From the IMG/VR virus record IMGVR_UViG_2706794695_000013: 38,573 nt of DNA, one strand, 5' to 3'. The position numbers and the translations under genes are program-made. Every line of letters starts with the position of its first letter. Within the stretch, counting starts at the first letter, position 1. This document shows positions 1 through 38,573 of this stretch, one piece after another. The stretch comes from a virus. Lineage: Duplodnaviria; Heunggongvirae; Uroviricota; Caudoviricetes. Under the pieces are notes generated by a model. The model saw only the letters and a list, made by a program, of their open reading frames with translations, was not told the DNA's origin and ran no database searches.

Positions 1-2918
1 TTTAATGCCGTCCTGTTCCTGAGACAATACGGCCCGACCACTGGCAGGTTTGCCCTTAATCGTCCAGCCACGCATATCAGGGATCACACCTGACGGATAA
101 ACGGCTGCAAGTTTCGGGTAAGCAGATTTGTCAAAAGTCTGTCCCTGCATCAGGGCATAACCAGACGGAACGGTATCTGATGGCCACGGGATTGGTGCAC
201 CGACTGGGTAGCTTTCTGGTGGAAGATTTTTCGAGGTATAAACTTCTGCCCAGTCTTCCTCAAAACCATAACCGTCTCTTGAAGAACGGTAGAACAGACC
301 ACCATTTCTGTAATGCGCCTTCATCTGCAAGGTCCGGCAACTTCCGACTCCGGTATAGAAGTTAACCAGAATATAGCTGTTGCCAGAGCGGGTGACATTG
401 TAAGCGCCTGATTCGGCATTCCATGGAACGCCACCATCCGCATCGGCATATGTATCCGTTGCCCTTCTGGCAAAAGCAGCCACATGCGCGGCGGTTAAAG
501 TAATATCTTTGGAACCATCAAACTCAACACCAGAAACCAGTCTTGGCGTTTGCAGCTTTGTTGCTGTCAATGCGTTACCGTTCAGACTTGCAGACAGTTT
601 GGTTCCAATAACCAGTTCGCCGGTTGCGTTATCAATAACAAACGGTCTTAATGTATTCCAGCCACCATAAACATCACCTTGATTGGTAAGCAGCAGGTAA
701 GTTTTAGCGCCATCATTACGCCATAATGCACCATACTCCCCACCTATCATTCGAATCTGATTACCACCACGCGCTACAATTTCGTCTGTGGCAAAAAGTT
801 TTTTGCACGACAAGTTATCGTTAACGATTAACGAATGAGACTCATAAAAACCACGCCCACTCTTAAAATCAAGGATAACGTCCGCCGCGATACATTCAGT
901 CGCCGGATTTGTTGCCCCAAACTTATAGGTCGTATCATTAACAACGAGATCAGCACCAGGTGCGGATATTGACAGGCCATCTTCGAGAAACGCAAAAACA
1001 GGGAAAGCAGCGCCATCAACATAGAACACAGAGCGCAAATCATCGCCCTTATTACTCATCATTATTGAGTGGATGGCTCGTTCATTGTTTTGATATTGCC
1101 AGAACATTCCATAAGCATAACGCCCCCTGTCAGTCCAGCCACCAGGCATAACAAATCCGTTAAACTCGCAGTTATTCATCGGATCGCCTGCGATTCGCGT
1201 TGCCGTGGTGATAATGACCCTTGATGCCAGTTCGCTTACTGAGCCAGCAGAACGCATAACAACAACAGGGTAATATTTTCCAGATGTTGCACCTGCAGGA
1301 GCGTTAACCCGCACATAACGCATACCACGCTTATCAGCAAAGTCTGTTTTACTGACCGCGTTAATGTTGTTCAGGAAGCGTCCCTTATCGGGTATATCAG
1401 CGCCGTTCTGGTCTTTCTGCAGACGTTTCTCAGCATTGTCATTGNNNNNNNNNNNNNNNNNNNNNNNNNNNNNNNNNNNNNNNNNNNNNNNNNNNNNNNN
1501 NNNNNNNNNNNNNNNNNNNNNNNNNNNNNNNNNNNNNNNNNNNNNNNNNNNNNNNNNNNNNNNNNNNNNNNNNNNNNNNNNNNNNNNNNNNNNNNNNNNN
1601 NNNNNNNNNNNNNNNNNNNNNNNNNNNNNNNNNNNNNNNNNNNNNNNNNNNNNNNNNNNNNNNNNNNNNNNNNNNNNNNNNNNNNNNNNNNNNNCTTCGC
1701 TGCGGACGCTTGTCTGGTCGCCTCATCTTTTGAAGCAGACGCCGATGATGCCGATGACGCCGCCGAACTGGCGGACGATGCGGCAGCCGTTTTTGAGGAT
1801 TCTGCGCTGGTCTCCGACGCTTTCGCGTTCGTCTCCGATGTCTTCGCTGCGGAAGCAGACCTCGCTGCTGCACTGGCCTGTTCAGTGGCTTCGCCAGCCT
1901 TCGTTGTGGCTGTTGAAGCGGACGATGCGGCGCTTTCTGCCGATTTTCCGGCGGCGCTAGCACTGGCTGAGGCCTGCCCGGCACTTGTTGACGCTGCACT
2001 GGCAGACGACGCAGCCGCTGTTTTTGAGCCTGCTGCTGCGGAGGCACTCTGTGCTGCTGCCGTTTCAGAGGACTTAGCGTTTGTCTCAGACGTCTTTGCC
2101 GCCTTCGCGGAATTTCCTGCCGCCGTTGCCGAGGAAGCGGCATTACTGGCGCTCGAAGCTGCGCTCGTTTCTGATAATTTTGCCGCCTCTTTTGAAGCCG
2201 ACGCATCTCTGGCTGAGGTGGCTGCTTCTGACGCTTTCGTGGTCGCGGTGGATGCAGAAGTGGCAGCTGATTGTTGTGACGCTGCCGCATTCGTTTCTGA
2301 CGTTTTCGCCGCACCGGCACTGGTGGCCGCCGCGCTTTTTGAGGACTCTGCAGCGGCAGCACTTTTTGATGCTTCAGTGGCCTTTGCTGATGCCGTTCCT
2401 GCGCTGGAAGACGCAGACTGAGCCGACGAAGCGGCCTGTCCGGCTGACGTGCTGGCTGCTCGTGCTGAGCCTGCAGCATCAGTCGCACGGGTTGCCGCCT
2501 CACGGGCTGATGTGCTGGCATCGCTGGCTGATTTCTTCGCGGCTGCCGTGTTCTGTGCCACCGCGGACGCGTTACGCGCCACCTCTTCCACCATCAGTTC
2601 AAAGCGGCGCAGTGCCTCAGGACGGGCATCATCCTCCGTCATGGCACCGAGAAAATCATTCAGCGTACCGGGTCGGGAATCTTCATACACGGTGATGGTC
2701 CCGGCATGTGACGGCGGGAATCCTTCCACCAACAGAATAACGCTGTACTGACCGTACTCAACGTCCATGCTGTAACGCCCGGCTTCATCCGGATTTTCTG
2801 AGGCCAGCGTGTTCACCACCACCGTGGTGCTGTTACGTTTTGCTTTCAGCTGGATTGTGCAGTTCTGTACCGGTTTTCCTGTGCCGTCTTTCAGTACACC
2901 TGAAATCTTTACTGCCAT
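1..2918 (-). CDS. stf: Side tail fiber protein, lambda Stf-like; partial (C-terminus beyond window start), interrupted by N gap 1445-1694
   Basis: N-terminus [26 protein letters not shown] matches lambda Stf; ATG at 2918 (track ORF starts at GTG 2924); my manual translation of minus strand 1-1444 is open throughout and ends ...[44 protein letters not shown], a tail-fiber motif. Confidence 0.85.
1445..1694. other. Assembly gap (250 N) inside stf
   Basis: Run of N in the sequence; reading frame is not preserved across it. Confidence 0.95.
1695..2600 (-). repeat. Ala/Ser/Thr-rich low-complexity repeat region within stf
   Basis: Translation is dominated by reiterated short motifs ([18 protein letters not shown]); DNA is GC-rich and repetitive, which produces long spurious ORFs in other frames. 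Confidence 0.6.
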
Positions 2919-2929
2919 ATTCACCCCAC

Positions 2930-2955
2930 AAAAAAGCCCGCCTGAACCGGCGGGC
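2930..2955 (-). terminator. Rho-independent terminator between lom and stf
   Basis: Stem gcccgcc / ggcgggc with loop tgaacc, A-run on plus strand giving a T-run on the minus strand. Confidence 0.55.
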
Positions 2956-2982
2956 TGTCATAACACTGTGTTACCTGGCTAA

Positions 2983-3582
2983 TCAGAATTTATAACCGAC
3001 ACCCACGATGAAACCGTCAGTGCGCCAGTCGCCACTGCCGGAGCCTTCATAAGCAATATCAATGGCCACGGATTCGGTCGGGTTAAACTGCACGCCAGCT
3101 CCCCACGCCAGAGACGTGTTGCTGTGGCGACCGTCATCACTTCCGGTCAGCACATCGTGCGTTTTCCCCTTGTTGTCAGTTACGCGAAGATAATCCCCGG
3201 AGAAAGTCGACACACGGCTGTAAGCCACACCCGCCATCGCATACGCGCTGAACCATTCATTCACGCGCACAGACGGCCCCGCCATTACGCTGAACCAGCG
3301 GTTACGAACGGAATCTTCATGCCAGCGGGTATCGCTGTAACGGGTCAGCTGGCGATTCTTGTCTCCTGCATAGCTGAATGACGTCACCAGCCCCAGTGTG
3401 TCCGTAAACTCATAACGGTATTTCACGTTAATCCCGTTCAGATCATCACTGCCGGGGACGTTCGTCGAGGCATGAAGATACCCCGCGCTCAGCGTGGACT
3501 GATGTTCAGACGCCCATGCAGGCGCACCGGATACGGCCAGACAAATGGCTGCGGACAAAATTGCTGCACAAACTTTACGCAT
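2983..3582 (-). CDS. lom: Outer membrane protein Lom (Ail/Lom family), lysogenic-conversion gene
   Basis: 199 aa; MRKVCAAILSAAICLAVSGAPAWASEHQSTLSAGYLHA... closely matches lambda Lom, including the signal peptide. Confidence 0.9.
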   Translation of the reverse strand: MRKVCAAILSAAICLAVSGAPAWASEHQSTLSAGYLHASTNVPGSDDLNGINVKYRYEFTDTLGLVTSFSYAGDKNRQLTRYSDTRWHEDSVRNRWFSVMAGPSVRVNEWFSAYAMAGVAYSRVSTFSGDYLRVTDNKGKTHDVLTGSDDGRHSNTSLAWGAGVQFNPTESVAIDIAYEGSGSGDWRTDGFIVGVGYKF

Positions 3583-3603
3583 AATTACCTCTCGCTTTTC
3601 TGC

Positions 3604-3632
3604 AATAAAAAAGGCGTCATTCCTGACGCCCT
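3604..3632 (-). terminator. Rho-independent terminator between J and lom
   Basis: Stem ggcgtca / tgacgcc with loop ttcc, followed on the minus strand by TTTTTTATT. Confidence 0.5.
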
Positions 3633-3652
3633 TTATTGGGGTTATAAATATT

Positions 3653-6600
3653 TCAACGAATACTGATGCCGGAAGCGGCTTTTTTGGTCACAATCACCGT
3701 ACAGTCGGTGATATTGCCTGCCCCCTGATTGCCTTTCTGGAAAATCTTAAACTCCAGAGTGACGCTTCCCCTGCCACTCGGCATATCAATAACTGCACTG
3801 TAACTACCGGGAATGGCCCCTTTAGTTTCTCTGGATGCGATTAATACGCCGTTTTTGCGAACTTCAAAACCATAACCCGTGTATCGCGTGCCTCCTGGGT
3901 TATTTCCGCTCCCCGGATCGTCATACGCTATACCGTTAAAAATAATGGGCGGAATAATAATCTGGCGGTCAAAGTTATGATCATCGCTGATGGTGACTGT
4001 AACCGTACCGTTTGGTGTTTCCGTGTTACCCCACGTACCGACTTTTTTCGGGAAGGCTTTTGATACAGCTTTAACGAAATCCCCTCTGACCTGGGTCGCC
4101 TCCAGCATGCCCTTAATCGTACAGTTCTGGTTAATCGTGACATTGTTGAGCGTCCCTGAATTTGCATTCACATTACCGCTGATATCCGCATTTTTAGCGG
4201 TCAGCTTTCCGTCTGGTGTCAGGGAAAATGCCGGCGGATTTCCACCGCTGGTAATGGTGGGAGCCGTCAGGCGTTTCAGGAACACGTCATTCATGAATAT
4301 CTGGTTGCCCTGCGCCACAAACATCGGCGTTTCATTCCCGTTTGCCGGGTCAATAAACGCGATACGGTTAGCGGCAACCAGAAACTGGCTCAGTTTGCCT
4401 TCCTCCGTGTCCTCCATGCTGAGGCCAATACCCGCGACATAATGTTTGCCGTCTTTGGTCTGCTCAATTTTGACGCCCCACATGGCATTCCACTTATCGT
4501 TGGCGTCCTTCCACTCTTTCGAAAACTCCTCCAGTCTGCTGGCGTTATCCTCCGTCAGGTCGACTTTTTCCAGCAGCTCCTGGCCGAGATGGGATTCGGT
4601 TATCTGGCCTTTGAAAAAATCCAGGTAACCTTCCGCATCATCGCTCGCCCGACCGACAGCCTCCACGAATGCTGATTTGCCGACGGTGTTCACACTGCGG
4701 ATATAAAAGTAATAATCATGGCCCGGCTTAATATTGATACTGGCGGCTATCCAGTACAGCCCCGTGCCAAGGTAGCGGGCTGTGGTTTCAACCTGCCTGA
4801 TATCCGCAATCCGTTTTTCCGAGAACCAGAACTCAAACTGTACCGTCGGGTCATAAACCGCAAGATGCGGCGTGGCGGTTATCTGAAAATAGCCCGGCGT
4901 CAGCTCAATCCGCGACGGCGCTGCCGGTGCGGCAATCCGGAACGATACCGACGCCGGATCGCCCTGCTGCCCCCACGCATTTACTGCCCGGACTGTCAGC
5001 CTGTAGTTCCCCAGAGCCAGTTGTGTGAAGCGGTAAGTGGTTTCCGTCGTCCGGGCCGTGCTGACCAGCCGCTCACGGCCGTCATCCGCTGCCACGGTCA
5101 GGCGAAGCAGGAAGCTCACGCCCTTCACCACCTTCGGCGTGTCCCAGCGGGCCAGCACCTGGTATTCCCCGCTGTCTGCGGTGACTTCTGCGGTCAGGTG
5201 CTGCACCGCTGGCGGCGTGACACCATTTACCGTGCCGCTCTGGTCGCCGTCAAAGTGCGCCCCGTTATCCACGATGGCCTCTTTTTCCGGTACATGCTGC
5301 ACGGCAGTGATGGCATACGTGCCGTCGTCGTTCTCACGGATACTCACGCAGCGGAACAGGCGCTGGCGCAGCGTCGGCAGCTTCAGCCCCCATACGCTGT
5401 ATTCAGCAACGCCGTCAGGAACACGGCTCACTTTCACCTTCACGCCGTCGGTGACGGACTGAACCTCCACGCTGACCGGACTCCCCTGCCCGTCAACCAG
5501 GCTTATCAGCGTGGTGCCGGAAGATGGCAGCGTGATTTCACGGTCGAGCGTCAGCGTCCGGGTCTGGCTGTTTACCGCCAGCACGCGCCCGCCGGTGCGG
5601 ATACCGGCATAGTCATCATCGCAGATTTCAATGACATCGCCCGGTACATGGCGAAGCCCTTCGGCACCCACGCTGAAGTCCACGGTCTGCGTTTCCAGCA
5701 GTTCTGTTTTAATCAGCCACAGCCCGGCGCGGTGTGCCTGCCCCCGGCTGGTACAGCCAAAAGCATCCATCTTCGTGACGTTACGACCGTAACGGGCAAT
5801 GGCCTGCGTGTCCTCCACAAGCTCTGTCGCCGTCTCCCAGCCGTTATTCGGGTCAATCCAGTTCACCTCAACGGCATTATGGCGGTCTTTCAGGGCGCTG
5901 AAGCTGTAGCGGAACGGCGCACCATCATCCGGCATCACCACATTACTGCGGTTATAGGTCCACACCTTATCCGACGGTCGGTCCTGCACGAACGTCAGCG
6001 TCTGCCCGTTCCATACCGGCATACAGCGCATCGCCGAGCAGAAATCACTGAGCACATCCCACGCCTTGCGCTGTGTGGTCAGGTACGCATTACAGGTGAT
6101 GCGCGGCTCCGTGCCGCCAAAACCGTCCGGCACCGACTGATCGCAATGCTGGCCGATGACATACAGCGCCCATTTGTCCACATCCGCCGCACCAAGACGT
6201 TTCCCCATGCCGTAGCGCGGATGGGTCAGCATATCCCACAGACACCAGGCCATGTTGTTGCTGTATGCTGGCTTAAACGTTCCGTCCCAGATACCGCTGT
6301 ATTGCCGCGTCTGCGGGTTATAGCTCGACGGCACCTGCAGAATGCGCCCGCGCAGATGATAATTACGGCTCACCTGCTGGCTGCCGAACTGCTCCGAATC
6401 CACCTGCACGCCGACCAGTGCCGTGTTCGGGTAGCACTGTTTCACATCGATGATTTCGGTGTATGACGACCAGAGCGTTTTGTTCTGCAGCTGGTCTGTG
6501 GTGCTGTCCGGCGTCATCCTGCGCATCCGTATATTGAACGGGCGCGGCGGCAGGTTACCCACCACCACCGAGGCCAGATACTGCGAGGTGGTTTTGCCCT

Positions 6601-7066
6601 TAATGGTGATGTCTTTTTCCGTCACCCAGCCACCATTACGTTGTATCTGAACCAGCAGGCGGACTTCCGACGGATTCCTGTCCCCCTTTGAGGTGGTTTC
6701 CACCAGTGCCTGCACACCGAAGGTAAAGCGCAGACGGTCAATGTTTGCCGACGTGATGGTCCGGGTGATCGGCGTGTCGTATTTCACTTCCGTACCCAGT
6801 ACCGTCTCGGAACCTGATGATTCAAATCCCTCCGGCGGTGTCTGTTCCTGCTCACCTGCCCGGAACACCACCGTGACACCAGAGATGTTGGTATTCCCCT
6901 CACTGTCCAGCACCGGTGTACTGTTCAGCAGCACGCTTTTTAATCCATCCACCGGACCTTCAACCGGCCCTTCGCTGATGGTATCGATCACACTCAGCAA
7001 CTGCGTGGACTTCAGGTTGTCCTTTGCTTCGCGCGGGGTATGCCCCTTACTGCTGCCTTTACCCAT
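3653..7066 (-). CDS. J: Tail tip host-specificity protein J
   Basis: 1137 aa; N-terminus [28 protein letters not shown]... as in lambda J; lies between I and lom as in lambda. Confidence 0.95.
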
Positions 7067-7126
7067 TCCTCACGCTCCATAAACGACAAAACCGCCCGGA
7101 GGCGGTTTCACATAAAACATTTTGCA

Positions 7127-7774
7127 TCAGCGACCAATCACCACAACCTGACCACCATCCCCTTCGTCTGCCGTGCTGATCTCCTGAGAAACCACACGTG
7201 ACCCCACGCGCATTTCACCGTACAGAACAGGCAGAACATTGCCCTGGGCAACCATGTTATCCAGTGAGGAGAAATAGGTGTTCTGTTTGCCGTTATCTGT
7301 ACTGGCTGCCGTGGGCGTCCTGGCTTTCGGTGCCAGCATCTGCGCCACTCCGCCCAGGATCATACTGGCCCCTGCCGCATACATGCCCGATACAGCCGCG
7401 GCCCCCAGCCAGCCCACAGGGTTCCACCATGCCACCGCAATCAGCGCCGCCCCAAGCACCACCTGAAACACACCGCCACTTTTAGCTCCCGCCAGACGCG
7501 GCACGATGTGGATCACGGCACCATTTGCCAGCGGCTCATTAAGACGGGCAGATAATTCATTTTCGCCTGCATCACGCCCGGCAATGCGCACCTGATACCA
7601 GCCCTCATTCAGTTTCTGACGAAACGCCGGGATCTGCATGGCCAGCGCCCGGATGGCTTCGGACCCCGTTTTCACTCGAAGGTCGATGCGGCGGCCAAAT
7701 CGTTGTAAATCCCCGTAAAGGCAGATGCGTGCCATGCCCGGTGACGCCAGAGGGAGTGTGTGCGTCGCTGCCAT
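7127..7774 (-). CDS. I: Tail tip assembly protein I
   Basis: 215 aa; MAATHTLPLASPGMARICLYGDLQRFGRRIDLRVKTG... matches lambda I. Confidence 0.9.
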   Translation of the reverse strand: MAATHTLPLASPGMARICLYGDLQRFGRRIDLRVKTGSEAIRALAMQIPAFRQKLNEGWYQVRIAGRDAGENELSARLNEPLANGAVIHIVPRLAGAKSGGVFQVVLGAALIAVAWWNPVGWLGAAAVSGMYAAGASMILGGVAQMLAPKARTPTAASTDNGKQNTYFSSLDNMVAQGNVLPVLYGEMRVGSRVVSQEISTADEGDGGQVVVIGR

Positions 7775-8415
7775 TTGTCGGTATACCTCTCTCGTTTGCT
7801 CAGTTGTTCAGGAATATGGTGCAGCAGCTCGCCGTCACCACAGTAAATGGCGGCATGATTCGGCACCGATGAACCAAAACAGCACAGCAGCACATCGCCC
7901 GGCTGCGCCGCTGACAACGGCACCTGATACAGCCCTGTAGCCTCCAGATTATCCAGATAGAGATTCTGACCGTGACGCCACCAGTCATCCCCGCGATGAA
8001 AATCCGGCATCTCAATCCCCGCCAGATGGTAAGCATCCCGGAACAGCGTGTAACAGTCCGTCACCCCGTGCTCAAAGCGCCGCCCGGTAAGATGTGGCAC
8101 ACAGCGGAACTTGTGAATCGCCCCCCGGCAGACCAGCCACCACGGCAAATCACTCTGCACCTGCAGCCGCCGGTCGGCCTCACTCAGCCAGGGCAGACCA
8201 CCGGGGTGGCTGTGGACCAGCGCCACAATCTCACCCTGCATCTCTGCCCGCAGCCAGTCCTCCGGCGACATCCGGAAATACTCCTCCGGCTCACCGGAGA
8301 TATTCACGCAGGGAAAATATCTTTCCCCCTCCGGTGTTCTCACCACGAAGCCGCACGACTCCGCTGGCGCACATCGCCGGGCGTGCGCCAGAATCGCTGA
8401 TTCTGTCTCTGTCAT
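7672..8415 (-). CDS. K: Tail tip assembly protein K (MPN/JAMM plus NlpC/P60-like); alternative start near 8271
   Basis: MTETESAILAHARRCAPAESCGFVV... with HSHP motif; 3-prime end overlaps I by about 100 nt in another frame. Confidence 0.85.
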   Translation of the reverse strand: MTETESAILAHARRCAPAESCGFVVRTPEGERYFPCVNISGEPEEYFRMSPEDWLRAEMQGEIVALVHSHPGGLPWLSEADRRLQVQSDLPWWLVCRGAIHKFRCVPHLTGRRFEHGVTDCYTLFRDAYHLAGIEMPDFHRGDDWWRHGQNLYLDNLEATGLYQVPLSAAQPGDVLLCCFGSSVPNHAAIYCGDGELLHHIPEQLSKRERYTDKWQRRTHSLWRHRAWHASAFTGIYNDLAAASTFE

Positions 8416-8420
8416 GGGAT

Positions 8421-8910
8421 TTACTGCGAAAGTTTGTTAATGGAAAGGAAGCCGCCAAAGTTGCCGACGTTATTGCGAAACTTACAGCCGCTCAGGCATT
8501 TGCTGCATTTATCCTTCGTGATATCGGACGTCGGCTGATCATATTCATCCGCGACCGCCGGACCGTGATAACCGCACTCATCGCCGCGATAGGTCCAGGT
8601 GCAGGTGTTGGCCAGCATGATACGTCCCGGAAAAACGGCACCGTCCGTTTCCGTCGGCGTGNNNNNNNNNNNNNNNNNNNNNNNNNNNNNNNNNNNNNNN
8701 NNNNNNNNNNNNNNNNNNNNNNCCCTGAATGGGATACGCCTGATACTGTCGCCCCTGCCAGGTGACCGGCTCACCTTTTTCGTTCTGCTCATTACAGAAA
8801 AAATAACGTTCTCCACCGACCTCTGTCAGATCGATTTCCCAGAGCACCACCTGGGCTGACTGAGTGAGGCGTGTCGTCTCATGATGTGTTTCCTGTGGAA
8901 TATCCTGCAT
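8421..8910 (-). CDS. L: Tail tip protein L, interrupted and shortened by N gap 8662-8722
   Basis: N-terminal piece MQDIPQETHHETTRLTQSAQVVLWEIDLTEVGGERYFFCNEQNEKGEPVTWQGRQYQ and C-terminal piece ...RIMLANTCTWTYRGDECGY...GGFLSINKLSQ both match lambda L; total span is shorter than a 232-aa L gene. Confidence 0.8.
8662..8722. other. Assembly gap (61 N) inside L
   Basis: Run of N; part of the L coding sequence is missing. Confidence 0.95.
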
Positions 8911-8919
8911 CAGAGACTC

Positions 8920-9249
8920 CTATGCCACGACCTGTTCAAAATCTGCCGTTATGGTTACCCACAACGCCCCCACGCTTGCCGACCATTTACGACAAACCAC
9001 CCTGATCGGCTTCCAGTCATAAGGTGGCGTCCACTGAAATGCGCGGACGCCACCGTGCCGTTCCAGAAAGGCTTTTAAAGATGGGTGTTCACATTTACGA
9101 ACACGTATCGTCACGCTGTAAGTCGACAACTGGTTATTCAGTCCCGCCGCACGACGCTGTTCATAACCATCGCCCAGCTTCACTGTCACCACTTTCGGCT
9201 CTGATACCACATTCATATCCGGGCGCACTTTCCAGTGAAACGTCTCCAT
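8920..9249 (-). CDS. M: Tail tip assembly protein M
   Basis: 109 aa; METFHWKVRPDMNVVSEPKVVTVKLGDGYEQRRAAGLN... matches lambda M. Confidence 0.9.
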   Translation of the reverse strand: METFHWKVRPDMNVVSEPKVVTVKLGDGYEQRRAAGLNNQLSTYSVTIRVRKCEHPSLKAFLERHGGVRAFQWTPPYDWKPIRVVCRKWSASVGALWVTITADFEQVVA

Positions 9250-12200
9250 TACCGATATGCTCCACTTAACCGACCACCATCACGGGCCTGCTGTTGCATA
9301 AAGTCCGCTGCCGCTTTTTTCCCAAGGTCATAAACCACCTTCAGGGCAGCCGGACCTATCTGCCCGTTCGTGCCATCGTTATTGATCTCGATGTTGTACT
9401 GCGGGGCAAACATCGCCATACCTGAACCACCAATATCCGCCACAACCCCCAGCTTACCGTCAGCACCACGACGCAGTGGCAGAATGGCTTCAGGTCCCGC
9501 TTCCCCCATCACACCCGCGCCTTTTGCAAAAGCAAAAAACGTCGGACGGTTAACCACCGTGCCACTGTAACGACTCAAATCAGCAGACTGATAAATCCCC
9601 CCATTGGCATTCAGGGAAAGGCTGCTGAGATCAAATCCCAGTACACTGCCAATCCCTTTTATCGATTTCATCATGGTTGCCTGCGCCAGGATTTTCGCCA
9701 TATCTGACAGCACAGAAGAGGTGAAGGATTTGAAATTGAGTTTGCCGGTAGTGACAAAAGTTGCCAGGCCATTTCCCATGTTGCTGAAGGCTGACGAGAA
9801 CACCTGTTCTGCTGTTCCTGCCGTATTATCTGCATCCACGGTAAAATCCTGAAATGCACGCAGGACTCCGTTTTTCCAGTTACCCTGCACAACTTCAAGC
9901 TGTTGCCAGTAACGGCGATTCTCATTCAGTTGTCGGTTCAGGCTCTCCGTCAGCGCCTGCTCGGCCTTTCTGTAGTCATCCGTGTTATATGTTCCTTTCT
10001 GCTCACTATCCCGCCTCAACTGCTCCAGCTGTTGCTGGTATTTCTGGCGAAGACTCAGTTGTACCTGATATCGCTGCCGCTGCTGATCACCCATACCCAC
10101 CGTGGCGATATCCAGGTCATGTTGCTGACGCTGAGCGCGCTCTTCTTCAGCCAGTTGACTGGTCAGCTGAATTGTTTTTTTCTTCAGCTCGTTGAGTGCC
10201 GTCTGTTTCTGAAGCTCCTGCTGTTTTACATCCAGCAGCGTCAGTGCCTGAATCAGTTCATCTTTACGGGCCAGCACACTCTTTTCATCTGCCGTCAGTT
10301 TTTTCCCGTCCAGGTCGCTGATGCGCTGCTGCAGAGCCAGAAGCTGTTTATGCGCTTCTGTCATCCTTTCCGTGGCAATGCCTGCTGACTGTCTGGCAGC
10401 AGCAATCTGTCCTTCCACCTGTGCCTGTTGCTGACTGTACTGCAGCAATAACCGGGTGGCCTCATCATTACGGGGTTCGCGTGTTTTTTTCTTACCGGAT
10501 GCCAGGGCTTTCTCGTAACGTTCATTTTCACGTTGTATCGCCGCATCCCTGACAGCCTGATCGGCGTACTGCATGGAATTAATACGCGCAATTTCACGCT
10601 GATGTCGTGCTGCTTCCGTTTCATTCATCCGGTTCAGTGCAGCATTTTCAGCATTACGGCGTTTCTGTTGCTCCTGATAATTCCGCTCTGCCTGCTCTTT
10701 TGCATCCTGCAAATCCTTCTGGCGTTTTTTCTCCTGAAGCTCGTTAAGACGCTGCTGATCGTACTCAACCTGAGAAGATGATGCCGTCCAGGGGAGTCTT
10801 TTCGCCCGCGACACTTTCTCCTGTAAAGCGGAAATCTGTTCATCCAGCGAGTCTTCACGACCAATATTCATGGCCGCATCCCAGAAACGACTCCATAAAT
10901 CAGACAGATACTTCAGCGTACTGCCCAGCGCATTGAGGTTATTATCAATATCCGCAGTACGCCGACCGGTTTCCTCTGCCAGTGCAGACATGGCTATCCG
11001 TGCCGCATCACTGGACCGCCCCTGTTCCCCAAGGACGCGTATCTGCTCAAGCTGAGTGGCAGTAAGAAAATGCAGCTCATTGTCCAGAGCCTTCGCGGCA
11101 TTTACAGGATCATCCTTCAGCCGCTTAAACTGATTTATGGTATCGCTGACCGACTGGCCAACCGATCGCTCCATCTGTGCGGCAGCTCTCGCCACCATAC
11201 CGATATCGTTTCCACGAAATGCACCACTCCCCACCACCTGAGCCAGCGCACCGGCTGCAGCATGTTGCGTAATACCATTCCCGGAAATAGCACGACTGAG
11301 CGTCCACAGCTGCCCGGCAGTGACTCCGGCATAATGCCCCGTCAGCGACAACTGGCGGTTAAATTCTTCCCCCTCCTTCTGACCGTCATACCAGGCTTTA
11401 CCCAGACCATAGACAGCCGCGGCAATACCGCCAATAACCCCGCCCAGCATCATGCCTTTCGGTGACATCAGTGTGTCTATCCATCCGGCACGGTTAGCCA
11501 GCGTTATTCCGGACCCCCTCAGCGCCCCTAAATTGCCGCGGGCCAGTTCACCTATCAGAACGCCTATCTCCTGGCGGGCTGCTGCACTTTTCAGACCCAG
11601 CGAATGCGTGGCTTTTCCTGCCTGCTCCATTTTGCGGATATACACTTCTGCAGCACTGCTTACCCCCAGCTGGGCAGCCTTAGCACGAAGCAACTCAGAA
11701 GATGAAAGATTCTGGCGGGTTGCCTGCTCTTTAAGCTGACGGATAAACGCCACTTTCTGTCGGGTAGCCTCTTCCTCAGCCTGTGTAAGAACACGGGTTT
11801 TCGCCGTAACCTCAGAAATCAGCGCCAGATAATCCTGCTGACCAATCCCGCCACTGTTTCTGGCCTGTCGGATCTGCTGCTGAATACGCTGTAATTCCTG
11901 CAGCCCCGCACTGGCCTGTTTCACACTGTCAATCTGACGATAAAACGCAGCAGCCGCTTTATCCTGAGCCTCCGCCAGAGCCATGGCCTGCGCCTGTTCC
12001 TCGCGCATTTTCTGGCTCAGTGCCTCCATGCGCTGGCGGGTTTTCTCCACCTCGCGGGACATGCGTTCATGAGCCTGTGCGTTCTTCTCCACCGTCTGCG
12101 CATGGACGGATGCGGCTGTTGCAGCCGAAGAAGCCGCCTGCGTTGTCTGCCGGGCGGCCTGAGTCTGACGCTCCATAAAACGCTGCATACGGGCAGAAGA

Positions 12201-12314
12201 CCGTTCTGCATCGCTGGCTGCACCATTCAGAAGGTTTTTGATACGGGGAATTTCATTTTTAAACTCTGCCGCATCAATCCCCAAATCAATGACCAGGTTG
12301 GCTATCTGGTCCAT
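9249..12314 (-). CDS. H: Tail tape measure protein H (about 1021 aa from ATG 12314)
   Basis: C-terminus ...INNDGTNGQIGPAALKVVYDLGKK... matches lambda H; coiled-coil-rich centre; GGAGG 8 nt upstream of ATG 12314. Confidence 0.9.
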   Translation of the reverse strand: MDQIANLVIDLGIDAAEFKNEIPRIKNLLNGAASDAERSSARMQRFMERQTQAARQTTQAASSAATAASVHAQTVEKNAQAHERMSREVEKTRQRMEALSQKMREEQAQAMALAEAQDKAAAAFYRQIDSVKQASAGLQELQRIQQQIRQARNSGGIGQQDYLALISEVTAKTRVLTQAEEEATRQKVAFIRQLKEQATRQNLSSSELLRAKAAQLGVSSAAEVYIRKMEQAGKATHSLGLKSAAARQEIGVLIGELARGNLGALRGSGITLANRAGWIDTLMSPKGMMLGGVIGGIAAAVYGLGKAWYDGQKEGEEFNRQLSLTGHYAGVTAGQLWTLSRAISGNGITQHAAAGALAQVVGSGAFRGNDIGMVARAAAQMERSVGQSVSDTINQFKRLKDDPVNAAKALDNELHFLTATQLEQIRVLGEQGRSSDAARIAMSALAEETGRRTADIDNNLNALGSTLKYLSDLWSRFWDAAMNIGREDSLDEQISALQEKVSRAKRLPWTASSSQVEYDQQRLNELQEKKRQKDLQDAKEQAERNYQEQQKRRNAENAALNRMNETEAARHQREIARINSMQYADQAVRDAAIQRENERYEKALASGKKKTREPRNDEATRLLLQYSQQQAQVEGQIAAARQSAGIATERMTEAHKQLLALQQRISDLDGKKLTADEKSVLARKDELIQALTLLDVKQQELQKQTALNELKKKTIQLTSQLAEEERAQRQQHDLDIATVGMGDQQRQRYQVQLSLRQKYQQQLEQLRRDSEQKGTYNTDDYRKAEQALTESLNRQLNENRRYWQQLEVVQGNWKNGVLRAFQDFTVDADNTAGTAEQVFSSAFSNMGNGLATFVTTGKLNFKSFTSSVLSDMAKILAQATMMKSIKGIGSVLGFDLSSLSLNANGGIYQSADLSRYSGTVVNRPTFFAFAKGAGVMGEAGPEAILPLRRGADGKLGVVADIGGSGMAMFAPQYNIEINNDGTNGQIGPAALKVVYDLGKKAAADFMQQQARDGGRLSGAYR

Positions 12315-12615
12315 AACGCACACCTCCGGAAATACCTTCCCCAAGATGCATCAGTTCTTCGTCCGTTCGCTCCGGTATCCCGTTCTCTTCCGGTAAAAGG
12401 CTGAAATCAGCCACCGCAGCATCACTGCTGCCGGACACCATTCTCACGATCAATGCCTTCAGCGAGGCAAACTGCGCATCCATCCACACATCACTGAAGC
12501 TCTGCATCCGGAAATAATCGCCCCACTGACCAAGCTCAGTGGCCGACATTTCCGACAGCATCCGCCGCCAGTCTGCCCGCCGGAACTCCCGGGCAAGCCG
12601 CATGACAAACTGCAT
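12286..12615 (-). CDS. T: T segment of a G-T tail assembly chaperone (expressed by -1 frameshift from G)
   Basis: ORF in the -1 frame relative to G, starting just past the G stop and overlapping the H start, as in lambda. Confidence 0.6.
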   Translation of the reverse strand: MQFVMRLAREFRRADWRRMLSEMSATELGQWGDYFRMQSFSDVWMDAQFASLKALIVRMVSGSSDAAVADFSLLPEENGIPERTDEELMHLGEGISGGVRYGPDSQPGH

Positions 12616-12623
12616 TTCCCGCG

Positions 12624-13013
12624 TCAGGACTTTTCCGGCGTCAGCCCCTCATGCTCCAAATCCCCGGCATTATCAATGGCCCCCATACCGCTCAGCGACA
12701 GAACCATCTCCGCCCCCGCACCCAGGGCATCATACGACCATGTTGTAATAACGGATGCGTAAAGCGTCTCAACATCCTGAGACTGTTCCGCATTCCACAG
12801 TGAGCGGGAAACCAGCCAGGCATTGATATCCATCCCCATCCGCAGAAAAGCAATCTGTCGTTCAGCCTCCGGCAGTTCTCCCTCCCCGGCATCAAACTTT
12901 GCCGTTCGCTGCTGAACAAACGTCAGATATTCAATTCTCTGCAGCCCGGACAGCTCACTGAGCACCACGGACTGTTTTTCATAATTAAACGTGTCCTGTT
13001 TCAGAAACATCAT
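12624..13013 (-). CDS. G: Tail assembly chaperone G
   Basis: MMFLKQDTFNYEKQSVVLSELSGLQRIEYL... resembles lambda G (VTLSELSALQRIEHL); position between V and T/H. Confidence 0.75.
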   Translation of the reverse strand: MMFLKQDTFNYEKQSVVLSELSGLQRIEYLTFVQQRTAKFDAGEGELPEAERQIAFLRMGMDINAWLVSRSLWNAEQSQDVETLYASVITTWSYDALGAGAEMVLSLSGMGAIDNAGDLEHEGLTPEKS

Positions 13014-13070
13014 GTTCTCCACCTGTAAAAAAGCCCCGAATAACCGGGGCAAATGATGAGTATCGTCCTG

Positions 13071-13814
13071 TTAACCTGCTGCGCTGACAGTCACCGTAGC
13101 CACTGCCACAAAATTCCCGTCAGCGGTCATGCCCACAATGCTGACACTGCCCTGCTTCACGCCTTTCACCGTGGCCACAAGCCCGTTCAGGGTCACCGTG
13201 GCAGTCTGTGGATCTGTCGAATGCACACTGATCGCTTTGTCACTGGCTCCGTCAGGTTTTACTGTAAAGGTCAGCGTGGTGGTTGCTCCCACTTTTACAC
13301 TGGCAGATGCCGGTGCCACCGTCAGCCCGGTAACGCTCACTGTTTCAGTGCCTTCCTCTGCCAGATACGGACGCCCCACACCGCTGATTTTCACTGTGCG
13401 GGTCATCACGTCTTTTGAGGCAATGGTTTTACCCAGTGAACTCAGCCAGCCACGGAAAACATCAACAGTACCGTTGGGATATTTGATACGAAACGCGCAG
13501 ACTTCACCGGAGTCGAACAACTGAACCAGTTTTTTCTGCCCGCTGTCACCCGGACGCCAGGCCAGCGTCGCCGAAGTATCACCAACGGATTTCTGCCCCT
13601 GGGTTGTCGTTTTCCAGTCTGCATCTTCATCATCGAGATAAGTGTCATCTTCTGCATCAGCGGTCATTTCGCCAGGTTGCAGATCCTTCACCATCGCAAG
13701 ACGCAGCCAGTCAGTGTCCGATAAAGGGTTCGCAAACGCATCGCCCTTGCCGGTATACATCCAGAACGTCGTTCCCGCACCTTTCGTTTTTGCCAGTGGA
13801 TTTGGTGTGGTCAT
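13071..13814 (-). CDS. V: Major tail tube protein V with C-terminal Ig-like domain
   Basis: From internal ATG: MTTPNPLAKTKGAGTTFWMYTGKGDAFANPLSDTDWLRLAMVKDLQPGE... matches lambda V. Confidence 0.9.
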   Translation of the reverse strand: MTTPNPLAKTKGAGTTFWMYTGKGDAFANPLSDTDWLRLAMVKDLQPGEMTADAEDDTYLDDEDADWKTTTQGQKSVGDTSATLAWRPGDSGQKKLVQLFDSGEVCAFRIKYPNGTVDVFRGWLSSLGKTIASKDVMTRTVKISGVGRPYLAEEGTETVSVTGLTVAPASASVKVGATTTLTFTVKPDGASDKAISVHSTDPQTATVTLNGLVATVKGVKQGSVSIVGMTADGNFVAVATVTVSAAG

Positions 13815-13824
13815 TACCACCTCC

Positions 13825-14238
13825 TTAATTCGTGTACGTGATCTGGTACGTGATTTCCGCCATCGCCCAGGTGGCCATCTCATTATCACGTTGATAGTTA
13901 AAACCGAGTGGGATCAGGGTGTCGATGAGTCCGGAAAGTGCTGGTACATCATTCAAGGCCGGGAAAATGGTGCTCTCCATCCACATATCCAGCTCTGAAT
14001 CCGGTGCCTGTGCCCGGATGAAGACAGCAATATGCAGAACAGCCTGCCAGTCATCTTCATCCGTCATTTTTCCGGTGTACTGAGCATCACTCAGCCACAC
14101 CGCCACGGCAGGCAGTTCCTGCGCATCAACAAATGCCGGAAGCCCGTCAAAAAACGTGGCGCTGTCTCCACACTGTTCCCGAAGGCGTGCCAGTACGACC
14201 TGGCGGATTTGTGTATGTCGGTTCATCGGGTCAGCCAT
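13825..14238 (-). CDS. U: Tail terminator protein U
   Basis: 137 aa; ...ATFFDGLPAFVDAQELPAVAVWLSDAQYTG...PDSELDMWMES... matches lambda U. Confidence 0.85.
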   Translation of the reverse strand: MADPMNRHTQIRQVVLARLREQCGDSATFFDGLPAFVDAQELPAVAVWLSDAQYTGKMTDEDDWQAVLHIAVFIRAQAPDSELDMWMESTIFPALNDVPALSGLIDTLIPLGFNYQRDNEMATWAMAEITYQITYTN

Positions 14239-14801
14239 AACCTCAGTTGTTGTTTCAGTGCATACCCCAGCTGTTTCGGCATTTCCGCAGCAATGATGCG
14301 GTCGCGGGCATCTTCAAATGCCTGTGTCAGCGGTCCGGACAGCGGGATTTTCACCACATCAATGGGGTAACGATTTTTGCCATCAATACGCCGCATCACA
14401 TGCCAGCGACCATTCGCCAGTTGCTGAATAAACGCATCCCGGAAAAGATATTTACCCACCTTCAGCACACTGCCACGGTACTGCAGTTTTCCACCACGCC
14501 GGGCCAGTCTGACCCGGGCTGTCCCCAGCTTAATGGCGGGCAGATTGCCCCGGTTAACGCGGATCCTGGCCGTCATTTTTCCTGACGGACTGGCTTTAAA
14601 CACCCGGACACGCTGACGTACCAGTTTCAGGGGGATCCCTTTCACCTGGTTATCTCCCGCAACGGTATTCCCGGCAACCTGCCGGGTGGCAACCGAGACC
14701 GCTTTCTGTGCCACACGGTTTATCGCCCATGCGCTGGCCTGTGGCACCATACGGGTATCAAGGCTGTTCAGATTGCGGATGGCATTCTCAAGCCCCTTCA
14801 T
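14223..14801 (-). CDS. Z: Tail completion protein Z
   Basis: 192 aa; MKGLENAIRNLNSLDTRMVPQASAWAINRVA... matches lambda Z. Confidence 0.85.
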   Translation of the reverse strand: MKGLENAIRNLNSLDTRMVPQASAWAINRVAQKAVSVATRQVAGNTVAGDNQVKGIPLKLVRQRVRVFKASPSGKMTARIRVNRGNLPAIKLGTARVRLARRGGKLQYRGSVLKVGKYLFRDAFIQQLANGRWHVMRRIDGKNRYPIDVVKIPLSGPLTQAFEDARDRIIAAEMPKQLGYALKQQLRLWLTR

Positions 14802-14812
14802 CCCACACCTCT

Positions 14813-15088
14813 TTACTCAATAAAGATCATTGGCTTACCGTTAAAGCGTTCATGCCGTGTGACCGTCCATTGTTGTCCGTCATAAACAACGCGATCCCCG
14901 CGCCGTGGGCGGTATCCCGAAGAAAACACCACCAGAGAGACCGCAGGTCCGGACAGAGCATTCAGCTCTGCCAGTGTTTCTCCCGGGATCACAGTCATAT
15001 CGACATCATTAATCGAGGCTGTCTTTCCCATCTTTCTGACCGTGATCGCATCCATACGCGCTGCCAGCCGGGAAAAGGGATCAGACAT
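14813..15088 (-). CDS. Head-tail joining protein (FII-like position), 91 aa
   Basis: Small ORF between the head gene and Z; weak resemblance to gpFII-type connector proteins; call rests on synteny. Confidence 0.45.
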   Translation of the reverse strand: MSDPFSRLAARMDAITVRKMGKTASINDVDMTVIPGETLAELNALSGPAVSLVVFSSGYRPRRGDRVVYDGQQWTVTRHERFNGKPMIFIE

Positions 15089-15404
15089 TGAGTTTTACCG
15101 GCACTTCTTCTGCACTGGTTCCGGCATCTGCCCAGACAACCCCGACCAGCGGATCAGAGCCGCTGTTAGTCAGCTGAACTTTTCCGGACTTCAGATAAAC
15201 CTTCTTACCCGTTTTCATGTCATCCGTTTTCAGCTTAGGCAGCATAAACACACCTTCGGTCAGGCCGTCGCCTGTTTCACCCTGTGGAATATCGGTCAGT
15301 GCCACCGCAAAAACATCACCCACCTGCACCAGATCTCCGCTGCTGATGGCTGCACTGGCAACAATCGCCACCGTTTTTCCTTCTTCTACAAAATTCTTTG
15401 CCAT
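15081..15404 (-). CDS. Small head-associated protein (DUF2190-like, possible decoration/adaptor)
   Basis: ATG at 15404 (MAKNFVEEGKTVAIV...) preceded by GGAG; sits directly after the capsid gene. Confidence 0.4.
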   Translation of the reverse strand: MAKNFVEEGKTVAIVASAAISSGDLVQVGDVFAVALTDIPQGETGDGLTEGVFMLPKLKTDDMKTGKKVYLKSGKVQLTNSGSDPLVGVVWADAGTSAEEVPVKLNV

Positions 15405-15490
15405 AACTGTCTCCGCACAGCCCCGTTCAGGGGCTGATTTCAGGTACAAAAAAAGCCCTTACGGGCCATCAGAGTTGTTGTCTGCGACGT

Positions 15491-17449
15491 TTACGCCGTA
15501 CATTTCACCAGACCGCGGTGATCAACTGGCGCGACACCGGCGTCAATACGCACTTTCGTTGTCACGCCATCCACACTGAAGCCCTCCATCTGATCAATAT
15601 ATGGCGTATCCACACCGTTGAGATAAGCCACTTCAATCGTATCGGAGCCTTTTGACGCAGCCAGGTAGAAGGTGGTCTGGCTGTTATCATCAAGACGAGG
15701 CTCTGCAATAACGGTCGCAAAATCTTTCACCGGGTTAATAATACCGGCGTTAATGTCGGCCCCCTTGACACTTGAGGAGCGAATGACCTGGTTAGCAACA
15801 GACTCCATCGCCGTCGGTACCAGTACGAACGCAGGACGAATATTCAGATGACGCTCCCCCTCTTTCTGAACGCGCATCAACTGGCGGGCTTTATCCAGCG
15901 ATGCCACGTCCATTGCAGCGCTATCCAGTACGTTTGCATGTTTCGCTTTATCGAACAGACTTACATTATCTGTGGAGATTTTCGGGTTAGACGTCAGAAT
16001 GGCATAAACCAGATCGGCAATAGTGGATTTCGCCGCACGGCCCAGTTTCATCGGGACATCGGTCAGCATATTCAGATCATCATTGATAATGGCCTGACGG
16101 GTGATACTGAACAGCTCGCCATAGGTCGCCAGTGCAATAGTGGCCTGTTTATCTCCGGTGGTGACGTATTTATATTCCGCCCCTTCACGCACCTGACGCA
16201 GAGCACTGAAGCCCCCCATACCCACACGATGGGCAATTTTAAAATCAGACAACTGACCTTTCCGCGTCCACTGTTCATAGGTTTCAGGGGCATCTTCCCA
16301 GCCCTGCAGAATGGCTTTGTTCGCAACATCCAGCAGAATATTACCGAAGTCAGACGTACTGTGTGTGAACGCCGCACCGACCATCTGCATCGGGTTATAA
16401 CTGGAAACCCCAATACCCCGTTCAGTCAGTGACATACGGGCATATTCACGCAGGGTCATCCCGTTGTAGACATTATCACGTTCGGTTTTTTCAAATCCGG
16501 CACGCGCCATCAGCGCCTGGCGGATCCCGTCCCCCACAAAATTACCGTTTCCGGCATAAATATGAGCCGGGGTATTTTTATTGGATGGCGTGGACTCGCG
16601 CCCCATCTCGTTCAACAGCTTTTCGCGGGCCTGCTCCAGCGAACATTCAGGATCGGCAAGACACTGAGCCTGCAGCGTCTGATAACGCCCGCCAAACATG
16701 GCAAACAGATCATTAATACCGTTTACACGCGCTTTTTGCTCTGCCAGTACCTGCGCACGGATACTGTTTTCATCCACCACGGGTGCTGCTGCCTGCACTG
16801 GCGTCCGGGAGGCTGCAGGTTCATCATCCTGTACGCGTGGAGCACTGTTGCGTGGCGGAGTAATCATGTTTCGAATGGATTCCGGCATCTTTTTAAATTC
16901 CTCTGTACGTTTTGACTGAATACATGCCATTGCCTTAACGGCTGGCGTCACCTGATCAGCAAATCCCTGTGCCAGACATTCGGCACCGGACATCCAGGTC
17001 TCATCCGCCAGCATGGCAGCAATTTCATCGGTGGTTTTCCCGGTTTTCTGTGCATAAGCGGGTAACAGAACCGCCTCAACCTTATCGAGCAGGTCGGCAT
17101 AGGTGCGCATGTCCTCCGCATCACCGCCCGTAAAGCCAAATGGTTTATGAATCATCATGAAGGTGTTTTCCGGCATAATGACCGGGTTTCCCACCATCGC
17201 AATGACCGACGCCATTGACGCCGCCACACCGTCGACATAAACGGTAATGGACGCACCATGTGTTTTCAGCGCATTAAAAATGGCGATGCCTTCAAAGACA
17301 TCGCCACCCGGTGAATTAATATGGAGATTAATGTGGGTGATATCGCCCAGTGCATTCAGATCACTGATAAACTGCTTCGCTGTAACACCCCAGAAACCAA
17401 TCTCGTCATAAATATAAATATCCGCGTCACTCTGGTGACCAGCCTGCAT
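15491..17449 (-). CDS. Prohead protease (ClpP/S49-like) fused to HK97-fold major capsid protein
   Basis: From ATG 17449: MQAGHQSDADIYIYDEIGFWGV...INSPGGDVFEG... is a ClpP-type protease signature, followed by a long C-terminal capsid-like domain; lies directly after the portal gene. Confidence 0.8.
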   Translation of the reverse strand: MQAGHQSDADIYIYDEIGFWGVTAKQFISDLNALGDITHINLHINSPGGDVFEGIAIFNALKTHGASITVYVDGVAASMASVIAMVGNPVIMPENTFMMIHKPFGFTGGDAEDMRTYADLLDKVEAVLLPAYAQKTGKTTDEIAAMLADETWMSGAECLAQGFADQVTPAVKAMACIQSKRTEEFKKMPESIRNMITPPRNSAPRVQDDEPAASRTPVQAAAPVVDENSIRAQVLAEQKARVNGINDLFAMFGGRYQTLQAQCLADPECSLEQAREKLLNEMGRESTPSNKNTPAHIYAGNGNFVGDGIRQALMARAGFEKTERDNVYNGMTLREYARMSLTERGIGVSSYNPMQMVGAAFTHSTSDFGNILLDVANKAILQGWEDAPETYEQWTRKGQLSDFKIAHRVGMGGFSALRQVREGAEYKYVTTGDKQATIALATYGELFSITRQAIINDDLNMLTDVPMKLGRAAKSTIADLVYAILTSNPKISTDNVSLFDKAKHANVLDSAAMDVASLDKARQLMRVQKEGERHLNIRPAFVLVPTAMESVANQVIRSSSVKGADINAGIINPVKDFATVIAEPRLDDNSQTTFYLAASKGSDTIEVAYLNGVDTPYIDQMEGFSVDGVTTKVRIDAGVAPVDHRGLVKCTA

Positions 17450-17462
17450 CCTGAACCAGGAA

Positions 17463-18971
17463 TTATTCTTCGGACTGGTCGTCGGTGTGCTGCGGCTCCT
17501 GTCGTTTCGTTGCGGCACTGCTGCCTCCTTTATCACTGGCCGGATCGGTATCAAATACCAGATCCAGCTTGCGGTTTTCATCAATTTCGGCCTTGCGCCG
17601 ACGTTTGACATCATCCGGATTACGACCACCTGCACGTACCCAGTCTGATTCTGTCGCCGCTCCACCACGAATCTGGATTTTCCAGGCCTCAGCCTCCTTA
17701 ACAGGGTCAATCCACGGCATCACCGGTCCGGAATACACCGCGGTATACAGTGAAGAACGGTCAAGATCGCGGGGTAGCCTGATAACACCGGATGCCACAG
17801 CCTGTTTCAGCCATGCACGATACATCGGGCGGGTGACGGCACCAATAAACCAGTCCTGCAGGATCAGGTAGCCATCAGTAGATTCAACCAGCTCCTGACG
17901 CTGGGCGCTGTAAGTGCCGTTATAGTTGCGCGCTGTACTGGAAAAACTCAGACGACTGCCCGCCGCCACGGCACGCAACTGACCATTACGAAAAGTTTCA
18001 AGGTTAGGATTGGGGCGATCCGACTTCACCATTCCGATTTCTTCGCCGGGTTTCAGATCGTCGTAAATAATGCCTGGCTGAATGGTAAGCTCGCGTTCCT
18101 TATCCTTGCTGCCATTACCATCCGGTTCATAGCTCTGCCCGTCGCCTTTGCGGATGTACATCCCCAGAGCAGCGGCGATCCTTGCTGCAGTCAGCTCATA
18201 ATCTTCATAATCTTTCAGGGCACTGAGGCGGATCAGCACACCGGACAACAAAGACGTCCCGCGCATCTGGTGCAGACGGCGAACAAATTTAAGATGCAGC
18301 ATTCGCTCTGCATCCACTTCTTTGGTTTCCATCTGCCGTCCGGATACGGGACGGCTTTTATACACCAGATATTTTTCGGGACGCCCCCAGTCATCAACAA
18401 ACACGCCCTGATTCAGCCTGTTGCTCTCATCACTGGTCATGGGAATAAAGTCCGGCTCGAGCGCCTCCAGCCAGAAATGAACACCGGCAGAAGGCGTCAG
18501 GCTGTTTATGCGCCCGGAAACCATCTGGGCAAACACCTCACCATCGCGCAGCCAGGTACGCAGCATCAGACGTTCCAGCATCGGACGGGTAAACTGCCCG
18601 GTGACTTCCGGGCTGACAGACCATTCACTCCATCGGGTGCGAATCTCCGCAGCCAGGTCACGGGCAATGGCCCCATTGCGTAATACCGGATGTGGCTCGA
18701 CAATAATCCCGTTTTTCCCCACCACCCGTTCTTCCAGCTTGTCAAATACACCAATAACCAGATCGTGGTTGTTATCAAGGTAACGGGCCTGCTCACGTAA
18801 CGACACGGCCCCGTACTGGCTTAACTGGTCGGCAGTTCGGTTTTCCCGCCGGCCTTTGTGTGTCCGCGTCGTTTTTACGGCCTCATAAGCCTGGATCACC
18901 GCACGGGAACGCAGCCTTGCCGCTTTCCATCCTGGTGAAAAAACGCCAATCACATCATCAAGAATTGCCAT
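17463..18971 (-). CDS. B: Portal protein (lambda B family)
   Basis: From ATG 18971: MAILDDVIGVFSPGWKAARLRSRAVIQAYEA...; between W and the protease-capsid gene; start overlaps the W stop (TGATG). Confidence 0.9.
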   Translation of the reverse strand: MAILDDVIGVFSPGWKAARLRSRAVIQAYEAVKTTRTHKGRRENRTADQLSQYGAVSLREQARYLDNNHDLVIGVFDKLEERVVGKNGIIVEPHPVLRNGAIARDLAAEIRTRWSEWSVSPEVTGQFTRPMLERLMLRTWLRDGEVFAQMVSGRINSLTPSAGVHFWLEALEPDFIPMTSDESNRLNQGVFVDDWGRPEKYLVYKSRPVSGRQMETKEVDAERMLHLKFVRRLHQMRGTSLLSGVLIRLSALKDYEDYELTAARIAAALGMYIRKGDGQSYEPDGNGSKDKERELTIQPGIIYDDLKPGEEIGMVKSDRPNPNLETFRNGQLRAVAAGSRLSFSSTARNYNGTYSAQRQELVESTDGYLILQDWFIGAVTRPMYRAWLKQAVASGVIRLPRDLDRSSLYTAVYSGPVMPWIDPVKEAEAWKIQIRGGAATESDWVRAGGRNPDDVKRRRKAEIDENRKLDLVFDTDPASDKGGSSAATKRQEPQHTDDQSEE

Positions 18972-19189
18972 CAGAACCTCGCCAGCCGGTACCCGGGATG
19001 CCCCCGTCGTCGTGTAATCAGAGCCGCAAGGCGGCGCTCCCACTCCTGCCGTCCCTGCCGGATCTCAGATAAGTTTTCCATGGTCATCTGCTGACCATTA
19101 AAGGTGACGGATTTTCCGTCCAGCACCGCCATTTCAGCTTCCGTATAACGCTGAATCATGGCTTCAATATCATTCTGGTTCATAACCAT
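18971..19189 (-). CDS. W: Head-tail joining protein W
   Basis: 72 aa; C-terminus ...ITRRRGHPGYRLARF resembles lambda W (...QRRRGPAGFYV); between terminase A and portal. Confidence 0.75.
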   Translation of the reverse strand: MVMNQNDIEAMIQRYTEAEMAVLDGKSVTFNGQQMTMENLSEIRQGRQEWERRLAALITRRRGHPGYRLARF

Positions 19190-21282
19190 CCTCCGGAAGT
19201 CAGCCAGGGGTTAACATCGTCAGTTACTGTTTTCTTCCGTTTTTGTTTTTTAACAGGCGTGGATACCGGTTCCGGTGAGGGTGACGGTTCGGTACTGTCC
19301 GGGACACACTCCAGCCAGGTTTCCCGGCTCGCCCACTCCGGTGCATCCGGCCAGCGGATCTTTTCGTATCCATGCAGAATGACCAGAGCCTCGGCATACA
19401 CCATCAGGTCAAAAGCTTCGTTGGCACCGCGACCCGGCTTACTCCATTTCCCGTCACTGCTCCGCTCTTCATACGTCAGTTCGTCGTAAAACCAGCTCCC
19501 CAGCCAGTCAGGGAAATGCACATAGCCGGGACCTGGCGAGTCACGCCATAACGCGTTATTCACCCGGTCTTTCAGTGCATCCGTCTGAAGAAGCCAGAGC
19601 GGCACATCACCTGCGGCCTGCGCCCGTCGGCCCGTTCGTCCGGTGTTATCAGGGAATGTACGGGTGATCAGTTTTGCGCGCCGGATGCTGTCGCCCTTAA
19701 ACAGGTAAATACGTTTACCAAGGCCATCACGACGGCAACGACGCCAGAATTTATAGGCATTATCAGTGACCCCGTCTTCACCGCCGGAGTCCACCGCCAT
19801 TGCCATCAGTCGCATTTGTTGAGAAGGATCGGAGGCCAGCGGCCAGCTTTTATGAAAAACATCCGTCAGCAGGACATCCCAGTCTTCCGGATAGCTGGCC
19901 GGATCAATTCGCTGGCTCTCCCCGTCGCTGTCACCGCGCAATGACTGCGTGATGTTGTAACGATCAATAATCCAGCGTTCGCCACGGCTGCCATAGCCCG
20001 TTACCTGAACCACAAAACGGCGATGACGTCCCGCCTGCACATCCACTGTCGCCACAAGGAAATTAACGCCATCCGGCACACTGCGGGAAGGAACTGGCTC
20101 TGCCCGCTGCTCAAGCAGTTCACTTTTTCGTTGCTCCATGCTGGCGCGGGGAAGATAAGGTAATCCCCAGTCGGTATTGATAACCGTCTTGAGTGTTTCT
20201 TCACTTCCGGTTGTCTCGTATTCCTGTTCTGCAGTAAGCAGTTTGTAAACGAGTTGCGAGAGTGTCTGGTAAGCAGCTGCCGGACCCTCCATCCAGAATG
20301 ACGCAATACGTGAGCGTCGGGGATCACCATAACGACTGCCATCCGCATTGATGGATTCACCATCCCGCAACCAGACCCCACGTCCGTTCAGCTCACGTTT
20401 GTGTTCAGGCATAATCCGTCCTGAACAGGAAGGACACTGAATATAAGCCGCCTCACTTGCCAGCACGGGATCGGCAATATCACGGAAACCAGCAACCACA
20501 TCGCCGCAGGGCTGAAAATACTCACCACAGTGTGGACAGGGCCAGTACCAGCGACGGCGATCGCCACGGTTATAGAGCGACAGTATCCCCGTGGTTGGTG
20601 GAGCCTCATGCGGTGAAGTCCGTCGCCATTTCACATCCTTCACATCCCTGCCGGGGGAACTCTCCACAAGCGTCATACCACTGGACATAAATGTTGTGGT
20701 ACGTTTTGAGGCAAGAGAGAAAGCATCCCCCTCGCCATCAATATCTTCCGGAAAACGGTCATAATCCGTCAGCGCGACGCATTTATAATCTGATGAGGAC
20801 ATGATATTGACTGACGGCCAGCCGATTTTCAGGTAGTTACCAGCAAGGAATGTTCTGTCATAAACGTTGTTGTCATTTTTGTTCGGACTCAGGCGACTGA
20901 CCACTTCCGGGCTGACGCGAAACGTTCTGGCGAGTCGTTTTTTGGAGTGTTCGCGGGCTTTTTCCTCCGTCATCTGAATGATCAGCATATCAGCAGGATC
21001 GCAAATCACGTTGTAAATCACCCAGCCGTCAATCAGGCCGATAGTCTTGCCGGTTCGTGCCGGGCCAACAAATATCACTGCGTCGTATTCACGCGAGGCC
21101 AGGCAGTTCATCGGCTCAATAACATACGGTGCCACCAGCGGATCCCACGGGACTGAGTTCCCTGCCCCCATGGGCACCCGCATATACTGAGCAACGGCAT
21201 CAGCAACCCGCATTCGTCTCGGTGCGCGAAGGATATAACCTGAATCGGTTCGTGCTGCCTTTGCGGTTTCCTGATTCAGCAT
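19180..21282 (-). CDS. A: Terminase large subunit (GpA family)
   Basis: 700 aa; contains CPHCGEYFQ zinc-ribbon-like motif comparable to lambda A (CPHCGEEQ); follows the small subunit. Confidence 0.9.
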   Translation of the reverse strand: MLNQETAKAARTDSGYILRAPRRMRVADAVAQYMRVPMGAGNSVPWDPLVAPYVIEPMNCLASREYDAVIFVGPARTGKTIGLIDGWVIYNVICDPADMLIIQMTEEKAREHSKKRLARTFRVSPEVVSRLSPNKNDNNVYDRTFLAGNYLKIGWPSVNIMSSSDYKCVALTDYDRFPEDIDGEGDAFSLASKRTTTFMSSGMTLVESSPGRDVKDVKWRRTSPHEAPPTTGILSLYNRGDRRRWYWPCPHCGEYFQPCGDVVAGFRDIADPVLASEAAYIQCPSCSGRIMPEHKRELNGRGVWLRDGESINADGSRYGDPRRSRIASFWMEGPAAAYQTLSQLVYKLLTAEQEYETTGSEETLKTVINTDWGLPYLPRASMEQRKSELLEQRAEPVPSRSVPDGVNFLVATVDVQAGRHRRFVVQVTGYGSRGERWIIDRYNITQSLRGDSDGESQRIDPASYPEDWDVLLTDVFHKSWPLASDPSQQMRLMAMAVDSGGEDGVTDNAYKFWRRCRRDGLGKRIYLFKGDSIRRAKLITRTFPDNTGRTGRRAQAAGDVPLWLLQTDALKDRVNNALWRDSPGPGYVHFPDWLGSWFYDELTYEERSSDGKWSKPGRGANEAFDLMVYAEALVILHGYEKIRWPDAPEWASRETWLECVPDSTEPSPSPEPVSTPVKKQKRKKTVTDDVNPWLTSGGWL

Positions 21283-21776
21283 TACTCCTCCTGCTGTAAT
21301 TCCTCCTCATCATCCGCACCTGCTTCAGTCACCCGCAGGGCTATCTGATCGCGCAGATCATCAATAATGGACTGAACACGGCTCACAGCGGCAGGCTGCA
21401 GACCGCAGTCACGTTCCAGAATATCCGGTAATGTCTCCAGCACCTGCACGACCGCTTTTGCCCAGATGGCAAACTCCCGTCTGACATCACTGGCCGGAAT
21501 GAGTTGTGCCGTTTCCTGTTCGAACTTAAGACGCTCACGTTCAGACTGATACCAGGCTTTGCGCTCATGCGCGTCCATTTCGCCTTCTGCAACCGGCGGT
21601 GGCAATGCCAGAAATGCCGACACAATATCAACCACCCGATAAAGCTTGAGGTTGCTTTCATGCCCCCCTGCAACGGGTAGATTTTGCAGCCTTGCCGCAG
21701 CAGTCTGGCGATGTACACCTGACAGTGCCGCCAGTTGACTGATATTCAGCGTCAGATTTTTTAACTCTCGATCCAT
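21282..21776 (-). CDS. Terminase small subunit (Nu1-like)
   Basis: 164 aa with N-terminal HTH-like segment (LNISQLAALSGVHRQTAAARL) and acidic C-terminus; immediately upstream of A and about 185 nt downstream of the cos-like site. Confidence 0.7.
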   Translation of the reverse strand: MDRELKNLTLNISQLAALSGVHRQTAAARLQNLPVAGGHESNLKLYRVVDIVSAFLALPPPVAEGEMDAHERKAWYQSERERLKFEQETAQLIPASDVRREFAIWAKAVVQVLETLPDILERDCGLQPAAVSRVQSIIDDLRDQIALRVTEAGADDEEELQQEE

Positions 21777-21879
21777 ACCCGCTCCAGAATGTTTTAAACA
21801 TGCATCTCGCGAACAACTTTAGGCAAACGGTGTTAGTGATGAACAAAAAACAATCAAAATCGACACCATAAAAACAAAA

Positions 21880-21907
21880 CCACTGTAATATCAATCTATT
21901 ACAGTGG
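21880..21907. repeat. Perfect 11-bp inverted repeat in the cos region (possible cosB / terminase binding element)
   Basis: ccactgtaata tcaatc tattacagtgg. Confidence 0.4.
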
Positions 21908-21942
21908 TGGTGATGACGAATGAAATTTCAAAAACTAGCCTT

Positions 21943-21970
21943 TTTCCGCGACGCTCCCGCCCCGTGGCAG
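21943..21970 (-). other. cos-like cohesive end site (cosN candidate)
   Basis: Minus strand reads GGGGCGGGAGCGTCGCGG, resembling the lambda left end GGGCGGCGACCTCGCGGG, about 185 nt upstream of the Nu1-like start. Confidence 0.4.
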
Positions 21971-22591
21971 GCCACTCCACCGGGAGGACCCGTCAGCCTG
22001 ACAGACATGACGAACGTCTGATACAGCGCCTTGCATGAATGGCATCGGGATAATCCAGAAAGGAATAGCATCGTGCCCACAAGAATCTGTGTGAGTATCC
22101 TGTTTCTTCCACCCCCGCACAGGACTGGCGAGCATGAGGGACAAACCCGCGAACCATAAACGCGGTAAAAACCCGGTGTGCATCGTTTTTGATTATTCCC
22201 GCACACTCTCGCAGAAGGAGTTCCCCGTCGGGCTACGGTCTCTGTTAATACGGGAATACGGCGACGATACAGCGCATGATGTGTCAGGCTTGAATACCTT
22301 TATCCGTTAAAAGGGATATCAGTTAAGTTATCCCGTGTAGGGTATAAGCCATTATCAAAGCCACTCTGTAGGGAGTGGCTTTTGTAATGGCAATAAAAAG
22401 CCCCGCGAATGCGAGGCTAAATCCAGGTATTTTTAATGACTGGCTCTTATTTCAACGCAGCCCCTTACCGCGCGCCAGATGCTCAACTTCAAGCATCAGC
22501 AATGAGATGTTTAATCTGGATTCACTCCAGAAGTGATCACCACCCTGTCTACAGAGCCAAATGTGAAGGATGATGAGTAAAATTATCGCTA

Positions 22592-23074
22592 TCATCGAAG
22601 GCATTGCGTCCTGATATATTCCTGAAGCGTTCTCAGTGCTGTCTGGTCTCTGATGATTCCGTCCCGGATACCGAGAACGTTTCGTCCAGCAACTGGAGAG
22701 AGTTCGACGGTGGCATCATTGCCCATGCCGGAGGCGCTGGAGGTTTCGGCTGAGGATGGCACAGAGCATTTTCCTTTGACGAGCACCCGACCACCATTAT
22801 CAAGCTTGCGCCGAAGAGCATCATTTTCAGCTTTCGCATCAGCCAACTCCTTCGTGTATTTAGCATCGAGTACATCAGCAGCACGCTGGCGTTGCTGCAT
22901 GTCAGTAATGGTGGCGGTCGCCTGCTTCAGCTCACTGACTTTTTTATCACGCTGTTCTTTGTAGGCGATGGCGTTATCACGGTAATGATTGACCGCCCAC
23001 GACAGGCAGACGATGATGCAGATAACCAGAGCATAAATAATCGCGGCGACTCTGCTCACTGATCTATCCCCCAA
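22592..23074 (-). CDS. Rz: Spanin inner-membrane subunit Rz
   Basis: ...[35 protein letters not shown]...[15 protein letters not shown]... matches lambda Rz. Confidence 0.9.
22633..22839 (-). CDS. Rz1: Spanin outer-membrane lipoprotein Rz1 (embedded in Rz, +1 frame)
   Basis: [21 protein letters not shown]...[14 protein letters not shown]: lipobox followed by a Pro-rich segment, as in lambda Rz1. Confidence 0.8.
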
Positions 23075-23589
23075 CAGGCTAATGCGCTTTCCTGGTCACG
23101 ACGAATAACCTGTCCATAGCAGTTATTTGAACGTATGCGGCAATCGCGCCCACCATCTTTTATCCACCAGCGAATCGCCTCGCATGCACCTTTACGATCA
23201 CCAGCATTCAGCCGCTTATAAAACGTCGACGGAAAACACTTACCGGGGCCAATGTTATAGGGACAAAATGACGCGATACCCGCTTTTTGTGGCTCGGTCA
23301 GTGGTACTTTAATATTGCGCTCCACCCATGCCAGCGCCTTATCACGCTCAATGGCGTTGACCTGGTCGCATTTTTCCTTCGACAGTTTCATACCGGGAAA
23401 AACGGGTTTTCCATCCACCATCGTGGCACCCCGACAGATGGTCCAGATGCCGGACCCATCGCGGTATGCCGTTGTGTGGTTACCTTCTTTTTCATCCAGA
23501 AACTGGTCGAGAATATCAGGCGCGGGCGCACCGACGGCAATCAGTGCCAGAACGGCAGCCGACAGGCCGTATCTGATTTTTGCGTTCAT
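23056..23589 (-). CDS. R: Endolysin, T4-lysozyme-like (GH24) with N-terminal signal-arrest-release (SAR) segment
   Basis: N-terminal Ala/Gly-rich hydrophobic stretch [16 protein letters not shown]; catalytic E-x8-D-x5-T spacing in [16 protein letters not shown]. Confidence 0.85.
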
Positions 23590-23728
23590 GGATATTTATC
23601 AGGATTTATCGGTTTCTGCCCACGGACAGGTTTATCTGTTCCGGTCAGTGACTTAAGGTTGTGATTCCGGAGGAGTCTTCAGAGAACCAGTAATTCTTCC
23701 TGGTAGCTTTCCTTTGTAGGTTATCCAA

Positions 23729-23739
23729 NNNNNNNNNNN
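23729..23739. other. Assembly gap (11 N) inside the holin gene
   Basis: Run of N. Confidence 0.95.
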
Positions 23740-23811
23740 AAACCAGTACCCGGCACTACCTGCTGAGGTGCCATAGGCGACACCCGTTGTTAACTTATCC
23801 ATGGATTTCAT
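23740..23811 (-). CDS. S: Pinholin (phage 21 S21-type class II holin), N-terminal 24 codons only; remainder lost in N gap
   Basis: [24 protein letters not shown] matches S21/EssD-type holin N-terminus; sequence after the gap does not continue the holin. Confidence 0.7.
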
Positions 23812-23878
23812 AACCCCACCTCGCAGATGCGGGTGCTGTGTAATGGAAATAAAAAGGCCACCTGACGTGGCCACCAGA

Positions 23879-24931
23879 TTATTTCCCCACCAGCTCGTTT
23901 ATCTCTTTCACTGTCTGATTAAACCGCTCTGACTCAAGCTCAACACCTAAGGCCCGACGCCCCAGCGCCATTGCTGCTTTTATTGTGGAACCGGATCCCA
24001 TAAAAAAATCAGCAACCAGATCACCTGGTCGACTACTGGCATTGATTATTTGCCTGAGCATATCCGCCGGTTTCTCACACGGATGTTTCCCCGGGTAGAA
24101 CTGAACGGGTTTATGCATCCAGACATCGGTATAAGGCACGGAGACTGATACGGAGAAATAGCGCCGGAGAGATTTAAACTCATCCAGCAATTCAGAATAT
24201 TTACGATTCAGTGAATCATAAGATGCCACCAGCTGGTGGTGTGGTTGTTCCAGTTGTTGTTCCTGAAACTTCTCTGCCGCTATACGGGAAAACAGTGCCT
24301 GTAACTTCCGATAGTCAGCCTCATTCGGCAACTGCCACTGACTGGCACCAAACCAGTGGGAAACCATATTTTTCTTACCTGTGGCTTCGGCAATTTGTTT
24401 TGCCGTTATACCCAGTTCGGCACGAGCATCCCTGAAATACGATATCAGCGGTGCCATTATGTGCTGTTTGAGTTCCCTTTCTTTTGCCGCATAGCCGTCA
24501 CTTTTGCCGCGATATGGCCCCTGGTAATGTTCAGCAAACAGAACGCGCTCTGTGGCAGGAAAATATGCGCGCAGACTTTCTTTATTACACCCATTCCAAC
24601 GTCCGGACGGCTTCGCCCAGATGATATGGTTAAGCACGTTGAAACGTTCACGCATCATGATCTCAATATCAGATGCCAGGCGATGCCCACAGAACAGGTA
24701 AAGGCTTCCGGCAGGTTTCAACACCCGCCAGAACTGGGCCAGACAGTGGTCCAGCCACTTAAGGTAATCTTCGTCCCCTTTCCACTGATTGTCCCAACCG
24801 TTGGGTTTCACCTTGAAGTAAGGCGGATCGGTAACAATCAGGTCAATGGAATCATCAGGCAGGGACTGAATAAAATGCAGGCAATCAGCGTTGATTAAAT
24901 CAACACTGTTTATTTTTACAGTATTTTTCAT
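23879..24931 (-). CDS. DNA methyltransferase, beta-class N6-adenine/N4-cytosine type (orphan; no cognate nuclease seen)
   Basis: 350 aa; N-terminal DPPY motif (IVTDPPYF) and C-terminal AdoMet-binding FFMGSGST; directly upstream of the holin. Confidence 0.85.
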
Positions 24932-25081
24932 GGATCAGTAAGCGTAACTCTGGTAGGCTCACTCTGCTTTTGCGCTAAAGCAGTGGGCCGTGGTTCGCTT
25001 GTGACCAGTAAGCATGAGCGAATGGCTGGCAGGTGCTACCAACACCCACCAGCCGCCCATTTTCACAGCAGGAAACCGCCA

Positions 25082-25285
25082 TTACTGGCAGCGTCTGAAT
25101 TTATTCCCGTACCCGCCGTTATCCTTCGCCAGACCCGCCAGAACTAACTGAGTCAGTATTAACTGGCACCGGGCTTCGCTTACTCCGGTAGTTCTCGTCA
25201 TCATGCGTGGCGTTACCCACTTGTCAGCAGGTAAGAAATGAAGGACTGCGGCGGCGGTTTCTGTCATATCTTGCTGTTTTAGCAT
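25082..25285 (-). CDS. Hypothetical small protein (67 aa from ATG 25285)
   Basis: ORF between the methylase and the duplicated terminator; GAAGGG-type SD before the internal ATG; no recognisable family. Confidence 0.3.
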   Translation of the reverse strand: MLKQQDMTETAAAVLHFLPADKWVTPRMMTRTTGVSEARCQLILTQLVLAGLAKDNGGYGNKFRRCQ

Positions 25286-25406
25286 GTCTTTTTCCCTTCT
25301 GGTTAACATGACATACCAATAACTCTTGTCTAAAAAGCCAGCAAGATAAAAAGTCAGTATTCACGACCACCAGCGTGTTTACTGTACTGCACCAAGTTTA
25401 CGGGTA

Positions 25407-25431
25407 CAAAAAACCCGCTCAGTGGCGGGTT
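25407..25431 (-). terminator. Terminator-like hairpin, copy 1 of a duplicated element
   Basis: aaaaaacccgc tcagtg gcgggtt; near-identical to the copy at 26085-26111. Confidence 0.5.
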
Positions 25432-25508
25432 GCTATCACAGCTATATATTTACTTATTATGCCGTTACTAACATTTATCTTCGACATATAATCGAAAACA
25501 AGGTTTGC

Positions 25509-25934
25509 TTAAAACTCTGCTTTCATTTTATCCGGGAATTTTTTATTTGCAGCATAATAACTACCAAGTACATAAGCGTTCATTTGCTGCTCTACATCAA
25601 CCCGACATGCCGCACTAGAACAAGCTCCACTGATAAGCCCAAAAGAACTCCCTTTAGCAGAGAGATCAGCTTTGATTTCCTCTACAGTGTTTTTCCCCAT
25701 AGCAACTACACACCCTGTCACAATATATCTAGCTTTCACATCATCCATGCTAAGGATAGTAGTTTTCGCAATTTTGCTGTATCCATCATTTTTATAAACA
25801 TCCATGGCAAACGCACGGCAATCTGTATAATACGGACTTGCTTTAACTTGCGAATACTCAGGTAATTTCATACCTGCACAACCAACTAAACAAAAACCTA
25901 TCGCTGCTATTAATACCTTTTTCATTACAGTCAT
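25509..25934 (-). CDS. Lipoprotein of unknown function (AT-rich moron)
   Basis: Signal peptide with lipobox (MKKVLIAAIGFCLVGC); local GC content clearly below the flanking phage genes. Confidence 0.7.
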   Translation of the reverse strand: MTVMKKVLIAAIGFCLVGCAGMKLPEYSQVKASPYYTDCRAFAMDVYKNDGYSKIAKTTILSMDDVKARYIVTGCVVAMGKNTVEEIKADLSAKGSSFGLISGACSSAACRVDVEQQMNAYVLGSYYAANKKFPDKMKAEF

Positions 25935-26084
25935 AACCTAGAAGCATCATTGAAACTAATTTATTAAATAACCATCGAGTTTCTGGAATACAGACGTTAA
26001 CCATCTCTCCAAAATCTAAAAGATAATAAGAAAAAATGTTTAACGCACCAATCCATTTCATAGTTTCATGAGACATCAGGCACA

Positions 26085-26111
26085 AAAAACCCGCTCAGCG
26101 GCGGGTTTTTG
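26085..26111 (-). terminator. Bidirectional rho-independent terminator, candidate tR-prime downstream of Q
   Basis: aaaaaacccgc tcagcg gcgggttttt: GC stem flanked by A-run and T-run. Confidence 0.6.
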
Positions 26112-26153
26112 ACATTTACCAACGGTAGACATACAAGGCCCATCGTTGAGAAA

Positions 26154-26182
26154 ATCTTATCCATATTTTTTGAAAAATGCAA
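26154..26182 (-). promoter_or_regulatory. Candidate late promoter (PR-prime-like) between Q and the terminator
   Basis: On the minus strand TTGCAT, 17-nt spacer, TAAGAT; position is as expected for a lambdoid late promoter/qut region. Confidence 0.25.
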
Positions 26183-26213
26183 GTATCACGTCGACATCTT
26201 CGGCGAAAATTAT

Positions 26214-26966
26214 CTATCTTGTCACTTTTCTCAATTGCGATTCAGCATACGCTTCTTCCTGCCAGCACTTTGTAACCAGTTTATTAATAACGTCTGCATA
26301 TCCTTTGTACCACTGATAATCCGTCAGGTCCGGTACCAGTTTCTGGACATGATGCCGCGCCAGTGTGGTTGGTAAACGGCTAAACCGGTTGCCATTGCAA
26401 CGCCCACAAATCTTATAAACAGGCACACCATGAAGCCGGGTTCTTTTTTCATCCAGGACAATACCTTTACCCTTACACCCTCTGCACGCTGTGCTGACTT
26501 CTCCCTTACCATGGCAATGCTGACATAGTTCCTTCACCCACTCTTCCTTGATAACAGATTCCCCGCTTCTGGAGTGTTTCACCACTTCGCGCAATACATT
26601 ATGAAATCCAGTACCAGCACAATGCTCACAGCGAGCCTTACTTGCCGCAGACCTGGAATAATCAGCAAAGGCAAAATTCACAAGGTAAGGGATGATCTGT
26701 AACCGGGTTTCTTCACTCAATTTGTTCAATGTCGGGTTATCCAGTGCCATCGCGTAATTGAGCAGACCTTCAATCGCAAATTGAGGATCCTGAACACCAA
26801 CTTTTGCCAGGAATAAGGCAAACCCAAGCGGTGCTTTCGACTGCACCATCCCCTGCGCAGCCATCACATCCGTAATCGTTAAACCACCTGAGCCTGTCGC
26901 CGGTGCGTCATCGCTCAATTTTGGAGATTTTGGGGAGTAATATTTTGGTAAGGCTTCAAGGTTCAT
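26214..26966 (-). CDS. Late-gene antiterminator Q-like protein with DnaJ-type Cys-rich zinc finger
   Basis: From ATG 26966 (GGAG SD): MNLEALPKYYSPKSPK...; four CxxCxGxG-type repeats (CEHCAGTG, CQHCHGKG, CRGCKGKG, CGRCNGNR); last gene of the nin-type region before the late promoter and lysis genes. Confidence 0.55.
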   Translation of the reverse strand: MNLEALPKYYSPKSPKLSDDAPATGSGGLTITDVMAAQGMVQSKAPLGFALFLAKVGVQDPQFAIEGLLNYAMALDNPTLNKLSEETRLQIIPYLVNFAFADYSRSAASKARCEHCAGTGFHNVLREVVKHSRSGESVIKEEWVKELCQHCHGKGEVSTACRGCKGKGIVLDEKRTRLHGVPVYKICGRCNGNRFSRLPTTLARHHVQKLVPDLTDYQWYKGYADVINKLVTKCWQEEAYAESQLRKVTR

Positions 26967-26979
26967 GCTCGTTCTCCAC

Positions 26980-27975
26980 TTACGCCAATACGCCAATTGC
27001 CAGCGCACGATCGATAAAACGAAATATCAGCTCCAGCTGGGAGCCATACTTCTCTTCAAATGCCACGGTATCCGCATGCAGCTCGTCGTGATGCTTTCTG
27101 CACAAAGGCAACACAAAGAGGTCATGCGCTTTTGTACCCATTCCACCCTGACCGTGGCCTATCAGGTGGTGGGGATCATCAGCAGGCTTTCCACAACATG
27201 CACACGGCTGTGTCTTAACCCAGCGCGTGTACTTTTCATTAACCCAGCGGCGGCGTTTTGGGCGTAACATAAAAGACTCCGGCGACTCCGGATCCACTTT
27301 CAGCGCCAGCACCTTTTTTGCCTTATCCTGGATGATGCTGGTGGCAGGAACCGAAGGCACAAGGTCACTTTCCCGGGTGACAGACGGCACAACAGGCTTT
27401 GGTAATCTCAGTGCCTTACGGGCTGCACTTTCCGGTAAGGCATCCGCCAGGTCATTACGAATCAGCCACCAGCACAGTTCCGGCATTGTCACAACGTGAC
27501 TATCATCAAAACCGAGATCCCGACGCACAACAGACAACACCCAGCGGGCACAGTTATCCGTTGCCATTGATTCCAGCCGTTCCGTGAACTGATCGCGCAG
27601 CTGGTTATCGCAGTGCCAGCACAGACGGATTGCGCCCGGAGCGTGTCGCATTGTGGTCATGTTCTCGCTGTGCCAGTCGGAATGAGGCCACTGGCAGCCT
27701 TTTTCACGAAGTAACCAGCTTTCAAGACATTCCACGCCACCAGCACGACGGATCACTGCCTCATTGCGGAACACGGCCCGAACGGCAGGATCATCCGCCA
27801 GCGGTTGTGATGCCGCCGGAACGGCACCACTGGCGAAAGATGAATAACGTTCCGGCTCAGGCTCCAGCAGAACACGCCCCTGCATAAACAGGGGCATCAG
27901 CTCTGAACCTGGCCTGAACAATACGATCCCCATACGCGGGGCAATTTCAGGGGTCAGTAGTGCTCTCACGGTCAC
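26980..27975 (-). CDS. DUF968-type nin-region protein with C-terminal HNH-like Cys/His motif
   Basis: 331 aa; C-terminus PCACCGKPADDPHHLIGHG...CRKHHDELH. Confidence 0.55.
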   Translation of the reverse strand: MTVRALLTPEIAPRMGIVLFRPGSELMPLFMQGRVLLEPEPERYSSFASGAVPAASQPLADDPAVRAVFRNEAVIRRAGGVECLESWLLREKGCQWPHSDWHSENMTTMRHAPGAIRLCWHCDNQLRDQFTERLESMATDNCARWVLSVVRRDLGFDDSHVVTMPELCWWLIRNDLADALPESAARKALRLPKPVVPSVTRESDLVPSVPATSIIQDKAKKVLALKVDPESPESFMLRPKRRRWVNEKYTRWVKTQPCACCGKPADDPHHLIGHGQGGMGTKAHDLFVLPLCRKHHDELHADTVAFEEKYGSQLELIFRFIDRALAIGVLA

Positions 27976-27976
27976 C

Positions 27977-28786
27977 TCAATGAACGGTATCGAGCAGCTT
28001 TAACAGCTCAGGGAATCGGGATTCGAAGAAATGCGGCTGCGTCTCGCGCGGATTTGCAGGACTGGTGATGTTCTTGCCGAACATGCAGCCTTTCGCCGTC
28101 AGCGACCAGAATTTTTTGATGTTGTTAATCGCGGTACGGCTGTATCGTTCGCGTTGTTCAACGATCCCCAGCTTCACCATCTGGTGATATGCCTGATTAG
28201 CCGTCAGGCGGATACCATACTGCTTCAGCAGTGCACTCAGCGACAGCGTGGGGCGACTTGAGCCATCAGGCGCGTCAGCAGGAGCATCAATGGCATAGCG
28301 CGGTGCCAGATTCGGTAAGCCAACAGCCTCCTGAAGCTTCTGACAGGCTCCAAGCACTGATGAGTTAGACAGATTTAATTCCCGGCGCATAAAGTCCAGC
28401 AGGATCACGCCAGCCTGCATCTTGTCAGCAGCCTGTCCGGATAATTTTTCCGGTGCGCTGGTTACCATGTCGAAAGTACGGATCACCTTCAGATGGAATG
28501 ACGGGCTGATCCACATTGCATAGGCATACACCAGTTCTTTGCAGACATACGTCCCCTGGTTATTTCCGCCATTAATGACGCTAACTGGTTGATTTTGTTC
28601 CAGAGGCGGAATTCCACCCTCGGTGAAAAGTTGTTCAATCAATTCACAGGTTTGCTTATTGGAGAGCCAGTATTTCGGGCGGTTTTTTTGTTCTCCCCCG
28701 GCTGCCCTGTGCAGATCGTTCAGGCTGTAACGCCCATAAGCATCACGACGAACTTCAATACCATCAATGACCATCAGATTATTCAT
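27977..28786 (-). CDS. KilA-N domain protein (antirepressor-like)
   Basis: From ATG 28786 (AGGAG SD): MNNLMVIDGIEVRRDAYGRYSLNDLHRAAGGE... typical KilA-N N-terminus. Confidence 0.65.
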   Translation of the reverse strand: MNNLMVIDGIEVRRDAYGRYSLNDLHRAAGGEQKNRPKYWLSNKQTCELIEQLFTEGGIPPLEQNQPVSVINGGNNQGTYVCKELVYAYAMWISPSFHLKVIRTFDMVTSAPEKLSGQAADKMQAGVILLDFMRRELNLSNSSVLGACQKLQEAVGLPNLAPRYAIDAPADAPDGSSRPTLSLSALLKQYGIRLTANQAYHQMVKLGIVEQRERYSRTAINNIKKFWSLTAKGCMFGKNITSPANPRETQPHFFESRFPELLKLLDTVH

Positions 28787-28805
28787 ACTTCGTTTCTCCT
28801 CTTGA

Positions 28806-29195
28806 TCAGGCGGCTGCACCCGCCGGTTTCTCATACTTACTGATAGTGATCTCGACCTTCCCTTTCTGGATAACCGGTCCCCACTCCACCAGCATTCTTT
28901 TCACCTGGCTGTCGTCTTCCCACACCCCCGCGTGGGTCAGGGCGTCAAACAGCGCCTTGTTATAGTTGTCCAGATCGCGGATCCGGTTATCCGGAGGAAA
29001 CAACACGATCTCCACTGAAGCAGGTGCCGACGTTGGTTTTGGCAGACGACGTAACTGCTCAACTATTGCTGCGCACGCCGCGCTCTGAAATTTTCGCCCC
29101 GCCGCGCTTATCAGGCTCTTACCAGCAAATGCCCCTTTGTTGGGGTGTCGCCAGTACGTGTTCACGCTGGGCGGGAAAGGCAGGATCAGCTTCAT
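28806..29195 (-). CDS. rusA: Holliday junction resolvase RusA
   Basis: 129 aa; ...PPSVNTYWRH...DLDNYNKALFDALTHAGVWEDDSQV... matches the RusA family. Confidence 0.85.
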   Translation of the reverse strand: MKLILPFPPSVNTYWRHPNKGAFAGKSLISAAGRKFQSAACAAIVEQLRRLPKPTSAPASVEIVLFPPDNRIRDLDNYNKALFDALTHAGVWEDDSQVKRMLVEWGPVIQKGKVEITISKYEKPAGAAA

Positions 29196-29518
29196 ACTTT
29201 CAGGCCTCTCTCATGTAACCAGTGGGTTGCACGCAGCCTGGCGTTTTCCTCACCGGCAAGCAGTGAGCGGATAATCCCGACCGCCTCGCTGTCGTCGTCC
29301 TTCACCGCGGTATGAAGAGTGATACCCCGGGCCATGCCACGCTTTATCGTGATGACGCCTTTTTTCTCCAGTGCGCGAAGATGTTCCACCGCTGCATTCA
29401 CTGAACGGTATCCCAGCATGGTTGCCACCTCCTGATTGGTTGGCGGGAAGCCACGTTCTTTCTGGTAAGAAATCAGCATATCCAGCACCTGCTGCTGGCA
29501 TTGAGTTAACGTCGTCAT
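29192..29518 (-). CDS. LexA-type winged-helix DNA-binding protein (DNA-binding domain only)
   Basis: 108 aa; LTQCQQQVLDMLISYQKERGFPPTNQEVATMLGYRSVNAAVEHLRALEKKGVI resembles the LexA N-terminal domain. Confidence 0.55.
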   Translation of the reverse strand: MTTLTQCQQQVLDMLISYQKERGFPPTNQEVATMLGYRSVNAAVEHLRALEKKGVITIKRGMARGITLHTAVKDDDSEAVGIIRSLLAGEENARLRATHWLHERGLKV

Positions 29519-30168
29519 GCCGCCATCTCCCTGACCAGTTTTTCCGCCTGCTGGCGAACCTGCGCCAGAAACGCCTCACCACATGCCTCAAGTTCATCGC
29601 GCCCGATGTAGCTGATTGCCGGTCCCTTCCAGGTCTTGTCGAAAACAGCAATAGCACCAGCGAAGAAAGCGCCTGTCGGCACCTGCTTCTCGTCCTTCGG
29701 GATAAACCAGGCAGGCAGTTCAAAACCAATACGCCCGCGAATAAAAGCAATATGATCTGCATCTTCCGGCCACCACACTTCGCTGGTGGCAGCTTTGATC
29801 AGGAAAACATAGCGTCCGCCCTTATCACGCATGGCACTGGCATGTTTCATGATGTAACGCATGCCGGTGATGTATTGCCCTTCATGCTGACTGGCGCGGC
29901 TGTACGGGGGATTACCAAAGGCAGCACCTTTAAGCTCCGCAAGACGTTCAGACCAGTCATGCGCCAGCGCGTTGTCTTCCGCAGTGTAATAAGCGGCACA
30001 TTTGGCGTTATCACCATCAGTGAACAGATCCAGAACAAACGGGCCAAACAGGGTGTTAATTCCCCAGAAAATGTTATCCGGCGTGCGCCACTGATCGCCC
30101 ACTTCCTTCAGTTCATGGGCTGGTTTGTTCCGCAGCTCCACCAGCGCCTGGCAATATTTATTACTCAT
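29515..30168 (-). CDS. Phage Dam-type N6-adenine DNA methyltransferase
   Basis: From ATG 30168: MSNKYCQALVEL...; catalytic NPPY motif (AFGNPPYSRA). Confidence 0.8.
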   Translation of the reverse strand: MSNKYCQALVELRNKPAHELKEVGDQWRTPDNIFWGINTLFGPFVLDLFTDGDNAKCAAYYTAEDNALAHDWSERLAELKGAAFGNPPYSRASQHEGQYITGMRYIMKHASAMRDKGGRYVFLIKAATSEVWWPEDADHIAFIRGRIGFELPAWFIPKDEKQVPTGAFFAGAIAVFDKTWKGPAISYIGRDELEACGEAFLAQVRQQAEKLVREMAA

Positions 30169-30662
30169 TAAGCCCCCACGTAATTCCCTGACAGATACCA
30201 CTCTTCACCCGATGCAGCGCGCTTGCTGCTTTTCCGTAAGCACCGCTCACGACGCGCCAGAAAATTGTTTCGTTCTGGCTGGGAGTGGCTTTCACGGAAT
30301 GCCGCCATCCACACCGTTGCAGCACGACGGTATAAGCCCCTGGACTCCAGTTCTTCCGCCTGGCGGGTCAGGCACAAAATCACCCGGGGATCGTTAGTGC
30401 CGACATAGAAATTGCGCACAGGTCTGGTTTCACGAACTGGTTGTGGTTCCGGCTCCTGCGCTCTCTCAGTCAGGCGTGGGAAATGTCTGCGTGTATCTCC
30501 TTCATAACGGTGAGCCACACGCCCACTCTGACGTAACTTGCTTGCTGACTGCAGAACGCGCTGCCGTGAGTAACCTGCAAAAGCATCCGCAATGTCTCCG
30601 GAAGTACACCCCGGATGGGCTTCAATGAATTTCTGAACTTCATTCAAAAGACTCATGATCAC
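30168..30662 (-). CDS. PerC-family (Pch-like) transcriptional regulator with N-terminal extension
   Basis: C-terminal ELESRGLYRRAATVWMAAF fits the PerC signature L-E-x2-G-L-W/Y-R-R-A-A-x2-W; track start is GTG, ATG at about 30656. Confidence 0.5.
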   Translation of the reverse strand: MIMSLLNEVQKFIEAHPGCTSGDIADAFAGYSRQRVLQSASKLRQSGRVAHRYEGDTRRHFPRLTERAQEPEPQPVRETRPVRNFYVGTNDPRVILCLTRQAEELESRGLYRRAATVWMAAFRESHSQPERNNFLARRERCLRKSSKRAASGEEWYLSGNYVGA

Positions 30663-31477
30663 CCCCTGAATCCTGCCGGGATCTGGCTGTAGTCCACGTT
30701 GTCGTAACTGGCTTTGAAGTACGGGTCCTCGCGTCTGGCTGCAGATACCGCAGGAACTTCCCAGAATTCTTCGAAATGACGATCCGGACCAAAGAACGTG
30801 ACAGCCTGTTTCACAAATTGTGTGCCGCTGTTACCCATCGCAGATACCCATCCCGCGTAGCGTTTCACACCTTCCAGCATGGTTTCGGGGTTTACTCCCT
30901 CATTCAAACGGGCTTTCCAGGCTTTGAAGGCTGCAGATTTTGAATTGCCACCAGCACGTTTGGGATATGCCAGCCATGCCTGCTCAAACTCCGGAGAGTA
31001 TTCCGGTCGGTTTGAACGAACTCGCACGGACTCATCAACTGATGCACCAACAGCTATTGGTTCATTGACTGGTTCTTTGACTGGTTCAAAAGAGTGACTG
31101 GTTCTGGGTGAATCTCCTGCACTACCCCCTGGTGCAACTCCTGCACTACCTGGTGAATTTGCTGCACCAGATAGTGAATTATTTGCACTACCCCCTAGTG
31201 AATCTCCTGCACCATCCAGATGAAGGAGATAGATATTACTTGAGTTACCTTTTTCACCTTTCCGGGTGACTTTTTTTACCAGCCCGGACTCACAAAGGGC
31301 CGCAATATGATTCATCACAGAACGTTTGCTAATTTCGCACTGGTCAGCAATATGCTGGTAGCTGGGCCAGCACTCACCCTGATCGCTGGCATTATCAGCC
31401 AGCTTGATCAGAACCAGTTTTCGCAATGGATTACCCACTCGAATTTTCATCGCTTTAACCATCAGCTCCATACTCAT
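30659..31477 (-). CDS. Replication initiator, lambda O-like (HTH N-terminus, iterons inside the gene)
   Basis: 272 aa; central repetitive Gly/Ser/Ala linker is encoded by the iteron array, as in lambda O. Confidence 0.7.
   Translation of the reverse strand: MSMELMVKAMKIRVGNPLRKLVLIKLADNASDQGECWPSYQHIADQCEISKRSVMNHIAALCESGLVKKVTRKGEKGNSSNIYLLHLDGAGDSLGGSANNSLSGAANSPGSAGVAPGGSAGDSPRTSHSFEPVKEPVNEPIAVGASVDESVRVRSNRPEYSPEFEQAWLAYPKRAGGNSKSAAFKAWKARLNEGVNPETMLEGVKRYAGWVSAMGNSGTQFVKQAVTFFGPDRHFEEFWEVPAVSAARREDPYFKASYDNVDYSQIPAGFRG
31107..31217. repeat. Iteron array (candidate origin), about five imperfect ~22-bp direct repeats
   Basis: ggtgaatctcctgcactaccccct / ggtgcaactcctgcactacct / ggtgaatttgctgcaccagata / gtgaattatttgcactaccccct / agtgaatctcctgcaccatcc, followed by an AT-richer stretch. 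Confidence 0.6.
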
Positions 31478-31710
31478 GCTGCACCTCCGAGATGCTTCAT
31501 GTTTTTTCCGGAGCGAAAGGCTATAAGCGGCATACTGACGCGGTAATTACGGCCCAGCGGTTCACAAATCACCTTCTGGCATTCACGGTCAACCAGGCTA
31601 ACACGTAGAACATGCCCTGCAGGCGTGGTGTACCACTGCCCAACTGTAGGAATTGATATTTTTTTACGCTGAAGCAAACGGCAAATATTGAGGATCAACG
31701 GATTAAGCAT
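31474..31710 (-). CDS. Hypothetical protein, 78 aa
   Basis: GGAGG SD 8 nt upstream of the ATG; overlaps both neighbours by a few nt (coupled translation). Confidence 0.45.
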   Translation of the reverse strand: MLNPLILNICRLLQRKKISIPTVGQWYTTPAGHVLRVSLVDRECQKVICEPLGRNYRVSMPLIAFRSGKNMKHLGGAA

Positions 31711-32539
31711 GACGATGCCCTCCGCTGATATTCAGGAGACGGTGAATATGAAAATTAGCCTTATCCGCCAGACGAATACGTTCAGCTTGCAAGTTAAGAA
31801 GGGTTTCTACCAGAACCTGATGTGCCTGCGGATCCGAAAGAGTTACCTTGCGCAGAGCACGTAGTGCAGTTGTTACATAACTGAGTTTATGTAAGTCTTC
31901 ATCATTCAGACGAGTGAGGGCTGGGACAGTAGCCATGATGGCAGCCTCCTTGATCGGTGAAATACTTCCACCACCGGAAACGCCAATTTCGCTGGTGGTG
32001 AACTGAACGGGGTTGGCGTAACCGGTGATCAAGGAAACCGGCGCATCTTTCGATGCCCCCGCCCAGCCCACCATAACTTTGATGTGAGCAAATGCGGACG
32101 ATAAAAAAGACGCTGGCGCGTCATATATCGCCTTGATCAATTCCAGGACGCCAATCCCGGCACCCGCTTTATAAGGTGCCTGAACAGTGTAACGTCCCGG
32201 AATGGCAGAATCAATGTGCTGGTGGTCCTTCACACTCAACAAAATCACGCCTGAATTTCCACAAAGGACTAAAGCACTCATGCGGGTAGTCTTTGCGAAG
32301 ATAGATAACGCGCTGTGTTTCTGGCTCCCAACGAATAACATGAACATAAAGTCCTCTTCCGTCACGAAACCAGCGGTTAAGTTCCTGCACAACTCGCCCC
32401 CCACAGTCAGGTAAAGTTCTCTGTGGTTACTTACAGCCAGGTGATTTGGTAATCTGCATTCATGCCGTAACAACAGGTGTTCAGCGACGCTGACCACCAG
32501 CTGTTGCGACAAACGGTTATTTGCCGTTAAACTGTTCAT
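31703..32539 (-). CDS. Hypothetical protein, 278 aa
   Basis: GGAG SD upstream of the ATG; ATGA-type overlap with the upstream gene; no Walker motif or recognisable family. Confidence 0.5.
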   Translation of the reverse strand: MNSLTANNRLSQQLVVSVAEHLLLRHECRLPNHLAVSNHRELYLTVGGELCRNLTAGFVTEEDFMFMLFVGSQKHSALSIFAKTTRMSALVLCGNSGVILLSVKDHQHIDSAIPGRYTVQAPYKAGAGIGVLELIKAIYDAPASFLSSAFAHIKVMVGWAGASKDAPVSLITGYANPVQFTTSEIGVSGGGSISPIKEAAIMATVPALTRLNDEDLHKLSYVTTALRALRKVTLSDPQAHQVLVETLLNLQAERIRLADKANFHIHRLLNISGGHRHA

Positions 32540-33099
32540 GCGTTAGTTTCTCCACAGACACAAAACGCCACGACGCCCGGAGCTGCACACTCGCGGGCGT
32601 CACTCTTTTCTGGAGCGCAAAAGATTTTGTAGACCAGTGCTGCATGCTCCTGGAGCTTCGAAATTGACAGATACAACTCATCATTAATTGCTGTCTGCTC
32701 GTGTGGCTCCACTACCCCATCTTCGATTGCCGAACGAATCTGCTTTGAGTAACTCCCGATCTGTTCGATGACTTCCAGCAGGCGCTGGTTTATATCGGCG
32801 TTCTCTACTTCCTCAATTTCAGGAAGCGATACAAACACCCCACCAGCAGACTGTGCGACAGCATCCGCAATGTAGTGAGTGCCAGCCGCGCGCTGTAAAA
32901 TCATTGCCCATCCCAGCGGGAAAATCTGATCGCCATCTGCACGAAGGCGGTTGAATAAAGCGTTCTCTGTTACATCCAGCCACTCAGCAGCTTCAGCGTA
33001 ACCCCCCGGCAACGCCGCGATAGTTTTTCTGACAGCTTTCACGTACCACTCAGGCTGTTTTTCTACTTTCCAGTGATGCTTACCCACGGTTAGCCTCAT
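32536..33099 (-). CDS. Hypothetical early protein, 187 aa (possibly a CII/CP76-like regulator)
   Basis: First gene after cro in the early-right operon; acidic C-terminal half; family assignment is from memory only. Confidence 0.45.
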   Translation of the reverse strand: MRLTVGKHHWKVEKQPEWYVKAVRKTIAALPGGYAEAAEWLDVTENALFNRLRADGDQIFPLGWAMILQRAAGTHYIADAVAQSAGGVFVSLPEIEEVENADINQRLLEVIEQIGSYSKQIRSAIEDGVVEPHEQTAINDELYLSISKLQEHAALVYKIFCAPEKSDARECAAPGVVAFCVCGETNA

Positions 33100-33130
33100 C
33101 GTTCTGTGGTTAAAAATTGAAGGTGTTCTG

Positions 33131-33331
33131 TTAATCTTTCGGATAGATATCCGGTCTTAAGTCAGATTTCGTAATTGCACCTGACGTGCATTGCTCAAGT
33201 TTTTTAGCCAGCACAAAACTGGCTTTTTTATAACCATTGAAAACCAGCCGTAAGTAGCCTGGTGTTGAGCCAACTTTTCCGGCCAACTCACCCTGCTGTT
33301 CTTTGGTTAAAGAGTCCCAATACGCTTTCAT
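33131..33331 (-). CDS. Cro-like HTH repressor (66 aa)
   Basis: Internal ATG at 33331 with GGAGG upstream; HTH-like segment GELAGKVGSTPGYLRLVFNGYKK; divergent from the repressor gene. Confidence 0.7.
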   Translation of the reverse strand: MKAYWDSLTKEQQGELAGKVGSTPGYLRLVFNGYKKASFVLAKKLEQCTSGAITKSDLRPDIYPKD

Positions 33332-33334
33332 ACA

Positions 33335-33407
33335 ATATGTACCTCCGGTATACATATTACATGATTGAGATGAACCTTCAAGATACTTGTACCTTATCGG
33401 TACAAAG
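33335..33407. promoter_or_regulatory. OR-like operator region between cro and cI
   Basis: Two near-palindromes sharing the core TGTACC-N(3-5)-GGTACA: atatgtacctccggtatacatat and acttgtaccttatcggtacaaag. Confidence 0.5.
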
Positions 33408-33421
33408 GTTTTAATTTCTTT

Positions 33422-34096
33422 ATGAAAACAGTCCATGACATCCGGCGGTCTAACGCCAGAAAACTGAGAGATGGTGTTGGCGGGAATTCTTCCTTTGCCA
33501 CCATGATTGATCGCGAGCCAACCCAGACCAGCAGGTTTATGGGAGATGGTGCAACTAAAAATATCGGTGACAGCATGGCACGGCACATCGAAAAATGTTT
33601 CGACCTGCCTGTCGGATGGCTTGATCAAGAACACCAGACAACGAACATCACAAAAAAACCTGACGTTTCAATCACTAACAAACAAATAACGTTAGTCCCT
33701 GTCATATCATGGGTACAGGCCGGAGCATGGAAAGAAGTTGGCTATTCTGAGGTTGATTTGAGCACAGCAGAAACTTATCCCTGCCCTGTACCCTGTGGCG
33801 AAATGACTTATATCTTGCGGGTGATTGGTGATTCAATGATTGATGAGTACCGCCCGGGAGACATGATTTTTGTTGATCCTGAAGTCCCTGCCTGCCACGG
33901 TGACGACGTTATTGCATTGATGCACGATACAGGCGAAACCACCTTCAAGCGGTTGATAGAAGATGGAACACAGCGTTATCTCAAAGCATTAAACCCAAAC
34001 TGGCCTGAGCCTTACATTAAGATTAACGGTAATTGCTCTATAATTGGTACAGTGATTTTCTCAGGAAAACCAAGAAGATACATAATAAAGGCCTAA
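33422..34096 (+). CDS. CI-type repressor with C-terminal S24 (LexA-like) autopeptidase domain
   Basis: 224 aa; catalytic Ser in VIGDSM and Lys in TFKRL; N-terminal DNA-binding region; divergent from cro. Confidence 0.85.
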   Translation: MKTVHDIRRSNARKLRDGVGGNSSFATMIDREPTQTSRFMGDGATKNIGDSMARHIEKCFDLPVGWLDQEHQTTNITKKPDVSITNKQITLVPVISWVQAGAWKEVGYSEVDLSTAETYPCPVPCGEMTYILRVIGDSMIDEYRPGDMIFVDPEVPACHGDDVIALMHDTGETTFKRLIEDGTQRYLKALNPNWPEPYIKINGNCSIIGTVIFSGKPRRYIIKA

Positions 34097-34107
34097 TCAA
34101 TATTTAT

Positions 34108-34131
34108 AACCTGCTTCGGCAGGTTTTTTTA
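34108..34131 (+). terminator. Rho-independent terminator after the repressor gene
   Basis: acctgc ttcg gcaggt followed by TTTTTTT. Confidence 0.7.
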
Positions 34132-34134
34132 TAC

Positions 34135-34163
34135 TTGACAATGTACCTTTGGGATACATAATG
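34135..34163 (+). promoter_or_regulatory. PL-like promoter with overlapping OL-like operator
   Basis: TTGACA, 16-nt spacer, CATAAT; the spacer carries atgtacctttgggatacat, the same motif as the OR sites. Confidence 0.5.
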
Positions 34164-34782
34164 TATCTAAAAGAAACACAGCACAGGCAAGATTAAACAA
34201 AATTTGGTTGTAACACGGCGTATGGCACATGCGTCGTTAGCGGTCTGGGGACGTTAAAGGGGACAATCCACTCCTTGCTCGGGCAAACAAACCAGGTAGC
34301 CGGAATGTGCAAGTCAATGATGATGCTGATAAGACGCCTAACCAGCGTGGCGATTCGGTTTGACGCCTGGGAAGAGACCAGGGTGCAACGATGAGGACAT
34401 TTATGGAACCGCGACAAAGTGTGGTGCCGTAACTGGCTAAGTGCTCTCAGCGTTGTGGTGAATGCGCAGGCTGATGCGCGAAAGACATTGCAGCTAATGC
34501 GGAAAAGAGCTGTTCGGCGGGGCAATTAAACGCCCGTGAGAGTCTGAAATAACCGCAAGCCGGAGATCAGCACCGGTCACCACAACAGCCACTGCTTTGG
34601 CGGTACCAGTTTGTACACTTGCTTCCGGCTGGTACCGCTCTTTTTACAAAACAGAGAAGAGCATCACCGGACGACGGGCTCATAACCAAATCCATCCGGG
34701 CGGCTGCCACCGCAGGTGTTCTTCTCTGTTTTGTGGAGAAACCAACCGACCTTGCAGGGTCGATATGATTAGGAGCAGCAAA

Positions 34783-35145
34783 ATGGCTAGCGAACGCAGT
34801 ACTGATGTGCAGGCATTTATTGGGGAGCTGGACGGCGGCGTATTTGAAACCAAAATCGGCGCAGTTCTCAGTGAAGTCGCTTCCGGTGTGATGAACACGA
34901 AAACCAAAGGTAAGGTCTCACTCAACCTGGAAATCGAACCATTTGATGAGAACCGTGTGAAAATCAAACACAAACTCTCATATGTTCGCCCGACTAACCG
35001 CGGGAAAATTTCCGAAGAAGACACCACCGAAACGCCGATGTATGTCAATCGCGGTGGTCGCCTGACTATTCTGCAGGAAGACCAGGGACAATTACTGACT
35101 CTTGCCGGTGAACCTGACGGAAAACTCCGCGCAGCAGGTCATTAA
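34783..35145 (+). CDS. Hypothetical protein, 120 aa (YfdP-like by recollection)
   Basis: ATG at 34783 with AGGAG 7 nt upstream (MASERSTDVQAFIGELDGG...); track ORF starts at an upstream TTG. Confidence 0.55.
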   Translation: MASERSTDVQAFIGELDGGVFETKIGAVLSEVASGVMNTKTKGKVSLNLEIEPFDENRVKIKHKLSYVRPTNRGKISEEDTTETPMYVNRGGRLTILQEDQGQLLTLAGEPDGKLRAAGH

Positions 35146-35210
35146 TATCGTTCTTAATTAACCGATTATTTATCTCATCACTGAATATCTTTATATAGTG
35201 AGGACTTATT

Positions 35211-36035
35211 ATGTCTCAGAACTTAGACGCAACCGCAATTAATCAAATCCATGCCCTTATTTCTGCTCAGGGTGTTAATGAAATTATCAGTAAGATTGGT
35301 GCCGATGCTGTGGCATTGCCTGAGAATTTCCGCATTCATGATCTGGAAAAATTAAATTTAAATCGTTTCCGTTTCCGTGGTGCGCTTTCCACTGCCAGCA
35401 TCGATGACTTTACTCGTTATTCTAAAGATCTTGCAGATGAAGGCACCCGCTGCTTTATCGATGCTGATAATATGCGTGCCGTCAGTGTTCTTAACCTGGG
35501 TACTATTGATGAACCAGGTCACGCAGATAACACCGCCACTCTCAAACTGAAAAAGACAGCTCCGTTCTCTGCTCTGTTGTCTGTTAATGGCGAGCGTAAC
35601 TCCCAGAAGTCACTGGCAGAATGGATTGAAGACTGGGCCGACTACCTTGTGGGCTTTGATGCTAATGGTGACGCCATTCAGGCAACCAAAGCGGCTGCGG
35701 CGATCCGTAAAATCACAATTGAAGCGAACCAGACCGCTGATTTTGAAGATAATGACTTCAGCGGCAAACGCTCCCTGATGGAGTCTGTCGAAGCGAAGAC
35801 CAAAGACATTATGCCAGTGGCATTTGAATTTAAATGCGTTCCGTTTGAAGGTCTGAAAGAACGTCCGTTTAAATTACGCCTCAGCATTATCACTGGCGAT
35901 CGTCCTGTACTGGTTCTGCGCATTATTCAGCTGGAAGCGGTACAGGAAGAAATGGCTAACGAATTTCGTGATCTGCTTGTTGAGAAATTCAAAGACAGCA
36001 AAGTAGAAACCTTTATTGGTACTTTCACCGCCTGA
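35211..36035 (+). CDS. Hypothetical protein, 274 aa (YfdQ-like / DUF2303 by recollection)
   Basis: Complete [24 protein letters not shown]...; co-oriented and adjacent to the 120-aa gene. Confidence 0.55.
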
Positions 36036-36047
36036 TTTCATTACTGC

Positions 36048-36069
36048 AAATGCCCCTGCGGGGGCATTT
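36048..36069 (+). terminator. Strong hairpin after the 274-aa gene (terminator-like)
   Basis: aaatgcccc tgcg ggggcattt, perfect 9-bp stem. Confidence 0.4.
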
Positions 36070-36223
36070 ACGGAAGCGATAATTTTAACTATTGCCGCCC
36101 CTATAAAGAACCATTAAACAATAACGTGACGTAGCTATTGATAGTAAATGAAGCACTTGCAAAATAATTGCATTGCGTATATATACACACATGTGTTGTA
36201 TTACAGCGATAATGGTAAAGCAA

Positions 36224-37006
36224 ATGATTAACTCTGAAGCAATTGAGCAACTAATGTGGCTATGGTCCTTATTTGACATTAAATTCTTATCTATTCTTGC
36301 CGCTGCCTTCACTATATATTTTGGCGTGCAAAAAATATCAAAAAAGGTGACAGTGTCGTATTCAGCAAATGCAAGTAGAATATATGACATGCATATATCA
36401 ACCATAATCCTGAATAATAAAAGAGATAATGCAATTGCTATATCTTCAATCAATATGGAGGTTGAAGGTAAAGGGATACTACAAGTTATTAAATTTGACT
36501 CCCCTCTTCTTTTAAAGAACTATGATTCTTTAAAAGTTGAACCACCAAAATTTAGCAGCCTTTACAATAATGATGGCGTAGTTAAGTTAGATATTTCTGA
36601 TAAGTTTCATTTTTATATAATCACGACATCTGGAGATGAAATTAAATGTATTTCTGAAAATAAATATGTAGCACCAAACATGGAAAACAAAATAGCTACA
36701 GACATAAGAAAATTTAATGGCATTGTCTTAACAAACAGAATGTCTTATATTTTTTTCTATGCAAATGACAACGGAGAGAAATACTGCATAATAGATGTTT
36801 CATTGTTCATAAATGGTGACAACCCATTTCATTTTAATTTTTTAAAAGAAGATGAATTAAGAGATTTTTCTAGCATCCTTATTAGTTACGGATATCACCA
36901 ACAGTTTAAAAGTTATGCATTGTTTAAAATAGACAACCATCTTGCTCCTTCTTTGGTTTTAAATAAATCAATGATAGAAAATAATATTATTGAAATGAAT
37001 AAGTAA
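36224..37006 (+). CDS. Membrane-anchored protein of unknown function, AT-rich cassette (start uncertain, 36173-36224)
   Basis: N-terminal hydrophobic helix LMWLWSLFDIKFLSILAAAFTIYFGV then a soluble domain rich in N/K/I/F; GC far below the neighbours; possible own promoter TTGCAA-17-TATACA near 36157-36185. Confidence 0.6.
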   Translation: MINSEAIEQLMWLWSLFDIKFLSILAAAFTIYFGVQKISKKVTVSYSANASRIYDMHISTIILNNKRDNAIAISSINMEVEGKGILQVIKFDSPLLLKNYDSLKVEPPKFSSLYNNDGVVKLDISDKFHFYIITTSGDEIKCISENKYVAPNMENKIATDIRKFNGIVLTNRMSYIFFYANDNGEKYCIIDVSLFINGDNPFHFNFLKEDELRDFSSILISYGYHQQFKSYALFKIDNHLAPSLVLNKSMIENNIIEMNK

Positions 37007-37042
37007 CTCACCGGGTGCAGCCGGTTATGATGGAGAAATGAT

Positions 37043-37324
37043 ATGAATACCTTGTTTTTACTGATGGCTGAATTCAATACCCCAAACATTGAACTCTCAG
37101 CAGTTAGTCAAAAATACTTTGGTATGAGTCCAGCCACAGCAGAAGCAAAAGCAAACGCTTGTAAGTTGCCTGTACCTACATATCGCATCGGTACATCACA
37201 AAAAGCAAAACGTTGCATCAATATTCAGGATCTTGCGGAATACATAGACAAAAGACGAGAAGAAGGACGTATCGAGTGGGAACAGGTCAGAACAGGCAAA
37301 CAGAAGGGCAAAGAACATCACTAA
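37043..37324 (+). CDS. PrtN-like small DNA-binding protein (regulator or excisionase-like)
   Basis: 93 aa; MNTLFLLMAEFNTPNIELSAVSQKYFGMSPATAEAKANACKLPVPTYRIG... resembles the PrtN / phage regulatory family. Confidence 0.55.
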   Translation: MNTLFLLMAEFNTPNIELSAVSQKYFGMSPATAEAKANACKLPVPTYRIGTSQKAKRCINIQDLAEYIDKRREEGRIEWEQVRTGKQKGKEHH

Positions 37325-37326
37325 AG

Positions 37327-37353
37327 AAAAAACCCGCCTAAAGGCGGGTTTTC
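37327..37353. terminator. Bidirectional rho-independent terminator between convergent genes
   Basis: aaaaaa cccgcc taaa ggcggg tttt. Confidence 0.7.
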
Positions 37354-37371
37354 AAAAAGCACCAGCTATGA

Positions 37372-37545
37372 TCATGCTGCTTTGCGACGACGAAGCTTAC
37401 CCTGCTGCTCTTTACCAGAGACAGTAGCGTGAGTGAACGCATTAGGAGCAGCCTTCATCAGAACTTCAACAGCAGCACCCATACCTGCGAATGCTTTCAT
37501 TGTGTCGAACTTAACCTGTGGCTTGGTTGCTTTTTGATCTTCCAT
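37372..37545 (-). CDS. Small basic protein, 57 aa (below the ORF-track length cutoff)
   Basis: My manual translation: MEDQKATKPQVKFDTMKAFAGMGAAVEVLMKAAPNAFTHATVSGKEQQGKLRRRKAA; GGAG 6 nt upstream; ends at the bidirectional terminator. Confidence 0.4.
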   Translation of the reverse strand: MEDQKATKPQVKFDTMKAFAGMGAAVEVLMKAAPNAFTHATVSGKEQQGKLRRRKAA

Positions 37546-37584
37546 AGAAAACTCCAGAAGCTATACCGAAACAATTCCTGTTGT

Positions 37585-38004
37585 TTACTCATCATCAATA
37601 GATGATACGCAATATTTATTTTTAAATTTAAGGTTCTTTGGCGTAACTTCATCAGATATATCAAAACCGTCCAGAATTCTATTGAATGTAGCTTCTGGCA
37701 TATCATCATGAACGGAAATCTCACCCGATCGCTGCTTTCTAACCATGTTATCCACTCGCCAAATTATAGCTTCAGCGTAAACAACATAACTTGGATGCTT
37801 GATAAAGCGATGATCACCAGAATTCAAGACGCAAGACGGATCGTGGGGGACACCATCCTTGATACTAGAAATATTAACAACTAAAACACAATAACAATCG
37901 TTAACGGGGTAATAAACAGGATCATTACAAATCACATGAAGATGATTGCATGGCCCAGTTGGGGCAAGCACAGTTCCTTTCCTGTATGGCTGATAATCCG
38001 TCAT
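37585..38004 (-). CDS. Hypothetical protein, 139 aa, translationally coupled to the Panacea-like gene (candidate toxin)
   Basis: ATGA overlap with the upstream stop at 38001-38004; Cys/His-containing MTDYQPYRKGTVLAPTGPCNHLHVICNDP...; no recognisable family. Confidence 0.55.
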   Translation of the reverse strand: MTDYQPYRKGTVLAPTGPCNHLHVICNDPVYYPVNDCYCVLVVNISSIKDGVPHDPSCVLNSGDHRFIKHPSYVVYAEAIIWRVDNMVRKQRSGEISVHDDMPEATFNRILDGFDISDEVTPKNLKFKNKYCVSSIDDE

Positions 38005-38573
38005 GATAATTGCAAAGAAAATTCCTTAAGTTTCTGAGATTCTTCCATTTTGCCAATTATACGATTAGCCTCATCCTCGCTTTTACCCTCACTGATCAGC
38101 ATTTCTTTCAGGTCTATAGGCTTACGAGAATTGCCAGGATTGTGCCACTCTGGACAAACGCTTTCTAAATGCGTCATGTTTGCGAGATCAAATCGGTTCA
38201 TATGCCCATACAGAGAATAGATTTCATCTAAAATCCGGATATCTGCACGGCTCAACTCATCAAAGACCTCGTCTGCATCCATTTCCCTCGGATCTGAACG
38301 CAACAACACATCATGCCCGTTCGTCTCTATCAGGTTGTACCAGTAGTCACCAATACCTTCAGCCTTACCACGAATCAAGTTCAGCGTATTCGACATGACT
38401 GGACCAAATTTCATAGAGTAAAGGCTATCTTCGCCGATCATCCTGCCATGCTTCAAAATCGACTTGCGGTTAGACAGATAGAGCAGCTTCATCAATTTCA
38501 GATATGCCATGCGCCCACCTCGCTTAAGAAGTAGGTATGCAGCCATTTGAGCTACTTTTTCTTCGCAAAACAT
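38001..38573 (-). CDS. Panacea-domain (DUF4065, SocA/GepA-like) protein, candidate antitoxin; N-terminus may extend beyond the window
   Basis: VAQMAAYLLLKRGGRMAYLKLMKLLYLSNRK...SMKFGPVMSNTLNLI fits the Panacea pattern (T-x-LKL-x-KLLY ... F-x-A-x2-GPV); ORF begins at the last base of the window. Confidence 0.6.
   Translation of the reverse strand: MFCEEKVAQMAAYLLLKRGGRMAYLKLMKLLYLSNRKSILKHGRMIGEDSLYSMKFGPVMSNTLNLIRGKAEGIGDYWYNLIETNGHDVLLRSDPREMDADEVFDELSRADIRILDEIYSLYGHMNRFDLANMTHLESVCPEWHNPGNSRKPIDLKEMLISEGKSEDEANRIIGKMEESQKLKEFSLQLS

Follow-up and report, generated by a model that had tools for sequence, protein, structure and literature searches.

A yfdP-yfdQ module at the predicted head of an early-left operon in a lambda-like prophage, preceded by a long structured leader

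The 38,573-nt stretch of DNA analysed here (the window) represents a siphovirus prophage resembling lambda, of the mEp460/cdtI type, and its late genes are drawn on the minus strand. Two of its genes, yfdP and yfdQ, constitute an obligate module, also present in non-lambdoid Vibrio and Xylella/Xanthomonas phages. The order of the surrounding signals suggests that they head a repressor-controlled early-left (pL-type) operon. The function that we tentatively prefer, with a little less than even confidence, is that of an early-lytic, repressor-controlled obligate two-protein module acting in the sphere of replication and DNA transactions. Few phage genes of unknown function are as common as yfdP and yfdQ, and a repressed early-lytic placement would shift experiments from lysogen defence to phage replication and takeover of the host replisome. 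Lambdoid phages devoid of a Rec module and of a helicase loader, whose biology is unexplained, are also worth targeting.

The two co-oriented genes proposed in the initial annotation, encoding proteins of 120 and 274 aa, are confirmed on the + strand with unchanged limits (Table 1). A gap of 65 nt separates yfdP from yfdQ, which follows it directly on the same strand. The longest open reading frame around yfdP opens at TTG 34597. ATG 34783 is preferred as the start because AGGAG sits 8 nt before it and because the YfdP annotated by PGAP in identical E. coli chromosomes is exactly the 120-aa product of this codon. The 182-aa extension opening at the TTG overlaps a hairpin carrying compensatory changes (see below), has no ribosome-binding site and was rejected as a gene. 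The yfdQ ATG (35211) is preceded by GAGG.

The resemblance to YfdP and YfdQ (DUF2303) of the CPS-53 prophage, already noted in the initial annotation, proves to be near identity: 119 of 120 residues are shared with b2359 of E. coli K-12 MG1655 and 272 of 274 with b2360. YfdQ matches the Pfam DUF2303 profile (PF10065) from end to end, residues 7-272 being aligned to model positions 2-269 of 269 (311 bits for a cut-off of 26.6; E=7.9e-93). YfdP has no match in the copy of Pfam searched, from which the PF27127 model is absent; its homologues carry PF27127 as a precomputed family. YfdP matches PHROG 204 (E=1.2e-49) and YfdQ matches PHROG 210, both families of unknown function, and neither protein has a match in NCBIfam. 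The genes are therefore a phage pair already catalogued and named, and no function is known for them in the literature (PMC12315714). An assignment to recombination or excision would have contradicted the initial annotation; no such function could be assigned to the pair.

The 2.2-kb segment of the region has DNA matches in 3182 of 5426 complete E. coli genomes (~59%) and in 97 phage records. Phages sharing it include cdtI, mEp460, Ayreon, 2H10, SfV and Stx2c phages. Homology with other phages stops at about 36085, and the hairpin that follows yfdQ is probably the end of the conserved block.

Table 1. Coordinates of the features of the immunity region, the leader and the yfdP-yfdQ pair (positions in the window)
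Feature	Position	Strand	Basis
OR-type operators between cI and cro	33338..33404	.	TGTACC-N5-GGTACA repeats
cI-type repressor	33422..34096	+	Peptidase_S24, E=1.5e-26; ymfK/LexA family in identical E. coli records
Intrinsic terminator closing the cI transcript	34108..34131	+	stem 34108-34125, 7 bp, 4-nt loop, T7 run
pL-like promoter TTGACA-16-CATAAT	34135-34162 (element 34135..34178)	+	11/12 consensus match
Operator copies over the pL-like promoter	34142-34158 (1 mismatch), 34162-34178 (3 mismatches)	.	operator repeats
Leader module A, candidate structured non-coding RNA (~250 nt)	34210..34460	+	homology and consensus structure
Leader module B, non-coding block	34440..34590	+	~96% identity to DNA beside tRNA genes in IME207 and P1-like JL22
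Terminator-like hairpin	34599..34645	+	GGCGGTACCAG / CTGGTACCGC, 19-nt loop, then CTTTTT; read from the sequence
Long leader hairpin	34646..34734	+	15 perfect base pairs and 4 more, 46-nt internal region
Small hairpin CGACC/GGTCG and Shine-Dalgarno AGGAG	34747-34762; 34771-34775	+	sequence
yfdP	34783..35145	+	99% identity to K-12 YfdP; PHROG 204; AF2 model
yfdQ (DUF2303)	35211..36035	+	Pfam; 99% identity to K-12 YfdQ; PHROG 210; PDB 9o7m homologue
Hairpin ATGCCCC-TGCG-GGGGCAT and weak T tract after yfdQ	36050..36069	+	sequence; Ayreon terminator annotation at the same place

The pair does lie downstream of the immunity region, as first proposed, yet 686 nt of non-coding DNA separate the end of the cI-type gene (34096) from yfdP. 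A cro-like gene and a gene resembling CII (CP76) are oriented divergently from the repressor gene. Eleven bases after its stop codon lies an intrinsic terminator and, nine bases beyond the terminator stem, the pL-like promoter, which is the top sigma-70 match within 33000-38573. The promoter spacer contains ATGTACCTTTGGGATACAT, a copy of the operator palindrome TGTACC-N5-GGTACA. This palindrome is present in the cI/cro intergenic region as a perfect copy (33388-33404) and as a copy with 2 mismatches (33338-33354). When up to 2 mismatches are allowed over the whole window, three of the four matches fall in the cI/cro region or at the pL-like promoter. The annotation of phage Ayreon places a terminator and a promoter at the corresponding positions after cI. 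A diverged relative (L097) carries another palindrome, TTAGGCTTAGCCTAA, both at OR and inside a promoter located about 500 nt before yfdP, and a comparable promoter is found in a second relative (L156). The order cI, terminator, OL/pL is that of lambda. An early-left operon placement of yfdP and yfdQ is also given in the literature (PMC12315714). It is this succession of a cI terminator and then the best promoter, with an operator of the cI/cro region, that argues for a cI-controlled pL-type operon headed by the pair. Since the operator-bearing promoter would start a separate transcript, yfdPQ should be off in the lysogen and on early after induction or infection.

The initial annotation had compared this slot to that of rexAB or of early-left accessory genes in lambda. 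The early-left part of this comparison holds while the rexAB part does not. Lambda rexA-rexB are on the same cI-distal side and in the same orientation as cI, but they are carried within the cI transcript, before the terminator and OL/pL, whereas the pair of the window lies after both the cI terminator and the pL-like promoter. Moreover the pair lacks a RexB-like membrane component and shows no sequence or PADLOC similarity to RexAB.

The leader extends over 620 nt between the promoter and yfdP and includes no credible gene. It folds better than its shuffled versions (z = -3.56). The lambda N leader (nutL and an RNase III hairpin) and HK022 putL are likewise structured RNAs located between pL and the first early-left gene; the present leader is much longer and carries a terminator-like hairpin. 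Rfam searches of the leader at E<=5 returned sub-threshold matches only, all at the cI terminator region. ARAGORN identified neither a tRNA nor a tmRNA in the leader, and the longer leaders seen in relatives had no tRNA genes either. The RNA elements beside yfdPQ appear to be undescribed so far. Both the structured leader and the unclassified RNA located before it, neither of which has an Rfam match, are candidate regulatory elements that can be tested.

The proximal part of the leader, module A, shares 79-82% identity with tRNA-flanking intergenic DNA of P1 and of the Uetakevirus PAS61. Its consensus structure comprises 50 pairs, with 97.8% of the cells paired compared with 33-47% when the partners are slid, and two helices exhibit compensatory changes. 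Module A is thus an unclassified candidate structured RNA that is also found in tRNA clusters, those of P1 and of epsilon15-like phages. A 39-aa open reading frame located within it (34275-34394) is broken or length-shifted in the homologues from P1 and PAS61, whose indels have lengths not divisible by three, and was not retained as a gene. Module B, the second non-coding block, is also related to DNA beside tRNA genes (Table 1).

The last 185 nt of the leader are composed, in order, of a hairpin with a T-run, a long hairpin, a small hairpin and the ribosome-binding site. This order is kept before yfdP in nine diverged lambdoid yfdQ clusters, in which the stem sequences differ; an equivalent hairpin followed by a T-run precedes yfdP in the diverged clusters as well. 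The long hairpin is the only perfect inverted repeat of at least 12 bp with a 20-90-nt loop in the window. RNAalifold predicts for it a 14-bp stem from a 15-sequence alignment. Compensatory changes affect 10 of these 14 pairs (pair count), 90% of the cells are paired compared with 39-52% when the partners are slid, and the covariation score was reached by none of 500 shuffles. G-U pairs are observed on the + strand only, which points to an RNA element of the sense transcript. The long hairpin could serve as an RNase III site, like the hairpin of the lambda N leader, or could act as an attenuator or antiterminator.

The terminator-like hairpin between the promoter and yfdP counts against this reading, in which expression from pL is a prediction. 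Passage beyond it would probably involve antitermination or RNA processing. An N homologue is missing from this type of phage, for which a put-like antitermination has been suggested (PMC12315714). However, antiterminator RNAs of the HK022 put type come as paired copies, one after pL and one after pR. The leader of the window does not resemble the HK022 pL region in sequence, and the window has no second (putR-like) copy of it.

The distribution of the pair was examined in other phages. A first scan of viral contigs with the YfdQ alignment recovered only copies at least 99% identical, and diversity was therefore drawn from a second alignment and from tblastn. The 167 loci encoding YfdQ relatives correspond to 15 YfdQ clusters at 90% identity. 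A match to the YfdP profile is located 20-80 nt before YfdQ, on the same strand, in all 167. The YfdP HMM confirmed the pair in the Vibrio phages VvAW1 and 64E30.1, in the Xylella phage Usme and in the Stx phage ArgO145 (E=1e-25 to 3e-52). In the two Vibrio podophages examined, it lies beside or near an SSB gene and close to a DEDD/DnaQ-like (epsilon-type) exonuclease gene. In ArgO145 the genes immediately before it encode SSB, exonuclease, RecT and Gam, and in Usme it belongs to one operon together with recombinase, exonuclease and SSB genes. This location among DNA-metabolism genes in the Vibrio and Xylella phages implies that the module is not specific to lysogeny. A cI-type repressor gene precedes the pair and a gene for a YfdR-like HD phosphohydrolase is found directly 3' of it in 10 of the 15 clusters; yfdR is absent from the window.

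The pair of CPS-53 (KpLE1) has the same protein lengths and the same 65-nt intergenic spacing as that of the window. CPS-53 is however a decayed prophage, and its similarity to the window reaches back no further than about 25 nt before the yfdP ATG. It lacks cI, pL and the structured leader, all three of which are present in the window. The genes downstream of the pair are yfdR, yfdS and yfdT in K-12 and a gene of 29% GC in the window. Other homologues of yfdQ and yfdP in early-left operons are ST64B sb36/sb37, LLS gp38/gp39 and ArgO145 gp23/gp24. Their YfdQ proteins are 52-58% identical to that of the window and, in this type, a YfdR-like HD phosphohydrolase is usually encoded next. ArgO145 carries a full Rec module in addition to the pair. 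The window, in which an O-like gene is the sole replication gene, a Rec module is missing and Chi sites are many, fits the "LLS functional type".

YfdQ belongs to a family of 1841 representative clusters, with protein lengths of 264-288 aa. Of the best 150 representatives, 143 are 262-290 aa long, close to the 274 aa of the window protein, and no fusion was observed among these 150, which suggests a single-domain protein. Ten residues (E46, R56, T61, Y70, H104, Q132, E140, D141, R166 and R223) are conserved in at least 90% of 144 representatives whose median identity to the window protein is 39%, and all ten are present in the latter. Judged from conservation, this set would fit a catalytic or ligand-binding site. 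The protein is acidic (pI about 4.9). AF2 models of YfdP and YfdQ both have a pLDDT of 79.6 (moderate confidence). YfdQ is modelled as an alpha/beta protein with a loop (172-198) of predicted disorder but conserved sequence. The YfdP model combines a single long helix with a three-stranded sheet and ends in a C-terminal tail that is flexible yet highly conserved. Neither protein matches a known fold in the Foldseek copy dated 2026-04-08, which does not include 9o7m. No transmembrane segment was detected in either (top 19-residue Kyte-Doolittle means of 1.00 and 1.14).

Compared by sequence with the PDB, YfdQ matches only 9o7m, a "YfdQ Protein" entry with 36 chains (E=9e-45, residues 16-273 aligned). 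The entry is a full-length homologue, about 40% identical to the window protein and nearly the protein of Xylella phage Usme, and shows that the YfdQ family forms a large assembly. A literature search on 9O7M found nothing relevant, and the PDB includes no YfdP-like chain by sequence. The YfdP tail follows the pattern Q-G-[QN]-[LMI]-[FL] in 94 of 102 distinct sequences, compared with 2% of background 40-aa windows; the homologues from Vibrio phage 64E30.1 and Xylella phage Usme carry a degenerate version of it. Motifs that bind the beta clamp include QADMF, QLGLF and QMSLL. The YfdP tail, QGQL[F/L], resembles such motifs and, being a five-residue pattern, is taken as a lead only.

Some members of this gene group have been studied in K-12. 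YfdR binds domain I of DnaA (PMC4776307). Deletion of yfdQ confers a weak sensitivity to MMS and H2O2; yfdP is dispensable for the K-12 multicopy phenotype, for which the authors of the study allowed for an overexpression artefact (PMC4776307). According to a preprint, yfdQ affects the production of another phage in BW25113. Finally, the DUF2303 protein gp10 of Burkholderia phage JC1 was detected in purified virions (PMC9144972).

In the tentatively preferred early-lytic reading, the cI transcript would stop at the intrinsic terminator and a new transcript would start at the operator-bearing promoter, cross the structured leader and then reach yfdP and yfdQ. The two proteins, both soluble, would work jointly as a high-order complex that may act on the replisome or on replication/repair intermediates during lytic growth. 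This role might be a takeover of host replication or a replication support for a phage encoding only an O-type initiator. YfdP may dock by its conserved flexible tail. The obligate pairing, the SSB, exonuclease and RecT neighbours, the binding of YfdR to DnaA and the phenotypes of yfdQ deletion argue for an action in the replication sphere, and the 36 chains of 9o7m together with the near-invariant length and fixed polar residues of YfdQ argue for a high-order complex. Against a role in the replication sphere are the dispensability of yfdP for the multicopy phenotype and the absence of yfdR from the window. In addition, the presence of a DUF2303 protein in JC1 virions is not predicted by a purely replisome-associated role.

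A more detailed version of this early-lytic reading appears improbable when taken as a whole. The YfdP tail would bind the host beta clamp and tether the YfdQ multimer, with its His/Glu/Asp/Arg site, to forks or DNA ends. Lambdoid phages that are O-only, Rec-less and rich in Chi could thereby rely on the host machinery for replication. A new cis-acting leader RNA would control expression, composed of the terminator followed by the hairpin with compensatory changes, with the ~250-nt P1/epsilon15-type structured RNA upstream.

Early-left regions are a common site of anti-restriction and anti-RecBCD genes, such as lambda ral, lambda gam and P22 abc, and some phage proteins protect DNA directly, as T4 gp2 which caps DNA ends. 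The location of the pair, first in the early-left operon, could thus also suggest that YfdP and YfdQ disarm an immune system or a nuclease of the host, or that they cover or cap phage DNA as it enters or replicates. We consider such an early anti-defence or DNA protection role unlikely, although it is the strongest of the alternatives. YfdQ is acidic and multimeric, like many protein inhibitors and DNA mimics, and its family is widespread and mobile across unrelated phages. The association of JC1 gp10 with virions led its authors to speculate on an association with DNA ends and their protection (PMC9144972). However, phage LLS, which carries yfdP and yfdQ, is placed in a group in which no RecBCD inhibitor can be recognised, and RecBCD aids its growth (PMC12315714). 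This makes RecBCD an unlikely target. Neither protein resembles any known anti-defence fold. Moreover, anti-defence genes are usually patchy singletons, whereas yfdPQ is a strictly syntenic pair of constant length located beside SSB and exonuclease genes.

It is distinctly improbable that the pair provides an unrecognised homologous recombination function, of the strand-annealing or exonuclease type, in replacement of the missing Rec module. The pair sits in the region of lambda exo, bet and gam, in a window with no Rec module and with 18 Chi sites for 1.9 expected, and YfdQ carries conserved His, Glu, Asp and Arg residues and multimerises like strand-annealing proteins. However, ArgO145 and Usme have the pair on top of a complete RecT/exonuclease/SSB set, and a recombination role has been argued to be unlikely on the basis of ArgO145 (PMC12315714). 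No similarity of the pair, in sequence or fold, to a known annealing protein (Red-beta, RecT, Erf or Sak4), to Exo or to Gam/Abc2 was found. Least probable is the reading suggested by the initial annotation, in which the pair would serve exclusion or defence in the lysogen as rexAB does: the pair is downstream of cI in the same orientation, is kept in degraded CPS-53, which could hint at a host benefit, and yields weak stress phenotypes on yfdQ deletion in K-12 (PMC4776307), but a terminator and then an operator-bearing promoter separate it from cI, neither protein matches a PADLOC model at E<=0.01 or has a hydrophobic membrane segment, the whole cI/pL/leader region is missing from CPS-53, and the pair is located inside replication and recombination clusters of Vibrio podophages and a Xylella phage.

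The Chi sites of the window form a dense cluster. All 18 (1.9 expected) are located between 21132 and 32847, and 13 of them are on the minus strand.

The leader of the early-left operon, a 620-nt stretch between the pL-like promoter and yfdP, carries two modules that recur in other phages (see table). Module A is a candidate new structured RNA. Its proposed 50-pair structure is backed by 70 distinct copies, which stem from only ~4 lineages. Across the alignment 97.8% of the predicted partners are paired, compared with 33-47% when the partners are slid along it, and compensatory changes are observed in two helices. Searches of module A against Rfam, tRNA and tmRNA models returned no match. Sequences 79-82% identical to it are found in the intergenic DNA of unrelated phages, where the copies can abut tRNA genes: that of P1 starts directly after the CCA end of a tRNA-Met(CAT) gene, upstream of ban; in the epsilon15-like phage PAS61 the copy runs right up to a tRNA-Arg gene, stopping precisely at its 5' end.

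Module B is also shared with tRNA-flanking DNA. It is ~96% identical both to the region upstream of tRNA-Ser in IME207, a Klebsiella-infecting phage of the genus Shuimuvirus, and, in the P1-like phage JL22, to sequence lying 3' of tRNA-Thr. Many phages of Klebsiella, Erwinia and Salmonella carry copies ~90% identical to its 40-nt core (34440-34481), and another lies in the late-operon leader of HK620, between qut and tR'.

Towards yfdP the leader carries two successive hairpins, an order whose structure is kept in nine diverged lambdoid clusters. In most relatives the loop of the terminator-like hairpin also contains the motif GATAATGTTCTG, which is absent from that loop in the window. In the CPS-53 prophage of E. 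coli K-12 MG1655 (L293, 5380-5612), similarity to the window starts only ~25 nt before the yfdP start codon. Judged from this alignment, nothing is left in the K-12 copy of cI, pL or the structured leader.

Features of the early-right operon, early-left operon and prophage end
Feature	Position	Strand	Remarks
C4 antisense RNA	31991-32078	-	Rfam match at gathering level, 82 bits
isrK	32103-32179	-	Rfam match at gathering level, 64 bits
Module A, non-coding	34210-34460	+	pL leader
Module B	34440-34590	+	pL leader
Terminator-like hairpin, then long hairpin with compensatory base changes	34599-34762	+	directly 5' of yfdP
Low-GC gene	36173-37006	+	between yfdQ hairpin and excisionase
PrtN/excisionase-like gene, then hairpin	37043-37353		PHROG 1300 (excisionase)
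139-aa protein of unknown function	37585-38004	-	downstream gene of pair
Panacea/SocA-like antitoxin-domain protein	38001-38573	-	upstream gene of pair; E=1.8e-18

The initial annotation had proposed yfdP and yfdQ (yfdPQ) as possible exclusion or defence genes expressed in the lysogen. The low-GC gene beyond yfdQ (29% compared with 51% for the window average) is a better candidate for a moron or lysogen-expressed function. It stands in place of the yfdR of most relatives and has weak promoter-like sites of its own. Its product, with a single N-terminal hydrophobic helix, matches PHROG 14996, a family of unknown function, and gave no match in Pfam or PADLOC. The PrtN/excisionase-like gene is followed by a strong 11-bp hairpin (37328-37353); the window contains no integrase. 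The last two genes, which overlap by 4 nt, probably form a toxin-antitoxin pair. The upstream one, a 190-aa ORF, extends to the final base of the window.

The adjoining C4 and isrK matches belong to the early-right operon and lie upstream of, or overlap, an Ash-family ORF (31703-32539). Their arrangement suggests an antirepressor module under antisense control, similar to P1 immI, within a lambdoid phage. The O-like initiator (30659-31477) is the sole replication gene of the early-right operon (23000-31500, minus strand), which lacks a helicase or helicase loader and further encodes RusA, an HNH endonuclease, a Q-like antiterminator and two DNA-methyltransferase-like genes.

Three runs of N, at 1445-1694 (250 bases), 8662-8722 (61) and 23729-23739 (11), correspond to stretches masked or unresolved in the supplied sequence. 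The window has 18 Chi sites (GCTGGTGG) for 1.9 expected. All 18 fall inside 21132-32847, an 11.7-kb stretch between the cos/lysis end and the immunity region, and 13 are on the minus strand.

Follow-up and report, generated by a model that had tools for sequence, protein, structure and literature searches.

The window, by which we mean the whole stretch of 38,573 nucleotides analysed here, is an E. coli lambda-like siphovirus prophage inserted at the chromosomal dusA/zur locus, and complete E. coli genomes contain DNA identical to it with the gene order unchanged. The S24 LexA/cI-type repressor gene ymfK (33422–34096, + strand) is followed by an intrinsic terminator (34108–34125) and then by a near-consensus sigma-70 promoter of the form TTGACA-16-CATAAT (34135–34162, +). 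Between this promoter and yfdQ lies yfdP (+), and yfdQ itself (DUF2303; 35211–36035, +) immediately precedes a foreign, AT-rich cassette. Directly 3' of the cassette stands a PrtN-family, excisionase-like (xis-like) gene (37043–37324, +; PF11112, E = 3e-23; PHROG 1300, 'excisionase'), with a strong bidirectional terminator on its own 3' side (37329–37353; fold −18.1 kcal/mol, z −4.9); the terminator scan found none between the 260-aa gene of the cassette and the PrtN-like gene. This succession, from the repressor through terminator, promoter, yfdP, yfdQ and cassette to PrtN, matches a leftward early operon, and the first-pass annotation, made from the letters of the window, was right both in placing the cassette in the early-left operon and in recognising a PrtN-like gene downstream of it. 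An Rfam scan of 33000–38573 returned sub-threshold RNA matches only. A Panacea-domain pair, another likely accessory module, adjoins the cassette at the prophage end.

The extent of the cassette is given by blastn comparison with three sibling dusA-site prophages that lack the gene (L021–L023). Homology stops at 36084/85 and restarts at 37011/12, so the foreign segment is 36085–37011 (+), 926 bp consisting of a 139-nt leader, one gene and 5 nt. The AT-rich island noticed earlier at 36140–37010 is therefore real, but the sibling alignment corrects its edges. The gene has a GC content of 0.29 and a GC3 of 0.26, compared with a window mean of 0.51 (sd 0.06, 783-bp windows), and is the lowest-GC stretch of the window and its sole real low-GC island. 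A second low-GC patch near 861 turned out to be an artefact of a 250-base N run at 1445–1694. Flanking direct or inverted repeats are absent, and a transposon-like cassette was rejected on that ground.

A GC-rich hairpin 3' of yfdQ (36048–36069, +; 9-bp stem; −19.5 kcal/mol including flanks), which had been thought to bracket the cassette, does exist (z −2.75) but cannot have that role: it falls in the flank common to the sibling prophages without the cassette, and is therefore a 3' feature of yfdQ and not a cassette boundary. It has no U-tract or T-run, and the terminator scan did not call it. The slot between yfdQ and the PrtN-like gene, on the other hand, is variable among the siblings, where it has three other contents: yfdR with a 288-aa protein whose match to SieB (PF14163) is sub-threshold, at 18.8 bits against a cut-off of 26; yfdR with methyltransferase and exonuclease remnants; and yfdR with a 342-aa protein of unknown function and an integrase. 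Absence from near-identical prophages, sharp junctions and deviant GC, three operational marks of a 'moron', are found in this cassette.

The AT-rich leader (36086–36223, +; 139 nt) contains two candidate sigma-70 sites, TTGATA-16-CAAAAT (36138–36165, +) and TACACA-18-GATAAT (36184–36213, +), each a 9/12 match, and such matches are no more frequent than in shuffled sequence. The leader can be aligned in part with that of a 64%-identical Citrobacter gene, including the element TTGA-N-AAAA(T/A), and this partial likeness lends mild support, of a suggestive kind only, to the notion that the regulatory region moves together with the gene. The cassette may plausibly carry a promoter of its own.

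The same features raise the question of whether the gene is active at all. DNA of 29% GC in E. coli is commonly silenced by H-NS, and a gene of such low GC, with leader promoter matches of only 9/12 that do not exceed those of shuffled sequence, might be a silent or decaying passenger, either an H-NS-silenced remnant or a hitch-hiking selfish toxic membrane protein that is functionless in the present lysogen. Occasional inactivation among the E. coli copies fits such a view. Among 5426 complete E. coli genomes the gene is rare and varies between strains, with 99 carriers as against 2763 for the neighbouring yfdQ, and at least three of these 99 copies are apparently inactivated, one by an IS1 insertion and two by being one base short, one of the latter pair being annotated as two genes. 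Pseudogenes nevertheless form a small minority, the reading frame in the window is intact, and dN/dS between two E. coli alleles with 95.5% nucleotide identity is 0.33–0.42, a value that indicates purifying selection on the gene. A family of 221 diverged full-length representatives, with conserved motifs and a confidently folding domain, is likewise hard to reconcile with decay, and we regard the passive-passenger explanation as very unlikely.

The gene (36224–37006, +) encodes a 260-aa protein with a predicted membrane anchor (WP_047654657.1; PHROG 14996). The longest open reading frame, 36173–37006 from a TTG, would give 277 aa, and the single gene had accordingly been described as encoding 260–277 aa; the PHROG 14996 match, however, begins at residue 18 of this extended frame, and the ATG at 36224 is the start shared with the RefSeq entry, with the 260-position PHROG profile and with all homologues. 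On this sequence comparison ATG 36224, giving 260 aa, is the supported start and is favoured over the TTG. The protein matches PHROG 14996 end to end (positions 1–260/260, E = 2.9e-178), and no function is assigned to that PHROG.

The only hydrophobic segment of the protein is the 19-mer FDIKFLSILAAAFTIYFGV, with a mean hydropathy of 1.65, and the AF2 model has a helix at residues 4–39; hydropathy and model together bear out the N-terminal transmembrane helix of the first-pass annotation. We place this helix at residues ~20–36, ending with Y32/F33 and followed from K37 by a K-rich juxtamembrane segment (36281–36331, +). The remainder of the model consists of an Ig-like beta-sandwich domain (residues ~42–141; 36347–36646, +), predicted to be cytoplasmic, and a C-terminal alpha/beta domain (residues ~156–260; 36689–37003, +), which as modelled has no known fold relative; a fold search of BFVD gave no match at E ≤ 0.001. 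The predicted structure yields no functional handle, and no nucleic-acid-binding fold was recognised in it.

Among 75 diverse members of the family, the 15 residues after the helix contain on average 2.8 K/R and 0.33 D/E, compared with 0.43 K/R and 1.76 D/E in the 15 residues before it, and the K/R bias has the N-out/C-in sense in 74 of the 75. By the positive-inside rule, the N-terminus would therefore be periplasmic and the body of ~220 residues cytoplasmic. In all 75 the C-terminal part is free of any second hydrophobic segment, and two members (P0031 and P0062) carry an extra N-terminal signal or transmembrane segment, consistent with the same orientation. We thus consider the protein, as a prediction only, to be a bitopic inner-membrane protein with N-out/C-in topology. 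Conservation in the family is highest where the helix ends on the cytoplasmic side and in the juxtamembrane stretch (Y32, F33, K37); further conserved positions are N65, D68, P94, K98, S111, C142 and Y179, and the family alignment contains no conserved histidine and no evident catalytic pattern. That conservation should peak around Y32, F33 and K37 argues for this part being more than a passive anchor.

The statement that the protein has no recognisable domain was upheld by Pfam, NCBIfam, PADLOC and PDB searches alike. Against Pfam (2025 copy) no family was found at E ≤ 0.01, including SieB, Rex and Abi; NCBIfam (June 2026) gave no family; the 5027 models of PADLOC-DB 2.0.0 (2023), which include Abi families, Rex, Old, PD-T4/T7/lambda, HEC and PDC candidates, gave no match at E ≤ 1 for the target and none at E ≤ 0.1 for three diverged homologues; and a sequence-profile search of the PDB gave nothing for the target. 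The searches were equally empty for diverged homologues. Membership in the SieB family (PF14163) is ruled out in the sense that this Pfam model does not match the target protein. No record with the gene was found among the isolated phages of INPHARED by megablast or tblastn, and literature searches by RefSeq accession, PHROG number and broader terms returned no description of the family. Current annotation by PADLOC, Pfam and NCBIfam, in other words, passes this family by.

The family is nevertheless sizeable. An HMM scan of 1.84 billion representatives gave 221 family representatives, counted at 50% identity, at E ≤ 0.001 and 141 at E ≤ 1e-10, the listed members being nearly all ~240–275 aa long and aligned across most of the profile; length and architecture are constant in the family. 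A word-indexed search gave 11 clusters, from E. coli, Citrobacter and Klebsiella, and a word-indexed profile search only 20 proteins; among 185,579 species-representative genomes there was only one match. Named members come from Providencia, Raoultella, Pseudomonas, Pseudoalteromonas and a deltaproteobacterial Syntrophobacteraceae MAG, all of them annotated hypothetical, and tblastn added homologues in Acinetobacter, so that the family reaches from Enterobacterales to Pseudomonas, Acinetobacter, Pseudoalteromonas and beyond. At each enterobacterial locus the homologue has a GC content of 0.29–0.35 against 0.46–0.50 in its surroundings.

The most telling evidence is where the homologues sit. 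They occupy about 17 distinct contexts that have no partner gene in common, and most of these are accessory or defence positions. In a P2-like prophage of Providencia stuartii the homologue lies between portal/ogr and gpA; old and tin are found in the gpA–gpQ interval, which has been defined as the defence hotspot of P2 (Rousset et al., 2022; PMC9122126). Two P2-like prophages of Pseudomonas have it at their end beside the portal gene, where it immediately follows a gene for a 456-aa AAA_16/NB-ARC-like (STAND-like) ATPase with weak matches to PADLOC candidates, and in one of the two rnlAB is nearby. Three different Citrobacter islands share a module composed of a 477-aa protein of unknown function, the homologue, a 68-aa frame and an integrase, and one of them has AlpA, Ash and a D5-type primase and is satellite-like. 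Proximity to an integrase recurs in a lambda-type IMG/VR phage (L045), where an 82-aa ORF and then the integrase come right behind the homologue, in a second such phage (L050) whose similar layout is judged by ORF size alone, and in Acinetobacter phage ABMM1, where the homologue adjoins the integrase on the strand opposite to its neighbours. In a P2-like prophage of Pseudoalteromonas a same-strand S24 cI-like repressor gene precedes the homologue by 36 bp, a likeness to RexAB, since rexAB in lambda sits directly after the repressor gene. In a P22-like prophage of Pseudomonas it is the only + gene among − strand lysis and head genes, and in the Syntrophobacteraceae MAG it directly follows the type I R-M operon hsdMSR. 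Two small Acinetobacter plasmids carry a homologue, one copy being beside mazEF. Further copies adjoin an HNH endonuclease gene (Buttiauxella MAG, L029), lie between a Rha/ANT antirepressor gene and a DUF4145 protein (IMG/VR contigs L051/L052), or stand at a prophage edge in a soil-metagenome contig, where the cargo includes an AHH nuclease toxin. Nin-type regions hold the homologue in Klebsiella, Raoultella and two IMG/VR phages, in the latter two after an HTH-Peptidase_M78 gene. The context in Logan contig P0104, among small unannotated genes and beside a SRAP-domain gene, is uninformative.

The genes next to the homologue are unrelated among loci, encoding products of 456 aa in Pseudomonas, 427 aa in Acinetobacter, 477 aa in Citrobacter and 361 aa in Providencia, and the moving unit is therefore the single gene. 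A two-gene system as a general rule was rejected in view of these unrelated neighbours, even if one is locally possible in Pseudomonas. The cassette is thus an accessory module of one gene that temperate phages and other mobile elements exchange horizontally. Anti-phage cargo shows the same distribution as its homologues, which come up again and again at accessory and defence sites in unrelated mobile elements: they recur in the P2 gpA–gpQ interval and beside or near a STAND-like ATPase gene, hsdMSR, mazEF and rnlAB. As a base rate, when eight P4-hotspot loci of unknown function were chosen at random and tested, six protected against phage (PMC13586616).

From these patterns we infer that the gene may be a lysogen-expressed, one-protein exclusion or abortive-infection determinant, whose function and mechanism would follow the lines considered below. 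Our preference for this reading is a little better than even, and mainly covers an anti-phage function of either type, the DNA-entry variant being counted separately. The first-pass annotation had proposed exclusion or abortive-infection cargo by analogy with sieB and rex of lambda. The homologue contexts and the variable slot speak for cargo of this type, but no homology to SieB, Rex or the listed defence proteins was found, and the comparison with sieB and rex is therefore one of position and architecture only. Other considerations also count against a defence function. The predicted structure offers no functional handle and no catalytic-type residue is conserved, DNA as AT-rich as this is commonly silenced by H-NS in E. 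coli, and a few of the E. coli copies are apparently inactivated. The operon that holds the gene in the window is expected to be repressed in lysogens, and hotspots of this kind also hold non-defence cargo.

The last consideration leads to the alternative that the gene is non-defence cargo, perhaps a lysogenic-conversion or host-physiology factor that acts in envelope stress, in colonisation or by modulating membrane proteins, or perhaps an early lytic function directed at the host membrane. The early-left operon in the window is transcribed on induction, some of the homologues in nin-type early regions lie on the same strand as the replication genes, and no defence-family homology was found with PADLOC, all of which would suit such a role. 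Most close relatives of the prophage, however, lack the gene, which is therefore dispensable for the phage. Plasmid-borne copies, the copy in an R-M island, the one right behind a repressor gene and the opposite-strand moron do not suit such a role well, and neither does the range of hosts, which takes in Enterobacterales, Pseudomonas, Acinetobacter, Pseudoalteromonas and a deltaproteobacterial MAG; a conversion trait tied to one host should not travel so far. We judge a non-defence role to be distinctly unlikely.

If the gene does act against phages, as we prefer to think, the systems with which it is naturally compared are the exclusion genes of lambdoid phages. Like lambda SieB, RexAB and P22 SieB, it belongs to the lambdoid accessory genes in or near the immunity or early-left region whose products are membrane-associated and which the phage can do without. 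In contrast to SieB and RexAB, with which it has no sequence similarity, the target has a single transmembrane helix and a predicted cytoplasmic two-domain body of 220 aa, and whereas Rex requires two proteins, the target is one. The cargo of the P2 gpA–gpQ and P4 psu–int hotspots (old, tin, PARIS; Rousset et al., 2022) is similarly AT-rich and swapped as cassettes, and homologues of the target do occur in gpA–gpQ in Providencia and at the portal-proximal end in Pseudomonas; the target itself, though, resides in a lambdoid prophage and matches none of the PADLOC-modelled hotspot systems. By sequence and by fold the family stands outside SieB, RexAB, SieA and the P2/P4 hotspot cargo, and its resemblance to them is positional and architectural.

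P22 SieA, T4 Imm and HK97 gp15 block DNA entry without killing the cell, and one may ask whether the target does the same, that is, whether it causes superinfection exclusion at the DNA-entry step by interfering with the injection conduit or with an inner-membrane factor on which incoming phages rely, and not abortive infection. Its predicted inner-membrane location and prophage origin are in keeping with this, as are its early-left, xis-proximal position, which resembles that of other lambdoid exclusion genes, and the weakly SieB-like membrane protein that a sibling prophage has in the same slot. Known injection blockers work through periplasmic or intramembrane parts, and here the bulk of the protein is predicted to be cytoplasmic. 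One precedent is P22 SieA, an inner-membrane injection blocker expressed from the prophage, which is the product of a single gene and sufficient alone for exclusion (PMC10883804). The target shares with it the single prophage gene and the inner-membrane product, the latter by prediction. SieA, however, has 162–164 aa with three predicted transmembrane segments (PMC10883804) and is without a large soluble domain, unlike the target, and no homology between the two was detected. Homologues on plasmids, beside a chromosomal R-M operon and in hosts with very different phages are also better explained by a general intracellular sensor than by a blocker of a single injection machine. Exclusion at the entry step therefore seems to us unlikely, if by no means far-fetched.

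Within the anti-phage reading we accordingly lean towards intracellular sensing that ends in membrane damage or arrest, because the body of the protein is predicted to be cytoplasmic and because conservation is highest in the transmembrane and juxtamembrane segment. The protein would be laid out with a short acidic periplasmic N-terminus, one transmembrane helix (Y32, F33, K37) and ~220 cytoplasmic residues. Let us assume that the cytoplasmic domains, lying at the inner side of the membrane, recognise there some component of a phage that is infecting the cell. Helix and juxtamembrane segment, both conserved, might then self-associate or engage a membrane partner, and the outcome could be a collapse of membrane integrity that aborts the infection, or a block of genome entry or early development. 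A more specific form of this scenario is that the protein is a self-contained sensor-effector, in which the Ig-like and C-terminal domains sense the phage while the transmembrane and juxtamembrane part oligomerises and depolarises the cell, giving one-protein abortive infection. It would be unrelated to the described defence families and shuttled among lambdoid and P2-like phages, satellites and plasmids across Proteobacteria. We offer this form tentatively and consider it possible but doubtful; a pore is not easily built from one transmembrane helix.

Lactococcal AbiP reportedly aborts infection as the product of a single gene, with a membrane anchor at its N-terminus and a cytosolic part that binds nucleic acids. 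By this description, taken as a lead only, the target resembles it in being one gene in low-GC mobile-element DNA with an N-terminal anchor and a cytoplasmic body, and differs from it in host phylum and in having no recognised nucleic-acid-binding fold. The transmembrane effectors of CBASS, Pycsar, retron and RT-nitrilase systems likewise join a membrane-spanning helix to a cytoplasmic sensing part, and they are thought to kill by membrane disruption (PMC9122126). These effectors rely on a signal-making partner, in contrast to the target, for which we found neither a conserved partner nor a match to a nucleotide-binding domain.

Expression in lysogens and anti-phage function, like the mechanism, are what we infer here, and the implications are correspondingly conditional. 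Exclusion and defence genes of prophages and mobile elements are a known kind, of which many families are now emerging. If the gene protects lysogens, it would represent a compact one-gene defence family of 260 aa with a previously unseen domain. The yfdQ–xis slot of dusA-site lambdoid prophages would then stand out as a hotspot in which to look for further cargo. One gene of this size lends itself to ready testing, and escape mutants would soon reveal the phage component that is sensed.

At the end of the prophage, the segment 37372-38573 is probably a second accessory module next to the AT-rich cassette, and is made up of three ORFs on the minus strand. The first encodes a protein with a Panacea/SocA domain (38001-38573; PF13274 at E 1.8e-18) and overlaps by 4 nt a gene at 37585-38004 whose 139-aa product (PHROG 19071) has no known function; after this gene comes a 57-aa ORF (37372-37545). 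The overlapping genes look like a toxin-antitoxin-like pair; a PADLOC search of the genes in this segment returned no match. The version of this prophage in E. coli O25b:H4 (CP015085, locus L027) has at its opposite end, between the tail-fibre assembly gene and the integrase, one gene for a reverse transcriptase and one for a SLATT-domain protein (39708-41607). This pair is a retron/DRT-like defence cargo, and prophages of this type therefore have accessory modules at both ends.

The neighbors of the membrane-protein gene differ among its relatives. In two Pseudomonas P2-like prophages, the family member in the portal-proximal hotspot is preceded, 41-49 bp upstream and on the same strand, by a gene for an AAA_16/NB-ARC-like (STAND-type) ATPase of 455/456 aa (L003, 8589-9959; L004, 8584-9951), which gave weak PADLOC candidate matches (PDC-S59 at 1.6e-6). 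The ATPase gene may serve defence independently, or it may form a local two-gene system in which the membrane protein would act as the effector. In the Klebsiella prophages (L005-L008), a 113-aa ORF without a family match (10776-11117) starts 2 nt past the stop codon of the homologue, and because of this spacing and the shared strand the two may be co-transcribed; the window contains no counterpart of this ORF.

In the stretch 34097-34782, a clean intrinsic terminator (34108-34125) following the repressor gene is succeeded immediately by a sigma-70 site matching 11 of the 12 consensus positions (TTGACA-16-CATAAT, 34135-34162), likely the PL-type early-left promoter. Between this site and yfdP lie ~600 nt of GC-rich DNA (0.53) without an annotated gene, and in strain CFS3273 an IS91 element is inserted here.

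Three runs of N interrupt the window, at 1445-1694 (250 bases), 8662-8722 (61) and 23729-23739 (11); the first, within an Ala/Ser-rich tail-fibre gene (1371-2924), caused false low readings in the sliding-window GC profile.

Among the 99 E. coli copies of the membrane-protein gene, at least three appear to be inactivated, since the copy in strain E89 (L028) is broken by IS1X2 about 75 codons in, and those in two other genomes (H23 and H25) are one base shorter than the query, the H23 copy being annotated as two genes.

Follow-up and report, generated by a model that had tools for sequence, protein, structure and literature searches.

At the edge of a 38,573-nt stretch of viral DNA (the whole analysed stretch, hereafter the window) lie three co-directional genes, and the question is whether they form a toxin-antitoxin operon of three parts with an undescribed toxin, as an earlier note on this DNA had supposed, or a known system with a neighbour. 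In this study, we find that the locus is very likely a two-gene module of a Panacea antitoxin and a MazF-shaped toxin, of a type that has already been described. All three genes are encoded on the minus strand, with the predicted antitoxin gene panA (190 aa, 38001..38573, complete) in first place, followed by the predicted toxin gene panT (139 aa, 37585..38004). A spacer of 39 nt (37546..37584) with a GGAG Shine-Dalgarno motif at 37552-37555 separates panT from a conserved prophage gene of unknown function (57 aa, 37372..37545). The stop codon of panA and the start codon of panT share the bases ATGA (38001..38004, read from the sequence), an overlap that argues for translational coupling of the two genes. 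A bidirectional intrinsic terminator serves both the minus-strand unit and, from the other side, the PrtN/excisionase gene, which converges on it and ends at 37324. This terminator-like hairpin is located between the PrtN gene and the 57-aa gene at 37328..37353 (13329-13354 in the coordinates of locus L001, which are window coordinates minus 23999) and consists of an 11-pair stem with six G-C pairs, a loop of four and a T run. Thus, the three genes, the ATGA overlap with the coupling read from it, and the terminator at the end of the unit were all described correctly before. The same is true for the moderate AT-richness, because the GC content of panA (43%) and panT (39%) lies below that of the whole window (51%). 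Moreover, all three open reading frames are real genes, since the 139-aa and 57-aa families are conserved (62 and 48 clusters, respectively; clustering of the former at 90% identity).

Judged by its sequence, the 190-aa protein is a Panacea/DUF4065 antitoxin. An HMM search with PF13274 (SocA_Panacea) yielded 67.9 bits (cut-off 25.7; E 1.8e-18) over residues 27-137, corresponding to profile positions 1-109 of 113, and confirmed the Panacea-like signature noticed earlier. The protein also matches phrog_1281, and in RefSeq it is named 'Panacea domain-containing protein' (WP_000458583.1). The Panacea core is followed by a conserved, charged and helical C-terminal tail of about 50 residues. As the panA start codon reaches to the very last base of the window, an extension upstream had been suggested to find the true start. 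We rejected a continuation of panA past the window edge and regard the ATG at 38573 as the true start, because no in-frame ATG, GTG or TTG is present between this ATG and the upstream stop codon, a GAGG motif is located 8 nt upstream, and the N-terminus is conserved in orthologues. PanA orthologues from 30 loci can be aligned over their full length, starting at residue 1, and share the N-terminal motif MF(S/C)E.K.AQMA. The promoter for panA and panT is probably located just outside the window, in the approximately 250 nt that separate panA from the prophage end; a search for operators upstream of panA revealed no inverted repeats.

The 139-aa partner is very probably a toxin. Annotation with Pfam, NCBIfam and PADLOC returned noise only (ICMT, E 0.05; DapC, E 0.002), and profile searches of PDB sequences with two PanT alignments gave nothing below E 0.3. 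The profile of the family is matched by 2703 representative proteins, taking one per 50%-identity cluster. The N-terminal motif MTxYxPYRKGT is conserved in 54 homologues, and therefore the 139-aa start is correct and the GTG start of the 128-aa RefSeq version is not. In the predicted structure a MazF/PemK/Kid-like beta-barrel is followed by three C-terminal helices. Foldseek comparisons of this model were weak (best E 3.8e-3) with TM-scores of 0.5-0.6, and the model assigns PanT to the MazF/PemK (MazF/Kid/CcdB) fold. The PemK_toxin profile PF02452 did not match PanT of the window and matched only one of 113 diverse family members (E 0.11). An hhalign comparison of the PanT family profile with E. 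coli MazF, whose sequence agreed with PDB entries, was not significant (probability 0.2). The low-confidence local alignment places PanT H21-L22 opposite MazF H28-R29 and S46-S47 opposite T52-T53.

Conservation within the family suggests a set of candidate active-site residues. H21 is invariant, Ser or Thr occupies position 46 in 97 and position 47 in 111 of 113 sequences, and near-invariant positions are S/T47, D55, C58, G63, H65, F67, S72, Y76, G113 and S117. We propose the invariant His21, the near-invariant His65, Asp55 and Ser/Thr46-47 as candidates. The family alignment of 113 sequences contains no conserved Arg. In E. coli MazF the catalytic residues are Arg29 and Thr52. Since PanT conserves His, Asp and Cys residues that differ from this Arg/Thr set, its chemistry could differ as well.

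A PanA homologue is encoded directly upstream of, and co-directionally with, the PanT homologue in all 30 informative genome loci, which span Enterobacterales, Vibrionaceae, Methylococcales, Alphaproteobacteria and Betaproteobacteria, and the similarities of PanA and PanT fall together across these loci. Half of these pairs (15 of 30) overlap by four bases and two more by a single base. Two loci belong to strains that Kurata et al. (2022) list in their cluster T6 (Dataset S1, PMC8832971), namely Pantoea septica LMG 5345 (A|T -4) and Yersiniaceae bacterium 2016Iso4 (A|T -1). The P. septica LMG 5345 locus (L010) encodes a PanT homologue with 56% identity (E 1e-48) and has a 4-base overlap, and the locus of strain 2016-Iso4 (L009) encodes one with 55% identity (E 3e-49) and has a 1-base overlap. 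Because the listed strains and their overlaps agree with those of our homologues, we assign PanT of the window to T6. The overlap of -4 and the order antitoxin-then-toxin in the window also correspond to the pattern of these entries (-4 or -1). The pair itself was not found among the Dataset S1 rows examined, in which the only E. coli entries fall into T1 and T3, and a literature search for the three RefSeq accessions gave no matches. Thus, as judged from homology, the E. coli prophage pair is an additional T6-type member, the Panacea/MazF-like pairing itself having been catalogued in 2022.

Experimental data exist for the T6 representative, PanA WP_083354365.1 and PanT WP_083201923.1 of Pseudomonas moraviensis. 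This toxic PanT is neutralised by PanA, with which it co-purifies, and specifically inhibits protein synthesis (PMC8832971). Homology between the two PanT proteins is suggested by their shared T6 membership and by a homologue in Pseudomonas phage Sirocco (48% identity, E 3e-29), in which panA and panT overlap by one base and the PanA N-terminus, MIFSEQKVAQ, is exactly that reported for P. moraviensis PanA. The expectation of the earlier note that the 139-aa protein might be an undescribed toxin was not borne out, given its MazF/PemK fold, its T6 membership and the validation of the T6 representative.

We consider it likely that the locus works as a type II PanA-PanT toxin-antitoxin module, in which a translationally coupled MazF-fold toxin is neutralised by PanA and which is carried as prophage cargo with the 57-aa gene as a bystander. 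Both module genes would probably be expressed from a promoter upstream of panA. PanT would stop growth most likely by inhibiting translation, as the tested T6 representative does, and probably by metal-independent endoribonuclease cleavage of RNA. PanA would bind PanT directly and hold it inactive; the conserved helical tail at the C-terminus of PanA may mediate this, and the Panacea core may serve as a sensor. It seems very improbable that PanT instead behaves like CcdB, which has the same fold, and poisons DNA gyrase or binds another protein target without cleaving RNA.

A different departure from the type II scheme would be a sensor-effector defence, in which PanT is harmless until a phage trigger acts on PanA, or a PanT that simply lacks toxicity in E. 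coli. Ernits et al. (2023) lean towards the Panacea domain being a sensor, and Kurata et al. (PMC8832971) describe several predicted PanAT pairs, including a T1 pair from an E. coli prophage, as 'not toxic'. The position of panAT in a swappable slot of temperate phages, and in Sirocco directly before the portal gene at the end of the phage genome, would fit such a defence. However, the tested T6 member is toxic alone and neutralised by PanA (PMC8832971), type II operons typically show the strict antitoxin-toxin order and the overlap of stop and start codons seen here, and no PADLOC model matches either protein (PADLOC-DB 2.0 models gave no match to any of the three proteins at E up to 0.1). 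We therefore regard this explanation as improbable and retain the type II module.

The 57-aa protein matches phrog_2741 (E 8e-36) and belongs to a family whose length is conserved down to 67% identity and which is confined to Enterobacteriaceae and close relatives (Hafnia). An AlphaFold model was uninformative (pLDDT 61, a single helix at residues 15-32). Its gene lies downstream of panT on the same strand with its own Shine-Dalgarno motif, and because neither a promoter-like nor a terminator-like site turned up between the two, it is probably co-transcribed with panAT, presumably by read-through. One terminator stands behind all three genes, and among 208 E. coli panAT copies 205 are followed by the 57-aa gene. 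These features would fit a true three-component system with the basic 57-aa protein as a partner, for instance a regulator, chaperone or second toxin. Against this, the gene is absent beside panAT in all 30 loci from other genera. In E. coli it is also the more frequent gene (562 versus 208 genomes), and it follows PanAT in 205 genomes, while in 356 the gene ahead of it is an unrelated one of 177 aa. Elsewhere, too, it is paired with a protein of 177-179 aa; in Enterobacter and Hafnia the 179-aa and 57-aa genes occur together at a different phage position. Furthermore, homology to the alternative cargo allele ends at about 37555-37558, just upstream of the 57-aa Shine-Dalgarno motif, where matches of O157:H7 and other strains to window 37325-37584 stop at query position 231-234. 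A three-component system is extremely improbable in view of these data. Of the proposed three-gene operon, the probable co-transcription stands and the functional unit was not supported: the 57-aa gene appears to be a neighbour resident in the slot, outside the conserved PanAT module. As to the 177-aa protein, a diverged PanA was rejected (BLASTP E 0.76), searches of Pfam, PDB and PADLOC gave no match, and an initial impression of a GNAT acetyltransferase was backed by no tool.

The proposed location at the prophage periphery was confirmed on the identical E. coli A14 chromosome, where the 190-aa start is preceded, at a distance of about 250 nt, by a leftover 5' dusA fragment. In phage Lys8385Vzw the order is int, attP, PanA-PanT-57aa, terminator and PrtN, and phage SKA5 encodes PanT and the 57-aa protein at 100% identity (presence only). 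The same slot has other contents in mEp460, O157:H7 and ETEC H10407. Thus, panAT is swappable cargo in a variable slot between the dusA-side prophage end (attP) and the excisionase gene, a reading with which the low GC content of the pair agrees. Most plausibly, the pair would serve its lambdoid prophage in defence against other phages or in prophage stabilisation; phage-defence data for the PanT family were not found in the literature searched. It is tempting to speculate further that the module is an abortive-infection defence, in which PanA recognises a protein of an infecting phage, much as CapRel does with its Panacea-like part, and then releases PanT. PanT would then be a MazF-fold RNase with a His21/His65 acid-base pair and with Asp55 and Cys58 in place of Arg/Thr, the slot between attP and xis a defence hotspot, so far unrecognised, of lambdoid phages that integrate at dusA, and the allele of 177-aa and 57-aa genes a further uncharacterised system. 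Taken as a whole, this scenario is rather unlikely.

In summary, this study proposes a function for a gene pair that about 4% of complete E. coli genomes carry and of which one member is labelled only 'hypothetical protein' in RefSeq, and it corrects the start of the toxin gene, whose product has 139 instead of 128 aa. In addition, it identifies the stretch from the dusA attachment site to the excisionase gene of these prophages as a cargo slot that can hold at least two alternative gene sets. A new kind of system is not added, as the Panacea/MazF-like pairing had been catalogued, and one member validated, in 2022. The His/Asp/Cys set makes a mechanism different from canonical MazF possible.

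Among known systems, MazEF/PemIK (Kid-Kis) shares with the window pair an SH3-like barrel with a C-terminal helix, a two-gene operon with the antitoxin first and, likely, translation as the target via RNA cleavage. However, PanT has no detectable similarity to PF02452, conserves His21, Asp55, Cys58 and His65 where MazF has Arg29 and Thr52, and carries two extra C-terminal helices in the model. The beta1-beta2 loop of PanT is presumably very short compared with that of MazF, going by the strand boundaries of the model. The antitoxin is of the Panacea type and not an AbrB- or RHH-type MazE/PemI. In the type VI system SocAB of Caulobacter, the antitoxin SocA, the founding Panacea protein, also carries the SocA_Panacea Pfam domain. 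SocA is a ClpXP adaptor for degradation of SocB, a toxin with the sliding clamp DnaN as its binding partner. In contrast, PanA reaches only 13.5 bits with the NCBIfam SocA equivalog NF047745, below its cut-off of 190, and PanT is unrelated to SocB in fold class. The closest likeness is to T6, which combines a standalone Panacea antitoxin lacking an N-terminal domain, the antitoxin gene in first position with a 1- or 4-base overlap, and a toxin that has a MazF-like fold and a length of about 130-140 aa (Kurata et al. 2022, PMC8832971); the window pair differs in that it occupies a cargo slot of a lambdoid prophage at dusA and is followed by a resident 57-aa gene. CapRel(SJ46) is likewise prophage-encoded, and its antitoxin part is Panacea-related and senses a phage protein (Zhang et al. 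2022, PMC9712102), which makes it a model for how PanA might trigger PanT. However, CapRel is a single polypeptide whose toxSAS domain pyrophosphorylates tRNA, whereas the module described here would divide its work between two proteins, one of them a toxin with a predicted MazF fold.

The window is a lambdoid prophage of E. coli. In the chromosome comparison, several complete E. coli chromosomes matched the stretch 36000-38573 with 100% identity, and the view beyond the window edge was taken from strain A14 (L001, in which positions equal window positions minus 23999). The gene layout given in the earlier note was borne out. Three ORFs lie on the minus strand, panA (38001-38573, 190 aa) and panT (37585-38004, 139 aa), which share an ATGA overlap, and the 57-aa gene (37372-37545). 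A hairpin terminator (37328-37353; 11 pairs, then a T run) is located between the 57-aa gene and a converging PrtN-family gene (37043-37324; matches to PF11112 and the phrog_1300 'excisionase' family). The sole promoter-like site near the unit on the minus strand, TTGACC-17-TAAACT, lies outside the window, about 130 nt upstream of the panA start. Since the promoter scan of this strand found no such site between panT and the 57-aa gene, a single transcript across all three genes would be the simplest reading. GC content is 43% for panA and 39% for panT, compared to 51% for the window. The prophage boundary is given by a leftover 5' fragment of dusA (L001 14828-14932), beyond the window end and approximately 250 nt upstream of the panA start. 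There is no integrase at this end; in the circular phage map it lies opposite the cargo slot, on the other side of attP.

The panA gene is complete in the window: its ATG at 38573 is separated from the preceding in-frame stop by a segment free of in-frame ATG, GTG and TTG, GAGG is found 8 nt 5' of this start, and 30 PanA orthologues open with the same MF(S/C)E.K.AQMA motif. In RefSeq, panT (start region at window 37972-38004, minus strand) begins at an internal GTG, giving a product of 128 aa (WP_014640052.1). Because the first 11 residues are conserved in 54 homologues (M1, P6, K9, G10 and T11 are kept in the alignment), the real start is the ATG overlapping the panA stop, with a product of 139 aa, not 128. 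The Panacea assignment proposed for the 190-aa protein proved right: in the HMM search, residues 27-137 of PanA matched PF13274 (SocA_Panacea) with E 1.8e-18 and 67.9 bits (cut-off 25.7 bits). An identity as SocA equivalog was ruled out (13.5 bits, cut-off 190). Residues 138-190 form a charged tail, the length and pattern of which are conserved among orthologues. Ernits et al. (2023; PMC10440598) proposed a sensory function for Panacea, with elements appended to it able to provide the neutralisation, and the conserved C-terminal tail of PanA would fit such a mode of neutralisation.

The 57-aa protein belongs to a narrow family, restricted to Enterobacteriaceae and their near relatives (e.g. 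Hafnia), that has the conserved core FDT.AFAGMGAAVEVLMKAAP. It falls in phrog_2741, to which PHROGs assigns no function, and AlphaFold predicted no more than one helix, at low confidence (pLDDT 61). Among 5426 complete E. coli genomes, panA-panT is present in 208 and the 57-aa gene in 562, in 205 of which it is preceded by panA-panT; an unrelated 177-aa gene occurs in 356. In all three records inspected (3/3), the 57-aa gene is directly downstream of this 177-aa gene, and homology between the two arrangements ends near 37555-37558, just 5' of the GGAG of the 57-aa gene. A 57-aa homologue was found in none of 30 panAT loci of other genera (0/30). Prophages of Enterobacter and Hafnia have the 57-aa gene behind a gene for a 179-aa protein homologous to the 177-aa protein (L039-L045, genes at ~3283-4174), and the pair is located between the Q antiterminator and lysis (holin) genes. 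This recurrence at a different phage position suggests that the 179-aa and 57-aa genes form a mobile two-gene cassette. In Hafnia, a RelA_SpoT-domain protein matching the PADLOC candidate system PDC-S33 (E 1e-112) precedes the pair. Thus, the conserved partner of the 57-aa gene, if any, is the 177-179-aa protein, the place of which has been taken by panAT in the window. The 57-aa gene is a neighbour of panAT and not a component, and the three-gene operon of the earlier note is reduced to a two-gene module with a presumably co-transcribed neighbour.

In phage Lys8385Vzw, the gene order is integrase, attP, PanA, PanT, 57-aa gene, terminator and, on the opposite strand, a PrtN-like gene. Phage SKA5 carries PanT and the 57-aa gene, both at 100% identity, and in phage mEp460 the 177-aa allele occupies the same slot. 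In E. coli O157:H7, the 177-aa allele (WP_000956557.1; phrog_4350, with no function assigned; L002 3918-4451, minus strand) fills the slot of window 37585-38573, and the 57-aa gene again comes next. It had no match among Pfam, PADLOC or PDB sequences, and a relationship to PanA was rejected. As third variant, ETEC H10407 has an inserted CoiA-like nuclease gene (344 aa; PF06054, E 7e-10; L004 2347-3381, minus strand) that separates the 57-aa gene from the PrtN gene. The slot contents differ between Lys8385Vzw, mEp460 and ETEC H10407, and therefore the slot is variable cargo. A very AT-rich plus-strand gene (36173-37006; RefSeq start 36225, 260 aa; phrog_14996, with no function assigned) has a GC content of 29% versus 51% for the window, and its product has an N-terminal hydrophobic segment and no match in Pfam or PADLOC; this gene, too, may belong to the cargo or serve in defence. 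Related prophages have a 3'-5' exonuclease gene at this site. The whole 36000-38573 arrangement occurs in only 52 of the 5426 E. coli genomes. A PanT homologue is carried in nine phage records, and it is plausible that panAT protects against other phages or helps to maintain the prophage. PADLOC models did not match the proteins of the panAT locus, and a literature search for phage-defence data on the PanAT family found none. This possible defence role and the alternative cassette of 177-aa and 57-aa genes are of remaining interest.

Panacea-associated toxins were catalogued by Kurata et al. (2022; PMC8832971), and their cluster T6 was annotated by HHpred as 'EndoA/PemK/MazF-family RNases'. 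The T6 representative, PanT of P. moraviensis, is toxic, is neutralised by PanA, co-purifies with PanA, and specifically inhibits protein synthesis (PMC8832971). We scanned one genome per species and obtained 32 PanT-homologue loci; a PanA homologue is immediately upstream in all 30 with enough upstream sequence to judge, and 15 of these have the 4-base overlap seen in the window. Homologues were present in Pantoea septica LMG 5345 (L010, 56% identity) and Yersiniaceae bacterium 2016Iso4 (L009, 55% identity), directly downstream of PanA homologues with overlaps of 4 bases and 1 base. The T6 rows listed in Dataset S1 include these same strains with the same overlaps (antitoxin then toxin, -4, for LMG 5345; -1 for 2016Iso4; PMC8832971). 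Pseudomonas phage Sirocco encodes a PanT homologue of 132 aa (48% identity; L046 1486-1884, plus strand) that overlaps by 1 base with a PanA starting MIFSEQKVAQ, the exact N-terminus given for P. moraviensis PanA (PMC8832971). In the Sirocco record, the PanT homologue is unannotated and an opposite-strand 44-aa ORF is annotated instead. The Sirocco pair is located at the left genome end of this member of the Peduoviridae (P2-like), just before the portal gene; this position corresponds to a defence hotspot that has been reported for P2-like phages. From these sequence relationships, PanT of the window belongs to the catalogued T6 class with its validated representative, its link to the P. moraviensis toxin being indirect. 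The E. coli pair of the window is not in the portion of Dataset S1 covered here, in which the E. coli entries are those of T1 and T3 (PMC8832971), and a literature search on its accessions found no mention.

The PanT sequence had no meaningful match in Pfam, NCBIfam or PADLOC, PanT-family profiles had none among PDB sequences, and its phrog_19071 has no function assigned in PHROGs. The family comprises 62 clusters at 90% identity, chiefly in Enterobacterales, and the profile matches 2703 proteins at E up to 0.001, each representing one cluster at 50% identity. AlphaFold2 (54 sequences; pLDDT 90.1, pTM 0.84) confidently modelled a beta-barrel followed by three helices, and the best 50 Foldseek matches in PDB were all MazF, with weak scores (best E 3.8e-3, TM-scores 0.5-0.6). 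PemK-like and endoribonuclease proteins ranked top in a viral structure library. PanT thus has a MazF/PemK fold and, as a T6 member, is not a new toxin domain; the suggestion that the 139-aa partner might be an undescribed toxin is not supported. Across 113 diverse family members, H21 is invariant and D55 (111), C58 (110), G63 (107), H65 (112), F67 (107), S72 (107), Y76 (111), G113 (110), S117 (106) and Ser or Thr at position 47 (111) are conserved. When PanT was aligned to E. coli MazF by hhalign, without reaching significance, H21-L22 paired with H28-R29 and S46-S47 with T52-T53. The topology of PanT fits MazF, whereas its putative active site is its own. Of further interest is the conserved set of His, Asp and Cys residues, which is unusual for a MazF fold.
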